Part shown: in pieces, positions 1 through 64,000 of the stretch
Layout of the letters: the number at the start of each line of letters is the position of its first letter
Numbering within the stretch: position 1 is the first letter of the stretch
From: a virus
Length of the DNA: 64,000 nucleotides
IMG/VR virus record: IMGVR_UViG_3300003323_000307
Coordinates: 7,669 to 71,668 of that record
Direction: 5' to 3' (one strand)
Made by a program: the position numbers and the translations under genes
The notes under the pieces: model-generated
Database searches by the model: none
What the model saw: only the letters and a program-made list of their open reading frames with translations
What the model was told of the DNA's origin: nothing

Positions 1-359
1 CCACTGTAACTATCCAGACAGGTACCCGGGCTCTGGTATTTATGTCAGCCAAGGCCAACTGCGATAACCCGGAAGTTCAATCCTTGATTTTTATAGGGGT
101 GGATGTACAGGATTCAAGTCATCGGCTGACTACATATAGCTCTACCGATGTGATAGGGGCAAACCAAGGGTTCTCTCTCTGGCCGATGGCCGGGTCTACC
201 ACCCAAAGAGGCAAGATGACTCTTATTACAGGCCTTACCCCGGGTATGAATACATTTACTATGAAGTACAATACACCTCGGACCACTGGCACGCCCCCGC
301 AGGTTGAGCTTCACAGTAATACGTACTCCAACCGACGTTTGATTGTACTGCCACTTTAG
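1..359 (+). CDS. minor tail protein, 5'-truncated by the window edge; paralog of the next two genes
   Basis: Frame is open from base 3. C-terminus LTPGMNTFTMKY...RRLIVLPL matches LTPGYNIFSLKY...RRILALPM and LTPGNNTFTM...LTVIPF of the downstream ORFs. Confidence 0.6.
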   Translation, partial: TVTIQTGTRALVFMSAKANCDNPEVQSLIFIGVDVQDSSHRLTTYSSTDVIGANQGFSLWPMAGSTTQRGKMTLITGLTPGMNTFTMKYNTPRTTGTPPQVELHSNTYSNRRLIVLPL

Positions 360-367
360 GAGGACAC

Positions 368-916
368 ATGGCTTGGACTGTGCCTATGACCTTTGTTGAT
401 GGGGCAGTACTTACGGCAGCACAACTGAACACCCAGCTAAGAGATAATTTTCTAGAGACCATCCCAGCCAAGTCCACTAATAATGGCGGGGTGGGGGGAG
501 GCTATTTCGCTGTTACAGGCCCTTACAGCCTTGCTGAGAGAGGAGTGACATATGCTGAAGTTAACACTGCACAGTCCCTCACCTCTACTGCCTATATTGA
601 TCTAGCCACTGTAGGTCCGTCTGTAGGTGCTACTACTAGCAGCGTCGCTCTTATCCTATTTTCTGTAGAAGTTAACAGTAGCGTCCGTAAAGGCGAATGT
701 GCTATTGCTGTAGAAGTAGCAGGGGCAACCAGCAAAGAAGCTGGAGATGATGCAGCCATTATCCTTTCTACAGATACAAACTCACAGAATGCATTTGGGG
801 GCTTTGTATTCTTCAATGATCTGACGCCTGGGTATAACATCTTTAGTCTTAAATACCGGACAGGTGATAAGACCGCTACTTTCCGAAACCGTCGCATTCT
901 AGCGCTACCGATGTAG
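368..916 (+). CDS. minor tail protein
   Basis: AGGAGG RBS; N-terminus MAWTVPMTFVDGAVLTAAQLN is of the type seen in actinophage minor tail proteins; beta-rich. Confidence 0.65.
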   Translation: MAWTVPMTFVDGAVLTAAQLNTQLRDNFLETIPAKSTNNGGVGGGYFAVTGPYSLAERGVTYAEVNTAQSLTSTAYIDLATVGPSVGATTSSVALILFSVEVNSSVRKGECAIAVEVAGATSKEAGDDAAIILSTDTNSQNAFGGFVFFNDLTPGYNIFSLKYRTGDKTATFRNRRILALPM

Positions 917-922
917 GTTGAT

Positions 923-1555
923 ATGACTTGGTGGGCACCGTTCACCTTTGTGGCTGGAACAAGTCTGGCCGCAGAGGATGTGAACAAGTACCTGTATGAC
1001 AACATGAATGAGACTTTGATAGGCAAGCTGAAAAGTGGTGGAGTAGCCTCTTCGGAGGGCGTTTGGTTCTCCTCTGACGGCCCTAATTCTGTTGTAGGCC
1101 GAGAGATCAAGAGTGATAATGCAACAGGATTCGGAGTCAAGACTACTTCAACATCTACGTATGGGGTACCTAATAGTACTTCCGGAGGCTACTCCAACCC
1201 TAGTCTTACTGTAACTACGGGGACAAATGCTTTGGTGGTTTGGAACGGGATGCTTTCCATGCCAGTATCCCCTCCGCCTGCGGCAACAGTTTCAGCTTTT
1301 TGCAGTATAGCTGTGTCAGGTGCCACTAGCATTTCAGCAAATGACACCTATGCTATTCGTAGCTCTGGCAATGTGTATGCCCCTAATGATGAGAACACAG
1401 TGACGGGTGGCTTGTTCAGTGAATATATGACCTTCCGGTGGTATACTTCACTGACCCCAGGGAACAATACTTTTACAATGCATATACGTTGCTCTTCCAA
1501 CGGTACACCAGTTAGAATGGATGTACCTGCCCTTACAGTTATCCCATTCGGTTAG
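923..1555 (+). CDS. minor tail protein (paralog of 368-916)
   Basis: N-terminus MTWWAPFTFVAGTSLAAEDVN and C-terminal LTPGNNTF motif are shared with the previous ORF. Confidence 0.65.
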   Translation: MTWWAPFTFVAGTSLAAEDVNKYLYDNMNETLIGKLKSGGVASSEGVWFSSDGPNSVVGREIKSDNATGFGVKTTSTSTYGVPNSTSGGYSNPSLTVTTGTNALVVWNGMLSMPVSPPPAATVSAFCSIAVSGATSISANDTYAIRSSGNVYAPNDENTVTGGLFSEYMTFRWYTSLTPGNNTFTMHIRCSSNGTPVRMDVPALTVIPFG

Positions 1556-1564
1556 GAGTCTCCG

Positions 1565-3037
1565 ATGGCAACAATGGAAGACTTGGAGCGAGCCCTTGAC
1601 TGGGCCAATGCCCAAGTCGGTAAACCTTACTCCCTTGGCACGTTCGGAGATTCCTTCGACTGCTCTACTTTCATGTCCGGTATCGCTACCATGATCCGAG
1701 ACGGGAAGCCCTCTCGCTGGTTCACCACCCACCCCTTCCATGGTGGCGCACAGAACCCTCTCCCAGGCTGGGAGAAGAACCTAGAGGCCCCGTTCATGAT
1801 TGGTATCACAGACGAAGGTATCGGTCACACAGGGGGGACTCTGGCAGGTCTAGAGTTCGAAGCTACCCCGCCCCGAGTCCGTAGCGGTGAAGCAGCACGT
1901 GGAGCCAGGGACCCGATGTTCAAGTGGGTGTACGGTTTCCGCCCTTCCATAGTAGAAGGTACCTCTGTGGAGTACACAAAGATCACCCTGGCTGCAACTG
2001 ATACTCTTGCGTCCCTGGCATCCAAGTACAAGACCACTGTAGACAACCTGGTGAGCATCAACAACTTGATCCCCGTCGGAATGTCTCTCGTTGTGGTAGA
2101 TCCCACTGTGCCTCCGGTGGACCCGCCAACCAAGGTCCCGGTACTCCACACGGCTACTTATACAGATTCCTTCACCTCCATTGCCGCTCAGTACAAGATC
2201 ACTGTGGATCAGCTGCTGGAATGGAATGGCATCAAGGTTGCGTCCGGCTCCAAGTACATCGTCGGGTACAAGGCTGATGAGCCGGTGCCGGATGACCCGT
2301 ACATCAACGGTCTCCCCAAGATGAACTCCACCGACCCGTCGGCTAAGCCCCTACAAGCTGAGTTGAAGCGCGTGGGCTACATGTCCAAGGATGTTGAGCC
2401 TGCCGACAACTACGGTCCTAAGACCCAGGATGCTGTTGCCGCGTTCCACAATGACAAGGTGCAGTTCCGTCGGCCTAATCTTACCTATGACGCCCAGATC
2501 AACCAGGCCGGGTGGGTGTTCCTCCGGGGCATGGCAGACGGCTCCGGGAAGATTGTCCAAACCCCCTCCACCAACACGGTCGGCCAGATCTCACCCAATC
2601 AGGTTCTGTTCACCAAGTCTGGTCTTCCGGCAGGCAAGGCTACCTGTGAAGCTGCCATCAAGGAAGCTCTCACTATTATCGGCCTTCCTGTTACTCAGGA
2701 CTGGATCAATGGTTATCTGACCATCGCTCTGCGGGAGTCCAGCTACAACCCGAATGCTGTCAATACCTATGACAGTAACGCCATCAACCCCCCGGGCTAC
2801 AGTACTGCGTCCGACGGTAATCCGTTCCAGTGTTCTCGTGGAGCCTGGCAGTGCATCCCCCAGACATTCGCCCGTTACCACCAGGCTGGTACGTCCCTGT
2901 CTATCTATGACCCGGTAGCCAGTGCAGCGGCCTCCATCAACTATGTACGGTCCCGCTACGGTGTCCTGAATGATGGTTCGAACCTAGCCTCTAAAGTCCA
3001 GCAAGCCGACCCGTCTCGCCCGCCAAGGGGGTACTGA
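1565..3037 (+). CDS. multidomain endolysin: NlpC/P60-like peptidase, two LysM, PG-binding, lytic transglycosylase
   Basis: GKPY...FDCS...GHT at the N-terminus; LysM-like repeats DTLASLASKYKTTVDNL and DSFTSIAAQYKITVDQL; SLT motifs RESSYNPNAVN, GAWQCIPQTF and YVRSRYG. Confidence 0.85.
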   Translation: MATMEDLERALDWANAQVGKPYSLGTFGDSFDCSTFMSGIATMIRDGKPSRWFTTHPFHGGAQNPLPGWEKNLEAPFMIGITDEGIGHTGGTLAGLEFEATPPRVRSGEAARGARDPMFKWVYGFRPSIVEGTSVEYTKITLAATDTLASLASKYKTTVDNLVSINNLIPVGMSLVVVDPTVPPVDPPTKVPVLHTATYTDSFTSIAAQYKITVDQLLEWNGIKVASGSKYIVGYKADEPVPDDPYINGLPKMNSTDPSAKPLQAELKRVGYMSKDVEPADNYGPKTQDAVAAFHNDKVQFRRPNLTYDAQINQAGWVFLRGMADGSGKIVQTPSTNTVGQISPNQVLFTKSGLPAGKATCEAAIKEALTIIGLPVTQDWINGYLTIALRESSYNPNAVNTYDSNAINPPGYSTASDGNPFQCSRGAWQCIPQTFARYHQAGTSLSIYDPVASAAASINYVRSRYGVLNDGSNLASKVQQADPSRPPRGY

Positions 3038-3038
3038 A

Positions 3039-3929
3039 ATGCCATACACGGTGAAGGCTGGAGATACCCTCACGGGTATCGCCGCAGCAAACAAAGTGAC
3101 AGTAGATCAGCTAGTTAAGTGGAACAACCTGCTGAAGCCGGGATCGTCCTTCCTTGTTCCCAAGGAAGTTGTCGTTCCTCCGGTTGATCCCCCGACCGAG
3201 CCCAGCGGTTCTGTGAAGCTCTCTGAGCTAGGCCCCTATGGGAAGGCCGAAGCCAACAAGATTGTTCAAGCTGCACTCAACAAGGAGTTCGGCGGGGTGG
3301 TGGTGGATGGTGACTGGGGTCCCCAGACTTCAGCAGCCTACACCCGTTGGCAAGAATCTGTAGGGGAATCTGCACAGCCTTGGGACGGCTTACCGGGCCG
3401 TGTATCTCTTCCCCCACTGGGTGCCAAGTACAACTTCAAGGTTGTACTGGATGATGATGCACCGGGGCCAGCCCCCACATCAGAACCTGCCGCCAACTAT
3501 ACACGCACCACCTTCGGTGGTCGCACTGTGAATCAGCGAACCAAGGATATGCTGATGCAGGCTCAGACCGTTTACGGCAAGTCATTCCCCATCACACAGG
3601 GGAGCTACAACGCCGGAGGTGTCTCAGCCAGCGCTGGTACCCATGATGGTGGCGGGGTAGTAGACATCGGAGACACTAGCACTGCACTACTCAAGGCCCT
3701 GCGCCAGGTCGGCTTTGCCGCTTGGATCAGGACTCCAGCGGAGGGCTTCGCTTACCACATACACGCCGTAGCCATCGGCGATCGGGAGCTGTCCCCAAGT
3801 GCCAAGAACCAGATTACTTCGTATTTTAACGGCCGTGACGGACTGGCTAAAAATGGTCCTGATACTGCCCCGTCTTCTGTGGGCCGTCCTTATCCCGCTT
3901 GGGCTGGACGCTACGGCGCTCCGGTATAG
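3039..3929 (+). CDS. second endolysin: LysM, PG-binding, Zn-peptidase-like domain
   Basis: YTVKAGDTLTGIA (LysM); VDGDWGPQT (PG-binding); SAGTHDGGGVVD...HIH (metallopeptidase-like). Confidence 0.8.
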   Translation: MPYTVKAGDTLTGIAAANKVTVDQLVKWNNLLKPGSSFLVPKEVVVPPVDPPTEPSGSVKLSELGPYGKAEANKIVQAALNKEFGGVVVDGDWGPQTSAAYTRWQESVGESAQPWDGLPGRVSLPPLGAKYNFKVVLDDDAPGPAPTSEPAANYTRTTFGGRTVNQRTKDMLMQAQTVYGKSFPITQGSYNAGGVSASAGTHDGGGVVDIGDTSTALLKALRQVGFAAWIRTPAEGFAYHIHAVAIGDRELSPSAKNQITSYFNGRDGLAKNGPDTAPSSVGRPYPAWAGRYGAPV

Positions 3930-3966
3930 AAAATACCAATATCTGATACTGAAGAACAGGAAGACA

Positions 3967-4377
3967 ATGACTTACAGACGTATCATCGATCTGGCAGAAC
4001 GTGTAGTTCTGACATTCGTCGGTGCTTTCGTAGCTGTGTATATCGCAGCCTTTGCCAAGGGTCAGGCAGACCTGGCATTCCTCCGGGACCCAGATCTGTT
4101 CGACAAGGCACAGGTGGCAGGTATGGCTGCCATTGTCCCCTTGATCTCCGGTCTCCTGGGCTTCCGTGTTGGGGACAAGGGTACTGCCTCTGTGATCCCC
4201 AGCAATAAGCCTGAAGAGGGTGCGGCACCCCCGGACCCGACCCCCGAACTGACAGTGGCAACTCCGACTCCGGTTGCCACTGTCTCACCCAGCGCCTATG
4301 AGGTTCCAGGTGAACTGATAGACCCAGTTCAGTCTGACCCTCAGTGGCGTTACTACTACAATGATGCAGGAATGTGA
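3967..4377 (+). CDS. holin
   Basis: Start reassigned to ATG 3967 (MTYRRIIDLAERVVLTFVGAF); two hydrophobic segments; directly follows the lysins. Confidence 0.7.
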   Translation: MTYRRIIDLAERVVLTFVGAFVAVYIAAFAKGQADLAFLRDPDLFDKAQVAGMAAIVPLISGLLGFRVGDKGTASVIPSNKPEEGAAPPDPTPELTVATPTPVATVSPSAYEVPGELIDPVQSDPQWRYYYNDAGM

Positions 4378-4511
4378 TGAAGAACAAAACTGTATGGATT
4401 ATTGCTGGTGCTATAGCCGCCGTTACGGCCATCATCGCGCTCCTGTACATGGCTTCTGATGGGGGCTATGGAGACGGAGATGGCCGGGGAATCTATGGGA
4501 TGTCAATATGA
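4377..4511 (+). CDS. 44-aa single-pass membrane protein, absent from the ORF track
   Basis: MKNKTVWIIAGAIAAVTAIIALLYMASDGGYGDG...; TGATG and ATGA overlaps couple it to both neighbours. Confidence 0.6.
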   Translation: MKNKTVWIIAGAIAAVTAIIALLYMASDGGYGDGDGRGIYGMSI

Positions 4512-5335
4512 GTGCTAAAAGTAAAAAGGTAGCTACTTGGGCAGCAGCAGGTACTGTAGCCCTGGGTGGTGTTCTGGTAGGGCTGGGACAATTTACGGAC
4601 AAACCGGACGCCAATGATTTCCCCCCGTTCAATGCCAACCCGGGCTTGACTATCAATGACCTGGACGGTAAGAAAGACCCGGAAGCTCAGAAGGTTGACA
4701 ACAACCAGGATGAGCAGAAATCCTCAGACGAACGCCCTGGGGAAATCAAGCTCAAAGGGGATGCTGTCAAGAACCAGTTCGAGAAATCCAACCCGTTGAT
4801 CTCAGACTTCTGCCGATCCAGTATTCTGGAGCCAGGTGAGGGGAAGAACAACAAGGGCGGTACATGTGTTTCGTATCCGATTGGTGAAGTTGCGAAGAAC
4901 TCTGTACGAGTCACGGTTGACAACCCTCCGTCGGTCGTCAACAAGGGCAAGGACTTCAAGATCAAAATCCGGGTCGAAGACAACAAGGGTCCGCTCGACC
5001 TGAATGCCTTCACCTTCGATGAGACTGGCGGGGCGGGTACCACGTTTCTTGAGAACCCCGGGAAGCTGGACAAGGACGGGCGTCCGTTCGCTCATTGCCA
5101 CCTAGGAATTACCAGCCTCAAGGGCGGTATCAATGGACTCCCGGGCAACGATTACGACGCGGCGTTCAAGGGAGTCCAGGGCTTCAAGGGTAACGTGGAA
5201 GCCACTGTCAGTGGTCTGGAGCCCGGGTTCTACCGAGGTGATGTCTACTGTTCACAGCCGGGGCATCTGATCCTCCCCACTGCTAAGGCTACCCAGGTTC
5301 AGGCGTTCGACACCTTCAGGTTCGAGGTCAACTAA
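4508..5335 (+). CDS. secreted or membrane-anchored protein with Cys/His motifs
   Basis: N-terminal signal/TM segment; motifs CVSYPIGEV, AHCHLG and YCSQPGH. Confidence 0.65.
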   Translation: MSAKSKKVATWAAAGTVALGGVLVGLGQFTDKPDANDFPPFNANPGLTINDLDGKKDPEAQKVDNNQDEQKSSDERPGEIKLKGDAVKNQFEKSNPLISDFCRSSILEPGEGKNNKGGTCVSYPIGEVAKNSVRVTVDNPPSVVNKGKDFKIKIRVEDNKGPLDLNAFTFDETGGAGTTFLENPGKLDKDGRPFAHCHLGITSLKGGINGLPGNDYDAAFKGVQGFKGNVEATVSGLEPGFYRGDVYCSQPGHLILPTAKATQVQAFDTFRFEVN

Positions 5336-6141
5336 TGCTCGGAGTGCTTACTTTCACCATGGTCATGGGCGTCACTTCGGTGATGTCTTGGCTGTGGATG
5401 AATGGCAAGCTGGGCGAGATCATAGAGAACAACAAGAGAACAATGTATTCCGGTGGGAGAACAGTAGAGTTCTCCCTCTGGAAATGGCACTTCTCCATCA
5501 ACATCAACAAGGCATTCTGGGTAAGGCTGGCTTTTGTAGTCCTGGGGCCAGCCGCTATCCTTGGGCTCACAGTGGCCTATGCGGAGATCCTACCCCTTCG
5601 TGTGATGTTCGCTCTCTATGTACTGCCGAGTTACCTTGCCATGATAGTGCTGGGTATCCTATACCCTGAACAAGGCAAGAGGGCCGCGTTCGGTTTCACC
5701 ATGGGGGTTCTGGCTACAGTCCTGTACGACGTTGTCCGTATGGTTGCTGTTGTAGCTCTAGGTCTCCCGGACCCCATTCCGCATATCGGAGCCCTGTGGG
5801 TGGGGCAAGCGGCTTTTGATCCTAGTCAGTGGTGGATCGGGTATCTGTGGAGGATGTTCGGCAACGGTGCGGGCATGGGTGTCACCTACGCCATGCTTCC
5901 TAGGTTCATGTATGACCTCAAGGGTGGGTGGATTTATGGAGAAGTCGTGGGCATGGGAATGTTTGCAGCAATGTTCTTCTTCCCAGCAGTCCAGCTTCAC
6001 CTGTTCCCCCTGAACTATGTGGTCACTGTGAATGGTATTCTAGGACACTGGGCCTATGGCCTGGCCTTGGGCTGGATATTCGAGAGATCCAAGGTCGTCA
6101 GAGATTTTGCCGTAAATGGATTGGTCAAGCGCAAAGAGTGA
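5335..6141 (+). CDS. polytopic integral membrane protein
   Basis: About 7 hydrophobic segments; TAATG overlap with the upstream gene. Confidence 0.7.
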   Translation: MLGVLTFTMVMGVTSVMSWLWMNGKLGEIIENNKRTMYSGGRTVEFSLWKWHFSININKAFWVRLAFVVLGPAAILGLTVAYAEILPLRVMFALYVLPSYLAMIVLGILYPEQGKRAAFGFTMGVLATVLYDVVRMVAVVALGLPDPIPHIGALWVGQAAFDPSQWWIGYLWRMFGNGAGMGVTYAMLPRFMYDLKGGWIYGEVVGMGMFAAMFFFPAVQLHLFPLNYVVTVNGILGHWAYGLALGWIFERSKVVRDFAVNGLVKRKE

Positions 6142-6170
6142 CTGAAACAGGTATATCTACGATATAATTA

Positions 6171-6205
6171 AAAGAGGGCAGCCTCCCTGGTTGCTCTCTT
6201 TTTGT
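6171..6205 (+). terminator. intrinsic terminator
   Basis: AAGAGGGCAGCC-tccct-GGTTGCTCTCTT followed by a T-run. Confidence 0.7.
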
Positions 6206-6290
6206 ATACTGCGGATATGGTTGGGTTCCTTGACGCGGTTTTCTGTCGTTGATCGACCTATAGCCTGGGCTTAGTGGAAAGAGGTTTGAT

Positions 6291-6931
6291 ATGCCCCTAC
6301 CCCCGGGGCTGGACACGGTAACCCTCACGGGTAAGTACGAGACGGTTGATGGCTCGCCTCTTTCCGGTACGGTCACTTTCGAGGGACCTAGCTGGGTAGT
6401 TGACACTGTCAACAACATCGTCTTTACCGCACGTGAGACTGTGACCTTGGACAGCAATGGGGCTTTTTCAGTGGATCTTGTAGCTACAGATGCCACTGGA
6501 GTGGTCCCCAACCCGTTCACGTATTCGGTTCTGGAAGTGCTTGAGGGCATGCGCCCTCACCGTTATACGATCGCTCTGCCTGCTTCAGCCCCTACGGCTG
6601 ACATCTCAGATCTGATCAATATAGCGGATTTTCTCTAAGCCCGGAGATAGTCTACGTCCCTGGTCCAGAAGGCCCGCAAGGCCCCCAGGGTGTTCCTGGA
6701 CCTCAAGGGCCGCAGGGTATTCCGGGCGCCTCCGGAAGTGTCTATGTCCATGAACAAACTACTCCGTCCAGTAACTGGATAGTTAATCACGGCCTAGCTC
6801 ACTATGTATCAGCTACGATCCTCCCTCAGGGGGAGACACAAAACGTAGTCGCTGATATATTCCAGAACTCCCTTAACTCAGCAACGATTGTATTTCCTTC
6901 ACCTATAGCGGGAACGGCGGTATTTTACTAA
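6291..6931 (+). CDS. collagen-repeat structural protein split by a -1 frame change near 6632
   Basis: ORF 6291-6638 stops at GAT TTT CTC TAA. The -1 frame has no start codon, continues SPEIVYVPGPEGPQGPQGVPGPQGPQG...AVFY, and stops at TAA 6929-6931, which overlaps the next ATG. Confidence 0.65.
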
Positions 6932-7929
6932 TGGCTTTCAAGTCACTAACTGGTTTTGACTCCAGTTCGCAGCGTGTGATAAACGTTGCAGACCCTAGCT
7001 CAGCTAGCGATGCAGCAACAAAATCCTATGTCGATAACGCCTTGGTAGGTCTCCAGTGGAAGCAGCCTGTCCAAGTAGCTACTACCACTAACGGTACCCT
7101 CGCTACCGCATACGCCAACGGCCAGAGTGTGGACGGGGTTACACTCGCAACTGGCATGCGAATTCTAATTAAGGACCAGACCACTCAAACCGAAAACGGT
7201 ATTTATACTGTTAATGCTTCTGGTGCCCCTACACGAGCCTCAGATGCGGATTCATCTTCTGAACTTCTCAATGCCACGGTGTTTGTTGTTAGGGGGACTG
7301 CTAACGCCGACAAGGCATACACACAGACTACCAACACCTCAGGTGGTCTTGGCCCTGTTATTGGTACAGATAACATTGTTTTTGCTCAGTTTGGTGGAGG
7401 CACCAGCTACTCAGCCGGTAATGGTCTTACACTAACCGGAACCACCTTCGATGTTACCAACACCGATGGTTCCATCACCGTGGGGGCTGACACTATATCC
7501 CTGGCTTCACAGGTGGCGGGTAACGGCCTTACGCTGACCTCTGGTGTCCTCAACGTTGTGGGGGATGCCTCTCTTAACGTTGCGGCCGACCAGATTGGTC
7601 TAGCATCAGGTGTCGCTGGTGCAGGTCTTACCCTAACTGCGGGGGTGCTTGATGTAGGGCAGGGTACAGGTATTACTGTAGCTGCCAACACTGTGAGCAT
7701 TGACTCCACGGTCTGCCGTCGATTCTCGCAGCAGATAGGGAATGGGTCTTCTACTTCTATTGCAGTCACCCATGGTCTGGGAACTAAGGACATCACCTGG
7801 AGTATCCGAGACACTGCCACTGATGCTTTTGTGGTTGCGGATGTAGTTGCTACCAGCACCACTGTGGCTACTTTTACGTTTGCTTCAGCTCCTGCAACCA
7901 ACGCATACAGTGTAACCATTACAGGCTAA
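6931..7929 (+). CDS. tail fibre / virion structural protein
   Basis: DAATKSYVD motif, G/T/A-rich AGNGLTL repeats, C-terminal THGLGT domain. Confidence 0.7.
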   Translation: MAFKSLTGFDSSSQRVINVADPSSASDAATKSYVDNALVGLQWKQPVQVATTTNGTLATAYANGQSVDGVTLATGMRILIKDQTTQTENGIYTVNASGAPTRASDADSSSELLNATVFVVRGTANADKAYTQTTNTSGGLGPVIGTDNIVFAQFGGGTSYSAGNGLTLTGTTFDVTNTDGSITVGADTISLASQVAGNGLTLTSGVLNVVGDASLNVAADQIGLASGVAGAGLTLTAGVLDVGQGTGITVAANTVSIDSTVCRRFSQQIGNGSSTSIAVTHGLGTKDITWSIRDTATDAFVVADVVATSTTVATFTFASAPATNAYSVTITG

Positions 7930-7947
7930 TAGCTAAGGAGGGCAGCT

Positions 7948-9129
7948 ATGCCTAAGAATGTAGCACCGGATAAAACTCTGGAAGCTCTATCTGTAGGTAC
8001 GTTTGCAGCAACGTTTGCGCCAGATATTACCGATAGCTCTATAGTGAAAGTTACCATGACTGGTAACATCACGTCACTTAACGCCCCCACCGGGCGGACT
8101 TTCGGTATCTTCACTCTTGTATTCGTCCAGGATGCCACGGGTGGTAGAACGGTCACCTGGAACACTACGGACTACCCGGACTTCAGCACGGTGGGGTGGA
8201 GCCCCAACCTGGCAGCAAGCAGCGTCTCCAGCATAAGTTTCCTCTACGACTCCAACTCCAGTAAATGGCGCCCCTTCACGTCTTGGAATGGAGACGTGTG
8301 GACGGCGGTTAACTCCACGTCAGCCACCAACGTAGTCCGTGTAGGGGACCAGACCCTCTCCCGAACAGCTTCGGGCACTATCTCAGCCAGCAGCACCCTG
8401 AGAGCCGGTACGCTACAGGCTGCAACTACGGTTGAAGGCCCCACTATCCGAGGGGGTTCCGCTTCGGGAGGAAACCTTGTTCTTCAATCCACCAGCAGTG
8501 GTACCAAGGGGAAAATCTTCCTGGGAACGGGTGGTGTCCTCTCCGCTTTCGATGAGGTCAATAACAGGCTCGGGGTGGGGAACGTCTCTCCCACTGTGCC
8601 GCTGGACGTAACAGGGGCAGGGGTTTTCTCCAGCACTGTGACTGCTGCTGATCCTACAGCTTCAACTCACCTAGCTACCAAGAACTATGTGGATCTGCGG
8701 CAATTTGGTTCTATAGCTACGGGTACAGTGGCAGTTGGTACAAGTTTGACTGCTATTACGGGATTAAGTATTGCTTCTGTACCCGCTGGGACTTGGTCTA
8801 TTTATGCGTGGATACCTACTGTAGTTGCTACCTTAGCTTTGACATCTTTGAATCTACAAGTATCCCCGACTAGTGGCCCTACCACTAGCACATTGTATTT
8901 GAATTCTGTTGCCACTCGGTCCGGGAGCGCGCCCACGTCCGGACAAGCAACAGCATTTGCAACAAATATGTCTACAGGAGCAACAGCGGTAGCTACACAT
9001 ATAATTGAAGTCCAGGGCTCTATGGTATCTACTGGAAGTGGCACGATAAGTATAAGTATGATTCGTGCCGGTGGGGGTACAGCTACAACACAAGCTGGAG
9101 CGTATCTGAGACTGGAAAGGCTCGCGTAA
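7948..9129 (+). CDS. tail fibre-like protein
   Basis: FVQDATGGRTVTW, RLGVGNVSPTVPLDV and ATKNYVD motifs; Thr/Ser/Gly-rich. Confidence 0.65.
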   Translation: MPKNVAPDKTLEALSVGTFAATFAPDITDSSIVKVTMTGNITSLNAPTGRTFGIFTLVFVQDATGGRTVTWNTTDYPDFSTVGWSPNLAASSVSSISFLYDSNSSKWRPFTSWNGDVWTAVNSTSATNVVRVGDQTLSRTASGTISASSTLRAGTLQAATTVEGPTIRGGSASGGNLVLQSTSSGTKGKIFLGTGGVLSAFDEVNNRLGVGNVSPTVPLDVTGAGVFSSTVTAADPTASTHLATKNYVDLRQFGSIATGTVAVGTSLTAITGLSIASVPAGTWSIYAWIPTVVATLALTSLNLQVSPTSGPTTSTLYLNSVATRSGSAPTSGQATAFATNMSTGATAVATHIIEVQGSMVSTGSGTISISMIRAGGGTATTQAGAYLRLERLA

Positions 9130-9359
9130 TGGTATTAGGTTTAACCTCAGAAGCGTACGTTGTGTATAAATGTATAGTCCCAAATGGTGCACCTGAGATA
9201 ATATCTATAAACGGTGGGTTGCTGTTTTTCAGGTCCTTTAATGAGGCTAAACAAGCAGCATTAGACTATATTGCACTATTTGATTCAGAACCAGCGGCTC
9301 TCCCTAATTATATATGGATAGAGCCTATATCAAAACTATGGATTAATGGAGTAGACTAA
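9129..9359 (+). CDS. hypothetical protein
   Basis: TAATG coupling at both ends; AT-rich. Confidence 0.5.
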   Translation: MVLGLTSEAYVVYKCIVPNGAPEIISINGGLLFFRSFNEAKQAALDYIALFDSEPAALPNYIWIEPISKLWINGVD

Positions 9360-9607
9360 TGGCAGATTATTTAATGGGACCCAATTTTACTGGGTGGGTT
9401 TATCAGGTGTACTTCTTTAACCCCATTACAGAAGAGCAGGCCGTGTACTCTGGAGGCCCTAATATTGATCCCCAGTTTGGCAATGCACAACAGGAGTGTT
9501 TGAGCACCGTTGGAACACTTACATCTACCGGGGGAGAGTATGAGGGCTGGACGGCTGCCTATGTGAACTTCATACCAATCACCTTGATAGCCTTAACCGA
9601 GGTCTAG
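9359..9607 (+). CDS. hypothetical protein
   Basis: TAATG-coupled 82-aa ORF. Confidence 0.5.
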   Translation: MADYLMGPNFTGWVYQVYFFNPITEEQAVYSGGPNIDPQFGNAQQECLSTVGTLTSTGGEYEGWTAAYVNFIPITLIALTEV

Positions 9608-9627
9608 AAGTCTCCATACCGTATAAT

Positions 9628-9665
9628 AAAAGGTGAGGTAAACCGCTACCTCACCTTTTCTTTTT
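9628..9665 (+). terminator. intrinsic terminator
   Basis: AAAAGGTGAGGTA-aaccgc-TACCTCACCTTTT followed by CTTTTT. Confidence 0.75.
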
Positions 9666-9674
9666 GGAGATAAA

Positions 9675-9998
9675 ATGGCCATTTATCTTATCGTAGCGGG
9701 TAGCACTCCATCCAGCTCTGGGTTGACCGAAACGGGTTCAGGGTTGGCTGTCGATTTCAATGTGGTAGCCAGACAAGGCTTCGTACAGAGTATCGGCAAT
9801 GGGTCGTCTACCAGCATCGTGGTAACACATAACTTAGGTACTCAGGATGTAATCATCCAGGTGTATCGTAGCACCAGCCCCTTTGATCGTGTAGACGTTG
9901 ATATAGCAGCTACTACTACCAACACGGCAACCCTGACGTTCGCAGCAGCACCGGCTACCAACGCTTACCGTGTTGTGATCATGCCAAGGAAGGTGTAA
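9675..9998 (+). CDS. small structural protein, paralog of the C-terminal domain of 6931-7929
   Basis: IGNGSSTSIVVTHNLGT...APATNAYRV versus IGNGSSTSIAVTHGLGT...APATNAYSV. Confidence 0.7.
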   Translation: MAIYLIVAGSTPSSSGLTETGSGLAVDFNVVARQGFVQSIGNGSSTSIVVTHNLGTQDVIIQVYRSTSPFDRVDVDIAATTTNTATLTFAAAPATNAYRVVIMPRKV

Positions 9999-10006
9999 AT
10001 AAAAAG

Positions 10007-11842
10007 ATGACTGAGCTACTTGCACCTCAATCCTCTGGGAACCGAGAGTTCAACGTTCTCTCTTATGGGGCTAAAGGGGACGGCACTACCAATGATTCAG
10101 CTGCCTTCAATGCCTGCTTTAGTGCAGCGGCCACATTCGCAGCCACCAACAAGGGCGCCAGAGTTGTCGTCCCCCCAAGGTCTTACAAGGTAAATGAGCG
10201 TATTACTATACGTGGCAATATTACCTACGACTTCACAGGGGCATACCTGTTCAACGGGGGCCTGTACACCACCCCCGACTGGACTATGTTCAACTACATA
10301 GCTGGTGCCTCATATGGTGGCGAGAGTAATGTAACTGTTCTAGGTGGCATCTTTGATGCCAAGGGCCAGAATGCTCCAGTGAATACAGGTGGCTCGGGCA
10401 CCAACCAGAAAACTGTGTTCTGGATTGGAGACGGGCGCAATTACCGGTTCGAGGGCTGCACCATCAGGAACGTAGCGGGTTGGCACGGGTTTGATGTCAA
10501 CGGCATCGATGGCCTTGTGATCAACAACTGCCGGTTTGAGGGGTTTACTGACAACAACTCACCCCCTAGCCGTAATATGTCTGAGGCTATTCAGATTCAG
10601 ACAAGCCCAACATCCAACCTGACAAAAAACGTTAAGGTTACTAACTGCTACATGGGTCCCTCCACAGACGGCTCTGGTCTGGGCAGTTTTGGAAAACTTG
10701 TCGGGTCTCATACGGACAGCAATGGGGTGTTTTACTCTCACATAGTTGTGAGTAATAATACTATAGAATCCCCCCTTGAAAATGGTATAGGGTTCTACTC
10801 CCTGACTGATAGTGTTATTTCCAATAACGTCATTACTTCAGCAGGCCAGGACGCAATTCGGTTGACTTCTGGGAACAACTCCACCACTAACCAGAACTCT
10901 AACGTTGTTATATCCAACAACGTTATTGATGGTGCTACCCTGTCGGGCATTAGTCTAGAAGCTGTGAAACGTAGTGTTGTTCAAGGTAATAATATTTACA
11001 ATACTGGCCAGGCTGGGATTAAACTTGCAGTTCCACCAGTGACTAACACTCAGCCCAGCCCAGATAATACTATTACCGGTAATACTATTATTGGAGCTAG
11101 TCAGACCACCAACGCAGCGTATGGTTGTATTGATTTGAGTGGTGCAGCAAATACCAAAAATGTAATATCTAATAATACTTTTCGAAAGTTTGGGGGCTCC
11201 AACGAGGCTAACGCCCCCATCTTTATCCGAGGGACTGGCGCCCACAGCAGTCGTATTAATTCTAATAACTTTGGTACTGACTGGAGTTCAGATTACCGTA
11301 GCAACATCGTAAACACCGGTGGAGCTATCTACACGGATAACGGTAAGTTTAGGTATACTGTCTTGGGGTCAGATGTCCAATTCAGTGGTACCACTACATT
11401 AGGGAATATCACAGGGCTATCGGTGGTCCTGGATAACAACGCGGTATACGAAATAGAGGTTCTTATAGCTGTGACCTGTACTCCCCTAGATACAACTAAC
11501 GCAAATACCCAGGTGCCTGGTTGTAAAATTGACTGGACTGTGCCCTCAGGGGCTACAGGGCAAAAGTTCTGTATTGGGGCAACTAACGTATCGGCGGACT
11601 ACACAAGTAGGGCTAGTACGCGAGCGAACATACCCTCTGGGGCACCCACTTTGCAGACTAACTATACAGTTCGCGGGTTTGCCAGCGAAGACCCCCAGCT
11701 GATTTTGGAGAGAGCTATGGTGACTACAGGTGGTACAGGGGGAACTGTACAGATTAGAGGGGCTCAGCTCAACTCTACAACTGTCTCCCCAACGATTATC
11801 AAGGCTGGTAGCTATATTAGATGGGCTAGGCTAGACGTATAA
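10007..11842 (+). CDS. tailspike / depolymerase with pectate-lyase-like right-handed beta-helix
   Basis: FNVLSYGAKGDGTTNDSAAF N-terminal motif followed by many ISNNVI/ITGNTI beta-helix repeats. Confidence 0.8.
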   Translation: MTELLAPQSSGNREFNVLSYGAKGDGTTNDSAAFNACFSAAATFAATNKGARVVVPPRSYKVNERITIRGNITYDFTGAYLFNGGLYTTPDWTMFNYIAGASYGGESNVTVLGGIFDAKGQNAPVNTGGSGTNQKTVFWIGDGRNYRFEGCTIRNVAGWHGFDVNGIDGLVINNCRFEGFTDNNSPPSRNMSEAIQIQTSPTSNLTKNVKVTNCYMGPSTDGSGLGSFGKLVGSHTDSNGVFYSHIVVSNNTIESPLENGIGFYSLTDSVISNNVITSAGQDAIRLTSGNNSTTNQNSNVVISNNVIDGATLSGISLEAVKRSVVQGNNIYNTGQAGIKLAVPPVTNTQPSPDNTITGNTIIGASQTTNAAYGCIDLSGAANTKNVISNNTFRKFGGSNEANAPIFIRGTGAHSSRINSNNFGTDWSSDYRSNIVNTGGAIYTDNGKFRYTVLGSDVQFSGTTTLGNITGLSVVLDNNAVYEIEVLIAVTCTPLDTTNANTQVPGCKIDWTVPSGATGQKFCIGATNVSADYTSRASTRANIPSGAPTLQTNYTVRGFASEDPQLILERAMVTTGGTGGTVQIRGAQLNSTTVSPTIIKAGSYIRWARLDV

Positions 11843-11851
11843 AACAAAAAG

Positions 11852-11880
11852 AAGCCCCCTCCAATTGGAGGGGGCTTTTA
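11852..11880. terminator. bidirectional terminator between convergent transcription units
   Basis: AAGCCCCCTCC-aatt-GGAGGGGGCTT flanked by A- and T-runs. Confidence 0.8.
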
Positions 11881-12396
11881 CTACTCTACTACTGGGACGT
11901 ACACCCGTGGGGTGTCGGAGTCAGTTGTCAAGGGTCCCTCAGGGACCCAGAAAAAGGCCCAAGCCTTTATGTCAATGATAGCATCCCCTGTTTGAGTATA
12001 GTTGACATCAACTTTCCATTTCTTAGGGATGGGGTTAGTTACTCCGCCGTAGGGGTCCCACTCAAAACTTGGATAATTCTTAACATAATTAACTTCTACA
12101 GTGTCATAGTAAGGCTCAAAGGGTGGGAAAATATATCCACCGGATATGACAATGGCATTAGGGTTGGGATGAACAACCTCTAGATTTTGGGTGAGAGTAA
12201 CTGGTTCTGGGTCAGCCCCAAGAAAAGCCTCATCATAATAACGAGCAACCCCGTACCCCAGCTTAGCGCCATCATTACCATCGATCCCCGGAGGCCCAAC
12301 AGGACCTACTGGACCTACCGGGCCAGGCTCACCCGGATTACCCGGGGCTCCCTGAGGTCCCTTGAAGTATTCGACTACGTAGTCAATGAAACCCAT
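11881..12396 (-). CDS. collagen-like repeat protein
   Basis: Start reassigned to MGFIDYVV; GPQGAPGNPGEPGPVGPVGPVGPPG repeats. Confidence 0.6.
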   Translation of the reverse strand: MGFIDYVVEYFKGPQGAPGNPGEPGPVGPVGPVGPPGIDGNDGAKLGYGVARYYDEAFLGADPEPVTLTQNLEVVHPNPNAIVISGGYIFPPFEPYYDTVEVNYVKNYPSFEWDPYGGVTNPIPKKWKVDVNYTQTGDAIIDIKAWAFFWVPEGPLTTDSDTPRVYVPVVE

Positions 12397-12398
12397 TA

Positions 12399-12728
12399 CT
12401 ACCACCAACCATTCGTTCGCCAAAACGCCAAGGCGTTTTCCCAGGTACCATACCTGGAAGTCATGTAATTGCTCCCCCACCTATGCTGTCCAGCCACATC
12501 CCCCAATGAGGGGCAGGCATGAACTGTCGGCAGACACTGGTACAAACCTACCGCGCCACTCGACTTATTTACAGCATAGGGGTTTCCGCTAGATTCCAAG
12601 CGGATGATTGTGTTTCTTGCAGCATTGTCCGTCCATACGGATTGCGGAGCTGCTTCCGCCGCCATGCTTGGGATCATTATTGTCGCTACTGCCATAAGGC
12701 CGACGCTTAGCATCTTGATCTTGCGCAT
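12399..12728 (-). CDS. secreted lytic transglycosylase (Rpf / aggregation-promoting-factor-like)
   Basis: Signal peptide ending AEA-A; RLESSGNPYAVN-SSGAVGLYQ; YMTSRYGTW..A.AFW..NGWW. Confidence 0.8.
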   Translation of the reverse strand: MRKIKMLSVGLMAVATIMIPSMAAEAAPQSVWTDNAARNTIIRLESSGNPYAVNKSSGAVGLYQCLPTVHACPSLGDVAGQHRWGSNYMTSRYGTWENALAFWRTNGWW

Positions 12729-12779
12729 TTAGTTAGAAATCCTTACCGTGGCTGATATCGGATCAGCTTCTGTTGGGGA

Positions 12780-12822
12780 GAAAAAGTAAACCCAGCCAGA
12801 GGGAAAGGGACTGGCTGGGGTT
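12780..12822 (-). terminator. intrinsic terminator upstream of the transglycosylase gene
   Basis: Minus strand: CCCAGCCAG-loop-CTGGCTGGG followed by TTTACTTTTT. Confidence 0.65.
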
Positions 12823-12925
12823 ACTGTAGTAGGTGGCCGCTATGCGTTACCATTAAGCCAACATTTGAATCTGGCTCCTACCCTTGAACTCGCCTGTGAG
12901 ATGACGAGTCAAGCTTTATTAAGTT

Positions 12926-13219
12926 CTAAGCAACATTAGAGGGGTATGTAGCCCCACGGAATTGCTTAGCAATGGAAACATTAGAAACTCCGGAGACAGC
13001 TTCCAATGTCGTAGCCAAATCGGCTAGACCAGTTTCCATAGCTGAAACAAAGTTATCTGTTAAAGTCCAGTCTATAATACCTGAGTCATCCACAGGCGTA
13101 AGATAGAAGGATAGAGAGCCACCATTAAGGGAGAATTGGCCCTTACCACCAGAAAAGGTAATAAACATATTATACTCTAGCTTCTTGTCGTTCGTAAAAC
13201 CGTCATCAGTCCAAGCCAT
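12926..13219 (-). CDS. hypothetical protein
   Basis: AGGAGA RBS; 97-aa ORF. Confidence 0.55.
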   Translation of the reverse strand: MAWTDDGFTNDKKLEYNMFITFSGGKGQFSLNGGSLSFYLTPVDDSGIIDWTLTDNFVSAMETGLADLATTLEAVSGVSNVSIAKQFRGATYPSNVA

Positions 13220-13883
13220 AATGTTCTCCTAACCAAATCTCTTTATGATGCGTCGTGTGGATAGCTGTATCCACAAATATCGGGATACCTACTTGACTTG
13301 CCCTATAACAGAACGAGAGGTCTTCCCCAAGTCTGTCAGAGTCCGCTGTCATCATGTAAGTAAACCAACACCCATACTTCTCATATACTGTTATCAAAGC
13401 ACTTCTGTGAATAATCAGACAACCAGCCCCTACCCCTGAAACCTCAGCTAGCCTATCGGTACCCAAATCTTCCAGGGTGCCACGCTTGAAGGCTCCGAAC
13501 TCATCGTTCACAAAGAAGCACAGGACCTGCTTTATTACACTACCCCCGCAACCATCACTTCCAGCATCTTGAAGTGAATAATTCACAGCGCTGACTATAG
13601 GGTGGGTGTCAGGGTCGGCGACCTCTAGCAGCTTGGAGAGAGTGTCCGGTTTGAAACCTACATCTGAGTCCACCAACCAGAGCCAGTCATAGTCAGTTTC
13701 ATTCAGAAAAGCTTCCGCCTGTACATTTCTCGCCCCATCCAAGTTGATGATACTTGGGTGAACTGGCAGGCGCCCTTTTAGGTTGTTACCGTGCTGAGCC
13801 TCATAAGCCATGACGTTCAGCAAAGAGTCCATAAAGTTGTGGGAGACTTTATTAGGGTGTAGGTAGCTGACCAATACGCTCAT
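13206..13883 (-). CDS. GT-A fold (GT2-like) glycosyltransferase
   Basis: WLVDSD (DxD), GAGCLIIHR and GEDLSFC motifs. Confidence 0.75.
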   Translation of the reverse strand: MSVLVSYLHPNKVSHNFMDSLLNVMAYEAQHGNNLKGRLPVHPSIINLDGARNVQAEAFLNETDYDWLWLVDSDVGFKPDTLSKLLEVADPDTHPIVSAVNYSLQDAGSDGCGGSVIKQVLCFFVNDEFGAFKRGTLEDLGTDRLAEVSGVGAGCLIIHRSALITVYEKYGCWFTYMMTADSDRLGEDLSFCYRASQVGIPIFVDTAIHTTHHKEIWLGEHYGLD

Positions 13884-14237
13884 GACTCAACTCACCCAGC
13901 TCGTTTGTGAAGTAGATGTCTCGAATACCAACCGAGTGTATCAATTTCATACAACGGCTGCAAGGCCGCGATAGTGCGGGTTCTCCTGCGTTGTTCACAC
14001 GGGCTACATAGATGCTACAACCCTTCAGTGAACTGGTAATAGACGCCTCCGGATTACCATCTCTTCAGCATGGTGGGTAGCTCCGTTGTGATCGATGAAC
14101 GGGTCACAACGGAACACATTCGTTTCTACTTCGAGGAGCCTAGAACCTCGGACAAGGCAGCAGCCGTGTTTCCAACGGTGATTGCTGCTTTGTGCAGCCC
14201 GGAGAGCAATACTGATAAAACGGTCTTGCCTGCCCAT
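13852..14237 (-). pseudogene. cytidine/dCMP-deaminase-like gene interrupted by a -1 frame change near 14045
   Basis: HAE motif lies in ORF 14025-14237. The PCSRC zinc motif (LKGCSIYVARV...SRPCSRC) lies in the -1 frame, which ends at 13852. Confidence 0.7.
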
Positions 14238-15025
14238 AGGAAGCCCTTAACAATTCGCTTGATGCCGTCTGTGACTTCTGCTGCTATATCTCGTACCCAG
14301 GCTAAGACTTTGTCAAACATATCCGGACCTTCTGATTCATCGTCAGGTAGTGGTTCTGTGAGCTTGGCGATCACAGCAGGATCGCTGTAGACATCCACGC
14401 ACGTTGTACAGTTGGTCTTGCAGGGAGATCCGTCTTCGAGAGGGAACCGGCACCAGAAGGCCAGCTCGAACAGCTCTCTGGGCATGTCTGCCAGGATCTC
14501 CGTCTTGGTCATCTCCTGCAACGGACGTTCGATGGTGATGTTCCTGCGACGGGCGCAGATGTACATCATCCGGGTCCGAGCCTTGATTACTTTGCCGTTG
14601 GGGTACTTGGTGGAAGTGTCACCGACAATGTTCCAGTATGCAAGGCGAGTGATCCAGGGCCTTGCCCGCAGGATTGTTCCGGCCATAGCCATAACAATCT
14701 CGGGGTCACGCATTCTCTGCATATGAGGGGCTGGGGGTAGAACCGCAGCAGAGTCAATGTACTCGTAGTTCGTCAGTCCTTGCTTGTCGAACCAGGAGAG
14801 AACTTTTTCAACTGCCTGCGACTCATAACGCATTCTATGACGGCTAGTGAGGTGGCAGTGGTGAATGAGGACTCGTTCACCAGCAAGGAGGAGTTTGTAA
14901 GTACCGTAAACGGAATCAATACCACCTGAAAGATTAGATAAAACAGTATGAGTCTGGTCAGCGTCATTGAATTCCCGGTTCTTGAGGAGGTATTTTCCTC
15001 CAAGCTCCCACTCATTGTGAGACAT
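14126..15025 (-). CDS. QueC-like PP-loop ATPase
   Basis: SGGIDS PP-loop; PL..MTK.EI; C-terminal Cys cluster WCRFP....PCKTNCTTC. Confidence 0.7.
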   Translation of the reverse strand: MSHNEWELGGKYLLKNREFNDADQTHTVLSNLSGGIDSVYGTYKLLLAGERVLIHHCHLTSRHRMRYESQAVEKVLSWFDKQGLTNYEYIDSAAVLPPAPHMQRMRDPEIVMAMAGTILRARPWITRLAYWNIVGDTSTKYPNGKVIKARTRMMYICARRRNITIERPLQEMTKTEILADMPRELFELAFWCRFPLEDGSPCKTNCTTCVDVYSDPAVIAKLTEPLPDDESEGPDMFDKVLAWVRDIAAEVTDGIKRIVKGFLWAGKTVLSVLLSGLHKAAITVGNTAAALSEVLGSSK

Positions 15026-15143
15026 AGCAACTCCCTGGCAGGTTAAAGGTCTGAGACCTCTATTGTACCAGGGAGAGCTTAAGTTACAGCAACCACAGAT
15101 CGCAGGTTAGTTGCGTCCAGTCCCCATGAACGGTGGTTGCCAG

Positions 15144-15223
15144 TGGACCTACCCAGATTCGAACTGGGGTCCTGCTGGATTCCGCATGCGGTCTTATCCA
15201 GCAGTCGAAACCAATCTAGGCCC
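15144..15223 (-). ncRNA. minimal tmRNA-like RNA (tRNA-like domain only)
   Basis: GGGCCUA GAUUGGUUUCGAC [UGCUGGAU...AUCCAGCA] GGAC CCCAG UUCGAAU CUGGG UAGGUCC A. It has G3-U70, A73, and a stemless D-loop ending UUCGAC as in ssrA 5' ends. Confidence 0.75.
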
Positions 15224-15364
15224 ATTTCACGCTCTCTAAAGGGTTTCTGCACTTCAACCGTATACATTTTCGGTGTGCAGACTTCCTTTAACACTTTACC
15301 GTTTCTCTTCAGGTGTAATGCCGATGTATAGCGGCGAACGGACGCGGCGTGATTGCGTAACCCG

Positions 15365-15438
15365 TGGACCTACGGGGATTCGAACCCCGAACCTACTGCG
15401 TGCAAAACAGTCACTCTTCCAGTTGGAGTTACAGGCCC
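15365..15438 (-). tRNA. tRNA-Ala(UGC)
   Basis: Complete 74-nt cloverleaf: acceptor GGGCCUG/UAGGUCC with G3-U70, D-arm ACUC/GAGU, anticodon loop UUUGCAC, T-arm CGGGG UUCGAAU CCCCG. CCA is not encoded. Confidence 0.92.
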
Positions 15439-15746
15439 TGGGACCGGTTTTTGATGAGCAGAACCCGTCTCCCGAAACTGCTTGGTAGGTTTGTATACCC
15501 CGCCTACCGTCAGGGCCAGATAACTCACCCTCTATCTGGCAAGGGGATCTTGTCCATACGTATTATTACCCTCGTCAGGTACCCGCATCTAGGACTGAGA
15601 TGGTCAAACCCTCGTGCACAGGGCTTGATCGGCAATGTGTCTGTGCATGGCGAAATTCAAGCACAGCCAGTGATTGTTCCGAGGTTCCGTCTATGGATTT
15701 AACAAGGTGCCCCTCGGGGGAACCTGCAACCCCCGAGGTGTCTACG

Positions 15747-15775
15747 ACCGTAGCACAGGAGGATGAGGGTGTCAA
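15747..15775 (-). promoter_or_regulatory. sigma70/HrdB-type promoter for the RNA gene cluster
   Basis: TTGACA-17 bp-TACGGT on the minus strand. Confidence 0.7.
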
Positions 15776-16302
15776 GAGGTTTCGGGGTATGACTTCCCAA
15801 AGTTGAGCATGATGATCCTGGACAAGTCCCCTGGGGTGAAGTACTGAGGGTTAGTGCCAGGTTCAAGATCAATACCCGCACGCTTGTAGGCTTCCCCCAC
15901 AAGCTGTGAGCAGATCATCTTCCCTGAGTTGACCACACGCTTGTTGACCCTGCGTGACATCCAGCCGCCTTCATAGAAGTGGTTCAGGCCGATGGCCAAG
16001 AAGTCCAGCCAACTGTAGGGAGTGTCTTCAAGACGTATGGCTTCTTCACAGATGGAGTCCCGCTGATCATCTGTGAGGTTGAAGCGAGAGTACATGACTT
16101 CGGTACCCTCATATTTGTCTAACTTACCTATGGTGGCCCCGTTGGGAAGGGACTCAATTATATAATCATCGTGAAGAACGATGAACGAGTGACTGTAGAT
16201 GGCCCAATCGCCAATGAGCCCCTGCATAACGCGTACGCAGCGGCCCATTAGTGTATTCGAATATGAGAGCCCGATGTCACCCGGCTTTGGTACATATCCC
16301 AT
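15772..16302 (-). CDS. permuted papain-like NlpC/P60 (YiiX/YaeF-like) amidase
   Basis: PGDI, YSHSFIV (His), PYSW, ICSQLV (Cys), TPGDL, in circularly permuted order. Confidence 0.75.
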   Translation of the reverse strand: MGYVPKPGDIGLSYSNTLMGRCVRVMQGLIGDWAIYSHSFIVLHDDYIIESLPNGATIGKLDKYEGTEVMYSRFNLTDDQRDSICEEAIRLEDTPYSWLDFLAIGLNHFYEGGWMSRRVNKRVVNSGKMICSQLVGEAYKRAGIDLEPGTNPQYFTPGDLSRIIMLNFGKSYPETS

Positions 16303-16367
16303 TACGGGCTCCTAGGATAGGTTTTACTAACCTACCTATTTTACCATCTGTGACGGACCGTTATTAC

Positions 16368-17102
16368 TTAGATGCCCCGAACAGAGCTTCCTTCCAACCG
16401 TTTAGAACCGCGAGACCAGCGTCCGCAAGAGCTGCAACGATATCGCTGATAAACTGAAACGCTAGTGTAAGCACGTCCCTGACGAACAAGATCAGTGCTT
16501 CCACAGGAAGGGCAACTAGCATCCACGCCATCATACAGACCCGGATTAGGGTGGGAAGGAGTCCACGCCCGCAGTGAGACATATAATTTCTCCGTAATTT
16601 TTACATCGTGTATATTGTAGGAGCGCATTTCGTTCCAGGCTTGGTTGCTTCCATTAAGGCACTTACGCCAAAGATCGAAACCTGTATGCTTAATTTTAGC
16701 ACCAAGATTGAGCCTCTGGACAACATAGTCCAGCTTGTTCGAGGGGAAGCGGAACTTACGCTTGACAACCTTCATCAGATCTACAGATACATACGGAGCT
16801 GGAGGAGGCATTCCAGCCTCTAGAAATTCCTTGTTCAACCACGGCAGGTCAAACCTGTCCCCGTTGTAGTGGACTACCACATCGGCTTCATTGAGCATGT
16901 CCCACGCAGCCTGGACCATGGCATCTTTACCGTTGTGATGTACGGAATAGTAGTGGACTTTCTTTTTGTCCATCCACTTCCCCGCAAAACACAGAACCTC
17001 ACCAGAGTCAACTATTTGATTGAGGCCGATGTTCTGGTCCCACAGCCCCCAGCAATACACCAGGTTCGGCCCGGTTTCGATATCCAAGGTCAGTACGCGC
17101 AT
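16368..17102 (-). CDS. DnaQ/RNase H-like 3'-5' exonuclease with C-terminal Zn ribbon
   Basis: Start MRVLTLDIETGP; HYNGDRFD; YNIHDV; CPSCG...CSSCG. Confidence 0.8.
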   Translation of the reverse strand: MRVLTLDIETGPNLVYCWGLWDQNIGLNQIVDSGEVLCFAGKWMDKKKVHYYSVHHNGKDAMVQAAWDMLNEADVVVHYNGDRFDLPWLNKEFLEAGMPPPAPYVSVDLMKVVKRKFRFPSNKLDYVVQRLNLGAKIKHTGFDLWRKCLNGSNQAWNEMRSYNIHDVKITEKLYVSLRAWTPSHPNPGLYDGVDASCPSCGSTDLVRQGRAYTSVSVYQRYRCSSCGRWSRGSKRLEGSSVRGI

Positions 17103-17103
17103 T

Positions 17104-17322
17104 TTACAACGCTTTCTTAAGGCACTCTTTAGAACACCAGTGCGTAGTTTCCGCGAACATGGCATCTCCAAATGTGCTGATGGAAACTCCGAATGGTTCC
17201 AGTACATACCACCCGGGGAGGTAAGCCTCCAAGCCCTTCTGTCTACAGTCTACACCATCACAATAGATAACATCTACCTCAAGAGGGCCTAGCTCGGTGT
17301 TAAGCCTTACGGGTTTCTTCAC
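17104..17322 (-). CDS. hypothetical Cys-containing protein
   Basis: Tightly packed ORF; CDGVDC...WCSKEC. Confidence 0.5.
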   Translation of the reverse strand: MKKPVRLNTELGPLEVDVIYCDGVDCRQKGLEAYLPGWYVLEPFGVSISTFGDAMFAETTHWCSKECLKKAL

Positions 17323-17582
17323 TCAGGCTCCTTAGTAGAGAACTGGGAATCCCATTCCTTGGCCTTCTTATGGCCACACATACAACCGCAATCCTTAGGG
17401 TGCTTTACTCGGCTCTTAGCCCCAAAATTAAATAACCACCTGTTATGGTCAGCAGCGTCTTTACATTCCTGGCAGATCACATCCACATCCCATACTTCTT
17501 GCTGCCACAGCGGCATTCCCAGAAAGGATTAAGAAATAGCCCATACATCCCAGCTCGCTTGTGCCAGTGGATGTGAGGAAAC

Positions 17583-18047
17583 TTAATGCTCATGAGTATG
17601 CCCATCTTCCTGAGCCACCTTGAAGGTGACCGTCTGGTCCGCCGACTTCTGGAAGTCGAACGTGATGGTGGTAGTCTGCCCCACCTTAAGGTGGCCCTTG
17701 AGGTTGATCAGCATCACATGGGGTGTACCCGTGAAGACCACTTCAGAGCGCTTGGGGAGTGGTACGGAGTCCAGCTTGACCATCTTCCCGGACTCAATGG
17801 TGTGCAGCTCAGCAGAGACCGACGTGGGGCTTGAGACAGCTAGGAGAGTGTCATTGGCGGCGCCCTTGTTGATCACCTTCAGGGTGGCGTACGTGTCCTT
17901 CCCCTTGTGACCCGTAACTACGAATCCAGGCCGCACTGTGAGGTCAGGCTTAGGGTCACTTCCGGAGTTGAAGAACAGGTACCCCAGAACGGCCAGAGTA
18001 ATGGCTATCAGGATGATGATGTACTTCTTGTACTTGTCAGACTTCAT
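17583..18047 (-). CDS. PCu(A)C-family copper chaperone
   Basis: N-terminal TM anchor; AELH-x6-M...HVML copper ligands; LKVGQTTTITFDF; C-terminal HTHEH. Confidence 0.8.
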   Translation of the reverse strand: MKSDKYKKYIIILIAITLAVLGYLFFNSGSDPKPDLTVRPGFVVTGHKGKDTYATLKVINKGAANDTLLAVSSPTSVSAELHTIESGKMVKLDSVPLPKRSEVVFTGTPHVMLINLKGHLKVGQTTTITFDFQKSADQTVTFKVAQEDGHTHEH

Positions 18048-18487
18048 AGCCTGGACCTTCTGACCCTCTCATTTTGGTTATGGCATTCTCTGCAAGAACG
18101 CCAACCTGTCTTTGCTTTGTAGGTGTTGCTATCAGAATACTTATGACCCTTAGGGCACACTAGCTTAATCTTATTGTAATTCCTATTTCTAGTGTCCCTA
18201 TCGGCTGCGTTATCCTTAGAAGTACCTATTTCCAAGTGGGCAACAGCAATACAGTTCCGGACATCACATTTATGACGAACTACCATATTGTCTGGGATAG
18301 GGCCGTAATGTAATAGATACTGCAACCTGTGAGTAAGATACCTCTTTTTATTTACTTGTATTTGGCCATAGCCATTTTTAAGTTGAGTGCCCCTCCATAG
18401 CCGACAACTTCCTGACTTTATGCTCCTAGAGAATAGCTTCTCTTTAGCTATAGTCTGCTGCTGGGTCGTAAGGTTCAAGGTCTCCAT
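18044..18487 (-). CDS. HNH homing endonuclease
   Basis: GYGQI...THRL..VVRHKCDVRNCIAVAHL; CPKGH..NT..RSCREC tail. Confidence 0.85.
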   Translation of the reverse strand: METLNLTTQQQTIAKEKLFSRSIKSGSCRLWRGTQLKNGYGQIQVNKKRYLTHRLQYLLHYGPIPDNMVVRHKCDVRNCIAVAHLEIGTSKDNAADRDTRNRNYNKIKLVCPKGHKYSDSNTYKAKTGWRSCRECHNQNERVRRSRL

Positions 18488-20390
18488 AAGTCGGTCCCAA
18501 TTCTACGTCCACTGCAAAAGGTGTATCACTCTCAAAAGGGGGGGTTGTCATGGTCTCACACATGTATGCAATGGCCTCGTGGATGAACTCCTTGCGAACA
18601 TTGGCCACCAGTGAGTCATGAACTGACAAGATGATACGCCCCCAGCCCCTCTCTTGCAATCCCCAGTGAACTTTGATCAAGGACGAGAGGCACAGATCAG
18701 AAGCCATGGACTGTCCAGGGAAGTTGACAGCCTGGTTGTTTACCTTGTTGTAGTTGTCCTTGGTGATGAGATTCCAGCGTCGTTTACGGCCAAGCTCAGT
18801 GGTCAGGAAGAACTGACTATGAGCCTGTTCCCGCCATTCGTCACAGCACATTTTCCATGTGGAGTACATGTTCCAGAAGGTGTCAAGGAACTCTTGAGCC
18901 TTGTCAGGGTCCCCACCTGTGGCTGCTTCCATTGCAGGATCAAGGGACAGCTTGAAACCAGAGATACCATAGCCTGCGCCGAAGTTGACTGACTTCACTG
19001 ACTGACGTTCTGTCGGTGTAACCTCTGACGCAGGCTTGTTGTAAACCTCTGCTGCAAGAGCAGTATGGACATCCCATTCCCCTGTGAGGTTTTCCAGAAG
19101 TACTGGGTCCCCTGTAAGGTGATGGGCAATGAACATCTCCAGAGACTTATAGTCAATGTTTACGATGAGATGTTCATCATCGTCTGCCATAAACAGACGC
19201 TTTACCGCTTTAGAGTTTTGGCTATACTTAGGTACAGTTTGCATCGCAGGATCGTGAATCGCAATACGACCTGTTTTCGTACCGAAGAGTAGGAAATTCG
19301 GATGTACTTTCCCGTCTTCAGCCACGAACTTCTGCATTCCCTCCAAGAAGTTTCGACGTAGATACTGTAGTTCTTTGTACTCAGCAACAAGCTTGGCCAG
19401 AGGATGATTACCGTTATATTTCCAAAAATCTTTATTCGTTGTGTTTTTAGGTTCATGTGGCAAACCCTTCATGTTCAGAATATCGTAGCACAAATGCTGC
19501 ATCTGTTCTGAAGAGTTCACATTAAGAGTTACATCAACCTCAGTTCGGTATCGCTTGTCTGAGCAGCGCTCACAAGTATCGAGAGTCGCACCAGATTCTC
19601 TAAGTCGTTTAGCGTACGACAGGACTCGTAGTCCGTCCAGGAGTCCGTGGTGTTCTTCAGGTACGCACTCACAGATGACCTTGTAACGTCGGCCAATTCC
19701 GGAGTCAGGTCGGGGGAATCCCACGGATGCGGCATAATCCTGAACATTCTTGATTGCCTCCTCGATCTTGGGGAGCCATTCGGCTGAAGTGGTACGGGCA
19801 TACTCTACATCACAGCGCATACCCTGGTATTCAATGTCGGCAAAAGCAGCCTGGGCAGGAAGGAGGATCTCCTTGACGGCTTTCCAGGTCCCCTCCTTTG
19901 TGACACGCTTGGACAGCACGGGGAGGAGCCCGTAAGTGTAGAAGACGTCCTTGCAGCCGTATTCAGCCAGAACATCCGGGCGGATATGGCCGAAGTTCCA
20001 CTTCTTCTTGTCCGTGTCCAGCCACTCTTCAAGGCCCTCTTCATAGAACGGGGCGTCGAGGTCCTGGCGGGAGCGGTATTTCAGACCTACCTGGCGGGCC
20101 TTCTCTGTGGTTCCCAGGGCCAGGCACATGGTGTCCACACTGCGTTCATCTACAGAAACACCCAGCCAATGCTTCACCATCTTGGCATCATGTTTAACGT
20201 TATGCCATACAAACCTAGCATTGGGGTGGTTAAGGAGCCGCTGTACTAGAGGCTTCACACGGGGGTCATTGATGACACCCCAGTTGAATGCATACGCAAT
20301 TGCACCGTCGTAGAGCTGCAACATAGTCAGACTGTGGAAGGGGTTTAGGTCAAAAGACTCTGTGTCAGCCGCGAAGATTTTTTCTGGCAT
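18444..20390 (-). CDS. family A DNA polymerase with 3'-5' exonuclease domain
   Basis: ExoI AADTES, HNVKHD, TKTGR, motif A DYKSLE, motif B KSVNFGAGYG, motif C VHDS. Likely start MPEKIF. Confidence 0.93.
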   Translation of the reverse strand: MPEKIFAADTESFDLNPFHSLTMLQLYDGAIAYAFNWGVINDPRVKPLVQRLLNHPNARFVWHNVKHDAKMVKHWLGVSVDERSVDTMCLALGTTEKARQVGLKYRSRQDLDAPFYEEGLEEWLDTDKKKWNFGHIRPDVLAEYGCKDVFYTYGLLPVLSKRVTKEGTWKAVKEILLPAQAAFADIEYQGMRCDVEYARTTSAEWLPKIEEAIKNVQDYAASVGFPRPDSGIGRRYKVICECVPEEHHGLLDGLRVLSYAKRLRESGATLDTCERCSDKRYRTEVDVTLNVNSSEQMQHLCYDILNMKGLPHEPKNTTNKDFWKYNGNHPLAKLVAEYKELQYLRRNFLEGMQKFVAEDGKVHPNFLLFGTKTGRIAIHDPAMQTVPKYSQNSKAVKRLFMADDDEHLIVNIDYKSLEMFIAHHLTGDPVLLENLTGEWDVHTALAAEVYNKPASEVTPTERQSVKSVNFGAGYGISGFKLSLDPAMEAATGGDPDKAQEFLDTFWNMYSTWKMCCDEWREQAHSQFFLTTELGRKRRWNLITKDNYNKVNNQAVNFPGQSMASDLCLSSLIKVHWGLQERGWGRIILSVHDSLVANVRKEFIHEAIAYMCETMTTPPFESDTPFAVDVELGPTYGDLEPYDPAADYS

Positions 20391-20823
20391 ACCAATCCCT
20401 TTGAGCTTTCTTCCTACACTCACTACATCTGCGGTTACGACGAGTCTCAGCTAACTTGTGGATACCCTTTTTGCAGTATTCATATTCTCTACCTGCATTA
20501 GAGGGAGCCCGGCCCCGGGCGTACATATCCTGTAGATTCTCAGCTTGTGTGCCCAGCTCCAAATGACTAGGGTTCACACACGGGGGGTTGTCACAACGGT
20601 GACGGACAACTAGCCCTTCGGGTATATTTCCAAAATGTAGTACCCAAGAAAATCTATGAGCTTGCCATATAAAGCCTCCAGCTCCTCCCTCCGAAATTCG
20701 ACCATACCCTCTACTATTACGACAAGCTAACCATACCCAGCAATCATCCTCACCTTGTATATCTACTTTCTCCCAAAACCTAGCCTCTGTAGGTTTATTC
20801 TGGCTTCCTTTAGGTCTCCCCAT
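20365..20823 (-). CDS. HNH homing endonuclease inserted between the UDG-like and polymerase genes
   Basis: RFWEKV..CWVW..GYG..AHRFSW..VVRHRCDNPPCVNPSHL. Confidence 0.9.
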   Translation of the reverse strand: MGRPKGSQNKPTEARFWEKVDIQGEDDCWVWLACRNSRGYGRISEGGAGGFIWQAHRFSWVLHFGNIPEGLVVRHRCDNPPCVNPSHLELGTQAENLQDMYARGRAPSNAGREYEYCKKGIHKLAETRRNRRCSECRKKAQRDWYARKNLRG

Positions 20824-21469
20824 CTAGCTCCCCCAACCATTGAGAGAAAATCTCTACAGCCCGGTTGACTTCGTCCTCAGTGGCTTCAAAATAGCCCGAC
20901 CAAACTTGAGGATCATCAAGATAACCAGGCTCGCCATTATGGCCCACCCATTCCCATGGAACGTAGTGACCCTCTTTCGGAGGAAATTCACGCTTGCCAT
21001 TGATCAGCTCCCCGACTCGCTGAACGTGGTCGTACAGCACGTCAAATTGGTCATACCGTTTGTTAAGGGTTTCCTTGGGGCCGATGTACACCACAGAGGG
21101 GTGATAGGTCGGCAGAACCCAGGTTTCCAGATCCTCTGACCACGTCAGAGAACCATTGTAATCATCCAGAGTTTTCTTGGTGTTGACGAACTTCTTGAGG
21201 GCGTTGGAACCCAGGAGAACCACTACCTTGTGGTTCCCCTGACGAACCAGCTCATGCAGTTCTTCTATCTGAGCTGCCCTCATGTTCCCTGTGAAGGTGA
21301 GAGAATACTGAGCTACGTTCAGGAACTTGAGGTTGGCGTCTGTAAAGCAGCCGTTGAGAAGCTGTAGAGCCCTGCGGTCGAAACCTTCACCAGCATGATT
21401 GACGTTGGTCCGAATCTCGACCACAGCAACTTCAGAGTTCCGTGGGACCTTCTTGCTCAGCTTGTGCAT
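20810..21469 (-). CDS. uracil-DNA-glycosylase-like domain, probably the N-terminal part of a UDG-PolA fusion
   Basis: VVVLLGSNA and LPTYHPS motifs of the family-4 UDG fold. Confidence 0.65.
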   Translation of the reverse strand: MHKLSKKVPRNSEVAVVEIRTNVNHAGEGFDRRALQLLNGCFTDANLKFLNVAQYSLTFTGNMRAAQIEELHELVRQGNHKVVVLLGSNALKKFVNTKKTLDDYNGSLTWSEDLETWVLPTYHPSVVYIGPKETLNKRYDQFDVLYDHVQRVGELINGKREFPPKEGHYVPWEWVGHNGEPGYLDDPQVWSGYFEATEDEVNRAVEIFSQWLGELDGET

Positions 21470-21815
21470 TGTCCATCTTCCACTTCACAAGCTCCGCGAG
21501 GAGCACATTGAAACAAATAGCCATTGCATGATCTTCTGAGGTATCTCCGCCAAAGTACTGCATCATATGGCGGAACATACTCTCCTTAGCACGGTCCAGC
21601 TCAGCCGGGGAATTCCCCAACTCGAAGTTTCTCTTTGAGTATTTGATACTCCCTCGTGTGAGAAGCTGGGCCAAGCGGGTCAGGAACTGATCTTCATAAG
21701 GGACGCCTTCATGCCACAAGAGCATGAAGTTATCCTTGGTAGCCCCGTCAGCATCTCGGACCATGCCACTCGCGTACTCTTCGCGGGTGCCGGAGTCCTT
21801 GGTCTCGAAAGTCAT
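21432..21815 (-). CDS. dATP/dGTP diphosphohydrolase-like (DUF5664-type) protein
   Basis: TKDSG.REEY.SGMVRD, G..KY..RNF, EDH....FN. Confidence 0.7.
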   Translation of the reverse strand: MTFETKDSGTREEYASGMVRDADGATKDNFMLLWHEGVPYEDQFLTRLAQLLTRGSIKYSKRNFELGNSPAELDRAKESMFRHMMQYFGGDTSEDHAMAICFNVLLAELVKWKMDNAQAEQEGPTEL

Positions 21816-22252
21816 CTTAAATAGTCCAATGCCCTCTTCAAATACTCCGGAGAATCTTGAAATAGCCCTAAAGCTCTATTACAACTTCCACATAGGAGCC
21901 CTCTAACACAGCTACCACATGAAGATATTCCAGAGCAACAACTGTGATCATGATCTATAGTTAGCTCCGTTGAAGCTTGGCATATAGCACAAAGTCCTTG
22001 CTGAGCGGCCACCATCTCTTGATATTTAGCTAAACTTAGTCCGTAGCGTCCAGTTATCAGGTTTCTCTTAAATGCCTCTTTACCCTTAGGACTCTCCCTA
22101 TATCGTTTCGAGCGCTCTCTATCTGCCTCAGCTTTACAGGGACCACAGTACCGTTTTCTGTAAGGTCTTTCCTTACCGCATCTAGGGCAATTAGGGTCTC
22201 TAGGGGGCAACTCTACCGAACTCCGTAAAATAGGCCATGGCTTGTGGTGCAA
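21812..22252 (-). CDS. endonuclease VII-family nuclease (start uncertain)
   Basis: YGLS...QQGLCAIC..IDHDH..VRGLLC..CN..LG. Confidence 0.85.
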   Translation of the reverse strand: MHHKPWPILRSSVELPPRDPNCPRCGKERPYRKRYCGPCKAEADRERSKRYRESPKGKEAFKRNLITGRYGLSLAKYQEMVAAQQGLCAICQASTELTIDHDHSCCSGISSCGSCVRGLLCGSCNRALGLFQDSPEYLKRALDYLR

Positions 22253-22901
22253 CTTCCGATGCCAGGGTATCTATTTGTTTGGCAACTTGCTCTATCTCCC
22301 ATAGAGGAAATGTTGGGGTTTTAGAATTTTCATGAGCCCATCTGAGCGACAAAAAATTCATAAGAGACCTGAGATTAAAGTTTACATAGAATGAGGTGTA
22401 GATGCTAAATGGCAGATGATCCCGGGCGACCTCACGGGCAATGCCATCTTGCAGAGCTTCCTGGTACATAGACCAGCCAAAGAGTGCTGTTCGTTTATGG
22501 CGTTCTTGCTCCCTCTGTATTTGTGAAGGAGTTCCTAGTTCAAACGTGTACGCGCCGGGTTTGCCAATTTGCCGTAGTGGACGCTGGGACCCTGGTACAT
22601 AGAACACCGGCTCAAGTTCGCGGTACCTTCCTGAGGTTTCGTTATATGAGGCGATCCTGTGCCTGAAGAACTCTCGGGCAACGAATATAGGGCAAGAAAC
22701 TTTAAACTGCAACACTGGTGATTCAAATGGAGAGCCATGACGATCTCGCATAAGCATACGTAAGAGGCCATTATTACTAGCTTCTGTACCCGTAGACCCA
22801 GAACTCACACGGGCAAAACGAACTATAGACTCATCTCCACCCATACTGTCAACAAGCTCAACATCCATGTCGGACTTGAACGTCACTTCAGACATGGTCA
22901 C
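22200..22901 (-). CDS. thyX: flavin-dependent thymidylate synthase
   Basis: HGSPFE, signature RHRIASYNETSGRY, NLRSLMNFLSLR, EI. Confidence 0.93.
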   Translation of the reverse strand: MTMSEVTFKSDMDVELVDSMGGDESIVRFARVSSGSTGTEASNNGLLRMLMRDRHGSPFESPVLQFKVSCPIFVAREFFRHRIASYNETSGRYRELEPVFYVPGSQRPLRQIGKPGAYTFELGTPSQIQREQERHKRTALFGWSMYQEALQDGIAREVARDHLPFSIYTSFYVNFNLRSLMNFLSLRWAHENSKTPTFPLWEIEQVAKQIDTLASEVAPQAMAYFTEFGRVAP

Positions 22902-23125
22902 CGCTCCCGAAGCTGGCGACCAGTCATTTGCCCTTCGATGAAGAACCTCGACAGAGCTAGCTGATCTTTCACGTACCGATCCATGTTCTTCATGAAGAAC
23001 TTGAAGTGTCCTGACTTCATCTCCATAAGGATCTGGTACTCAGGGTCAAGCACCTGGTTCTTCTGAGCCAGCTTGACAGAGTACTCAGCAAGGCTGGGAT
23101 TATACGTAATTACTACACGTGGCAT
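22898..23125 (-). CDS. hypothetical protein
   Basis: Packed ORF with a GTGA overlap. Confidence 0.5.
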   Translation of the reverse strand: MPRVVITYNPSLAEYSVKLAQKNQVLDPEYQILMEMKSGHFKFFMKNMDRYVKDQLALSRFFIEGQMTGRQLRER

Positions 23126-23657
23126 CCAGTAGACTCCTCATGTAACGGTCCATCACACGGTCATGCTCTTCTTTGGCTTTATTCGCAGCCTCAATAGGGA
23201 GGGACATGAGATCCCCCACAGAGTTGTAACAGCGCTCCACTGCGTAGCAGGTCTCCGGAAGCTTGATATCCAGGATGTTACCCCACACAGCGTGAGCCAA
23301 AACCCGGTAGTACCAGCGCCTCCAATGGGCGTTGTGCCCCTGTGTGAGACCCGCATAGCCGTGGCACAGCTCGTGCAGCAAAGTCTTGTAGAACTGGGTA
23401 GAGGGGGATCGGTACGAAGGTGTCATCCAGATGTGAAACTTCCGGTTGACCTCTCCGAAGTCCGACATGGTCATACCCAGGGAATCAGATTCAGCAAGGG
23501 AGATCTGGTGGCTCTTGGGGAAGTCGCTCCAGTCACTGCTTACTGTGGCAAGCTCCGGGGTGTACCGCCTGTGAACGCTTTCGGCAAAGCAAGCCTTCAC
23601 AAACAGGTGGTACTGCTGGAAGTCTTCTTCACTCAGAAGACTGAGGTTGTACTTCAC
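23100..23657 (-). CDS. SprT-like zinc metalloprotease
   Basis: TLLHELCH...GHNAHW. Confidence 0.65.
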   Translation of the reverse strand: MKYNLSLLSEEDFQQYHLFVKACFAESVHRRYTPELATVSSDWSDFPKSHQISLAESDSLGMTMSDFGEVNRKFHIWMTPSYRSPSTQFYKTLLHELCHGYAGLTQGHNAHWRRWYYRVLAHAVWGNILDIKLPETCYAVERCYNSVGDLMSLPIEAANKAKEEHDRVMDRYMRSLLDATCSNYV

Positions 23658-23815
23658 GTTCCCAGCCTGTCTCTTGTTTTACCCATTTGGCGATACCATA
23701 GAAGCCATGAAACATGACAACAGCCCCGAGCCCAGCACTCTTGTGCTTCTTCTTCAGGGTGTCCAACTGTTCCTGGAATACCCACTCCAAGTATTCCTCG
23801 CGGGTCATCATCTTT

Positions 23816-24211
23816 CTATTCCCCAGCCCCATGGACATAAGCGAGGCAGTGTGCAAGGGCAGAGATGGCATCGCGCCCCTTACGGTGCATGTCTTTACGT
23901 TCTTCCTTCAGAAGTTCTTCAGCCTGGCTCACAAAGGCTAGCCTGGCCTGTGGAGCTACTACACTACACCCTGCACCATACTTGAACAAGCCCAGAACTT
24001 CAATAGTCTTCTTACCCTCTCGGGACAGGTTCCCCGCACTGTGATAGTTCTCTACTATGAGTTCATCCGGGCGGTATAGCTTAAGCCATACTGTAAAAAT
24101 CCCAAAGGCCGCCTCAGGAAAATCCACCTGATGAACTCTGAAGAACTCTGTATCACTATCGTAATAAGCTACCCCAATAGTTTCCCCGGGGTCTACCGCT
24201 ATGACCCTCAT
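23816..24211 (-). CDS. RuvC-like Holliday junction resolvase
   Basis: MRVIAVDPGETIGVA, IVEN, DA.SA. Confidence 0.7.
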   Translation of the reverse strand: MRVIAVDPGETIGVAYYDSDTEFFRVHQVDFPEAAFGIFTVWLKLYRPDELIVENYHSAGNLSREGKKTIEVLGLFKYGAGCSVVAPQARLAFVSQAEELLKEERKDMHRKGRDAISALAHCLAYVHGAGE

Positions 24212-24424
24212 AGATCCTTGAACCTCTCCCGGACCATGTCTGTAAATACTGTGTCTGCCATGTGCTGATCTATACGTTCGAAGAAGTCTACAATAACTTC
24301 TTTATCAAAACCCGCACCTTTGACTATCTCGTAGGATAGAGTTTCCAGATTTGTCCAAGATGCGACGATATTTGCCTTAAGATTTTCATTCATAAAAGCC
24401 CTAAAATCTATGCTATACTTATAT

Positions 24425-24888
24425 ATTGCCGGAGGAGAACGTGATCTGAAAGCGGCGCCAATTCTGTACTAGTCAGAGGCGGCAATGCGAGTAGGTGATC
24501 TGAAGCCGAAGGAAGCCGTCTGGCGGGAAATTCTTCGTTCGGGGAGGATATTCTTAAGGGCGCTGGTGAACGAAGTAGGTTGCTCCCGAGGCAATCGAAA
24601 AGGAATCCAGGGAATGGGCTAACACTCTAAGTGGAGCCTGAGTAGGACCAAACGGAATGTGAAGCGGGACCCGAAAGGGAAGCTGAACAGAAAACTGAAA
24701 GCTAACCTGAAGGGGAAGCTGAAAGCCGAAAGGTGAGTAAGTGGAACTGGATGGGGAGCAAGTAAGTGGACTAAGTAGGTGGAACAAGTAGGAGAACGTG
24801 GATCTGAACAGATGGACTGAAAGGGTGAAACGGCAGGTGTTAGCCCTGAACCATTTCTGGACCAAAGGCCCCCGCATTGCGGGGGCCT
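24425..24888 (+). ncRNA. candidate large structured ncRNA (alternatively a structured replication origin)
   Basis: Extended -10 TGcTATACT at 24411-24419; long-range helices; many GNRA and short hairpins; terminal hairpin at 24866-24888; no credible ORF. Confidence 0.55.
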
Positions 24889-24896
24889 CAGTCATG

Positions 24897-25349
24897 TCAG
24901 AACTTGTACTCGGTGACTACAGCCTTGACGCCAGTCCAGTTGTCTTCGTCATCCGGGTCATCTTCCTTGCGGGCATAACGCTCCACCTCGGTGACAGCTA
25001 GGCCCTCCAGACCTTCGAAGAGTTCCGTAAGGTCAGCAGCGTATTCGGCTAGGGAGTCATACTCCGTGTCCTTTTCCGGAAGTTCGACCCCAGCGGAGTC
25101 AGCGAACTTCTTCAGACGCCATGCTGCCTTCTCGGAGAGCCAGAAGGAATCACCGTAGAGGTTACGCTTATACGGCTCCCCATCGATGTCCACGGCATCC
25201 TCGTCCGTGACCTTCCAGACAGGTTGGACATAGGGGGTCTTCTTGACGGTAGACTCACCTGAGGCAAACTTGACGAATCGGACTTCCCACTGACCCGCTG
25301 CTAGCGGCTGCTGAGTGGAACCTGACAGGTCTGGGACAACAAACCCCAT
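24897..25349 (-). CDS. ssDNA-binding protein (DUF669-like)
   Basis: Acidic, OB-fold-like sequence; FWLSEKAAWRLKKF; follows the AAA ATPase. Confidence 0.65.
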   Translation of the reverse strand: MGFVVPDLSGSTQQPLAAGQWEVRFVKFASGESTVKKTPYVQPVWKVTDEDAVDIDGEPYKRNLYGDSFWLSEKAAWRLKKFADSAGVELPEKDTEYDSLAEYAADLTELFEGLEGLAVTEVERYARKEDDPDDEDNWTGVKAVVTEYKF

Positions 25350-25351
25350 TG

Positions 25352-26158
25352 TTAACTACCCTTCTTCATCATTCGAATGATGCCCTCTAGATCCGGATTG
25401 TCCAGGTGCAGAGGCACCTGCTTACCAGTCTTGGGCTGCCGAAGCTTCGGACCCTCCACCCTTCGCGGCGGGGTGAAGTAAATCTCCCGATCTTCGGAGT
25501 TCTTTTTGCGGTTCATATAACCGACGTGATTCACAGTCAGAAGGATCTGATTCCGAATACCCTGCGGCAATGCCAGCCGGACATTCGTGATTTCCTCGTC
25601 CTTCTCCTCAAGAGTGTGACCTGTGAAGATGGTATGGATACCATACTCACAGAGGCTCTTGGCATCCCGGACGAACTTCGTCATCTCCTTCTGTGCTTCG
25701 AAGTAGAGCTGACGTGCGTCCTTTGCTGAGGCCATCTTCCGCTCGATCATGGGGAACAAGAGTTCATAGTAGATCGAGGAGAGGGAGTCGAAACCGTACA
25801 CCTTGTACGGGCTGTTGTCCTTGAGAGCCAGAGCTGTATCCAGATAACCCCGGAGTTCCTGCCAGGTGAGCTGACGGGAGATACCCTCTGTAGGCTGGCC
25901 GTTGGCAACAGCTTCGAGGTACTTGGGGGGCTCAGCGAAGTGAACATCCATATCAAGGATGGACTCACGGCCGATGTCCGTATCGAACAGCAGAACCTGG
26001 TTAGGGTACAGCTTGGCTGCTGAGGCAAGGAAGGTCGTCTTGCCGATGCCCGGGGGAGCGAAGACGACCATGTTGATACCGGTAGCGGCAGCGTCGTCCT
26101 TGACGCTGCGGAACTGGGGGAAGCTAGCTCCCAGAGGAGCCTTCCGCTCGATTGGCAC
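25352..26158 (-). CDS. AAA_24 / Sak4-like ATPase (recombinase)
   Basis: Walker A PPGIGKTT, FDSLS, IFTGH. Confidence 0.8.
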   Translation of the reverse strand: MPIERKAPLGASFPQFRSVKDDAAATGINMVVFAPPGIGKTTFLASAAKLYPNQVLLFDTDIGRESILDMDVHFAEPPKYLEAVANGQPTEGISRQLTWQELRGYLDTALALKDNSPYKVYGFDSLSSIYYELLFPMIERKMASAKDARQLYFEAQKEMTKFVRDAKSLCEYGIHTIFTGHTLEEKDEEITNVRLALPQGIRNQILLTVNHVGYMNRKKNSEDREIYFTPPRRVEGPKLRQPKTGKQVPLHLDNPDLEGIIRMMKKGS

Positions 26159-27257
26159 GATATTCCTCCAGTGTCCTCTGGAGATCCTCCAGGGAAGCTA
26201 TGTTGGTGGGGGTGATGCCCCTGACGGCTTGCTGTGTCCCGTATGTACCCACTTGGTACCGCTGTGAAACCAGGAGTTCTACATCGTCGTCACGATCCAT
26301 GGCGGTGCAGAGGTCAGAGACGAGGCAGCGGTCACAGGCAGAGCGGTTAGGGATGATGCCTGGTTCACTACCACTAAAGGCTTCAGCGACCACCTGATCC
26401 AGAACATCGCGCTCCCAGTTGACAAGTTCAACCAAGGTGGGACGGAAGATCTCGCGCACGAAGAAACGAGAGTCTCCAGACTGTTCACGGTCATGCAGCA
26501 TGGTGATGTAGTCGGTGTACTGTACTGGGTCATGATTGCCGTAGTTCAGTGCTTTCATGAAGGACTTGTAAGTGACAGAAGCGTTCTTGTCCACTGAGAG
26601 CTTACCGCTCTTCAAGACCCTGGGCTCTGTGATCAGCCTCTTCATGATGATGTTATAAACCGTACCTGCTGGTTTCTGCCCTGTCAATACCGTGAACGCC
26701 CAGTTGTAGCCTATGTGCTGATTACTGCGTTCGTACTGGTTGAAGTCAGGTGTACGGCCAGAGGTCTTGTTCTCGATGAGGTAGAACTGAGACTCTGTTT
26801 CCAGGTCTACGGCGATGTGGTCAAAGGTGCCTACGAAGTTGACGTCGTCTGAAATCCTGATATTGAAGGGAACCTCAGAAGCTACTATTCGAAGACCTAA
26901 ATCTTTATAGGGGTTTTCGGTTCCATAATGATCAAAATACTGGTGTACAAGGCTTCGTGCCAGGTTAACACCAGATTCAAACTCTTCCATTTCAGAGTCC
27001 CACGGGAGGACTCCCACAGCTTCCTCATAAGCCATCCGTCGATCTGCCCGCTCAACGTTGACAAATTCTTCGAAAGCTTCATACGGGTCGTCCCCATTAC
27101 TCTGCGCTTCGATTGCAGCATGTACAGCCGAGCCAATCGTGAGGTAAATCTTGGGGGAGACTTTGTGCCTCAGAGACTGTCGGTTCGCTGAACTGATATC
27201 CCACGCCCGGCGACATGTCAAGTAGCTGTTGATTTCGCTGACACTCAAATTGATCAT
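26124..27257 (-). CDS. Cas4/RecB-like PD-(D/E)xK exonuclease
   Basis: S.SEINSYLTCRR, GSAVH, GTFD...ENKTS, CDRC....C. Confidence 0.85.
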   Translation of the reverse strand: MINLSVSEINSYLTCRRAWDISSANRQSLRHKVSPKIYLTIGSAVHAAIEAQSNGDDPYEAFEEFVNVERADRRMAYEEAVGVLPWDSEMEEFESGVNLARSLVHQYFDHYGTENPYKDLGLRIVASEVPFNIRISDDVNFVGTFDHIAVDLETESQFYLIENKTSGRTPDFNQYERSNQHIGYNWAFTVLTGQKPAGTVYNIIMKRLITEPRVLKSGKLSVDKNASVTYKSFMKALNYGNHDPVQYTDYITMLHDREQSGDSRFFVREIFRPTLVELVNWERDVLDQVVAEAFSGSEPGIIPNRSACDRCLVSDLCTAMDRDDDVELLVSQRYQVGTYGTQQAVRGITPTNIASLEDLQRTLEEYRANRAEGSSGS

Positions 27258-27465
27258 ACAGCTCCCCTATAGCTGTCATAAATTGGACAAATTCTGCAAT
27301 CTTTAACTGCTTTTGAATCCAGTCCCAGTAATCCATCAGGGGTTCAGAGCTGCTTCCAGTTTGGTCTTGAGAGCATCCATGCGGGTTATCTCCAGCCTGG
27401 TCATATCTACCCAGGTGTAGGCAGCTACAGCTTCCTCAAGAAGCTCCAGCTCCTCATCTGTGAAA

Positions 27466-27852
27466 TCAAGGGCACACAACTCGGGTTATCCCGCTTTCTT
27501 CAATGAACCGGCTGCAATCCGAGCACGGGGCGAATGTCACATAAATGGTGCAGTCTTCTACTCTCATCCCCCTCCGATGTGCGTCGATGATTGCGTTCAC
27601 TTCTGCATGGAAACCCTTGCAGTTGCTGTACGAACCATAAGCAGGAAGTTCATCATATGTCAAGGCCCCCCGAGGACAACCACCATCCGAACAGTTCACC
27701 TCACCCGCTTGAGTGCCGTTATACCCAAGCGAAATGACATGGTGGGTCTCATCCATGATGCACGCGCCTACTTGACGCCTTCGGCAAGCAGCACGGAGCT
27801 TGGCTGTCTCAGCCATAGCCAAGCCATACTGGTCCCATGAGAGACGGCTCAC
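27466..27852 (-). CDS. dCMP deaminase
   Basis: CRRRQVGA, GYNG, HAEVNA, PCSDC. Confidence 0.9.
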   Translation of the reverse strand: MSRLSWDQYGLAMAETAKLRAACRRRQVGACIMDETHHVISLGYNGTQAGEVNCSDGGCPRGALTYDELPAYGSYSNCKGFHAEVNAIIDAHRRGMRVEDCTIYVTFAPCSDCSRFIEESGITRVVCP

Positions 27853-28034
27853 TCACCACCCCGCTGCACGAACCCTGCCACAAACTCTTGGGCATTCTCT
27901 TCAAGCACGTCATCTATCTCATCAAGAATATCCATAGTAGATTCTTCCAGCTCCTCATTACTGAGGTCCTTAGCTTCTACCTCTTCAGCCTCTTCGGTTG
28001 TCCCGGTACTCTTGGTTTTCTGGTCCTGGCCCAT
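27849..28034 (-). CDS. pup: prokaryotic ubiquitin-like protein Pup (phage-encoded)
   Basis: 61 aa starting MGQDQK; acidic N-terminal half; ILDEIDDVLEENAQEFVAGFVQRGGE matches the Pup signature LLDEIDDVLEENAE.FV..YVQKGG(Q/E). Confidence 0.93.
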   Translation of the reverse strand: MGQDQKTKSTGTTEEAEEVEAKDLSNEELEESTMDILDEIDDVLEENAQEFVAGFVQRGGE

Positions 28035-28308
28035 TTGGACCCCAATCTCTTTGATAGCAATAATCACAACCGGAGCACGAGTCAGCTTTTTTCTGGTTGC
28101 ATACCTTATGTACCAATTGTAGATTACCCGGGGAAGAGATTCCGCCATGCGACCGTGGGCGGATGTGATCTATGTTCACGGCGTCGGTAAACAACTGTCT
28201 CTGGCGGATCTGGCGCCCACATATCCCGCACCGGTAGCGTTGGCTTATCCACAACCGCTTTTTCGGGTGTACCCAATTCTTAGGCTTCCATTTCTTCTTG
28301 CGGCTCAT
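27985..28308 (-). CDS. HNH endonuclease (McrA-type)
   Basis: CGICG..NIDHIRPRSHGG..NLQLVHKVCN. Confidence 0.85.
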   Translation of the reverse strand: MSRKKKWKPKNWVHPKKRLWISQRYRCGICGRQIRQRQLFTDAVNIDHIRPRSHGGISSPGNLQLVHKVCNQKKADSCSGCDYCYQRDWGPNGPGPENQEYRDNRRG

Positions 28309-28311
28309 AGA

Positions 28312-29687
28312 TCATTCGTCCCTCGCCCACTTGGCCATAGCTTCCGCAATACCGGAGAAACGGCCATCCAGGACTTGCTTGATGGCCATGTCTACTGACC
28401 CTTTGGCTCGGACGTGGTGCACCTGCACGACGCGTCCTTGCCCCCTCCTGCACACCCGTTTAATGGTTTGCTCGATATCGGCAGGTAGTTCGGAGTGTTC
28501 GAGGAAGACGACGTCTGTAGCTTCTGTGAGGCTGATGCCTTCTTTGAGGCTTGGGATGGTCGCGACAAGAACTTGCGGACCATCACTAGCTCGCCATTCT
28601 GCAATGACAGATTCACGCCTTCCTGGGAGAACGGAACCTGTGACAAGTACCGCTTGGCTGCCCAGAGCATCAGCGATCGCGCCAGCCGAATCTTTATACC
28701 ATACGTAAACCACCACTTTAGATCGGCGATCTGTGAGGAAATCTTTGAGCCAATCGATTTTCGGGTTAGCTTTCGTAGGCGGTACAGTCGCAATCTGACG
28801 CTGTTTGACATAGAGAGCACCAGAGCCTTTGAGAAATTCAGTATGTGCCAGATCTTCATGCTCCAGTACATAATCCTTCTTCGCTTTCTTGATCATCTTG
28901 ACTACCGAGGCAGGCAGCTCCACCTGGTATTCATGCTCCTGATATTCCAGGCTGGCTAGCTGCGGGATCTCAGCCACCGTACGACGCATGCTGAACTGGG
29001 CAAGCTCTTGCTTGAACTGCTCTACGTAGTCTTTGCGTATGTTGCCGACTGTGGTTGACCAGGGATTTGTATAGACCACACACCGGTCGTTGACAAATTT
29101 CCAGTACGAGGAGTATTTCTTTTTATCGTAAAGATGAAAATACGGGAAGAAGTCTCCGCCATCACGCACAAACGGGGTACCCGTAAGAACCCAGATGGGT
29201 GTTTCCCGGTTACTACTAGCAGATAGTCTCGTTTTAAAGGTATGCTTCGTCCACGCAGAATTACGGCCACGGAGTCTGTGCCCCTCATCGAAGATGTACG
29301 CTGACCACTTACGGCCTACAAGTAGTCCCCCGTACGTATAGTCTCGACCTTTTTTCGCCGCCCAGTTGTGGTAAGACGTGAGTATGAAATCCGCGTTGCT
29401 CGAAAGTGCTTCGCTACGAAGTTCAGTACCGGATCCGTCAGCCGATACCACAGTGGCATCCGGGCAGAAGGCATTGATCTCCTTTACGGTATTAGGTATA
29501 AGGTACGCTGGGCATGTCCATAGAACTGGGTTTCCAGTCCTCTGGATAAGTTCCCAACCTGCCATAATACTAGGTCCAGTTTTCCCAACTAAACTCCGGG
29601 CTCATCAAAAAGCCCGGCAAACCTCCCTGAGTTAAGTAGGAAGTCTCTAGACTCTACCTGGTAGTCATCCAGAATTTTTTCTGGCAT
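28312..29687 (-). CDS. SNF2-family helicase with Walker A interrupted by a stop and frame change at 29587-29594
   Basis: 5' piece MPEKILDDYQ...FDEPGV* (29687-29589); 3' frame GKT..., DEGH, LTGTP, EGISL, Q...RVCRRGQ. Confidence 0.85.
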
Positions 29688-30111
29688 AGTAGTTTCTCCA
29701 AGCCTCATTTTTGCAGATACGACATTGAGTATACCCATCAGCTCTTGGAGTACTATTTGCTTTGGTGAGAAGGTGGCCCTTTAGACACCGGAATCTTCGG
29801 GGTCTACGTTGGCAATTTTCCTTTGGGGTTACCAAGTCTAAGTGTCTCGGGTTTACACAGTCCCTATATCTACATTTGTGATCCAATTGCATATTATTAG
29901 GCTTGGGTCCATTAAATTGTTCCCAAGAAAATACGTGAGCCTTAACCGATTTCCTGTGATGTACTGCAAAAACTCCATAACCTTGTTGCACTGACCCTAA
30001 CCAGTGCCAACAGCCTTCAGTCTTCTGGACTTTACTCCAGAATCTATCTACAGGGTCGGTTAATATAAATCTACCTGAACCATCCCTTGTTGTCACTGAC
30101 CCTTCTTCCAT
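29665..30111 (-). CDS. HNH homing endonuclease
   Basis: RFWSKV..CWHW..GYG..LDHKC...CVNPRHL; CLKGH..CRIC. Confidence 0.9.
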   Translation of the reverse strand: MEEGSVTTRDGSGRFILTDPVDRFWSKVQKTEGCWHWLGSVQQGYGVFAVHHRKSVKAHVFSWEQFNGPKPNNMQLDHKCRYRDCVNPRHLDLVTPKENCQRRPRRFRCLKGHLLTKANSTPRADGYTQCRICKNEAWRNYYARKNSG

Positions 30112-30389
30112 CGGACTATCTTCACCAGGTAGGAGGGAGAGCCACAGGTTTTACATACCGCAGAATCTTTGTCGAAAATACCCTCTCCATAAGCTTCTCG
30201 AAGAGCGTTTCCATCCGCCTCGCAGAAGTACCAGTCCGCAGGCCAGCATTCGCACGACCAGTTATAGGTGGCTTTCCAAGTAGCTTCCTTGTCACACCCA
30301 CCAATAGCCATGCACGGTTCGGCCTCATCCTCCGAGAACTCCACCCAGGTTAGGTCCAGAGGATTTGTTGTGTGAGTAGGGGTAGTCAC
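30093..30389 (-). CDS. hypothetical Cys-rich protein
   Basis: GTGA-coupled ORF. Confidence 0.5.
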   Translation of the reverse strand: MTTPTHTTNPLDLTWVEFSEDEAEPCMAIGGCDKEATWKATYNWSCECWPADWYFCEADGNALREAYGEGIFDKDSAVCKTCGSPSYLVKIVRWKKGQ

Positions 30390-31459
30390 TTGTTCTTCTG
30401 CCTCTCTACATAGCGCCGCTGGTTTTCACGTCGGCAGACCTTGCACCGGAGAGCCCCGTCAAGGCCCACCTTCTCCTTCAGATGACCCTTAGGGCAATGT
30501 GTGGTGGGCTTACGTCCACCCTTACGGGCATGGCCTGTCTTCTTACGTTCGTTGACTCCCTGTGCGGCAGCAGACTTGCAAGTGCTGCATGACCGGTACC
30601 AGTACCCACCTTCACGACGAGCTACTACCGTATTTTCCGGGGTCCGCTCATGGTTCTTGGTGCAAGTACCATGGTAAGGATCCACCACAATGTGAGCCTG
30701 GTTCACAGCGCGCTGGATCATCATATTGCCATGGGCAGATGGATGGTCCGTGTTCCCGTAGTGGCGCCCGATATCCGTGGGGGAGTAACCCTCTGCAAAA
30801 TACATATACAGCACTGTACGGTGCTGTTCTGTGAGCTGGGAGAGGACTTCCTTGAAGTGCTGGTCTTCTACAAAGAGGTCTTCAAAGGACTCCCGGAGTT
30901 CCAGTTTGGGGTTGTCCGACCAATGGCGGTTACTGGACTCCACCCCCGCCTCTGAGTAAGTCATCAGCTCCAGTGACATGGTCGAATAGTGGTTCCAGTC
31001 CATACGCCCGTCCGGGCGGTAGACCATGTGATCCACCCGGCCTTCCCGGATGTCCTTGAGGATCTTCTGAGCACTGGAGTGATTGATACCCAGAGCATCC
31101 GAGACTGTCTTAGGAGTCGGCCAGACACCTTCACGGAGACCCTTGGTCTCTTCCAGATAAGCCTTGACCTTCTCCACGGTTGCCTGGTTTGTCCGAAGCC
31201 CGTCCCGGGACTTCTTGGGCTTACCGAAGGAGTATTCACCGTTCCTGTGAAGATACTTTTCGGCTGACATCTTGGCCCGACGGAGAACCTTGAGCTTGGG
31301 GGTTACCCCTGCCTGCACATCCCGCCAAGCCTGAATAAGGCCCTCCTGGAATGCGTCGTTGTACATCTCCGGTAGATGCTTGCGCCACTTAGCCAAGGAT
31401 ACCGTGAGGTAGGATACTACCTCATTGTGAATTTCGTCGTACGTTGTGTAATCACTCAT
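30386..31459 (-). CDS. RNA polymerase sigma-factor-like protein with two C-terminal Zn-finger modules
   Basis: Region 2-like DAFQEGLIQAW; region 3-like WPTPKTVSDALGI; region 4-like LSQLTEQHRTVLYMYFAEGYSPTDIG; start MSDYTT after a GGAGG RBS. Confidence 0.75.
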   Translation of the reverse strand: MSDYTTYDEIHNEVVSYLTVSLAKWRKHLPEMYNDAFQEGLIQAWRDVQAGVTPKLKVLRRAKMSAEKYLHRNGEYSFGKPKKSRDGLRTNQATVEKVKAYLEETKGLREGVWPTPKTVSDALGINHSSAQKILKDIREGRVDHMVYRPDGRMDWNHYSTMSLELMTYSEAGVESSNRHWSDNPKLELRESFEDLFVEDQHFKEVLSQLTEQHRTVLYMYFAEGYSPTDIGRHYGNTDHPSAHGNMMIQRAVNQAHIVVDPYHGTCTKNHERTPENTVVARREGGYWYRSCSTCKSAAAQGVNERKKTGHARKGGRKPTTHCPKGHLKEKVGLDGALRCKVCRRENQRRYVERQKNK

Positions 31460-31510
31460 ATTGCCCTCCAACACGAGTGTGCCCAGGCTAACACCTGGGC
31501 AAACATAAGA

Positions 31511-31552
31511 CAATCCCCCTGTCAGGACTTGAGTCAACCGACAGGGGGATTG
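31511..31552. terminator. hairpin (terminator or regulatory site) upstream of the sigma gene
   Basis: CAATCCCCCTGTC...GACAGGGGGATTG inverted repeat. Confidence 0.5.
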
Positions 31553-31782
31553 GTCAGGGGTGACGGGTCAGGTTCTCCAATTTGACCTTGGACATCTGCA
31601 TATAGACACCTGAGCCATTCAGACGTCCGGGGTCATCGTAGTCCAAGGCGCTGTAGATGATCCCCATCTTTTCATTGCAGACCCAGCACAGTTCGTCCCC
31701 GGTGCCGTTCCCATAGACATCGCAGCAACGGAAGAATCTGTACGTCGGGTTACCTGACATATTGTGATATTTCGCCCAGTGC

Positions 31783-31992
31783 TCAAATAGAGTTGGCTGA
31801 GATGGAGGGCCTGGCATTGATAAGTTCCCTCTCATCATTTGCGATGATCCACCCCTGAGCATGAAGCATGACGCTATGCTTGGAGTAGTGGTGTGCACAG
31901 AGATCCAGTTGTCCATGAGTTACATGGTTGACAGATACCCAGGCTTCAGAGTAGCAGTTGTCGCATCGAACAGTCTTGTCACGCATTGTCAT
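31783..31992 (-). CDS. small actinobacterial-type Zn-binding protein
   Basis: CDNC..AWV..LDLCAHH. Confidence 0.55.
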   Translation of the reverse strand: MTMRDKTVRCDNCYSEAWVSVNHVTHGQLDLCAHHYSKHSVMLHAQGWIIANDERELINARPSISANSI

Positions 31993-32389
31993 CAGTCCTT
32001 ATCAAGCCGTTGGTGTAGATGAGCTGACTCTTTTCACGCACGTATCTGTGTGAATACTCAGGTATCACTATTAACCAGAAAGCTATCTGCTCTTCCCTGG
32101 TCATATTGAATCGTTCGTGGTTGGGTTTGGGAGTCATCTCATGTTTCCTGCTTTCTAAAAACCTCCGGTCTTGCTGGGCTTAACGAGTGTGATCCAATCG
32201 TGATTACCGTCCTGGGACTCTGTGCAATAACGGTGAGAGTTTATAAGAAACTCATCGCAGTAAAAGCATTTGTCCACAGGCTTCAGATTCCATTCCGTTT
32301 CTTCGAGAATCTCGCCATCGAAAGTGAGGAATTTACGGATCATCGGTATTCTCCTTTGGTCACTAGGTTTTCCCAGTGCCTTTATTTTA

Positions 32390-34675
32390 TCAGGAGATGT
32401 CTTGCGTGTTTTCTGGTACAATCCTCAAGCTCTTACCATCTTCCTCAACCCAGCCATCTCGGAATGCCTGGCTGAGAGCCGCCTCAAAGTTGCTACGGTC
32501 TTTCTGTGGAAGACGGCGACGTACATTCCCCTTTGTAGTAGGACCCTCCAGAAGGTACTTCACAATGAGCTTGGCTACTCTTGTGTTGTCCTTTTCCGCG
32601 TTGGTCTTCTTGTCATGCATCTGAAGCTCTCGGGAGATCTTCTCCTGAGCCTGAGCCTCTTGCTTCTTCCACTGCTCTGTGCGGTAGAACTGCCATGCCT
32701 TGTCATGGACTGTGAGGGAGGTCTCATACATCAGCTTAGCAAGGTCCCAGTCATCTGTATCGACATGGGTCCTGCCCTCGAAGAGGGCAAGCACACCAGC
32801 CAGCTTGCAGAGCTGTAGTGGCTCGTGTGAGCGGATCAGTTCTGCCTCCACCTGCCCTGTCACCTGCAACCAGACCCGACGCCTCAGTTCATTGCGAATG
32901 GTTTGGGAGAAGGTGATATTACCTTGGGGATTATAGAGGAGACGGGGGAGTACATGGTCCGGGGGTTCTACGGCCTCCTCTGGGACACTGGAGTCATTGG
33001 CAGAGACCCATAGAATACGTTGTGGTAGACCCAGGCCAACCAATTCAAGGATAGGGGTCACGGTATGGAGCTGAAAACCCATGACAACGCCCAGGTTATA
33101 CGATCCGTCCTCTACCTGACGAGAGGTTTCCTTGGAGGCGTTGGCCATACCCATGGTCTCACCCTTCCAGGCGGAACACAGGGAGGTGGCCAGAGTGGCC
33201 CCCTTCCTCTCCATGATGGTTGCTACCTGCTGCCCTTCTTCAGCAGAAAAGAACGCATTATGGCGAGCCTGCTTGCGAATCTGTACAGATTTTCCGTCCG
33301 GACCATCTTCCTTGACGTTGTCCATAAAGGCTTCGATGATGCCCTCACCCGTACCGATACCAAGCCCATCCTTGAAAGGCTCTACCTCAAATGTGGAACG
33401 GAGCCTTCGCGGGACTGTGAGAATGTCCCGGGACACTGCTGCTGAGTGGCCCTTACCCCCACCGGAGGCAGCGAGAGAGACGACAATCATGTTGAGTGGA
33501 GCAAGCCCAATGCCATTGTCAAGCTTGACGTTGTGGTCCAGCATCGCCACGAATCGGGCCATGACCTGTCCAAGTACAGCATCCGCACTAGCACAGCGGG
33601 AGTGGGCGTGCTGTCGCAGAGTGCGGAGAGATTCCCGGGATTCCCAGAACTCATCTGGAAGGCACGGAACGGTGTTGGCTTTCTTTGATACCGTGATCGT
33701 GTCATCTGTGCCCTGGCTCTTGAACTTGGGCAGAGGAGGGGGTGTGCCGTCCTTGGATTTCGACAACACCCGGCTGACCTCATTCGTTATACGAGACTCA
33801 TTGTGGTTGTACTTCTGTGCAAATGGTGATTTGTACAGGTACCCAGCAATGTTATCAGGTGAGACACCATGAGAGTCAAGTGCACGAATTACGGAGTAAA
33901 TAGCCTCTGAACGCTGTTTGCGAGGGGCTCCGGACATCAGCCACTGCTTGTGGATGGGGGCCAGGTCAGCAGGGAGATCATCCCAGGACACATCCGTTTG
34001 CGGCATACACACGTCTACCGTATTGGATGTGTACCGCCACATGTCGTGTGACGGTTCGGGCAAGGTACCTTCGATCTCGTCCAGATTGTATACAGCTGTG
34101 GCATCCGTATATACAATACCAGGCTTCCAGTTATTACGGCCCGGTTTTGCATTCACACCGAAGGGGAGCCGCAGAAGCTGGCCAGCATCCCAGCCGGAAT
34201 GATCAGCGTCCTGAATCCACTCAGAAATACTGGTGTTGTACTTCTGAATCAGTTCCTTGTTACGGAGGAAATCTGACAGAACCCAGTAGACATGAAATCT
34301 TCCGGGTGAAGATTCCACCACGATAGAAGGTTTCATGGGAACCTGCGTCAGCAGGTTCTCCAAGGTCATAGGGATATCTGTGTCAATATCCGCCCAGAGT
34401 ACCCAAGTACCTGAGATGGAAGTCCGCTTTCTGTCCAAGTCATTCCAGAACAAAGCGGGGCAAAACCAGACGTTGGAGTCTGCTACAGATTCCAGTGACT
34501 GAAGGTCAGAGTCCTCGGTGCCGAGATCACAGAAGACGTTGCGGTATACATCTCTAGGGGTGATGCACCCATAATAGTTCTTGGTGGCCTCATTACTTGT
34601 GGCCCAGATAATGTCAAGAAAATACTCGGTGGCCTCCGTACCGTTCCACGGAGGATTGTAGGTACGGGCGGTCAT
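32390..34675 (-). CDS. primase-helicase (RepB-like primase N-terminus, P-loop C-terminus)
   Basis: LWADID, VESSPGRFHVYW, LLRLP; ASGGGKG; TGEGI. Confidence 0.8.
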   Translation of the reverse strand: MTARTYNPPWNGTEATEYFLDIIWATSNEATKNYYGCITPRDVYRNVFCDLGTEDSDLQSLESVADSNVWFCPALFWNDLDRKRTSISGTWVLWADIDTDIPMTLENLLTQVPMKPSIVVESSPGRFHVYWVLSDFLRNKELIQKYNTSISEWIQDADHSGWDAGQLLRLPFGVNAKPGRNNWKPGIVYTDATAVYNLDEIEGTLPEPSHDMWRYTSNTVDVCMPQTDVSWDDLPADLAPIHKQWLMSGAPRKQRSEAIYSVIRALDSHGVSPDNIAGYLYKSPFAQKYNHNESRITNEVSRVLSKSKDGTPPPLPKFKSQGTDDTITVSKKANTVPCLPDEFWESRESLRTLRQHAHSRCASADAVLGQVMARFVAMLDHNVKLDNGIGLAPLNMIVVSLAASGGGKGHSAAVSRDILTVPRRLRSTFEVEPFKDGLGIGTGEGIIEAFMDNVKEDGPDGKSVQIRKQARHNAFFSAEEGQQVATIMERKGATLATSLCSAWKGETMGMANASKETSRQVEDGSYNLGVVMGFQLHTVTPILELVGLGLPQRILWVSANDSSVPEEAVEPPDHVLPRLLYNPQGNITFSQTIRNELRRRVWLQVTGQVEAELIRSHEPLQLCKLAGVLALFEGRTHVDTDDWDLAKLMYETSLTVHDKAWQFYRTEQWKKQEAQAQEKISRELQMHDKKTNAEKDNTRVAKLIVKYLLEGPTTKGNVRRRLPQKDRSNFEAALSQAFRDGWVEEDGKSLRIVPENTQDIS

Positions 34676-34974
34676 CAGTCACCTTCGGAGTCGAATTCAT
34701 CTATCATGGCGTGCAGTGCATCATCCTGCACAAAGCCCACATTTTCCACCTTGACCCCGAGAATAAGAGTCTTGATGATATCCTCTTGCTCTTCTGCTGT
34801 GGTAGTGGTTTCAGCCATTCGGAGAGCTGTGTATTTGGCTACCGTGTGAACCCATTGGCGGAGATCCACTTTATCCCAGTCAACTGGGACATCTACAGAA
34901 ATGTTGAAGGAGATGTTATGCCATTCGTCAGCCGGTACCACACCAGAGGGTTTATTACCATAAGGGCTGGTCAC
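34675..34974 (-). CDS. hypothetical protein
   Basis: Coupled acidic ORF. Confidence 0.5.
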   Translation of the reverse strand: MTSPYGNKPSGVVPADEWHNISFNISVDVPVDWDKVDLRQWVHTVAKYTALRMAETTTTAEEQEDIIKTLILGVKVENVGFVQDDALHAMIDEFDSEGD

Positions 34975-35300
34975 TGGTCGTCCTCATCGTCATCGTCGTC
35001 ATTGTCAACAGCCAGCCAATCAAGAATATCCTGGCTCTGCTGCTGCTGTTTGACAGCTTCCAGCATCCCTAGAACTTCCCAGGAAGATGACGGTTTGGTC
35101 GTCTCGTAATGGAGAACCCTGTTCCCCGTAGGGGTGATGGCCTCGACAATGAGAAGACCCTTTGTCATGACACTCCCTTTGTGGAAGTGCTTCCAGTAGT
35201 GCTCGACGATTTCGATAGGGTGTTCGAAGTCATCAGCTTCGTTGGAGGCATCGCCCATGTTATTGACAATATCCTCGAAGTTGTCTTTGTCTTCACTCAT
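34971..35300 (-). CDS. hypothetical acidic protein
   Basis: Coupled ORF; WEVLGML motif. Confidence 0.55.
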   Translation of the reverse strand: MSEDKDNFEDIVNNMGDASNEADDFEHPIEIVEHYWKHFHKGSVMTKGLLIVEAITPTGNRVLHYETTKPSSSWEVLGMLEAVKQQQQSQDILDWLAVDNDDDDDEDDQ

Positions 35301-35628
35301 TGTCGTTACCTAACTCTAGGGGGATTGCCTTCAATTTGATGAAACGATGGCTGGAACCCCTTCGGGTTCTCTGTGAAACAGTAAGTCCGCCCCATATTCC
35401 ATACTCGAAGCGTGCATCGCAGGCTTCTTTCAGACATTGGAGGCGGACTGGACATTGTGAGCAGATGGATACTGCTAGGATTTCATCCCCGGGCTCCTCG
35501 GAAAACCATAAGTCTACAAGACTAGGTTCTATCTGAACGAGTCTCCCGCATTCGGCACTGGACTGCCAAGAAAAGTAATCGTGGGCAGAGTCATCCGATG
35601 ACGCGTGATTGTCTCGGGCTTCTGCCAT
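35293..35628 (-). CDS. whiB: WhiB-family transcription factor
   Basis: W...A.C, ICSQCPVRLQC, YGIWGGLT..QR. Confidence 0.9.
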   Translation of the reverse strand: MAEARDNHASSDDSAHDYFSWQSSAECGRLVQIEPSLVDLWFSEEPGDEILAVSICSQCPVRLQCLKEACDARFEYGIWGGLTVSQRTRRGSSHRFIKLKAIPLELGNDNE

Positions 35629-47022: not shown

Positions 47023-47859
47023 AGGCCCTCCTGTGAGCTGTGGGAGAGAGCTGTGAGAGGGGGTTTTCCCTGGTCTGGAAGTATTGAAACATCTTGATAC
47101 AAGTAGTTGCCCCGGGAAACCATGTGTACTTTGAGGATGAGGAAACTGAGGACGTTTGAGGACTGGCTGAAACCGCCTCTCCCCTCGCGCTATACGCGGG
47201 AAGATCCTTTTACTACTATTTAATATAGTATTGGTGTCTGACCTGCGGTTTTGTCCTGAGGAGGGGTTGGAGAGGGTTATATGGAATCGTACTCGTACAC
47301 AGGTACTCAGGTTGCCCCAGACAACCGTTTTAGGGGTTTTTTGGTGCAAAGTCCGTGTTTACTCGGGCTAAAGTGTACCTGTCCGTACTCAGGTTTTGAG
47401 GGGGATAAATGGATTTGAACGGGTTCAAAAAGATCTCTGAGGCTTGGCACCTTGCACGTGTTAGGTCAAGGGTTCTGACTAAGCGCTTGCTTAGTCTGTT
47501 CGGCATTGTCGAACGCTCTGGTGTTGTGTCAGATTACCCGGAAGTAACATGATGGAGTGTGAACTACTAATTTGCTACTAATTTGTCCCGGGTTAGTAGT
47601 TCGCGGGTTCAAGGCGGGCTGTGATGATCTTTTTTCATGCTGTTGGCCCACGTTTCTTTGAGGACGTACCGGTGTCGTGGTAATGGGGGTGGTTCACAGG
47701 GAGGGGGAGAGGGGGCGAGATGGTGAACGCTTTCACAAGGTGAACAGGATCCGGGTTGTTCTGTCTGTCCGGGATTCGGCATGGAAAAGGTGCGGCTGTT
47801 GAAAGAGGCCCTGTGAAATACGGCGTACAGAAATACCGGGCAGAGGTCTTTTCACACAA

Positions 47860-48280
47860 CCGGGGTAATGGGGTAGGTCCTGATACAGGGGGTGGGGTAG
47901 GGGAGGATAGGAGGACTATGGGGGTATGGAGGCGGGGGTTATCAGCCGGGCATTACATATCCGTGCATAGATGTATGTGCATGGATTGTGTACTTGATTT
48001 AGTTCAATGTTTTATTGTTGTGTATAAATGTACATGTTTACTTCTTTGTTTAAGTGGGTATGGGTAGAGGCTAGGGGGTGGGTGTGGTAGGGGGTATGGG
48101 GTGGGGTAGGTGGGGTGGGTACCGTGGGGTATGTATGGGTACATACGAGGTATAGGGTGATGGGATAGGTATTGAATAGATTATTTCATTTAATTTCTTT
48201 TTGAAATAAAAATAAATAAAAATAAAAATTTAAAATAAAAATTAATTTAATTTATTTGCAATGCATTTAGTGTTTATTAG
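47860..48280. repeat. low-complexity G-rich tracts followed by an AT-rich tract
   Basis: GGGGGTGGGTGTGGTAGGGGGTATGGGGTGGGGTAGGTGGGGTGGG, then AAATAAAAATAAATAAAAATAAAAATTT. Confidence 0.8.
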
Positions 48281-48406
48281 GGTCCCTAAAGAGGTTTGGA
48301 GCCCCGGGAATTTTGAGGTGATTTCCATTTTAGGTACCCGTGTTTTCTGAGCGGTGATCTCCCTCGAAATTTTTGAAATAATTTCCAGATAAAGAAAACA
48401 TAAAGA

Positions 48407-50258
48407 CTAAGCCCTCTCCCAGCGTAGGAATTTCCCTATTTTGTCTGAGGTGACAGGGCGGCAGAAATGGCACGCAATGGAGTCTCCGTACCACCATTTG
48501 GGTTTTTCCTGTTCGAAGTGAACCAGGCACAGGGGCTGAGGACAGCCACAGGGGGTGGAGATGATACCCAGCATGACCGGTTCACAGGAGCAACCGTTGT
48601 ACAGGCAGACCCCTCTGTCGGAGGTGGACAGGGAGAGGTCTACATCCAGGTTGGCGGCAAAGCCTGCTGTTGTATTTGTCATGGGTTCCTCTGCTGCTTC
48701 TCCATACGGGGCCAGGTATACCCGCAGTCACAGGTCTTGCCGGAATGACACAGACACTCACAGTGTCCCGCACTCTGGCAGTACTCATTGCCACAGTCGG
48801 AGTAGTCACAGATGGACGAGGCAGCCCCGTTTCTACAGGCATAGGGGTATACCAGGGATGTGCAGTTCTCATGATTGTGGGCCATCAGTCTCCCCCTCCC
48901 ACTGGTGGTGTTGGTCTTTAGGCTGCCATTCGTGAATCCAGCCTCCATGGTCGTGGATGCAGCAGCCGCAGAGGGAGCAGCGGCAATCGGATATGCGGGT
49001 GCACAGGTATCCGTTATAAGCGGCAGTCATCACAGTCTCCACAGGCATCCAGGTCGGAAGCGTCTACCGCTCCACAGCCCAAACCCCACTCGTCTTCCAC
49101 ATGGCAGATACACTCACAGGTGATTACGTCCCCGTGAATATCCGTCCCGATATAGTTCTCCCACTGGCAGCACATGAACTCAAGACAGTTGCACGGAGCA
49201 TCAGGGTTGTCATGGTCCGGGCAGTGTTCGCAGATGCCGCACCAGTCACAGGTAGGGTAATTCACTAGTTCTTCCAATGAGCGTCGATGTAACCGTGTTC
49301 CAGGAGCCGGTTCCATTCAGACCTCCCGATGAGGTGTTCCTTGCAGTTGGAGCATCGCCATATGAAGTACCGGGGGTGGGGCTCCAGCTCCGTAAGCACA
49401 CAGTTGGGGCATTCCCAGTAAGCGTCACCGTACATCAGTCATTTCTTTCTGTTCAGAAACTGGCAGGCCAGACAGAACCTACAAGGCACCGGCTTCTTTT
49501 TCTTGGGGAGACAGTCCCGGGTACAAACCTCACAGACTAGTTTCATCTGAGGATTCCAATCCTTGGGCTTTTCCGAATTCGACCAGCTTCAGGTACATGT
49601 CCGACAGTTCGTTCATAGCGGCCCACAGCTTGTCCTTGGTGGTTTCATAGTTATCCCCCTCGATGCCTGGGTCACACTCCCAGCCGCCGTCCCCGTATTT
49701 GGCGGAGAAGGACCAGTCCGGGAAGTCCGGAGGCCGTCGCCAGGCATAGACCCACCAGTCTCCGTCTTCCGTCTCTCGGATATTAGCTTGTTCAGAAACC
49801 GCACTCATAGCATTTCTCCACATCGAGGTCCGCACAAATTTCACAGTCTATAGGGCTTCCGTAGGGCCTCTCTATACCAGCCAGCCGTACCCCGCACAGG
49901 GCATAAGTTTCAAAAGGTACCACTACTGGATAACAGATGGCACAGGAGAGGTGGGTCACCAGTTCGGAACCGGTGAGTTCGACCTCTACGTCAGGCAGGG
50001 TCTCAGTGGTGGTCATGATACTCCATGCCATAGCCAGGGACCTTGTATCTCTTCCGGTCCTGCCCAGAATTTGCCGCAGGCAAAGCAGGCCACCAGTTCC
50101 CCGTAAACGTCATCGATGTCTAGTTCCGGACCTGCCTGGGGGAGATATACCACATGAGCCTTACGATCCAGAAGGGCAGGGCTCTCAGAACAAGCCGGAA
50201 AATCACCGATCATGCGAAACCTCCGAAGATCTGTACAGGATACCCTTGCTGGCGGCAA
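48407..50258 (-). CDS. cluster of small Cys-rich hypothetical genes
   Basis: Coupled ORFs such as 48407-48682, 48679-, 49014-, 49530- and 49792-, most with several CxxC motifs. Confidence 0.45.
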
Positions 50259-50602
50259 CGGCGGATCATGTCCCAGGTACCTGAACCCTGCCTGTCATCG
50301 CACTCGGGCCAGGCCAGGACATGGTGAGGGTGGAACTCGTCCAGCATACGCTGGTTGCGCATAGGCCCGGCTGACCTTCCGAGGGACCAGTCCGCTTTGA
50401 AGGTGACCACCGATATAGCGTGGTTCTCTGCCCAGGCTAGGGCTATGGCGTCCACGCCAGACGCCCCGCCCTGTGAAATGATCAGGTCATCAGAGAAGTG
50501 ACGGCCGACTTGGACAACATTGGCCAGCTCTTCGTAGATCTCGTGTTTACGAGACCAAGGGAAGTCCCGGCTACCTGTGACAAGGACTCTGTATGCCATC
50601 AT
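50210..50602 (-). CDS. SLOG-family (DUF2493/YspA-like) protein
   Basis: VLVTGSRDF, GGASGVD, AGPMRNQRM, GTWDMI. Confidence 0.8.
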   Translation of the reverse strand: MMAYRVLVTGSRDFPWSRKHEIYEELANVVQVGRHFSDDLIISQGGASGVDAIALAWAENHAISVVTFKADWSLGRSAGPMRNQRMLDEFHPHHVLAWPECDDRQGSGTWDMIRRCRQQGYPVQIFGGFA

Positions 50603-50855
50603 GACCTCCAGCTTCCTACTGCTCCTGGATGGGGGATCCGGTTGGGTGATACAGCATATCTGGGGCGGTCTAGGGGCTTTTCACAGATCCAGCAGTTGAG
50701 CTCTTCCCGTGCACCGTAAACATCACAGACGGAGCAGACACGGTAGTAGGCCGAATAGGTACTTTCGTCGAACCCCTCATTGCAGGGTTTGAACCAGAGC
50801 CAGTCCATTGGTTCCTCCGGCTCTATCCCAGGCAGGCTATCCCGTTGTTTGGGCA

Positions 50856-51068
50856 TCAGTCACCCTTGGATTTCCAGGTCCTGTAGACCTTACCCCACCC
50901 CTGCCCCTTGAAATGGGTGGCAGCAGGGCGGAAAACCTTGTGCAAATAGCCCTGACAACCCAGTTCTTCCAAGTTTGGGCAGGTGTTCCAGTCCATAGTC
51001 TCTGCCATAGGATGCTTGAACTCGAAGATAAAGTTGCACAGGCTGCACTTGTAGTCGAAAGAAGGCAT
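50856..51068 (-). CDS. FmdB-family zinc-ribbon protein
   Basis: MPSFDYKCSLC..FE..CP..HFKGQGW. Confidence 0.8.
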   Translation of the reverse strand: MPSFDYKCSLCNFIFEFKHPMAETMDWNTCPNLEELGCQGYLHKVFRPAATHFKGQGWGKVYRTWKSKGD

Positions 51069-52105
51069 TAGTTTTCCTCCGCAACCCTACCGTAAAACAC
51101 GTTTTCATGCCATTTGATGTGAAGAAGGCCCATCCGGAGGGCTGTCTCCCAGTAAAGAGAATTCCCCGCGTTGGTTTTGACGCCGTTGCAGACATGTCGG
51201 GTACACTCCCAGCGCCAGACTGGGGTCACTCCCGTCTCATCCAGCTCGTGAGACCTGAAAATAGTGATCATCGTCGGTGTTTCCCGCAGTAGAGGGGCCA
51301 TCGGCCACGTGCATGGGGGCGGACAAGCAGAGCATCACAGGTCTTGCAGCGTCGAACGATGCCCTTACTGTCTGTACTACCCAGCTCAGCGACGTCCAAA
51401 ACCTCCGGGATGTGGTTTCTCGGGGGAATTTCCGGGTTCCGGCAGTCACAGCCAGGGCACACACAGCCACCAGAGCTTGTAAGGCAGCAAGATTCGTTAC
51501 ACAGACAGCTGAGGTAGCCTCCGGGGCCGAAATTGAAGTGTACTTCGGTCGTGTGAGGCTGGTAAGGGTCATAATTCATGATTTTGCCCACTTCATGGCC
51601 TGGGTCACTAGCATCCAGTAGAGTGCTATTGGCCAGATGGAACCCAAAAGAACCAAGAGACCCATCAGCATAACCGGATATTGATCCAGAGCAGCTCCTA
51701 CCACACTATCAGCAGACCAGGTACTGAGTACCAGGTACATGTAACCGAGCATACCGATAAGGTACAGCCCAACAGCAATAGGAATAAGAATCATAGTGCC
51801 CTCAGTTTAGGTAGTTTCATGAATTTTCCGCAGTTGAAGCAATTTACGTGTCGGGTGGATCTGTCGCACTCGGCGTAGAACTCCACCTGGCAGGGATAAC
51901 ATTTGAACCTTATCCAGGAAACCGCTTCTGAACCTGGAGACAGCTTGTATATATCAGGCCGGAACCACAGCCAGTCCACTGAACCATCTTCTGGAACTTG
52001 CCCGGGTTCGGGTTTCCACCAGAGATTATCTGCAAAAAGCATAGTCATAACCCTCCTGGGCTATATCTGGTAAAATAAACCCCATATGTTTAGAGAGGGT
52101 GCACT

Positions 52106-52747
52106 ATGTCTGAACAGGATTGGTATGAGGTCGAGGATGATACCGAAGATGATGATATCACCGAGGCCAGTACAGAGCTAGCCAAGGTCGGCAAGCAGAT
52201 GCCGGACACTCTAACCGTCCGGTGGATCCACGCTCAGCTCCCTAAAGAGACCTGGGACTGGGTCAAGGACACCAAGCCCAAGTGCAAGATCAACGGGTAC
52301 TTGATCAAGGCTATGTCCGACGATGCCAAGAAGGGCGCCAGCAAGCGAGCCATCATGGCCAAGGCTGGATACAACGTGGCTACGTGGGGTGTCTGGGAGC
52401 GCAAGGCCATGGAAGGGGAGCAACCGTACCTCCTCTGGTATCAGTGCATGATGCACTCCTTTGCCTCTGTAGAAGATGAGCTGCTGGAAGCAGTGCGCAT
52501 GAGCGCGTCCACGGACTGGCGTGCGGCCAAGTGGATGCTGGAGCAGATCAACAAGGACGAGTACAGTCCTACCCCCAAGAACCAGACCGTAAACATCGCA
52601 GGGGACGTCAACACCAAGTCCAAGACCTCTGTGAACTACATGTCCGATGAGACAGCCGTAGAGGTGGCCCAGCTCCTACAGCAGTTCGGAGTAGTCCCTC
52701 AGCTAGAGAACGTGGTAGAGGGTGAGGTGATCGACGATGAGTCATGA
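52106..52747 (+). CDS. terminase small subunit
   Basis: HTH-like region, DWRAAKWMLE motif; lies upstream of TerL. Confidence 0.65.
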   Translation: MSEQDWYEVEDDTEDDDITEASTELAKVGKQMPDTLTVRWIHAQLPKETWDWVKDTKPKCKINGYLIKAMSDDAKKGASKRAIMAKAGYNVATWGVWERKAMEGEQPYLLWYQCMMHSFASVEDELLEAVRMSASTDWRAAKWMLEQINKDEYSPTPKNQTVNIAGDVNTKSKTSVNYMSDETAVEVAQLLQQFGVVPQLENVVEGEVIDDES

Positions 52748-52847
52748 GCATGAGTGGGATCTTGCAGACGGGTGTGACTTCTGCGGGGATGATCATTGTC
52801 TAGTTGTCTGCCCCTGTGGGGCAGAGGACAGAGCGTGCGATGAGTGA
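52737..52847 (+). CDS. 36-aa Cys/His-rich mini-ORF between terS and terL
   Basis: MSHEHEWDLADGCDFCGDDHCLVVCPCGAEDRACDE; overlaps both neighbours. Confidence 0.45.
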   Translation: MSHEHEWDLADGCDFCGDDHCLVVCPCGAEDRACDE

Positions 52848-54216
52848 CCTCAAGGCTCTCAAGTCTGCCCTCAACCTGAACCTGCCCGACCAGTACGTAC
52901 CCTGGCGCCCTACCGCTCACCAGTCAGCTTTCCTCCTTGTGCCCAACCGTGAGGCGTTCTATGGAGGAGCGGCCGGTGGTGGCAAGTCCATTGCTCTTCT
53001 TATGGGGGCTCTACAGTACGTGGACCAGCCGGGCTACAACGCCCTTTTGATCCGACGCACTTTCAAGGATCTCTCTCAGCCTGAAGCTCTAATCGACATT
53101 AGTAAAGAGTGGTTGAGTAACACGGATGCAAAGTGGAACCAGTCCGAGCATAAATGGTCCTTCCCCTCAGGTGCTGTCCTCCAGTTCGGCCATATGGAGA
53201 ATGAGAACGACAAATACCAGTACCAGGGTGCCGCATACCACTACGTAGGCTTCGACGAGCTTACCCAGTTCTCTGAAGGCATGTACACCTACCTTCTGTC
53301 TCGTGTGCGTCGTCGTACCACGGATCAGTCGACTTTCCCCCTGCGGGTCCGTGGGGCAGCAAACCCGGGTGGTGTAGGCCACGAGTGGGTGAAGCGACGG
53401 TTCATTGAGCTTCCTGAAGACGATGACGTGGACGAGGAGGAGGAGGCCAAGTTTGCAGAGCGAGTCTTCATCCCTTCAGGTTTGAATGACAACCCCCACC
53501 TTGACCGTGAAAACTATCGGCAGATGCTTAATGAGCTTGACCTAGTCACACGCAAACAGCTGATGAACGGTGACTGGGACATCGCCGGTGACGGCAATAT
53601 GTTCAAGCGAGAGTGGTTCGACAACCGAATTATCACAGAGATCCCCAGAGGGGTAACCCTGCGCCGTATCGTGAGGTACTGGGATCTAGCCTCCACGGAC
53701 GAAGAGAAGGCTATCAAGGAGAAAGGTGATCCGGATTACACAGCATCTGTACTCCAAGCTCTGGGGGATGACGGCAACGTTTATATCCTCGAAGTTACTA
53801 GAGATCGGTTGTCGCCTGCTGCTGTGGAGCGACTGGTTCGCTCAAAGGCAGAACGCGACGGCAGAACCGGAGTCGCGATCTGGATGGAGCAGGAACCAGG
53901 AAGTTCCGGTGTCGCCACCATCCACACCTATCGCAAACTCATGCTCGGATTCAATTTCCGTGGGGACAAACCCTCAGGAAGCAAAATTGAGCGAGCAAGA
54001 ACAGCAAGCGCTGCATGTGAGAACGGCCTGGTATATATTGTTCGGGGAGCCAAAACAAAAGCCTTCCTGAACGAACTGGAAGCTTTCCCTGTCGGTGCTC
54101 ATGACGATATGGTTGATGCCTTTTCGGGTGGGCTCATCAAGATATCCGAATCAGCCGATATTGGGAAACCTAGAACTAATAACAATAAGCGCCGTAAAAA
54201 GAGCATCTGGGACTGA
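52840..54216 (+). CDS. terL: terminase large subunit
   Basis: YGGAAGGGKS, GFDELTQF, ANPGG.GH.WVK, WDLA, HDDMVDA. Confidence 0.93.
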   Translation: MSDLKALKSALNLNLPDQYVPWRPTAHQSAFLLVPNREAFYGGAAGGGKSIALLMGALQYVDQPGYNALLIRRTFKDLSQPEALIDISKEWLSNTDAKWNQSEHKWSFPSGAVLQFGHMENENDKYQYQGAAYHYVGFDELTQFSEGMYTYLLSRVRRRTTDQSTFPLRVRGAANPGGVGHEWVKRRFIELPEDDDVDEEEEAKFAERVFIPSGLNDNPHLDRENYRQMLNELDLVTRKQLMNGDWDIAGDGNMFKREWFDNRIITEIPRGVTLRRIVRYWDLASTDEEKAIKEKGDPDYTASVLQALGDDGNVYILEVTRDRLSPAAVERLVRSKAERDGRTGVAIWMEQEPGSSGVATIHTYRKLMLGFNFRGDKPSGSKIERARTASAACENGLVYIVRGAKTKAFLNELEAFPVGAHDDMVDAFSGGLIKISESADIGKPRTNNNKRRKKSIWD

Positions 54217-54264
54217 TGATGATACAATTGGGTTTGACTATTGTCTTGATCCGAAAGGGCTGCC

Positions 54265-55872
54265 ATGGGCTTGTGGGGTAACATGTGGGGCAGCTCTGGA
54301 TATAACACTATTCCAGAGTTCACTAATAAGGCTGCCGAACGCCAGAAGCGCCTAGATCAGTACAAGAAGTCCTGGGAAGCCTATCTGGCTGAACTTCCGG
54401 ACCCTATCGTTATTGACAGTGCTGCCAATGACAACGTCAAAGTCAACCCAGCACGCGCCATGGTCAACACAGGGGTTTACTTCCTGTTTGGGAATGAGCT
54501 TAAATTCCAGGATTCCGCTGATGCCGCCCGACGGTTCGGGGACCAGCAGACTTCTGATTCATCTTCCCCTAATAAAGATCTGAAAGCTTCTGATCCCACA
54601 TATCTGCAAAAGCTGAATAAAGCGTGGAAGGCCAACCGTAAGGGGTCCTTCCTTTTCAATTTAGGGCTTTCAGGTGCTATTCACGGTACCCCCTTTGTGA
54701 AGATTCTCCCCAATGCTGCTGGTATAAACAATGAATACCCTCGTCTCGTGCTTCTGGATCCAGCTAACGTAGATGTTGAATGGGATCCTAACGACTGCAC
54801 CAAGGTTCTGAAATACATCATTGAGTACATCACAGAGGATGCGAACGGCAAGCCCGTAGTTCGCTCTCAGGAGATTACTGCCAATCAGAACGAGGTTGGT
54901 ATAATCGAGAGCTGGTCCATGCAGGACTACGAGCAGTCGATGACGTGGGTTCTCAATACTGGGTGGGTTCCGGTTATGGAAGACCGCACCCCAGTCGGCC
55001 CTGAAGAGATCTGGCCTTATTCCTGGGCGCCTGTCGAGCACTGCCAGAACCTGGAACTGCCTCACATGTTCTGGGGGCTCCCGGACCTGGATGAATCCTC
55101 TGTAGAGGTCATCGAGTCCTACCAGCGGGCTATGTCCTCCCTGAACAAGATCGTGCGAATCCACGCTTCACCCCGTATGTTCGCCAAGAACGTCATGCCT
55201 GACCAGATCACAGACATCGACGTCTCAGCCGACAACATCATCACCCTCCCCAACATGGAGGCAGATCTCAACGTTCTGCAAACCCTGGGGAACCTCAGCC
55301 CGTCTATCCAGTACACGGACAAGATGATGGCTGACCTGATGAAGATGATGCAGGTACCGCCGATCGCCCTGGGTGACTTCGAATCGGCCTCGACTGCTAT
55401 CTCCGGTGTGACACTCTCTATCCTTTATGCCCCCCTCCTTCAGAAGACCGAGCTCAAGCGGATCTCCTACGGGGACATGATTGAGCGCATCAACCAGAAG
55501 ATGCTGACCCTCATGGGTTTCGTAGAGGACGACTGGGAGAACCTTCTCCTTGTCTGGCCAGAGGCCATGCCTGGTTCGGCTTATCTGGAACGCCAGACTC
55601 TCCAGCAAGACCAGCAGATGGGTGCTTCACGGTACACCATTATGTCTCGTCTTGGTTATGACCCGGTTGAAGAGCAGGGCCACGCGATGAAGGAACAGGA
55701 ACAGCTTCTGGAACTCCAGAAGAAATATGCCCCTGAGCCTGCATTTGGTAGTGGCAAGCCCCCGGGTGGTAACAACAACCCTGCCGGGAACGGCAACAAA
55801 AACGGCAGCATGGGTGGAACCAAGGCTGCGGGAACCCCGAAATCTCCTTCGGGGAGCAATCCAACTAAATAG
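54265..55872 (+). CDS. portal protein (SPP1-like)
   Basis: Follows TerL; 535 aa; SGVTL..LY.PL..K motif. Confidence 0.8.
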   Translation: MGLWGNMWGSSGYNTIPEFTNKAAERQKRLDQYKKSWEAYLAELPDPIVIDSAANDNVKVNPARAMVNTGVYFLFGNELKFQDSADAARRFGDQQTSDSSSPNKDLKASDPTYLQKLNKAWKANRKGSFLFNLGLSGAIHGTPFVKILPNAAGINNEYPRLVLLDPANVDVEWDPNDCTKVLKYIIEYITEDANGKPVVRSQEITANQNEVGIIESWSMQDYEQSMTWVLNTGWVPVMEDRTPVGPEEIWPYSWAPVEHCQNLELPHMFWGLPDLDESSVEVIESYQRAMSSLNKIVRIHASPRMFAKNVMPDQITDIDVSADNIITLPNMEADLNVLQTLGNLSPSIQYTDKMMADLMKMMQVPPIALGDFESASTAISGVTLSILYAPLLQKTELKRISYGDMIERINQKMLTLMGFVEDDWENLLLVWPEAMPGSAYLERQTLQQDQQMGASRYTIMSRLGYDPVEEQGHAMKEQEQLLELQKKYAPEPAFGSGKPPGGNNNPAGNGNKNGSMGGTKAAGTPKSPSGSNPTK

Positions 55873-55945
55873 CCGTTATATTAATGTATAATGGCAATCG
55901 TAACTAATACGGCTTGATGCTGTGTATTAGAAGGGCAAAGGCTAG

Positions 55946-56587
55946 ATGCCAGAGGAAATTGTTACGGAAAACAGTGCTGACCCGACTATTGTCTCCACCA
56001 GTACTGAAAAGAAGGTCGATGAGGTAACTCCTTCGACCGTTAAAGAAGAATCTAAGACTTTCGACAAGGAGTACGTCGAGAGCCTGCGGAACGAGGCCGC
56101 TTCATGGCGGACCAAGCTCCGGGAGATGGAAACTCAGTTCTCCAGCGTACAGACCCAGCTAAAGGAATTCCAGGACGCCCAGCTCACAGAGCAGGAGAAG
56201 TTCACCCGGGATTTCGAGGAAGCCAAGACCAAAGCGACTCAGTTTGAGACTCAGGCGCGAGAAAAGGATCTGGCTCTCCAGATTGCCATGGTTGCACGCG
56301 AAGAGAAGATTGCAGACATTAAGGCTGCGGTTAAGCTTGCCGATCGGGAGCTTATACAGTACGACAACAACGGCCAGGTTTCCAACCTAGCGGATGTTGT
56401 AGCCAGTTTGCGGACCGAATACCCCTCTCTGTTCAATGTCCCAGCTCCTGTAGCCCCCAACCCGGGGACTACCAACCCTGCTAAGGCCCCTTCCGCCACA
56501 AAGTGGACCAGGGAAGACCTGAAGACCATGAGCCCTGAAAAGCGAGTGGAACTTCTCGAAAAGGGCGAATTGAAGCATTTGCTTTAA
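55946..56587 (+). CDS. capsid scaffolding protein
   Basis: YVESLRNEAASWR coiled coil; YPSLF; precedes the major capsid gene. Confidence 0.8.
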   Translation: MPEEIVTENSADPTIVSTSTEKKVDEVTPSTVKEESKTFDKEYVESLRNEAASWRTKLREMETQFSSVQTQLKEFQDAQLTEQEKFTRDFEEAKTKATQFETQAREKDLALQIAMVAREEKIADIKAAVKLADRELIQYDNNGQVSNLADVVASLRTEYPSLFNVPAPVAPNPGTTNPAKAPSATKWTREDLKTMSPEKRVELLEKGELKHLL

Positions 56588-56684
56588 TACGGGGTTACGG
56601 CATCTAGCAATCCTGGTGGTTGTAGAGATGCTGTTTCTGTGAAAGCAAATTCAGCAACTTTGCAACTAAGAAAGGAAGAGCGTA

Positions 56685-57557
56685 ATGGCTCTCGATAACT
56701 TTATTCCCGAGATTTGGTCAGGCCAGCTCCTGGTCAACCTCAAGAATGACCTTGTCTACGCCTCCCCCCAGGTTGCTAACCGCAACTACGAGGGTGAAGT
56801 CTCCGCTTTCGGTGACACGGTCCGAATCAACTCAATCGGCGCGGTTTCTGTCGGTGACTACGTCAAGAACGTTAACCACAGCGCTCCCGAGACCCTGAAC
56901 GACAACCAGCAGGTTCTGGTTATCGACCAGGCCAAGATGTTCAACTTCCAGATCGACGACGTTGACCAGGCCCAGCAGAACCCCAAGCTAATGTCTGCTG
57001 CTATGCGTGAGGCTTCTTACGCTCTTGCCAACGTCACCGACTTGTTCATGGCCTCTCTGCTTAACGCTGCCGTCCCTGCGAGTAACAGCCTAGGCACTAT
57101 AGCTGTAACTAACGACCAGAATGGTTGGGCCTCCATCTACGAAAACTTCGTGGATCTCGGAGTTAAGTTGGACCAGACCAACACCCCCACGGCTGGGCGT
57201 TATGCCGTTGTTACACCTAAGGTCCTGGGTTACCTTCGCAAGGATGCTCGTTTCGCCAGCTTCGGTACTGAGGCTAACCGTAGCCTTATTGCTAACGGCA
57301 TGGTAGGTCGTATCGCTGACTTTGACATTCTGGTTTCAAACCAGGCACCTACCGTCACGGACGCGTCACAGCCCGTGGTACTTGCTGGTCACAACTGGGC
57401 TACGACCTACGCTGACCAGGTTGCCGAAGTTCGTGCCTACCGTCCGGAGCTTCGTTTCGCGGACGCTGTCAAGGGTCTTCACGTCTACGGTGCCAAGGTC
57501 ATCCGTCCGGAGCTTCTTGCCAAGGTCGTCTTCGACTTCCCGGGTACCACCCTCTAA
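56685..57557 (+). CDS. major capsid protein (P22-coat-like)
   Basis: FIPEIWS, NRNYEGE..GDTVRI, DAVKGLHVYGAKVIRPE. Confidence 0.9.
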   Translation: MALDNFIPEIWSGQLLVNLKNDLVYASPQVANRNYEGEVSAFGDTVRINSIGAVSVGDYVKNVNHSAPETLNDNQQVLVIDQAKMFNFQIDDVDQAQQNPKLMSAAMREASYALANVTDLFMASLLNAAVPASNSLGTIAVTNDQNGWASIYENFVDLGVKLDQTNTPTAGRYAVVTPKVLGYLRKDARFASFGTEANRSLIANGMVGRIADFDILVSNQAPTVTDASQPVVLAGHNWATTYADQVAEVRAYRPELRFADAVKGLHVYGAKVIRPELLAKVVFDFPGTTL

Positions 57558-57611
57558 TAACTGAAGTGGGGGAGTAAATAACTCCCCCACATGTAAGTAA
57601 AGGATTTAAAA

Positions 57612-58016
57612 ATGGCTACGTACACCCTTAACCCTCAGAACCTTGTCAAGGACTCTGCTGTCCTTATGGCTGCGGGTCAGGCCACGGTTGCTAACGACGT
57701 TGTCAACGTATCAGCTACTGTTTCAGCCCCCCTTAAAGGTCGTTACCTCATGCTCCACATTACCGGTGGCGGAGCTACGGCTACCGTTACGGTTGGCCGT
57801 GGTACCCAGGGGCAGACTCCGGCTAACCTTGCTCACGGTGGAGCTGACCTTGTCTTCACGGTCGGTGCCGCTGAGACTAAGATTGTCCAGGTTGAACTTG
57901 CCAAATACCTTCAGGTTGGTTCTACCTCTGACCACCTTGGCTTTGTCAGTCTGACCATCACGGGTGCTTCAGCTACCCCCACGGTCCGCGCTGTCCAGCT
58001 CACCAAGGCCGCATAA
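57612..58016 (+). CDS. capsid decoration-like protein
   Basis: Follows the major capsid gene; beta-rich; capsid-like codon usage. Confidence 0.55.
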   Translation: MATYTLNPQNLVKDSAVLMAAGQATVANDVVNVSATVSAPLKGRYLMLHITGGGATATVTVGRGTQGQTPANLAHGGADLVFTVGAAETKIVQVELAKYLQVGSTSDHLGFVSLTITGASATPTVRAVQLTKAA

Positions 58017-58076
58017 GCAGTAACTCTCTTGGTATAATAGAGAGTTGACAAAACTCTCTATTATCAAGGAGCTTAT

Positions 58077-58436
58077 ATGGGTGCGTACTACCCCGTCATT
58101 GACGGGCTTAATAGGACAGAGATATCGGCGAAATACTCCTTCCCGATTTACTTTGACCAGCCTGTGACCAGTTTTAAAATTGAATGGCGATTCCCGTCTG
58201 TTACGTCTAATATGCAGCTTAGACTTCTAGGGGCCGTAAACACCTGGCCAGAGCCTAATGGGTTCGGAGATCCAGAGTTTACAATCTCTAGCAGCATAGT
58301 CCCAGGGGCTATGGTTAATGGGTCTGTGGTTACATACACCTGTAGCCAGCCCACACGTAAAGTCACATTGCAAGTTGTTACGGGTGGCGACGGCGCAGAT
58401 GTGGATAACTGGGCGATTCTTCACCCTGTAAGCTAA
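58077..58436 (+). CDS. hypothetical protein, moron-like
   Basis: Has its own GTATAAT, hairpin and AAGGAG RBS; terminator-like hairpin at 58446-58482. Confidence 0.55.
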   Translation: MGAYYPVIDGLNRTEISAKYSFPIYFDQPVTSFKIEWRFPSVTSNMQLRLLGAVNTWPEPNGFGDPEFTISSSIVPGAMVNGSVVTYTCSQPTRKVTLQVVTGGDGADVDNWAILHPVS

Positions 58437-58503
58437 CCTAAACTACCGGGCCAGGTTCCTGCCCTCGCCTGGCCCGGTTTCTTATGCCTAGAAAGGACAT
58501 ACG

Positions 58504-64000: not shown

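What the first reader, a model, noticed from the sequence alone, without database searches (positions are those of the whole stretch)
15144..15223. Mini-tmRNA: alanyl-tRNA-like domain with no mRNA-like domain
Seen: the 5' end GGGCCUAGAUUGGUUUCGAC parallels ssrA 5' ends (stemless D-loop ending UUCGAC). An 8-bp P2-like helix UGCUGGAU/AUCCAGCA is capped by a small CCGC/GCGG hairpin instead of ~270 nt of pseudoknots and tag ORF. A GAC linker, T-arm, G3-U70 and A73 follow. Known: these are the AlaRS and SmpB determinants of tmRNA, some actinophages carry full tmRNAs, and tagless forms are known from jakobid mitochondria. Inference: an SmpB sponge or dominant-negative inhibitor of trans-translation, or a tagless ribosome-rescue RNA. 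The adjacent tRNA-Ala has the same acceptor 3' strand.
Basis: partly seen in the sequence, partly recalled or inferred. Interest (0 to 1): 0.88.

Follow-up and report, generated by a model that had tools for sequence, protein, structure and literature searches.

The report
Phage tmRNA without its tag-coding part
An 80-base phage gene encodes only the tRNA-like part of the ribosome-rescue RNA tmRNA, a form reported once before in mycobacteriophage DS6A and found here to be a widespread, mostly unannotated family in phages of actinobacteria.

Summary
Window 15223..15144 (minus strand) folds exactly as described. It has a 7-bp acceptor stem with G3:U70 and A73, a stemless D-loop ending UUCGAC, an 8-bp P2 helix capped by a small hairpin, a GGAC linker and a T-arm.

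Given alone, its best Rfam family is tmRNA RF00023 (41.3 bits, gathering 47), aligned end to end with about 300 internal positions missing. ARAGORN does not call it.

It is not a one-off. Three motif scans of IMG/VR gave well over 100 loci. A covariance model built from them shows compensatory changes in 18 of 23 pairs over 98 distinct sequences. G3:U70 is nearly invariant even where the pattern left it free (66 of 70).

The model also hits Streptomyces phages Shaeky, LuckySocke, BRock and Riptide, where it is unannotated, and mycobacteriophage DS6A. The DS6A "TLD only" tmRNA is already in print and is said to inhibit E. coli tmRNA (PMC4131195, PMC11915505).

Verdict: a real, new member of a known but barely described kind. 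It most likely competes with host tmRNA. Function in this phage is untested.

The parts
15144..15223 (-). Whole TLD-only (ORF-less) tmRNA gene, 80 nt from G1 to discriminator A73
   Evidence: RF00023 scores 41.3 bits, E 6.9e-16. Own model R1 scores 95.5 bits.
15217..15223 (-). Acceptor stem 5' strand GGGCCUA (G3 at 15221)
   Evidence: Pairs 7/7 with 15145-15151. G3:U70 is found in 97 of 98 distinct family members.
15204..15216 (-). Stemless D-loop analogue GAUUGGUUUCGAC
   Evidence: Aligns to the RF00023 consensus GAucuGGaUUCGAC. The GG and UCGAC columns are conserved.
15196..15203 (-). P2-like helix, 5' strand UGCUGGAU
   Evidence: All 8 of 8 pairs of this helix show compensatory changes in the family.
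15192..15195 (-). Purine-rich internal loop AAGA (family consensus AAAR)
   Evidence: Column counts.
15182..15191 (-). Capping hairpin CCG-CAUG-CGG (family consensus CCGCAYGCGG)
   Evidence: The motif also occurs in DS6A and four Streptomyces phages.
15173..15181 (-). Single A, then P2-like helix 3' strand AUCCAGCA
15169..15172 (-). GGAC linker before the T-arm, as in tmRNA
   Evidence: Aligned to the GGAC of the RF00023 consensus. Conserved columns: G 88, G 79, A 96 and C 89 of 98.
15152..15168 (-). T-arm CCCAG-UUCGAAU-CUGGG
   Evidence: All 5 of 5 pairs covary and 100% of cells are paired.
15144..15151 (-). Acceptor 3' strand UAGGUCC plus discriminator A73 (U70 at 15148). No CCA is encoded.
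15364..15438 (-). tRNA-Ala(UGC), 140 nt upstream on the same strand, with the same acceptor 3' strand
   Evidence: ARAGORN. Rfam tRNA 53.4 bits.
14126..15025 (-). Next gene downstream on the same strand: PP-loop ATPase-like ORF (299 aa). It is context only and is not a conserved partner.
   Evidence: Weak Pfam hits to QueC and ThiI. No relatives found in viral contigs.

Best explanation
This is a phage gene for an ORF-less, TLD-only tmRNA of the mycobacteriophage DS6A type. The proposed pathway is inferred, not shown. The RNA is co-transcribed with the neighbouring tRNA-Ala and flanking genes, then trimmed like a tRNA. Because CCA is not encoded, the host enzyme adds it. Host alanyl-tRNA synthetase charges it with alanine through G3:U70 and A73. 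Host SmpB binds it at the D-loop/T-loop elbow. The RNA therefore enters the trans-translation pathway in competition with host tmRNA. Having no resume codon or tag reading frame, it cannot add the degradation tag. The net effect in the infected cell is reduced SsrA tagging. Whether the ribosome is then recycled or trapped is open.
For: Shown here:
- The anatomy matches a tmRNA tRNA-like domain.
- RF00023 is the best Rfam family on the isolated element: 41.3 bits, aligned across model positions 1-374 with about 300 internal positions replaced by 11 nt.
- Relatives pass the tmRNA gathering score of 47: BRock 64.5, Shaeky 59.3 and LuckySocke 57.1 bits, and the S. lycii copy 54.2 bits.
- Covariation is strong. 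On 98 distinct sequences, 95.2% of cells are paired against 66.9% when shuffled, and 18 of 23 pairs show compensatory changes.
- With a pattern that left the acceptor stem free, 66 of 70 distinct hits have G3:U70 and 67 of 70 have A73, while pairs 4-7 vary freely. The four G3:U70 exceptions are two chance hits, one register shift and one damaged copy. This argues for selection on alanine charging.
- Model R1 hits DS6A at 28478-28557 with 66.1 bits, and the DS6A copy has the same hairpin motif.
- In cultured Streptomyces phages, and in L006, L008 and L019, the element sits within or next to tRNA genes.
- No SmpB gene is present in the phage record, so host SmpB would be used.

Against: - The window element scores below the RF00023 gathering cut-off (41.3 against 47). 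It was missed by Rfam in whole-window mode and by ARAGORN.
- There is no expression, charging or SmpB-binding evidence for this element or any relative I examined.
- The primary paper behind the inhibition claim (Mao et al. 2009) is not held, so I know it only through two citing passages.
- Streptomyces phage Riptide carries both a full tmRNA (92.9 bits) and a TLD-only copy. That is awkward if the only role is to block trans-translation.
- Most family members were collected with patterns derived from the element, and the alignments were fitted to the model, which favours the structure.
- SmpB binding is inferred from D-loop conservation only.
Confidence: 0.55

Rival explanations
1. Productive tagless rescue. 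The charged RNA, with SmpB, frees ribosomes stalled on broken mRNAs by adding one alanine, without marking the protein for degradation. Release then depends on other host factors. The benefit to the phage is ribosome supply and protection of its proteins, not inhibition.
For: G3:U70 and A73 are nearly invariant, which a pure decoy would not need. The element co-occurs with a full tmRNA in Riptide. CDS-less tmRNAs of jakobid mitochondria and some plastids are thought to help with incomplete mRNAs (passage of PMC11915505). It lies among phage tRNA genes, which serve translation.
Against: The only experiment in print, as cited, reports inhibition of tmRNA function, not rescue. No release mechanism for peptidyl-Ala-RNA without a stop codon is evident. 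No release factor or hydrolase gene is a conserved neighbour: the best neighbour cluster covers 17 of 123 distinct elements and is a terminase.
Confidence: 0.22
2. Pure SmpB sponge. The RNA only titrates SmpB (and perhaps AlaRS or EF-Tu) away from host tmRNA and never needs to be charged or to enter the ribosome.
For: [quoted passage not shown] The D-loop and T-loop are conserved.
Against: Conservation of the alanine identity pair is strict while neighbouring acceptor pairs vary (66 of 70 and 97 of 98). A full 7+5-bp acceptor/T stack is kept in 121 of 123 viral loci.
Confidence: 0.13
3. A structured-RNA decoy, or a cofactor for something other than trans-translation. Examples are binding RNase R or a defence nuclease as tmRNA/tRNA fragments do in the AcrIIIA1 system, donating alanine to a non-ribosomal transferase, or serving as an attachment site for integration into ssrA.
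For: tmRNA TLD-sized fragments (~90 nt) co-purify with a phage anti-CRISPR protein and bind RNase R (passages of PMC11662646). Chromosomal copies lie next to metabolic genes in Microlunatus.
Against: There is no conserved protein partner next to the element. The element occurs in phages without tRNA-type integration: Shaeky has a serine integrase, and DS6A is listed as using tRNA-Lys. An attP needs only the 3' part, yet both halves are kept and covary.
Confidence: 0.07
4. A decayed duplicate of tRNA-Ala or a deletion remnant of a tmRNA gene, without function.
For: It has the same acceptor 3' strand as the neighbouring tRNA-Ala. It scores below Rfam's tmRNA threshold.
Against: About 100 distinct homologues keep the fold through compensatory changes. 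The window copy is at most 77.5% identical to any of the 99 others aligned. Acceptor stems of the tRNA-Ala and the element differ in LuckySocke, Riptide and Shaeky.
Confidence: 0.03

Closest known systems
TLD-only (CDS-less) tmRNA of Mycobacterium phage DS6A (tmRNA Website tmID 11587; 'Phage__Mycobacterium.9')
   Same: The architecture and length match (80 nt): acceptor stem with G3:U70 and A73, stemless D-loop, short P2 helix, A-rich loop plus CCGCACGCGG hairpin, and T-arm. Model R1, built without DS6A, scores it 66.1 bits over all 80 positions. Neither copy is annotated in its record.
   Different: The sequences are diverged. The DS6A D-loop reads GGUGGUCGAC and its linker is CAC rather than GGAC. 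The window phage is unrelated in gene content: its PolA is below 30% identical to any cultured phage. The window copy sits beside a tRNA-Ala.
Full-length actinophage tmRNAs (Mycobacterium phage Yucca and other Bxz1-like phages; Streptomyces phages Forrest and Riptide)
   Same: The tRNA-like domain is the same: GGGCCUG...GGUUUCGAC at the 5' end and GGAC-AGGGG-UUCGA.U-CCCCU-CAGGUCC-A at the 3' end, as in many TLD-only members. They lie in tRNA clusters.
   Different: They are 268-435 nt long with an annotated tag peptide. The window element has 11 nt where the Rfam model has about 300 positions.
CDS-less tmRNAs of jakobid mitochondria and Mallomonadaceae plastids
   Same: They have lost the mRNA-like region and keep a tRNA-like domain (passage of PMC11915505).
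   Different: They are organellar, vertically inherited and pair with a nucleus-encoded SmpB. No direct sequence comparison was made here. In one search only the best family of the clan (RF00023) was listed.
tRNA-Ala
   Same: It shares G3:U70, A73, a 7-bp acceptor stem and a 5-bp T-stem with a UUCGAAU loop. In this window it even has the same acceptor 3' strand.
   Different: The element has no D-stem and no 7-nt anticodon loop or anticodon. ARAGORN does not call it. The Rfam tRNA model was not listed for it in the 801-nt search at E up to 10 and, if it matched, ranked below tmRNA.

Membership tests
tmRNA, standard one-piece (Rfam RF00023) | tRNA-like domain: 7-bp acceptor stem with G3:U70, discriminator A, T-arm, and stemless D-loop of the GGnUUCGAC type | tested here: met
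tmRNA, standard one-piece (Rfam RF00023) | P2 helix joining the two halves of the tRNA-like domain, with a GGAC linker to the T-arm | tested here: met
   8 bp here, and all 8 pairs covary in the family. The linker aligns to the model's GGAC.
tmRNA, standard one-piece (Rfam RF00023) | mRNA-like domain with a resume codon and tag reading frame | tested here: not met
   Only 15 nt (AAGA, CCGCAUGCGG, A) lie between the P2 strands. The model's roughly 300 internal positions are absent.
tmRNA, standard one-piece (Rfam RF00023) | Pseudoknots PK1-PK4 | tested here: not met
   There is no sequence to form them.
tmRNA, standard one-piece (Rfam RF00023) | Score at or above Rfam's gathering threshold (47 bits) | tested here: not met
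   The window element scores 41.3 bits. Relatives BRock (64.5), Shaeky (59.3), LuckySocke (57.1) and the S. lycii copy (54.2) pass; DS6A (43.2) does not.
DS6A-type TLD-only tmRNA | A complete tRNA-like domain in standard (not permuted) order, about 80 nt, with nothing but a small capped helix between the halves | tested here: met
DS6A-type TLD-only tmRNA | Detectable homology to the DS6A element | tested here: met
   One covariance model scores the window at 95.5 bits and DS6A at 66.1 bits, both over positions 1-80. They share the A-rich loop plus CCGCAYGCGG hairpin.
DS6A-type TLD-only tmRNA | Inhibits host tmRNA when expressed | not testable with these tools
   Reported for DS6A or a similar molecule in citing passages only. 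The primary paper is not held.
tRNA (Rfam RF00005) | Cloverleaf with a D-stem and a 7-nt anticodon loop | tested here: not met
   There is no D-stem and the loop is 4 nt. ARAGORN makes no call and calls only 1 of 20 relatives, as 'tRNA-???'.
Two-piece (permuted) tmRNA (Rfam RF04321) | The acceptor piece precedes the coding piece, and the two pair in trans | tested here: not met
   The 26.9-bit match (gathering 47) is a chimera of the T-arm of tRNA-Ala and the 5' end of the element across 218 nt. On the element alone it scores 13.5 bits.

The most novel reading that the evidence does not exclude
TLD-only tmRNAs are not a DS6A oddity. They are a large, conserved and uncatalogued class of actinophage small RNAs that must be alanylated to work. 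On this reading they reprogram host ribosome rescue rather than merely soak up SmpB. Examples would be tag-free rescue that shields phage proteins when mRNAs are cut during infection or defence, or repeated alanine addition to stalled chains. The invariant A-rich loop plus CCGCAYGCGG hairpin would be a functional determinant retained from the P2 internal loop of actinobacterial tmRNA.
Probability: 0.25. Interest if true: 0.75.

Novelty: new member of a known kind. Interest (0 to 1): 0.5.

Why it matters
Trans-translation is the main ribosome-rescue system of bacteria. A phage RNA that enters or blocks it is a direct handle on how phages manage host translation quality control.

In the passages I could read, one phage example (DS6A) is named. 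This work shows the same RNA in well over 100 viral contigs, in at least four cultured Streptomyces phages where it is unannotated or overlaid by a hypothetical CDS, and in 28 bacterial assemblies.

It also shows that the alanine identity pair is under strict selection. That makes the choice between 'sponge' and 'charged competitor or rescuer' testable in tractable Streptomyces phage-host pairs.

On the practical side, ARAGORN, and Rfam at default settings on the 64-kb window, miss the window's gene. A dedicated covariance model would fix annotation.

Tried and rejected
- **Expression.** The look-up of sequencing runs listed no RNA holder, only one partial DNA holder.
- **Promoters and terminators.** The consensus scan of 14000-16500 found none, which is uninformative for an actinophage.
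- **Close relatives of this phage.** The search for related loci with the downstream PP-loop ATPase gave none. blastn of 2.5 kb around the element hit only tRNA-Ala genes. blastn with the 80-nt window element found only T-arm-sized matches.
- **Conserved protein partner.** All-against-all BLAST of flanking ORFs at 154 loci (123 distinct elements) gave no cluster covering more than 17 distinct elements. The top clusters are terminase, DnaB/RecA-like ATPase, endonuclease VII, Toprim, PD-(D/E)XK nuclease and WhiB. Rejected.
- **Concerted evolution with the phage's tRNA-Ala.** The acceptor stems differ in LuckySocke, Riptide and Shaeky. Rejected as a family trait.
- **attP for ssrA integration.** Rejected. 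Both halves are conserved, and the element occurs in phages with other integration systems.
- **Two-piece tmRNA.** Rejected.
- **Co-occurrence with a full tmRNA.** Seen in Riptide only. Forrest and Yucca, which have full tmRNAs, have no R1 hit.
- **Prevalence in bacteria.** 1 of 121 genomes of the S. lycii family had an R1 hit, and that one was the query genome itself. Only 38 first-look candidates per genome were scored, so sensitivity was limited.
- **Unused count.** My ad-hoc detector was too strict (123 of 161 loci). Its counts are not used.
- **Possible homology of the hairpin.** The hairpin may be related to the purine-rich P2 internal loop of four host tmRNAs. This rests on reading the sequences by eye and is unproven, because the host P2a is much longer.
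- **Literature.** Mao et al. 2009 is not held. Seven searches found no description of the family beyond DS6A: 'tmRNA / tRNA-like domain / phage / lacks', 'mini-tmRNA' (0 papers), 'DS6A / tmRNA', 'tmRNA / SmpB / phage-encoded / inhibit', 'tmRNA-like / phage', 'tmRNA / Streptomyces phage / tRNA', and 'tmRNA / mycobacteriophage / SmpB'. Supplements were closed, so the tables of PMC11915505 and the tmRNA Website may list further phage TLD-only entries that I could not see.

Full report
**What is there.**
It has a 7-bp acceptor stem with G3:U70, no D-stem, an 8-bp helix capped by a 3-bp hairpin with a 4-nt loop, and a 5-bp T-stem with a 7-nt loop. The MFE is -34.2 kcal/mol, z is -2.98, and 1 of 200 shuffles folds as well. 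CCA is not encoded. A normal tRNA-Ala(UGC) lies 140 nt upstream on the same strand at 15438..15364 and ends in the same UAGGUCCA. The flanking ORFs run the same way.

**Standard detectors.**
- ARAGORN finds only the tRNA-Ala in the window. Rfam at gathering thresholds does the same.
- In an 801-nt E-value search, the only tmRNA-related hit was a chimeric 26.9-bit match of the permuted-tmRNA model. It joined the T-arm of the tRNA-Ala to the 5' end of the element.
- Given just 98 nt, cmscan ranks tmRNA RF00023 first: 41.3 bits, E 6.9e-16, gathering 47. The alignment spans model positions 1-374, with about 300 internal positions replaced by 11 nt. Three lower-scoring families of the same clan were dropped.
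- So the tmRNA model beats every other family listed, but the element does not reach Rfam's threshold.

**The genome.**
The window lies in a 71.7-kb linear IMG/VR virus record estimated 85% complete.
- It has no SmpB gene and no full tmRNA; the only RF00023 match in the record is the tRNA-Ala.
- It does have a WhiB gene (53.7 bits). Among the 14 control genomes only Corynebacterium has one. This points to an actinobacterial host.
- Its PolA is below 30% identical to any cultured phage.
- The only sequencing run holding part of the region is a root metagenome DNA run.

**A family, not a one-off.**
- *First pattern.* It covered only the D-loop end, the GGAC linker and the T-loop, and found 20 IMG/VR loci. 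In 20 of 20, plus the window, an unconstrained 7/7-bp acceptor stem with G3:U70 and A73 flanks the match. The P2 helix differs in sequence but still pairs. There are 15 distinct sequences.
- *First model.* A covariance model (R1) re-aligned these. 93.9% of cells pair against 65.1% when shuffled, and 18 of 23 pairs show compensatory changes. Sliding the partner by 1-3 columns drops pairing to 37-51%.
Of 123 viral matches, 121 have a 7/7 acceptor stem. One has 6/7 and one has 5/7.
- *Third pattern.* It left the acceptor stem entirely free and gave 107 loci with 70 distinct sequences. 66 of 70 have G3:U70 and 67 of 70 have A73. Pairs 4-7 take four or more pair types. The four G3:U70 exceptions are two chance hits with unpaired T-stems (L208, L209), one register shift (L214) and one copy with a damaged 3' strand (L206). 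CCA is encoded in 9 of 70.
- *Large alignment.* On 100 sources, R1 found 100 full-length matches (50-100 bits). Over 98 distinct rows, 95.2% of cells pair against 66.9% when shuffled, and 18 of 23 pairs show compensatory changes. G3:U70 occurs in 97 of 98.
- *Family consensus.* GGG..-GA.UGGUUUCGAC-P2-AAAR-CCGCAYGCGG-A-P2'-GGAC-T-arm-..UCC-A.
- *Distance.* The window copy is at most 77.5% identical to any other aligned member.
- *Caveats.* Most members were collected with motifs taken from the element. For the second pattern, U70-A73 and the hairpin were fixed by the pattern. The alignments were fitted to the model.

**Cultured phages and the published precedent.**
- blastn with one member hit Streptomyces phages LuckySocke, GiJojo and pSt2308 over its full length, and Alone3, Shaeky, BRock and Riptide over 67-80% of it. 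Its 3' third hit the annotated tmRNAs of Streptomyces and Mycobacterium phages.
- R1 scores Shaeky 85.2, LuckySocke 72.0, BRock 65.3 and Riptide 51.2 bits. In these records the site is unannotated and lies inside tRNA clusters. In GiJojo a hypothetical CDS is drawn over it.
- RF00023 itself scores BRock 64.5, Shaeky 59.3 and LuckySocke 57.1 bits, all above threshold.
- R1 also hits Mycobacterium phage DS6A at 28478-28557 with 66.1 bits, in an unannotated gap. That copy has the same A-rich loop and CCGCACGCGG hairpin.
- DS6A is the published case. [quoted passage not shown] - Both cite Mao et al. 2009, which I could not read.
- Genome announcements for Shaeky and Riptide do not mention the element.

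**Bacterial copies.**
- Of the 57 genome-contig hits, 28 have a 7/7 acceptor stem starting GG. By their record titles, 21 of these 28 are Actinomycetota. This distribution is biased by the hairpin motif used in the pattern.
- 14 of the 28 share flanking genes with viral loci.
- Four such genomes also carry a normal full-length tmRNA of 128-184 bits.
- In a sample of 121 genomes of the S. lycii family, only the query genome had an R1 hit (limited sensitivity).
- The element is therefore mobile-element cargo, not a core bacterial gene.

**Mechanism.**
Shown:
- The RNA has the sequence and structure of a tmRNA tRNA-like domain.
- It lacks any tag frame.
- It is conserved by compensatory change.
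- It keeps the alanine identity elements almost without exception.
- It travels with phage tRNA genes.
- It has no conserved protein partner: the best neighbour cluster covers 17 of 123 distinct elements.

Inferred from established tmRNA biology: tRNA-like processing, CCA addition, alanylation by AlaRS, SmpB binding at the elbow, and EF-Tu delivery to ribosomes with an empty A site.

Because no template follows, it cannot tag. I therefore favour a charged competitor of host tmRNA (0.55). The strict G3:U70 and A73 conservation argues against a pure SmpB sponge (0.13), although the cited experiment found that inhibition did not require charging. Productive tagless rescue (0.22) fits the charging signal and Riptide's possession of both forms. 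Other decoy roles (0.07) or decay (0.03) are unlikely.

**The hairpin.**
The invariant A-rich loop plus CCGCAYGCGG cap has no counterpart in tRNA. In four host tmRNAs a purine-rich internal loop (RAAG on the 5' side, GAGAAG on the 3' side) flanks a short GC helix in P2. Phage tmRNAs have a related 3' motif. The cap may be the retained base of that region. This is a by-eye comparison and the host P2a is much longer, so I hold it loosely.

**Verdict.**
Three points appear to be new relative to the passages and searches I could make: the size of the family, its presence unannotated in cultured Streptomyces phages, and the selection on alanine identity. Supplements and the tmRNA Website were not visible to me.

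Noticed in passing
L025 / PV654398.1 (Streptomyces phage Riptide) 83298-83374 and 94862-95130: One phage carries both a diverged TLD-only copy (R1 51.2 bits; D-loop GGUUAGAU, linker UGAA) and a full tmRNA (RF00023 92.9 bits). Two other full-tmRNA phages, Forrest and Yucca, have no TLD-only copy.
   Followed up: partly
L192 1647-1725, L198 6817-6895, L150 35-114 (Microlunatus genomes): These are chromosomal TLD-only copies with degenerate D-loops. In two species the copy lies 33 nt downstream of a biotin-carboxylase/carboxyltransferase gene. M. parietis also has a normal tmRNA elsewhere. It could be a domesticated copy or the edge of an island.
   Followed up: partly
window 15029-15077 (-): A long imperfect hairpin (CUCCCUGG...CCAGGGAG) ends 4 nt before the start codon of the PP-loop ATPase-like ORF at 15025. 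It was picked up only as a spurious mir-561 match. It could occlude the ribosome-binding site.
   Followed up: no
window 15247-15280 (-), and 4-8 nt upstream of the element in many loci (L003, L004, L013, L017): A stem-loop precedes the 5' end of the element. In relatives it is a GC-rich hairpin without a U-tract. It may be a terminator of the upstream gene or a processing signal.
   Followed up: no
window 14126-15025 (-), 17583-18047 (-), 16368-17207 (-): The phage carries a PP-loop ATPase-like ORF (weak QueC/ThiI hits), a PCuAC copper-chaperone domain protein and an RNase H-like exonuclease fused to a zinc ribbon.
   Followed up: no
window 35365-35568 (-): A WhiB-family gene (53.7 bits) suggests an actinobacterial host for this 52% GC phage.
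   Followed up: partly
window 44001-48000: There is a strong negative AT skew (about -0.2) with raised GC (0.55-0.59), unlike the rest of the window.
   Followed up: no
PP725410.1 (Streptomyces phage GiJojo) 17025-17102: A 'hypothetical protein' CDS (gene 44) is annotated over the TLD-only element. This is probably a mis-annotation.
   Followed up: no
L053 898-976 (-); L206: L053 is the one member with A3:U70 instead of G3:U70. L206 has a shortened 3' acceptor strand. Both may be inactive copies.
   Followed up: no
L008, L019, L021, L009: These more distant members have other cap sequences (CCGCUUGACGG, CCCAUUGGG, CCCGAAGGGG, CCACAAGUGG), and three of them encode CCA. The cap structure, not its sequence, is what is general. 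Hosts may lie outside Actinomycetota.
   Followed up: no

Follow-up and report, generated by a model that had tools for sequence, protein, structure and literature searches.

Analysis of a 64,000-nt stretch of IMG/VR virus record IMGVR_UViG_3300003323_000307 (positions 7,669 to 71,668, hereafter the window) revealed an element that, on balance, appears to be a stand-alone gene that encodes a structured non-coding RNA (ncRNA) of about 470 nt, lies on the plus strand at 24425-24895 and belongs to an undescribed family. Comparison with homologous sequences makes it very likely that this strand specifies a real structured RNA. The first-pass annotation had proposed a large structured plus-strand RNA antisense to the surrounding operon, which is supported by compensatory changes in five helices and in a long-range helix, by G-U asymmetry, by a conserved extended -10 box and by a terminator hairpin. 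No Rfam family was found at gathering thresholds in the whole window, and none matched 24100-25200 or the homologous loci L004, L005, L006 and L008 even at E <= 10. As no described RNA family was matched, the element may represent a new class of large phage RNAs.

The element lies in the largest non-coding gap (24394-24896) of the 71.7-kb virus record, flanked by minus-strand recombination genes. The replication/recombination module around it encodes a RepB-like primase, an SNF2 helicase, a PD-(D/E)XK nuclease, Sak4, an OB-fold SSB-like protein, a resolvase-like protein and PolA, the last of which is 29% identical to its best cultured-phage match. The features that frame the transcript are:

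24208..24393, minus strand: divergent neighbour gene of 61 aa, with its start codon 21 nt from the -10 box of the RNA
24411..24419, plus strand: extended -10 element TGcTATACT (TGCTATACT), read directly, with a counterpart in L005
24425..24895, plus strand: predicted ncRNA transcript of ~470 nt, with bounds inferred from promoter, terminator and extent of conservation
24866..24888, both strands: GC-rich hairpin (11-bp perfect inverted repeat), a predicted two-way intrinsic terminator common to the RNA and gene 24897-25349
24897..25349, minus strand: P0002, convergent neighbour gene encoding a 150-aa protein, OB-fold SSB-like according to its structure model

The gene for P0002 comes after the Sak4-like gene. 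No Pfam or PHROG match was obtained for this protein; comparison of its structure model (pLDDT 76) with solved folds ranked the three PrgE chains of plasmid pCF10 first (E 1e-4 to 7e-4, TM 0.46-0.55), with SSB and PriB chains next at E > 0.1. The 61-aa gene product has no family match. PurZ was looked for because a MazZ-like domain is encoded nearby, and it is absent.

Direct reading confirmed the extended -10 box reported in the first-pass annotation, and TGaTATACT is present at the homologous place in L005, the one homolog reaching so far. Over the two strands of the 64-kb window, the pattern TGNTATAMT occurs only four times, a count that 12 of 100 shuffles reach and that alone is not significant. 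No match to a -35 box was identified upstream of the extended -10, from which transcription would start near 24426. The GC hairpin that had been said to close the region was recovered as inverted repeat I4. GC-rich hairpins with differing stems, preceded by an A-rich run, are found at the 3' end of the element in 5/5 sequences, and a U-rich run follows on the plus strand in four of the five, the window's own plus-strand tail being poor in U. A simple terminator scan did not call the hairpin at 24866-88. A contig of sequencing run X1 matches 24431-24968 with nine other letters and is diverged over 24256-24430.

Homologous elements occupy the same position in four of six related metagenome loci with readable downstream DNA, and the other two are cleanly without it. 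They are located downstream of P0002 homologs and are complete in L005, truncated at the contig end in L006 (5' end lost) and represented by 3' parts in L008 and L004. In L003 and L009, both of which share the flanking genes, the element is absent and the next gene follows 10-30 nt after the hairpin (start codon ~10 nt past it in L003); the terminator hairpin is also found in these two loci. Between this one pair of genes, promoter, body and shared terminator are either found together or missing together, and in that sense the element behaves like an accessory 'moron' insert.

This arrangement also bears on a role in cis, in which the element would be an antisense or insulator unit whose convergent plus-strand transcription and pairing with read-through operon mRNA lower or uncouple the genes downstream of P0002. 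The RNA is indeed convergent with the operon and has the two-way terminator in common with it, the position of the L003 start codon makes read-through seem needed there, and the RNA promoter lies close to the start of the 61-aa gene (in L005, about 15-20 nt separate the promoter from the next gene start). However, an antisense role requires no conserved intramolecular structure, the target would be the insert's own complement, so that the insert would make its own target, and the compensatory changes together with the G-U asymmetry show selection on the plus-strand fold; we therefore consider this explanation quite unlikely. Minus-strand transcripts probably read through, because in L003 the next gene begins directly after the hairpin, and the element may thus also exist as antisense RNA.

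The 5' domain is 77% identical to that of L005, compared with 64-68% for most of the flanking coding DNA; one flanking coding segment (Sak4 versus L006) reaches 76%, equal to the RNA core. Additional sequences came from DNA-type contigs of sequencing runs X1-X4, of which X2-X4 were read only where covered. Contigs of X2 (24441-24616, six other letters) and X3 (24500-24616, one other letter) match at 97-99% up to 24616 and then diverge exactly where the long-range helix begins. A covariance model of the core (R1), trained on three sequences, recovered only its three training sequences from 22 sources totalling 139 kb, among them the 12 loci that carry distant relatives of P0002. In IMG/VR, scans for three DNA patterns drawn from the invariant core identified no other copy, and protein-guided scans with P0002, Sak4 and alignment A1 identified no relative. 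The single pattern match in genome contigs (L023) was rejected as chance: it is unalignable, lies inside a 200-aa ORF and was missed by R1 at E <= 10. Searches of cultured phages returned neither a DNA match to the element nor a relative of P0002. The family is small, and its carriers are uncultured soil, root and groundwater phages without a cultured relative.

Covariation in the 5' domain was assessed in alignment A5 of the three alignable sequences (window, L005 and L006). Its 40 pairs comprise 113 cells, 94.7% of which are paired, versus 43.8-50.4% when partners are slid, and 15 pairs show double-sided changes versus 1-3 in the slid controls. None of 500 shuffles reached any of five covariation measures, in a control that ignores relatedness; no R-scape-type statistic is possible because only about three or four independent lineages can be aligned. 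G-U pairs make up 23 of the 113 cells, and the opposite strand would pair in only 77% of them, which bears out the earlier claim of a plus-strand bias. Folding energy of the whole element is ordinary (z of -1.6 on the plus and -2.2 on the minus strand).

Coding potential was considered for a plus-strand ORF of 45 aa (24485-24622) and a minus-strand ORF of 113 aa (24554-24895). Both exist in the window, and the homologs share short local peptide matches with E values down to 1e-6; these matches, however, span only 16-31 residues and fall over blocks whose conservation is at the nucleotide level. Start and stop positions as well as frames vary between homologs, with a 1-nt deletion and no start codon in L005 and a 1-nt insertion in L006, and because of such 1-nt indels the conserved blocks fall in different reading frames. 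No ORF of at least 20 aa on either strand is common to the homologs in frame and extent, L006 contains no minus-strand ORF longer than 49 aa, the absence of stops on the pyrimidine-rich strand is a composition effect, and no Pfam or PHROG matches were found. That the element encodes a protein is thus hardly credible.

The 5' core of about 190 nt has a mean column identity of 86% and contains the following features:

24425..24486, plus strand: 5' helix P1 (24425-31/24480-86) and a mutually exclusive alternative (24452-59/24481-88), from covariation
24462..24478, plus strand: hairpin H2 with palindromic loop UACUAGU; six pairs, four with double-sided changes
24490..24510, plus strand: AGUA, a short hairpin (loop GAUCUGAA) and GAA, from motif conservation
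24517..24562, plus strand: long hairpin H5; 16 pairs, five with double-sided changes, 97-100% of cells paired
24563..24610, plus strand: predicted, invariant helix H6 (CUGG/CCAG) closing an internal loop around hairpin H7
24605..24617, plus strand: invariant block AUCCAGGGAAUGG at the junction of core and long-range helix, identical in window, L005 and L006

The 5' helix could be read directly as had been claimed, with ATTGCCG opposite CGGCAAT. Two of its seven pairs carry double-sided changes in L005 (A-U to C-G and C-G to U-A), L006 being cut off there; the alternative has six pairs, three with double-sided changes across three sequences. The two pairings are indistinguishable here. Both versions of the H2 loop are palindromes: ACUAGU, shared by the window and L005, and GCUAGC, carried by L006. 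This loop and the GAUC within the conserved loop of the AGUA-flanked hairpin are only hints of oligomer formation, and both have intramolecular explanations. In the latter hairpin, 3/3 homologs retain AGUA, the loop GAUCUG[A/C]A and GA[A/G]; its 3-bp stem is GGU/GCC, AGC/GCU or GG(A)/(G)CC, and we regard this helix as tentative because its register moves one base between homologs.

The outer and middle parts of H5 covary, and its inner stem AUUCUUC/GGAGGAU and loop GUUCGG are invariant; three invariant U-G pairs in this hairpin would be mismatches if read on the minus strand. Inside H6, AGUA (24574-77) and GAA (24597-99) flank H7 in 3/3 homologs. H7 itself (24578-84/24590-96, loop CCCGA) has seven pairs, four with double-sided changes, its stem being UUGC/GCAA, AUGC/GCAU and CCCC/GGGG by homolog, and the innermost pair flanking it is mismatched in two of the three. 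By its sequence, the AGUA/GAA arrangement around H7 is a candidate loop-E or sarcin-ricin motif, a structural module in which AGUA opposite GAA flanks a regular helix. Folding energies of the core (z of +0.48, +1.34 and 0.00 for the three homologs) indicate no excess stability.

Beyond the core, a long-range helix encloses a purine-rich domain:

24616..24626, plus strand: 5' arm of the long-range helix, GGGCTAACAC (24616-25), pairing with 24836-46
24627..24835, plus strand: central purine-rich domain of degenerate 12-13-nt repeats with CUGAA, lineage-specific
24725..24734, plus strand: GAAA-tetraloop hairpin GCC-GAAA-GGU, an identical 10-mer in window, L005 and L006
24836..24846, plus strand: 3' arm of the long-range helix, GTGTTAGCCC (24837-46), pairing with 24616-26
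24845..24854, plus strand: conserved CCUGAACCAU, comprising a 3' bulge and CCAU opposite AUGG, in 5/5 sequences

As stated in the first-pass annotation, the two arms form a perfect 10-nt inverted repeat (I6), which becomes 11 bp once a U-G pair is added. With 11 bp in both the window and L005 and 9 bp in L006, the helix spans 231-290 nt and covaries at seven positions. A natural variant in run X1, A24622G, retains a G-U pair with U24840, and where L008 and L004 depart from L005 in the 3' arm, pairing would persist. The proposed extension of this helix by UCCAG/CUGGA exists in the window only: UCCAG is invariant, its partner is not kept in L005, L006, L008 or L004, and an alternative partner is the invariant CUGG at 24563-66. 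The conserved block at the 3' arm reads CUUGAACCAU in L008.

The central domain has a purine fraction of 0.70 in the window, 0.59 in L005 and 0.64 in L006, and its middle is unalignable between lineages. Spacings of 12, 13, 24 and 36 nt separate the members of its repeat families D1, D2 and D4. Four CTGAA at an exact spacing of 12 nt occur in the window only, L005 carries CTGAT/TGAT at spacings of ~6-11 nt, and L006 has neither pattern. The small hairpins described earlier (CCCGAAAGGG, GCCGAAAGGT, CAGAAAACTG, CCTGAGTAGG and ATCTGAACAGAT) are all present in the window; of the central ones, only GCC-GAAA-GGU is kept in the homologs, and its GAAA tetraloop may serve in docking. Folding energies of this domain give z values of -1.71, -1.94 and -3.12 for the three homologs, and five X1 variants within it are not compensatory in the predicted fold.

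The 200-nt segment starting at 24633 is 73.5% purines, the highest value of the whole 71.7-kb record, and the top four purine-rich 200-nt segments of the record all fall within the element, where GC skew rises to +0.41 and AT skew to +0.47. AGUA occurs seven times in the window element, as had been claimed, above the 1.5 found in dinucleotide shuffles (0/500 reach seven); only three of the seven sites are conserved in homologs. CUGAA occurs nine times versus 1.4 in shuffles (0/500). CUGA counts in window, L005 and L006 are 10, 10 and 7 versus 3.1-4.2 expected (reached by 0/500, 0/500 and 7/500 shuffles, respectively), and UGAU motifs are enriched as well. The 17/18-nt repeat GGAGAACGTG(G)ATCTGAA that the first-pass annotation pointed out is present at 24434-50 and 24791-808 but only weakly kept in homologs. 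No significant enrichment was detected for clustering of GATC (Dam) sites.

Could the element act as single-stranded DNA, either as a primosome-assembly or single-strand initiation signal or as the iterons of an initiator-bound DNA origin? Covariation alone cannot separate RNA from ssDNA, the element adjoins an SSB-like gene, and the window has its regular CTGAA array. Repeat number, sequence and spacing are, however, not kept between lineages; an iteron-type origin, whose direct repeats would keep a fixed sequence and helical spacing among relatives, was rejected on the grounds that the 12-nt spacing is confined to the window, with L005 and L006 differing. The frequency of G-U (G-T) among helix cells suits RNA better than DNA, the unit is framed by a promoter and a terminator, both predicted, and two relatives (L003 and L009) have no such element, all of which renders an ssDNA function very unlikely.

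Somewhat less improbable, yet still unlikely, is an origin-associated transcript, in which the purine-rich plus-strand RNA would form a persistent R-loop on the pyrimidine-rich template and prime or activate replication by the phage family-A polymerase. Such a transcript would resemble ColE1 RNA II or the transcripts of T4 R-loop origins, RNA II being also folded. Location inside a replication/recombination module and in the largest non-coding gap of the genome, a size near that of RNA II combined with a fold of its own, and a G- and purine-rich composition favouring RNA-DNA hybrids are in line with this explanation, and the present RNA shares with these transcripts a folded, G-rich sequence of ~0.5 kb in the replication region of a family-A polymerase replicon. 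Unlike them, it ends at a predicted intrinsic terminator (hairpin in 5/5) instead of running into an origin and lacks an antisense partner comparable to RNA I; an origin of this type would also be needed by every member of the replicon group, yet related phages do without the element. The origin alternative of the first-pass annotation is likewise weakened by the clean absence of the element in two related phages with the same gene module (L003 and L009; two of six readable loci) and by the cumulative skew minimum of the record, which lies at ~43.9 kb (window coordinate), away from the element. Near-invariant loops and many covarying helices also exceed the needs of hybrid formation, and GATC is not significantly enriched.

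Returning to a structured RNA with its own gene, several known systems offer points of comparison. CsrB/Rsm sponges are defined by many GGA motifs, mostly in hairpin loops. With CsrB, RsmY and RsmZ the present RNA shares many short purine motifs, its own promoter and terminator (here predicted), and variation between lineages in motif copy number and arrangement; its large invariant core has no counterpart in sponges. A CsrA sponge was rejected: GGA is not enriched (23 vs 17.6 expected in the window, 13 vs 16.4 in L005 and 18 vs 18.7 in L006, with 20/500, 460/500 and 336/500 shuffles reaching the count, a mild excess in the window), and the recurring motif here is CUGA(A/U). The sole RsmY match scores 14.3 bits against a threshold of 57, is on the other strand and ends on the terminator, lying otherwise inside gene 24897-25349. 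In box C/D sRNAs, C (RUGAUGA) and D (CUGA) boxes form a K-turn with an L7Ae-type partner. This class was also rejected, with only sub-threshold matches to sR52 (13.1 bits vs 50, window) and v-snoRNA-1 (21.7 vs 75, L005) and no gene for an L7Ae-type protein in the phage record.

The first-pass annotation had likened the RNA to the GOLLD/ROOL kind. The analogy holds for size and phage origin but not for the Rfam models, none of which matches even at E <= 10; with no match to GOLLD (RF01998) or ROOL (RF03087), the element is neither. RNA-only assemblies of the GOLLD/ROOL/OLE type are homo-oligomers formed through kissing loops and A-minor contacts. Like GOLLD and ROOL, this RNA is several hundred nucleotides long, elaborately folded and phage-encoded, has no known protein partner, and joins a conserved part to a less conserved or disordered one. 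Palindromic hairpin loops switch between palindromes in GOLLD/ROOL and do so here between ACUAGU (two homologs) and GCUAGC (the third). Compared with them it is shorter, at about 470-540 nt; it also sits within a recombination module in antisense orientation and is not beside tRNA genes, the sole tRNA of the 64-kb window being a tRNA-Ala at 15364-15438, ~9 kb away. The available part of PMC12286853 describes a conserved 3' and a variable 5' region for GOLLD, a disordered linker for both RNAs and a frequent location beside tRNA genes in phages and prophages. Structured-RNA candidates from IMG/VR, according to the available part of PMC10690425, are 29-151 nt long and required matches at three or more IMG/VR regions. 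These and the present RNA are comparative-genomics candidates from phage intergenic regions; the latter is set apart by that description, although a short fragment of it may be listed there.

In the proposed mechanism, host RNA polymerase would start at the extended -10 box and stop at the two-way terminator. The transcript would contain the near-invariant core of ~190 nt, with a long hairpin, a hairpin flanked by an AGUA/GAA loop resembling loop E, and a pair of invariant loops (UCGG and CCGA) that could kiss. The covarying long-range helix would close the purine-rich domain with its conserved GAAA hairpin and lineage-specific CUGA(A/U) arrays. The RNA most likely acts in trans as a folded particle, in which the rigid core would supply stability and identity and the repeat-rich domain would offer many short purine motifs to a protein, as decoy or scaffold, or be a flexible linker. 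Multivalent binding specifically, including the protein decoy suggested in the first-pass annotation, is put forward only tentatively; CsrA-type GGA motifs show no enrichment, but CUGA does. It is rather unlikely that the element is an 'ornate' phage RNA forming an RNA-only assembly and the founding member of a new class; palindromic loops (ACUAGU/GCUAGC in H2 and GAUC in the AGUA-flanked hairpin) would then hold copies together as dimers or larger particles, with shell contacts made by the invariant core, and the lineage-specific CUGA-repeat domain would serve as a flexible linker that binds cargo or protein, a role proposed for the disordered linkers in ROOL/GOLLD cages.

To our knowledge, large and intricately folded bacterial or phage RNAs of unknown function are few (GOLLD, ROOL, OLE and raiA), and each new class of such RNAs has raised structural and functional questions. 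The RNA gene described here has a clear, modular plan: an invariant core is followed by a domain of variable repeats that a helix closes, and the gene has a predicted promoter and terminator of its own. Its gain and loss as a unit between otherwise similar phages is the pattern expected of accessory host-takeover or counter-defence genes. Its length of ~470 nt and its well-defined, if inferred, boundaries make it directly suitable for probing, cryo-EM and pull-downs.

The window covers bases 7669-71668 of a 71.7-kb linear IMG/VR virus record with an estimated completeness of 85%, in which structural genes on the plus strand occupy both ends; between them runs a long minus-strand block devoted to early functions and replication. 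A 503-nt gap in this block is the record's largest non-coding stretch and also its most strand-asymmetric one: positions 24633-24832 are 73.5% purines, and genome-wide the top four 200-nt windows by purine content fall inside the gap. The surroundings are as follows.

18444-20423, PolA
23816-24211, resolvase-like protein
24208-24393, 61-aa ORF adjoining the gap
24394-24896, gap between the 61-aa ORF and P0002
24425-24895 (+), predicted structured RNA (the element), with its core at ~24425-24617
24897-25349 (-), P0002, 150-aa protein without a Pfam or PHROG match

The other genes nearby encode two HNH endonucleases, a UDG-like protein, a MazZ-like domain protein, endonuclease VII, ThyX, an SprT-like protein, a Sak4-like AAA_24 protein, a PD-(D/E)XK nuclease, dCMP deaminase, an SNF2 helicase and a RepB-like primase.

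Cultured phages gave no match to the element, and IMG/VR held no relatives of its neighbours. P0002 has 19 relatives in the protein collection (identity 52-65%), and a metagenome scan with their alignment yielded 20 loci, eight of which (L003-L010) carry close homologs (50-61% identity). With L007 and L010 left out of the count, as their contigs stop short of the downstream DNA, the element is present in four of six readable loci. L005 contains a full gap homolog (77% identical across 270 nt, 78% across 91 nt), L006 one whose 5' end is lost at the contig end, and L008 and L004 the 3' part. It is absent from L003 and L009, where the putative terminator hairpin follows the P0002 homolog and the next start codon comes within ~10-30 nt. 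Neither BLAST nor a covariance model of the core found it in the other 12 loci, whose P0002 relatives are distant. Contigs from three public sequencing runs match as well: X1 carries a 98%-identical variant across 24431-24968, X2 matches the core at 24441-24616 with six other letters, and X3 matches 24500-24616 with one; those of X2 and X3 diverge precisely at the start of the long-range helix. About three to four lineages look independent (the window with X1; L005 with L004 and L008; L006; perhaps X2 and X3).

The core is conserved far above most neighbouring coding DNA, with a mean column identity of 86% vs 64-68%; the exception is one Sak4 segment, which reaches 76% against L006. From the long-range helix on, each lineage has a sequence of its own, apart from 24627-71, common to the window and L005 only; a GCC-GAAA-GGU hairpin in all three homologs; and a 3' stretch (24796-24836) common to the window, L005, L008 and L004. 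The first-pass annotation had proposed a large structured RNA on the plus strand, and its individual sequence features were all recovered by direct reading at the positions it gave. AGUA occurs seven times in the element against 1.5 expected, and CUGAA nine times against 1.4, counts that none of 500 shuffles reached. The perfect 10-nt inverted repeat, its arms 211 nt apart, is by our estimate only mildly unusual in 500 nt, and the case therefore rests on the comparison of homologs. A six-helix structure was assigned to the 5' domain in a three-sequence alignment (window, L005, L006), with 3' partners slid by 1-3 columns and 500 shuffles as controls.

Helices on the plus strand, with pairs changed on both sides in the three-sequence alignment
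24425-31/24480-86, P1, two of seven
24462-78, H2, four of six
24517-62, H5, five of 16
CUGG/CCAG, H6, invariant and hence without covariation signal
24578-84/24590-96, H7, four of seven
24616-26/24836-46, long-range helix (scored separately from the 5' domain) closing the purine-rich central domain (24627-24835)

Standard pairs fill 94.7% of 113 cells, vs 43.8-50.4% with slid partners, and 15 of 40 pairs change on both sides, vs 1-3; no shuffle reached the structure in any of five measures. The long-range helix (11 bp in the window and L005, 9 bp in L006) spans 231-290 nt and covaries at seven positions; compared with L005, L008 and L004 carry only pairing-compatible changes in the 3' arm. At the extreme 5' end P1 is one of two options, since its 3' arm has an alternative partner with an equally good score. 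A short AGUA/GAA-flanked hairpin at 24490-24510 is kept with its register shifted between homologs, and the helix there is tentative. Two hairpin loops that never vary, UCGG (within 24537-42) and CCGA (within 24585-89), complement each other and might form a kissing pair, which their invariance leaves as an inference. The invariant core and its conserved unpaired nucleotides point to a probable defined three-dimensional fold.

G-U pairs occupy 23 of the 113 helix cells, several of them invariant, and just 77% of cells would pair on the minus strand; in X1, the natural variant A24622G keeps the long-range helix paired at this position, with G-U in place of A-U. Covariation and G-U asymmetry thus uphold the proposed plus-strand RNA, but folding energies lend it no support: z-scores in the three homologs are +0.48, +1.34 and 0.00 for the core, which is not unusual, and -1.71, -1.94 and -3.12 for the central domain, and the whole element gives -1.6 on the plus and -2.2 on the minus strand.

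At the 5' edge, TGcTATACT in the window corresponds to TGaTATACT in L005, the one other sequence reaching there; the pattern TGNTATAMT occurs four times in the window, and no match to a -35 box was found at this predicted promoter. The X1 contig is diverged at 24256-24430 (<80% identical, same length), covering the 5' part of the 61-aa gene and the predicted RNA promoter, which marks a recombination boundary at ~24431; this break fits an RNA start near 24426. The 3' edge carries a GC-rich hairpin (24866-88 in the window), different in each of five sequences, with an A-rich run before it and, in four of the five, a U-rich run after it, the window's own plus-strand tail being weak. Such a hairpin could thus serve as a terminator in both directions, for the RNA and for the convergent operon. 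A cis antisense or insulator role is a less likely rival reading. In L008, an extra ORF of ~83 aa (1183-1470, +, in the frame as we read it) between the P0002 homolog and the common terminator shows mosaic gene content at the junction, and in L006 ~55 extra nt (1004-1115, -) separate the conserved CCUGAACCAU from the terminator hairpin.

A coding gene would offer another explanation, and peptide matches between homologs do occur, extending over only 16-31 residues of nucleotide-conserved blocks. It was rejected: among ORFs of at least 20 aa on both strands of the three homologs, start, stop and frame all differ, and 1-nt indels shift conserved blocks into different frames. A 113-aa minus-strand ORF is a by-product of the stop-poor, pyrimidine-rich strand, and no ORF above 49 aa exists at that place in L006. 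A less likely rival is an origin transcript forming an R-loop. In its favour are the purine richness of the RNA, the replication setting and the phage's own PolA; against it stand the predicted terminator, the skew and the two relatives that lack the element.

Together, the data show a conserved, folded plus-strand molecule, framed by a putative promoter and terminator, that sits as a single insert between one and the same pair of genes. On these grounds we read the element as a structured non-coding RNA that stands alone and founds a new family. Its layout resembles phage accessory 'moron' units. As a candidate new family of large structured phage RNAs it is real and unusually clear, on a small base of 3-5 sequences.

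Degenerate short repeats make up the variable middle; iterons or a single-stranded DNA signal are an unlikely rival reading of the element. Units in the window measure 12-13 nt and carry CUGAA, with an exact 12-nt spacing among four of them, and those of L005 have CUGAU/UGAU at shorter spacing; CUGA is enriched in all three homologs, and GGA and GATC are not. In the structured RNA, slippage appears to enlarge and alter this domain, with a short purine motif preserved. Through that motif it might act in multivalent presentation, as decoy or scaffold, or else as a flexible linker, a mechanism we consider possible at rather low probability.

No Rfam family matches the element, so it is not GOLLD, ROOL or another curated family; the kinship suggested in the first-pass annotation holds as analogy, these large phage RNAs being the closest analogues. 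GOLLD and ROOL are described as RNA-only cages with kissing loops and disordered linkers, and their symmetric kissing loops as covarying palindrome-to-palindrome (PMC12286853). In the element, two homologs have ACUAGU as the H2 loop and the third has GCUAGC, a suggestive sign of a kissing loop that a closing pair on a CUAG tetraloop would explain equally well. An IMG/VR catalogue of candidate RNAs, as it describes itself, comprises motifs of 29-151 nt and requires at least three IMG/VR copies (PMC10690425); set against that description, the core had no second IMG/VR copy in pattern scans.

The structure model of P0002 (pLDDT 76) has as its best solved folds three chains of PrgE, an OB-fold protein of plasmid pCF10 (E 1e-4 to 7e-4, TM ~0.5); classical SSB and PriB chains rank after these (E > 0.1), and the label 'SSB-like' seems reasonable but weakly based. 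With ~20 metagenome relatives, P0002 forms an unannotated OB-fold family whose closest solved fold is PrgE, and its gene holds the usual SSB position after Sak4. The MazZ-like protein (21432-21815, -) matches the N-terminal domain of dATP/dGTP diphosphohydrolase (PF18909, E 3.6e-8), and its gene lies near those of ThyX (22200-22901, -) and dCMP deaminase (27466-27852, -), a group that may point to modified DNA or to altered nucleotide pools; the phage record has no homolog of PurZ/adenylosuccinate synthetase. Two HNH_3 genes within the replication module (20365-20823, -, directly after PolA, and 29665-30111, -) likely encode homing endonucleases. A possible phage sigma-like factor is the 383-aa protein at 30386-31537 (-), whose weak match to sigma-70 region 4 (E 1.2e-4) falls below the Pfam cut-off. 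The sole Rfam or ARAGORN match in the window is a tRNA-Ala(UGC) at 15364-15438 (-).

What the first reader, a model, noticed from the sequence alone, without database searches (positions are those of the whole stretch)
27849..28034. Phage-encoded Pup ending in ligation-ready GGE
Seen: a 61-aa protein hidden in a longer ORF call, with a near-consensus Pup C-terminal half, embedded in the replication operon between an HNH gene and the dCMP deaminase. Known: PafA ligates Pup-GGE to lysines without Dop deamidation, and Mpa/ARC binds the central helix and threads the disordered N-terminus. Inference: the phage Pup either boosts or redirects pupylation, or acts as a decoy saturating PafA/Mpa. Its N-terminus lacks the Gly run of mycobacterial Pup, which might alter degradation.
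Basis: partly seen in the sequence, partly recalled or inferred. Interest (0 to 1): 0.87.

Follow-up and report, generated by a model that had tools for sequence, protein, structure and literature searches.

The report
Phage-encoded Pup protein tag
An uncultured tailed phage carries its own intact copy of Pup, the bacterial ubiquitin-like tag that marks proteins for destruction, but none of the enzymes that attach or read it, so the virus probably feeds its tag into its host's tagging machinery.

Summary
Confirmed. Window 27849-28034 (- strand) encodes a 61-aa Pup: Pfam PF05639 at 60.1 bits (cut-off 27) and TIGR03687 at 59.2 bits (cut-off 41.45). It ends exactly in GGE. Gene callers hid it inside a 99-aa ORF.

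It lies between an HNH gene and a dCMP deaminase gene in the replication module of a real tailed phage. This is an IMG/VR record of 71.7 kb, about 85% complete. The record has no PafA/Dop or proteasome gene.

- **Relatives.** Five related phage contigs also carry pup, at two alternative positions. Three of the six copies end in GGE and three in GGQ.
- **Selection.** Synonymous sites are saturated (pS 0.75-1.0) while pN is 0.18-0.30. The gene's GC matches the phage. It is an old, selected resident.
- **Wider survey.** All 37 pup-bearing IMG/VR contigs found end in GG[EQ]. None has Mpa, Dop, PrcB, PrcA or PafA in the flanks. 74-79 of 80 cellular loci do.

Best reading (about 0.5): the host's PafA conjugates the phage tag. 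A decoy role is not excluded.

Host and expression are unknown. I found no paper on phage Pup. This scan has noted phage Pups before on other DNA. My idea that Arg at position -4 is a phage adaptation failed its control.

The parts
27849..28034 (-). pup gene: 61 aa plus TGA stop (27849-27851)
   Evidence: PF05639 at 60.1 bits against a cut-off of 27. TIGR03687 at 59.2 bits against 41.45. All homologues begin at the equivalent M-x-Q-E/D-Q.
27963..28034 (-). Residues 1-24: variable, acidic and Lys-bearing N-terminal half (K6, K8, K22)
   Evidence: Low conservation in alignment A1. Both differences from the near-identical strain fall here (G2D, A16V).
27852..27962 (-). Residues 25-61: conserved half that in studied Pups folds on Mpa, PafA and Dop
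   Evidence: Gap-free alignment to Pup chains of 3m91, 3m9d, 7px9, 7oy3 and 4bjr. It holds all invariant and near-invariant A1 columns.
27906..27935 (-). Residues 34-43 (MDILDEIDDV), equivalent of enzyme-bound helix 1
   Evidence: Mapped by distance from the C-terminus onto helix 1 (D44-V53 of a 71-aa Pup) described in PMC8599861 (passages read). The mapping is my inference.
27873..27896 (-). Residues 47-54 (NAQEFVAG), equivalent of enzyme-bound helix 2
   Evidence: Same mapping onto helix 2 (N57-S64) of PMC8599861. N47 and F51 are invariant in A1.
27861..27863 (-). Arg58 at position -4, where Actinomycetota Pups have Lys
   Evidence: 0 of 69 sampled Pups from the Actinomycetota-type phylum lack Lys here. 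30 of 30 in a second phylum have Arg. The four syntenic relatives with DNA have Lys.
27852..27860 (-). C-terminal Gly-Gly-Glu, the ligation end
   Evidence: Read directly from the sequence. The role of the terminal Glu is taken from the review PMC8223512 (passages).
27849..27852 (-). GTGA overlap: the pup stop TGA shares bases with the GTG start of the dCMP deaminase gene
   Evidence: Read. Confirmed in the printed upstream sequence.
28040..28043 (-). GGGG run 5 nt upstream of the ATG, a weak Shine-Dalgarno-like site
   Evidence: Relatives L002, L122 and L137 have clearer GGAG/GAGGAG sites at the same start. The 99-aa start at 28148 has none.
27849..28148 (-). 99-aa ORF as called by gene finders; its first 38 codons are an over-extension
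   Evidence: It overlaps the HNH gene in another frame by 164 nt. No homologue carries the extension except the near-identical strain P0001.
27985..28308 (-). HNH endonuclease gene; its last 50 nt overlap the start of pup
   Evidence: PF01844 at 48.2 bits. In relative L130 the homologous HNH gene (70% aa) lies on the other side of pup.
27466..27852 (-). dCMP/cytidine deaminase gene, coupled downstream of pup
   Evidence: PF00383 at 87.6 bits.
28312..29565 (-). SNF2-family helicase gene, upstream member of the same gene string
   Evidence: PF00176 at 53.3 bits and PF00271 at 39.4 bits. 72% identical to the L130 homologue that directly precedes pup there.
26124..27257 (-). PD-(D/E)XK nuclease gene, the marker used to find related phages
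   Evidence: PF12705 at 70.7 bits. Homologues found in L002, L137 and L130 and in 8 more distant records.
23100..23657 (-). SprT-like metalloprotease gene; in relatives L002, L122 and L137 pup lies just upstream of its homologue
   Evidence: PF10263 at 25.5 bits, just under the 25.6 cut-off. HELCHG motif present. Synteny.

Best explanation
This is a functional phage copy of Pup. It is made early, together with the replication and nucleotide-metabolism genes.

The phage encodes no ligase, depupylase, unfoldase or proteasome. The protein can therefore only act through the host's Pup system.

Most likely the free tag, which already ends in Glu, is taken by the host ligase PafA without the Dop deamidation step. 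PafA would then attach it to lysines of host proteins, and perhaps phage proteins. That would enlarge or redirect the pool of tagged proteins, which Mpa and the proteasome degrade or which change activity.

**Shown:**
- Family membership.
- An intact C-terminus.
- The phage context.
- Absence of the enzymes.
- Long retention under purifying selection.

**Inferred:** binding to PafA and Mpa, conjugation, and any benefit to the phage.
For: **Family membership**
- Pfam and NCBIfam scores are far above their cut-offs.
- Residues 25-61 align without gaps to the Pup segments solved with Mpa, Dop and PafA. 24 of 37 are identical to the M. tuberculosis chain.
- The protein holds all 10 invariant and 7 near-invariant columns of a 22-sequence alignment.

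**Phage context without the enzymes**
- Terminase, portal, major head, tail spike, DNA polymerase and primase are all found.
- There is no PF03136 or PF00227 match in the 71.7-kb record.

**Retention in a phage lineage**
- Five related contigs carry pup in the same kind of replication module.
- pN is 0.18-0.30 against pS 0.75-1.0 in 10 of 10 pairs among the five copies with DNA.
- pup GC is 0.50 and window GC 0.52, against 0.61-0.71 for four cellular Pup loci.

**The ligatable end is always kept**
- 37 of 37 IMG/VR copies end exactly in GG[EQ].
- The five other copies of the window's own lineage also end in GG[EQ].

**Relevant published results**
- Free Pup is rarely seen in M. tuberculosis lysates unless overproduced (PMC5358908, passages). 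Extra tag could therefore matter.
- Lys-to-Arg mutants of M. smegmatis PupE, including K61R, pupylate PanB with similar efficiency (PMC4783102, passages). Arg58 should therefore not block ligation.
Against: - No experiment or transcript supports expression. No RNA run holds the stretch.
- The host is unknown, so the presence of PafA, Mpa or a proteasome in it is only inferred.
- Three of the six lineage copies end in GGQ. Bypassing Dop therefore cannot be the general point of phage Pup.
- Pup is not a core gene. 0 of 8 more distant relatives with the same SNF2-nuclease-AAA_24 core have it, and 5 of those 8 are at least 90% complete.
- Nothing here separates 'is conjugated' from 'only binds'.
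- The phage's own proteins are not lysine-poor (K 5.0% over 48 ORFs). A flood of tag could therefore hit them too.
Confidence: 0.5

Rival explanations
1. Decoy or inhibitor. The abundant free phage Pup occupies the Mpa coiled coils and the PafA/Dop grooves. It thereby protects phage proteins from host pupylation and degradation, rather than tagging anything useful.
For: - The Mpa- and enzyme-binding half is near consensus.
- The phage proteins offer many lysines (K 5.0%), so they would be exposed to host pupylation.
- A review raises the untested idea that actinophages are under pressure from the Pup-proteasome system (PMC13696103, passages).
Against: - A pure blocker does not need a ligatable end, yet 37 of 37 IMG/VR copies keep GG[EQ] at the very terminus.
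- The full N-terminal half, not needed for binding, is kept at normal length (61 aa against 58-78 aa in other phage copies).
Confidence: 0.25
2. Non-degradative or phage-directed use. The tag is put on particular phage or host DNA-metabolism proteins to change their activity, or it works in a host that has PafA but no proteasome.
For: - The gene always sits among replication, repair and nucleotide genes.
- Proteasome-less Actinobacteria use pupylation for regulation, for example ferritin in C. glutamicum.
- DNA-repair proteins are pupylation targets in M. smegmatis. Both points come from the review PMC8223512 (passages).
Against: - No partner gene recurs. A SprT-like neighbour is found in 1 of 37 IMG/VR pup loci, and that one was used to build the model.
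- HNH genes near pup (12 of 40 loci) are no more than expected for such common phage genes.
Confidence: 0.15
3. Passenger gene. A host pup picked up by chance and not used, or an assembly chimera.
For: - Pup is absent from 8 of 8 more distant relatives.
- It sits beside a mobile-type HNH gene.
Against: - Synonymous sites are saturated while the protein is conserved across five copies.
- GC matches the phage.
- The stop overlaps the next gene's start.
- An independent DNA run holds the same HNH-pup-deaminase stretch on one 741-nt contig with 11 differences.
- The closest relatives whose context I could read are phage-borne. 0 of 90 cellular rows fall in its tree group.
Confidence: 0.05

Closest known systems
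Cellular Pup of Actinomycetota (M. tuberculosis Pup; C. glutamicum Pup ending in GGE; Pfam PF05639, NCBIfam TIGR03687; chains in 3m91, 3m9d, 7px9, 7oy3, 4bjr)
   Same: - Same family by both curated models.
- Same length class.
- Same conserved C-terminal half and terminal GGE.
   Different: - It is encoded by a phage, with no Dop, PafA, Mpa or proteasome gene on the record. Cellular pup lies beside them in 74-79 of 80 loci.
- It has Arg instead of Lys at position -4.
- Best identity to a cellular copy found was 64%.
Pup of the second phylum sampled (phylum of the MAG titled Candidatus Methylomirabilota)
   Same: It ends QRGG[EQ]. Arg at -4 is found in 30 of 30 sampled copies.
   Different: - Its N-terminal half is unlike the window's (sequences printed).
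- It is cellular, and the one genome checked has Dop and PafA.
Other phage-borne Pups
   Same: They are lone pup genes ending in GG[EQ], without the enzymes nearby.
   Different: - They form several unrelated lineages. The tree needs at least 2 origins on well-supported branches and 9 by parsimony.
- The window belongs to one lineage, defined by a shared replication module.
Ubiquitin genes carried by viruses of eukaryotes, such as baculovirus v-ubi (recalled, not from any call)
   Same: A virus carries the host's small protein tag but relies on host enzymes. This is an analogy of logic only.
   Different: Pup is unrelated to ubiquitin in sequence and fold, and is ligated by a different chemistry (review PMC8223512).

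Membership tests
Pup (prokaryotic ubiquitin-like protein) | Match to the curated family models above their cut-offs | tested here: met
   PF05639 at 60.1 bits against 27. TIGR03687 at 59.2 bits against 41.45.
Pup (prokaryotic ubiquitin-like protein) | Gly-Gly-Glu or Gly-Gly-Gln at the very C-terminus | tested here: met
   It ends QRGGE, followed by TGA.
Pup (prokaryotic ubiquitin-like protein) | Conserved C-terminal half that forms the Mpa-, PafA- and Dop-bound helices | tested here: met
   Gap-free alignment to solved Pup chains, 24 of 37 identical. All invariant A1 columns are present. This is sequence-level evidence only.
Pup (prokaryotic ubiquitin-like protein) | Small size (about 60-70 aa) with a variable, charged N-terminal half | tested here: met
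   61 aa. The N-terminal 24 residues are variable and acidic. Disorder itself was not measured.
Pup (prokaryotic ubiquitin-like protein) | Lys at position -4 (QKGG motif), described as highly conserved in PMC4783102 | tested here: not met
   Arg58. This is not a defining feature across phyla: 30 of 30 copies in a second phylum have Arg.
Pup-proteasome system locus | pup linked to dop, pafA, mpa/arc and prcBA | tested here: not met
   No PF03136 or PF00227 in the record. tblastn with five enzymes gave no hit in the window.
Pup (prokaryotic ubiquitin-like protein) | Covalent attachment to substrate lysines by PafA and recognition by Mpa | not testable with these tools
   Needs biochemistry. Complex prediction was not run because a pass would rest on likeness to 4bjr and 3m9d.

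The most novel reading that the evidence does not exclude
Phages of Pup-bearing bacteria use a virus-made Pup as a takeover factor. Expressed with the replication genes, the ready-to-ligate tag floods the host ligase. The host proteome, including defence or repair proteins, is then mass-tagged and fed to the proteasome, freeing amino acids for virion synthesis. This would be the bacterial counterpart of ubiquitin hijacking by eukaryotic viruses. The lineage found here, with sister copies ending in GGE or GGQ, would be a natural experiment on the need for Dop.
Probability: 0.3. Interest if true: 0.85.

Novelty: new variant of a known kind. Interest (0 to 1): 0.66.

Why it matters
Pupylation is studied almost only as a housekeeping and stress system of Actinobacteria, and as a drug target in M. 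tuberculosis.

A virus-encoded tag that depends wholly on host enzymes would show that phages tap into this system. It would give an easy biochemical handle, because the 61-aa peptide can be tested with purified PafA, Dop and Mpa-proteasome. It would also bear on the open question of whether the Pup-proteasome system shapes phage-host conflict.

The lineage described here adds two things:
- Evidence that the gene is kept under selection for a long time.
- Sister copies that differ in the Glu/Gln end and in the Lys/Arg at position -4.

Tried and rejected
**1. Arg at -4 as a phage adaptation (rejected)**
- The idea was that Arg at -4 avoids di-Pup formation at the Lys that PMC4783102 reports as the di-Pup site.
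- Phage copies lacked Lys in 8 of 30 unique sequences.
- Lys was missing in only 1 of 76 unique cellular sequences.
- Lys was missing in 0 of 69 sampled from the first phylum. 70 were fetched and one end was not recognised.
- The control killed the idea. 30 of 30 Pups from the phylum of G411 have Arg. Arg is a lineage trait, not a phage trait.

**2. SprT-like protease as a Pup partner (rejected)**
- It is adjacent in L002, L122 and L137 only.
- An HMM built from four copies finds it in 1 of 37 IMG/VR pup loci, and that one is a training member.
- The window protein's C-terminal NYV is not conserved in the homologues.

**3. HNH plus pup as a mobile cassette (not supported)**
- An HNH gene lies within 3 kb on the same strand in 12 of 40 loci. 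L185 was dropped because my pattern missed its pup.
- That is about what the window's own HNH density predicts.
- The window's HNH has no homologue in 80 cellular Pup loci.

**4. Lysine depletion of the phage proteome (not seen)**
- K is 5.0% and R 5.2% over 48 ORFs.

**5. Host identification (failed)**
- Terminase, head protein and nuclease tblastn hits are all under 60% identity and point to mixed hosts.
- Lysis and tail proteins gave only LysM, SLT and PG-binding domains.

**6. Cultured phages (no match, with a caveat)**
- tblastn of Pup against 50,697 phage records gave no match, even at E 10 with the C-terminal 38 aa.
- BLAST's low-complexity filter was on, so this blank is weak.
- No PHROG family matched the 61-aa protein.

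**7. Expression**
- No RNA holder is listed.

**8. Regulatory signals**
- Promoter and terminator scans were at chance level.

**9. Other family searches on the record**
- No integrase or resolvase.
- No PurZ-type adenylosuccinate synthetase.

**10. Tree tests**
- The AU test on the full tree did not finish in two 288-s runs.
- A reduced 86-row set gave p-AU 0.352 for holding the six syntenic-phage copies together. Monophyly is not rejected and not shown.
- The group was named partly after I had seen the first tree.

**11. Metagenome scan**
- A motif pattern matched 51 stretches, of which only 3 were pup loci.

**12. Tools not run**
- Complex prediction, structure prediction, fold search, the search of protein representatives and the protein-atlas search. 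A pass with PafA or Mpa would rest on likeness to solved complexes and would not separate the rival readings.

**13. Supplements**
- They are closed. S1 Fig of PMC4783102 (Pup alignment) and Supplementary Fig. S4 of PMC5714182 (gene neighbourhoods) were not seen. They may bear on the -4 Lys and on the endonuclease next to pup.

Full report
**Observation**

On the - strand, an ATG at 28034 opens a 61-codon frame that stops at 27849-27851 and ends in QRGGE.
- It matches Pfam PF05639 (Pup) at 60.1 bits against a cut-off of 27.
- It matches NCBIfam TIGR03687 at 59.2 bits against a cut-off of 41.45.
- Residues 25-61 align without gaps to the Pup chains solved with Mpa (3m91, 3m9d, 7px9), Dop (7oy3, 7oxy) and PafA (4bjr).
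- 24 of 37 positions are identical to the M. tuberculosis chain. I counted this by hand from the match line.
- A scan of the whole record finds one Pup match.

**Gene model**

Gene finders called a 99-aa ORF (27849-28148). The database holds the protein in that form (P0047). I read the first 38 codons as an over-extension for three reasons.
- They overlap the HNH gene (27985-28308) in another frame.
- All other Pups start at the equivalent of the internal Met.
- Relatives have GGAG-type ribosome sites at that start. The window has a weaker G run, and the 99-aa start has none.

The pup stop shares bases with the GTG start of the dCMP deaminase gene, giving the overlap GTGA. Promoter and terminator scans of 22000-32500 are at chance level. 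I therefore read pup as one cistron of the long - strand replication gene string.

**What carries it**

The window is 7669-71668 of a 71,668-bp IMG/VR virus record, estimated 85% complete.
- It encodes a large terminase, portal, major head protein, tail spike, DNA polymerase and primase.
- Around pup lie an SNF2 helicase, HNH, dCMP deaminase, PD-(D/E)XK nuclease and AAA_24 ATPase.
- Further along lie a SprT-like protease, ThyX, endonuclease VII, a dATP/dGTP diphosphohydrolase-like domain and a UDG-like protein.
- The record has no match to the Pup-ligase/Dop family or to the proteasome family.
- It has no integrase or resolvase.
- It is far from cultured phages. The best terminase identity is 48%, the best head protein 51% and the best nuclease 26%.

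The host is unknown.

**A phage lineage that keeps pup**

- *Strain-level relative (P0001).* P0001 is 97% identical and sits on a 68.7-kb contig. A DNA run coded X1, recorded as a root metagenome, holds the HNH-pup-deaminase stretch on one 741-nt contig with 11 differences. Two of them lie in pup and reproduce P0001's G2D and A16V.
- *L130.* This 2.4-kb contig has SNF2 (72% aa), pup (GGQ), HNH (70%), deaminase and nuclease. The HNH gene therefore sits on the other side of pup.
- *L002, L137 and L122.* L002 comes from a 98.6-kb viral contig. All three share the nuclease, AAA_24, SprT-like and ThyX genes at 30-60% identity. They carry pup at a second position, just upstream of the SprT-like gene.
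- *Ending.* Three of the six copies end in GGE and three in GGQ.
- *Selection.* Among the five copies with DNA, pS is 0.75-1.0 (saturated) and pN is 0.18-0.30 in all 10 pairs.
- *Composition.* pup GC is 0.50 and GC3 0.52, against 0.52 for the window and 0.61-0.71 for four cellular Pup loci.

Together these results argue for an old resident gene under purifying selection. They argue against a recent capture or a chimera.

Pup is nevertheless accessory. Eight more distant records share the SNF2-nuclease-AAA_24 core at 30-34% nuclease identity. None has a Pup match, and 5 of the 8 are at least 90% complete.

**Wider survey and the contrast with cells**

A single-protein scan of IMG/VR gave 15 pup loci and a profile scan gave 36. 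Together they make 37 distinct IMG/VR contigs.
- All 37 ORFs end exactly in GG[EQ], 21 in E and 16 in Q.
- tblastn with Mpa, Dop, PrcB, PrcA and PafA from two cellular loci gave no hit in any viral locus or in the window. The same queries hit 74, 78, 79, 78 and 78 of 80 cellular loci.
- 0 of 5 whole viral records tested have the ligase family.
- In five cellular genomes, Dop and PafA lie on the pup contig. One example is G275.

**Phylogeny**

The tree has 155 rows and 72 columns, so resolution is poor. It puts the window in a group of 19 rows with SH-aLRT 83.
- The group holds no cellular row out of 90.
- Six of its rows are phage-borne by context: window, P0001, L002, L006, L122 and L130.
- The other 13 rows have unknown context.
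- The best cellular identity found among 401 genomes of one phylum is 64%. That phylum is Actinomycetota, because it contains a genome whose Pup is identical to Nocardia copies.
- Holding the six syntenic-phage copies together is not rejected, p-AU 0.352.
- Phage Pups as a whole need several origins.

**Feature comparison**

The window protein holds every invariant and near-invariant column of alignment A1. By distance from the C-terminus, residues 34-43 and 47-54 correspond to the two helices Pup forms on Dop and PafA (PMC8599861, passages).

Position -4 is Arg, where Actinomycetota have Lys. In M. smegmatis that Lys is the di-Pup site, and Lys-to-Arg mutants still pupylate PanB (PMC4783102, passages).

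I tested whether Arg is a phage adaptation, and the idea failed.
- 0 of 69 sampled Pups in the first phylum lack Lys.
- 30 of 30 in a second phylum have Arg.
- Within the window's own lineage the four other copies with DNA keep Lys.

So Arg58 is a derived, function-compatible change of unknown meaning.

**Mechanism**

The phage has no enzyme of the system, so the protein can only act through host PafA, Dop and Mpa.

I favour conjugation by host PafA (about 0.5) on three grounds:
- The ligatable end is always kept.
- The protein is full length.
- Free Pup appears scarce in cells (PMC5358908).

A decoy role (about 0.25) fits the conserved binding half and the lysine-rich phage proteome. It does not explain the universal GG[EQ] end.

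A targeted, non-degradative role among DNA-metabolism proteins is possible (about 0.15). No recurrent partner gene supports it.

**Novelty and limits**

Nine full-text searches found no paper on a phage- or virus-encoded Pup. The nearest is a review proposing that the Pup-proteasome system pressures actinophages (PMC13696103).

This scan has noted phage Pups on other DNA several times. My own count of 37 contigs agrees with those notes.

Limits of this report:
- No host.
- No expression data.
- No biochemistry.
- A short protein, which gives weak trees.

Noticed in passing
window 15364-15438 (-): A tRNA-Ala (TGC) gene is the only RNA gene found by ARAGORN and by Rfam at gathering thresholds. 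No tmRNA was found, although another first-stage note on this window proposed a mini-tmRNA.
   Followed up: partly
window 21812-22252 (-); cellular loci such as L089:6388-6762: The phage endonuclease VII (PF02945, 81.6 bits) is 31-33% identical to a gene that lies directly downstream of pup in 33 of 80 cellular Pup loci. The hits printed are Streptomyces loci. PMC5714182 mentions such His-Me finger genes in actinobacterial Pup loci (passage).
   Followed up: partly
window 20365-20823, 27985-28308, 29665-30111, 30386-31537 (all -): Four HNH-type endonuclease genes lie within 11 kb of the replication module. Their families are HNH_3, HNH, HNH_3 and a PHROG HNH match that also has a weak sigma-70 region 4-like hit. 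In relative L130 the HNH next to pup is on the opposite side.
   Followed up: partly
window 21432-21815 (-) and 14126-15025 (-): There is a dATP/dGTP diphosphohydrolase N-terminal domain (PF18909, 33.7 bits) and a weak QueC-like match (22.8 bits against a cut-off of 22). Both hint at nucleotide-pool or base-modification functions. No PurZ-type adenylosuccinate synthetase is in the record.
   Followed up: partly
L122:1-1119 (-): The closest pup-bearing relative contig ends in a strong amidase-signature gene (PF01425, 302 bits) downstream of ThyX. Whether it is phage or host DNA is unknown.
   Followed up: no
L003, L007, L010-L016 (IMG/VR loci): A separate, well-supported group of nine viral contigs (SH-aLRT 96) carries 58-59-aa Pups ending QRGGE, with their own conserved neighbours. 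Arg at -4 matches the second phylum sampled, which may hint at their hosts.
   Followed up: no
window 1565-3037 (+) and 3039-3929 (+): Two adjacent tail-region proteins carry LysM domains. The first also has SLT transglycosylase and peptidoglycan-binding domains, next to tape-measure-like PHROG matches.
   Followed up: no

Follow-up and report, generated by a model that had tools for sequence, protein, structure and literature searches.

Background

In E. coli, ribosomes can reportedly be made to hop over a stop codon in synthetic constructs, as described by Weiss et al. in 1987. For the terminase of the phage phiHau3, a bypass of 10 nt is said to have been proposed, and pairing of the exiting mRNA reportedly drives forward bypassing, according to a preprint of 2024.

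Excerpts of Atkins et al. 2016 (PMC5009743) describe synthetic stop-hops between matched codons, give natural in-frame stop-hops as unknown, state that the insert of T4 gene 60 protects against a homing endonuclease and mention that the Hau3 terminase may use bypassing at UUA. In excerpts of PMC6815119, ribosomes stalled at a stop codon are described to hop to codons matching the P-site anticodon. The MobA-bypass cassette is presented by Manning and Atkins 2022 (bioRxiv 10.1101/2022.08.31.505936) as a mobile element whose insertions are recent and independent, and the gene 60 cassette is characterised there by a stop or hungry codon, by a stem-loop on the 5' side and by its linkage to HNH. That the T4 gene 60 bypass should have short counterparts in nature has long been anticipated in the recoding field. 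In the literature searched, no natural short hop in a phage helicase was found; the supplements of Manning and Atkins 2022, which possibly hold short-gap variants, lay outside the search.

Here we describe an SNF2 helicase gene which is interrupted within its ATP-binding loop, together with four homologues from other contigs (L002, L029, L044 and L040) interrupted at the same point. The most economical reading of these sequences, and one that we hold to be rather probable, would be a short hop of the ribosome that occurs naturally and is tied to an HNH homing endonuclease. Judging from the alleles compared, the full-length helicase is probably produced only by way of a ribosomal hop between two successive valine codons.

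The locus and the described systems

The closest parallel is the T4 gene 60/MobA system. As far as the excerpts cited above describe it, the helicase alleles share with it a landing codon that matches the take-off codon, a stop or hungry codon in the next position and a 5' stem-loop, as well as the position of the insert, which falls within a conserved motif of a DNA enzyme of the essential type, with an HNH gene directly upstream. Many independent, apparently recent occurrences among relatives are a further common trait within the same excerpts. The gap, however, is of 2-4 nt (hops of +5 to +7) in the helicase and of 50 nt in T4. The T4 gene 60 bypass uses a take-off stem-loop and a mini Shine-Dalgarno sequence in the gap, together with a nascent-peptide signal, whereas the gap here is too small to accommodate either of the first two, and the helicase is not known to have such a peptide signal. 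The interrupted gene encodes an SNF2 helicase and is not split into two genes, while T4 gene 60 encodes the large subunit of topoisomerase II. The endonuclease is a Pfam HNH_3 protein, and its likeness to MobA, as compared here, is one of position. The helicase insert would work like the T4 gene 60/MobA cassette, but is not a member of that homologous family.

Two of the alleles, L002 (GTT TAG GTT) and L029 (GTT TAG GTG), have the same layout as the synthetic stop-hops of E. coli, as these appear in the excerpted descriptions. Unlike the latter, the helicase alleles are natural, belong to a real gene and have an adjacent hairpin; in addition, the landing codon of the allele analysed here overlaps the stop (+5), so that a hop would change the frame. 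The Hau3 terminase, as outlined in the excerpts, is likewise a phage gene, with the rare UUA as the slow codon, as in L044 and L040, and with avoidance of TTA. It differs in the gene and in the distance proposed for it, its bypass is thought to be regulatory rather than insert-neutralising, and no HNH link is described in those excerpts. The +1 frameshifting of prfB (RF2) is similar in that a stop in the A site and a stimulator just upstream push the ribosome forward (excerpts of Atkins et al. 2016 and PMC6815119). In prfB, however, the slip is of +1 onto an overlapping codon, is driven by a Shine-Dalgarno-like sequence and is autoregulatory, whereas the helicase alleles would require a movement of 5-7 nt, onto a codon with hardly any overlap or none.

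The interrupted Walker A motif

The window, that is the whole stretch of 64,000 nt analysed, derives from a 71,668-bp IMG/VR virus record. No RNA run was among those listed for it, and the sole DNA run, X1, contains a fraction of 0.23 of its words and represents a related strain; the contigs of this run skip positions 29483-30091.

On the minus strand of the window, the helicase gene reads CCC GGA GTT TAG TT GGG AAA ACT, with 5 extra bases which include a stop codon. The insert, GTTTA (or, equivalently, TAGTT), lies between the Gly and Val codons of the Walker A motif PGVGKT, and two open reading frames result. ORF1 (29592-29687) spans 32 codons, from the ATG at 29687 to the GTT at 29594-29592, and encodes MPEKILDDYQ...AGLFDEPGV; a GGAG is found at 29699-29696, 8 nt 5' of the ATG. 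The N-terminus of ORF1 can be aligned with uninterrupted homologues, and its 32-aa product is already recorded as P0121. ORF2 (28312-29586) terminates with the TGA at 28314-28312. As called, it comprises 417 aa, from the ATG at 29565 to 28312; upstream of this ATG the frame is open from 29589, through VGKTGPSIM, and reads VGKTGPSIMAGWE... The frames of ORF1 and ORF2 are +2 apart (equivalently -1).

The last codon of ORF1, GTT (Val, 29592-29594), is the putative take-off codon. It is followed by the UAG stop (29589-29591), which would occupy the A site once GUU has reached the P site. The putative landing codon, GTT at 29587-29589, lies 5 nt beyond the take-off codon, has a G in common with the stop and is the first GUN 3' of take-off; after it ORF2 resumes with the GKT codons GGG AAA ACT (29586-29578). 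The sequence, the coordinates and the positions of the hairpin arms given by an earlier sequence-only reading of this DNA match the minus strand exactly.

A search of the 417-aa ORF2 product against Pfam returned an SNF2-related domain (PF00176, E 2.8e-14) and Helicase_C (PF00271, E 8.1e-10). The two domains and the DEGH motif characterise it as an SNF2-family (SF2) helicase, in which motif I would be whole only after the hop.

The bare arrangement of stop and matching codons is common. In a loose mechanical scan, sites were collected where a stop is followed, 5-9 nt on, by a codon matching the first two letters of the codon preceding the stop, with no fewer than 30 open codons before and 150 after: 21 such sites were found in the window. 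The pattern alone is therefore within chance, and the case rests on its position within Walker A and on the comparative data.

Homologues of ORF2, searched with the 417-aa query, number 176 at E <= 1e-10, and 120 of them are listed. The N-terminal DYQ region (Q-motif) and GxGK[TS] occur in one frame in 101 of the 120 listed homologues. Among these 101 uninterrupted listed sequences, GVGK[TS] is found in 96, and DEPGVGKT is the commonest form (52 cases); none has a longer P-loop. The sequence-only reading had taken DEPGVGKT, the product expected from the hop, as canonical, and this is indeed the prevalent form of the family. As for the remaining 19 of the 120 listed homologues, about 14 look interrupted near the site and 5 are truncated elsewhere. 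The interrupted-looking proteins either start just past the loop (MAGW..., MAAW..., MGKT...) or carry the ORF1 region in the wrong frame (P0007, P0089, P0103 and P0054).

No cultured-phage record matched the locus in megablast, tblastn against cultured phages gave nothing above 27% identity, and a single distant partial match, at 27% identity, was obtained from genome contigs. Among short proteins, the window's own 32-aa product was the only ORF1-like fragment.

Interrupted alleles in related contigs

Scans with a profile of the family identified 22 loci in viral contigs, 64 in metagenome contigs and 1 distant locus in a genome. The site was read in 15 viral and 41 metagenome loci, 3 of the 41 ending before it. 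Four other contigs, three of which come from other samples and assemblies, are interrupted at exactly the same point, and the remaining loci covering the site are uninterrupted. The sequence-only reading had suggested looking for the same insertion in related phages: these four contigs carry it, in 6- or 7-nt versions. L029 and L044 belong to one sample series and represent different phages. A pattern scan of the viral contigs for the site returned the L002 contig only. About 9 further called proteins have a matching N-terminal anomaly.

The window allele can be written as CCC GGA GTT TA GTT GGG AAA ACT, with a shift of +5. The shift is of +6 in L002 (CCC GGC GTT TAG GTT GGT AAA ACT), which is in frame, and in L029 (CCC GGC GTT TAG GTG GGG AAA TCT); it is of +7 in L044 (CCC GGC GTT TTAG GTG GGT AAA ACT) and in L040 (CCA GGA GTT TTAT GCT GGG AAA ACT). 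The take-off codon GTT is common to all five interrupted alleles. Take-off and landing codons are matched as GTT/GTT in the window and L002, and as GTT/GTG in L029 and L044; in L040, the landing codon GCT is unmatched and there is no stop nearby.

Three frame relations (+2, 0 and +1) are represented, so that no single frameshift or readthrough event serves all the alleles. Moving from GUU to the first downstream GUN gives PGVGK[TS] in four of the five, and one mechanism would suffice for these four; L040 does not fit. The 5-nt hop from GUU to GUU, as put forward by the sequence-only reading, gains support from this comparison, since no reading other than a matched-codon hop would restore the family motif in 4/5 alleles.

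The A-site codon after take-off is UAG in three alleles and UUA in two. In the window, TTA is the rarest sense codon (11 of 8289 codons, in 21 genes). It is the rarest also in L040 (4/2484), is absent from the ORFs of L044 (0/627) and does not occur in the ORFs of L029. A remark of the sequence-only reading on a rare UUA is echoed by the two relatives which have a true GTT TTA after take-off. In P0007, as deduced from its out-of-frame N-terminus, the sequence after take-off would be GTT (T/C)CA, that is neither a stop nor UUA.

Three other ways of reading the stop were considered and rejected for the window. Reassignment of TAG was discarded because TAG is an ordinary terminator, ending 22 of 101 long ORFs, and because the window's TAG is out of frame with ORF2. 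A suppressor tRNA was discarded because the sole tRNA gene in the window is a tRNA-Ala, and -1 frameshifting because the overlap, GCC CGG AGT TTA G, contains no X XXY YYZ slippery heptamer.

Hairpin upstream of take-off

A hairpin, CCGGGCU/AGCCCGG, is located 5' of the take-off codon (29596-29617, minus strand; arms 29617-29611 and 29602-29596), its 3' arm ending 1 nt before take-off. An eighth pair is added by RNAfold, and the 71-nt fold of the window reaches -25.2 kcal/mol, with a z of -2.43. A hairpin of 7-9 bp, with the 3' arm ending 0-1 nt before GTT, is present in all four interrupted alleles that could be evaluated, the contig of L029 being too short for the test.

The folding energy of the 30 nt before take-off is -15.9 kcal/mol in the window, -15.9 in L002, -14.0 in L044 and -16.5 in L040, against an average of -6.3 kcal/mol in 44 intact loci, near-duplicates included, only two of which (L004 and L047) reach -14 (Mann-Whitney p 0.0008). 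When the comparison is restricted to 36 non-redundant intact loci, the p-value is 0.001. The hairpin abutting the take-off codon, pointed out by the sequence-only reading, is thus present, and enriched in interrupted versus intact alleles.

To some extent the hairpin arises as a side effect of the Ala-Gly...Pro-Gly codons, and the intact L004 and L047 fold equally strongly. Among alleles with the same AG...PG residues, -14 kcal/mol is reached by 3/3 interrupted versus 2/9 intact ones (p 0.045). The window's own clade folds weakly (-3.7 to -6.3 kcal/mol), and the residues at the hairpin mostly differ in that clade (FRCLFD and the like). The hairpin of L040, of 9 bp, has another sequence and register in the same place; as the register differs, it represents a separate hairpin at that place, not a set of compensatory pairs. 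On the other side of the site, a 3' stem of 8 bp, including take-off, stop and landing codons, is possible in the window; it was rejected as a shared signal, since the four relatives fold differently and weakly.

HNH endonuclease genes

An HNH_3 endonuclease gene (29665-30111, minus strand; PF13392, E 9.1e-13) directly precedes the helicase gene in the window, and the two genes overlap by 23 nt, at the stop of the former and the start of the latter. The layout of L002 is the same, and L040 likewise has an adjacent HNH_3 gene. An HMM built from six HNH proteins was used to search the 1 kb preceding each helicase gene. Among loci other than the window, an HNH gene was found upstream in 2 of 3 interrupted ones and, where the flank measured 600 nt or more, in 1 of 37 intact ones; when the window is counted, the figures are 3/4 and 1/37 (Fisher p 0.0015). 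The lone intact locus with an HNH gene is L067, whose protein is shortened, with 113 aa. L044 is interrupted, yet has no adjoining HNH gene.

The HNH proteins are 29-52% identical to one another, and those adjacent to helicases were not grouped together by BLAST scores. The ORF1 DNA of interrupted alleles, compared with the expectation from the ORF2 protein, gave no clear signal of co-conversion. The window has three further HNH_3 genes, which lie beside PolA and an FtsK-like gene. Two of them, at 18044-18487 and 40711-41184, are followed on their 3' side by regions in which no comparable interruption was found. The third, at 20365-20823, has the PolA gene on its 3' side, and PolA gives a complete Pfam match.

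Proposed mechanism

According to the proposed hop, peptidyl-tRNA-Val would be paired with GUU in the P site while the slow-to-decode UAG occupies the A site. The tRNA would then unpair, the mRNA would slip by 5 nt, and the tRNA would re-pair with the next GUU, so that decoding could resume at GGG AAA ACU to produce DEPGVGKT. The junction peptide expected from such a hop is ...FAGLFDEPGVGK (...FDEPGVGK...), within a full-length product of about 456 aa. The hairpin could re-form behind the stalled ribosome and thereby pull the mRNA forward. Short hops are inefficient in E. coli constructs, which counts against the proposal. The insert, in turn, probably owes its presence to the neighbouring HNH homing endonuclease gene and, by breaking the target of the enzyme in the conserved Walker A DNA, would act as a 'savior indel' that may confer immunity, like the 50-nt insert of T4 gene 60 towards MobA.

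A wider proposal, which we advance as a tentative possibility, is that of a family of mini HNH-linked bypass cassettes, in which a 'savior' insert of 5-7 nt would shield the genome and a hairpin-driven Val hop, over a stop or hungry codon, would neutralise the insert. If true, no natural stop-hops would have been known before these, and T4 gene 60 would have a minimal and evolvable parallel; the coupling of a homing endonuclease to an insert that is bypassed would extend beyond T4-like phages. The natural allele series, with 5-, 6- and 7-nt versions, one take-off codon, a hairpin and a stop or rare codon, lends itself to the study of how a codon is released and found again.

Constraint on the interrupted alleles

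A quick IQ-TREE phylogeny was obtained from 118 rows, of which 116 are proteins and two are L029 and L044; P0121 was omitted together with four short proteins, and P0028 was left unscored. The 16 interrupted or suspected rows, 11 of which were assigned solely from the N-terminus of the called protein, without DNA, correspond to 16 changes on the tree, at least 11 of them forced; they do not cluster and occupy separate tips. Given such scattered tips, each interruption may be recent, and an open ORF2 is therefore weak proof of function.

This point bears on the main alternative, namely that the insert simply inactivates the gene, as an HNH scar or a self-protecting indel, so that no full-length helicase is made and there has been too little time for decay. 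We regard it as unlikely. Sixteen alleles on separate tips, each potentially recent, are in its favour, as is the adjacency of HNH genes, which is equally consistent with damage caused by the endonuclease. The tree offers further arguments. Tip branches are slightly longer in interrupted rows (median 0.21 vs 0.16, p 0.047). Changes at 117 conserved columns, defined as those with at least 95% conservation in intact rows, a choice which biases the test a little, average 3.5% in interrupted and 1.3% in intact rows (p 0.0026; p 0.007 after branch-length regression). The window deviates at 5/117 of these columns (W26T, V109T, T167N, L371V and L410M) and L029 at 8/62. In L040, where the landing codon is unmatched, the branch is the longest of all (0.82) and 16/117 columns deviate, in keeping with inactivation. 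The interrupted alleles thus show signs of slightly relaxed constraint.

Several observations stand against inactivation. Random scars would not be expected to recreate a spaced Val codon in 4/5 alleles, nor to have take-off followed immediately by UAG or the rarest sense codon in 5/5, nor to be preceded by a strong hairpin ending at take-off in 4/4. None of the 16 interrupted or suspected alleles has a broken ORF2, and the DEGH and motif VI residues are kept. Among the 120 listed homologues, the roughly 14 that look interrupted include none with a second lesion in more than 400 codons, a count from which a length filter would hide decayed copies. Where conserved columns do deviate, the replacement is mostly conservative, and no catalytic motif is lost. 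On the strength of an intact ORF2, the preserved motifs and the mostly conservative changes, the helicase gene still looks functional, a point in favour of the hop.

Other forms of recoding and expression

Recoding might also take forms that lengthen the P-loop by 2 residues (PGV-x-VGKT): the window would need a -1 shift, L002 and L029 readthrough of the stop, and L044 and L040 a +1 shift. Formally, GV-x-(V/A)-GK[TS] can be obtained from every one of the five alleles, and L040 would be served more easily by a +1 shift at its hungry UUA than by a hop. We nevertheless judge this scheme very unlikely. Three unrelated mechanisms would be needed at one homologous site, and the longer loop they would produce has no precedent among the 101 uninterrupted listed homologues. 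The individual steps meet obstacles as well: the overlap in the window has no slippery heptamer, the +1 frame of L044 runs into a TAG at once, and the window has an ordinary TAG stop without a suppressor tRNA.

It is extremely unlikely, in our opinion, that the helicase works as separate pieces, that is as the 32-aa peptide plus an ORF2 product starting at ATG 29565 (GTG in relatives) and lacking the GKT loop. Gene callers do annotate such products (P0001, P0121, P0003, P0004, P0021, P0066, P0073 and others), and the landing GTG of L029, L044 and P0067 could be a start codon. The break, however, falls within the ATP-binding loop; a start at ATG 29565 omits VGKTGPSI, although the family consensus matches there, and the GTT of the window and L002 is no start codon. 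An assembly or sequencing error of the metagenomic contig is scarcely credible: the 5 nt of the window were read from one metagenome assembly, but homologous inserts of 6 or 7 nt lie at the identical site in four other contigs, three from other samples and assemblies, some 9 further called proteins share the N-terminal anomaly, and an error is not expected to bring in the clade-atypical Ala-Gly codons that build the hairpin.

The natural hop thus remains the reading that we favour for these alleles. At present, gene callers report the helicases concerned as truncated or wrong-frame proteins.

Lysine codon of the Walker A motif

The lysine codon of the GKT that ends the Walker A motif (window positions 29581-29583) is AAA in all five helicase alleles interrupted by a 5-7 nt insert (the window, L002, L029, L040 and L044), whereas AAA is used in 5 of the 17 intact alleles compared (Fisher p 0.0096). 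Pairing of AAAAC with GUUU(U) is a possible cause of this bias; a common origin of the segment, or its being the target of the endonuclease, are also possible.

Possible variation of the adjacent HNH region, and other endonuclease genes

A contig from X1, a sequencing run which holds a closely related strain, matches the window at 30092-30200 and, beyond 30092 in the direction of the HNH gene, continues at a loose end into a different sequence; the HNH region may therefore vary among close strains. Among the uninterrupted helicases, only that of locus L067 is adjoined by an HNH gene (L067 434-775), the product of which is shortened (113 aa) and devoid of the C-terminal cysteine-rich part found in the other HNH proteins.

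Besides the helicase-adjacent gene, three HNH_3 endonuclease genes are found in the window, all on the minus strand. The family A DNA polymerase gene (18444-20423) has one of them on either side (18044-18487 and 20365-20823), and the third (40711-41184) is found next to the FtsK-like ATPase gene (41151-42296), which it follows. Free-standing endonucleases of the homing type seem to have colonised this genome extensively.

Other genes in the window

A 383-aa ORF (30386-31537, minus strand) shows weak matches to sigma-70 region 4, below the Pfam cut-off; its C-terminal tail is rich in cysteines and, by eye, similar to that of the HNH proteins. A single tRNA gene, tRNA-Ala(TGC), is located at 15364-15438 on the minus strand. 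An ORF that matches the PCu(A)C copper chaperone family (PF04314, E 1.7e-18; 17583-18047, minus strand) adjoins the replication genes, an unusual cargo for a phage at such a position.
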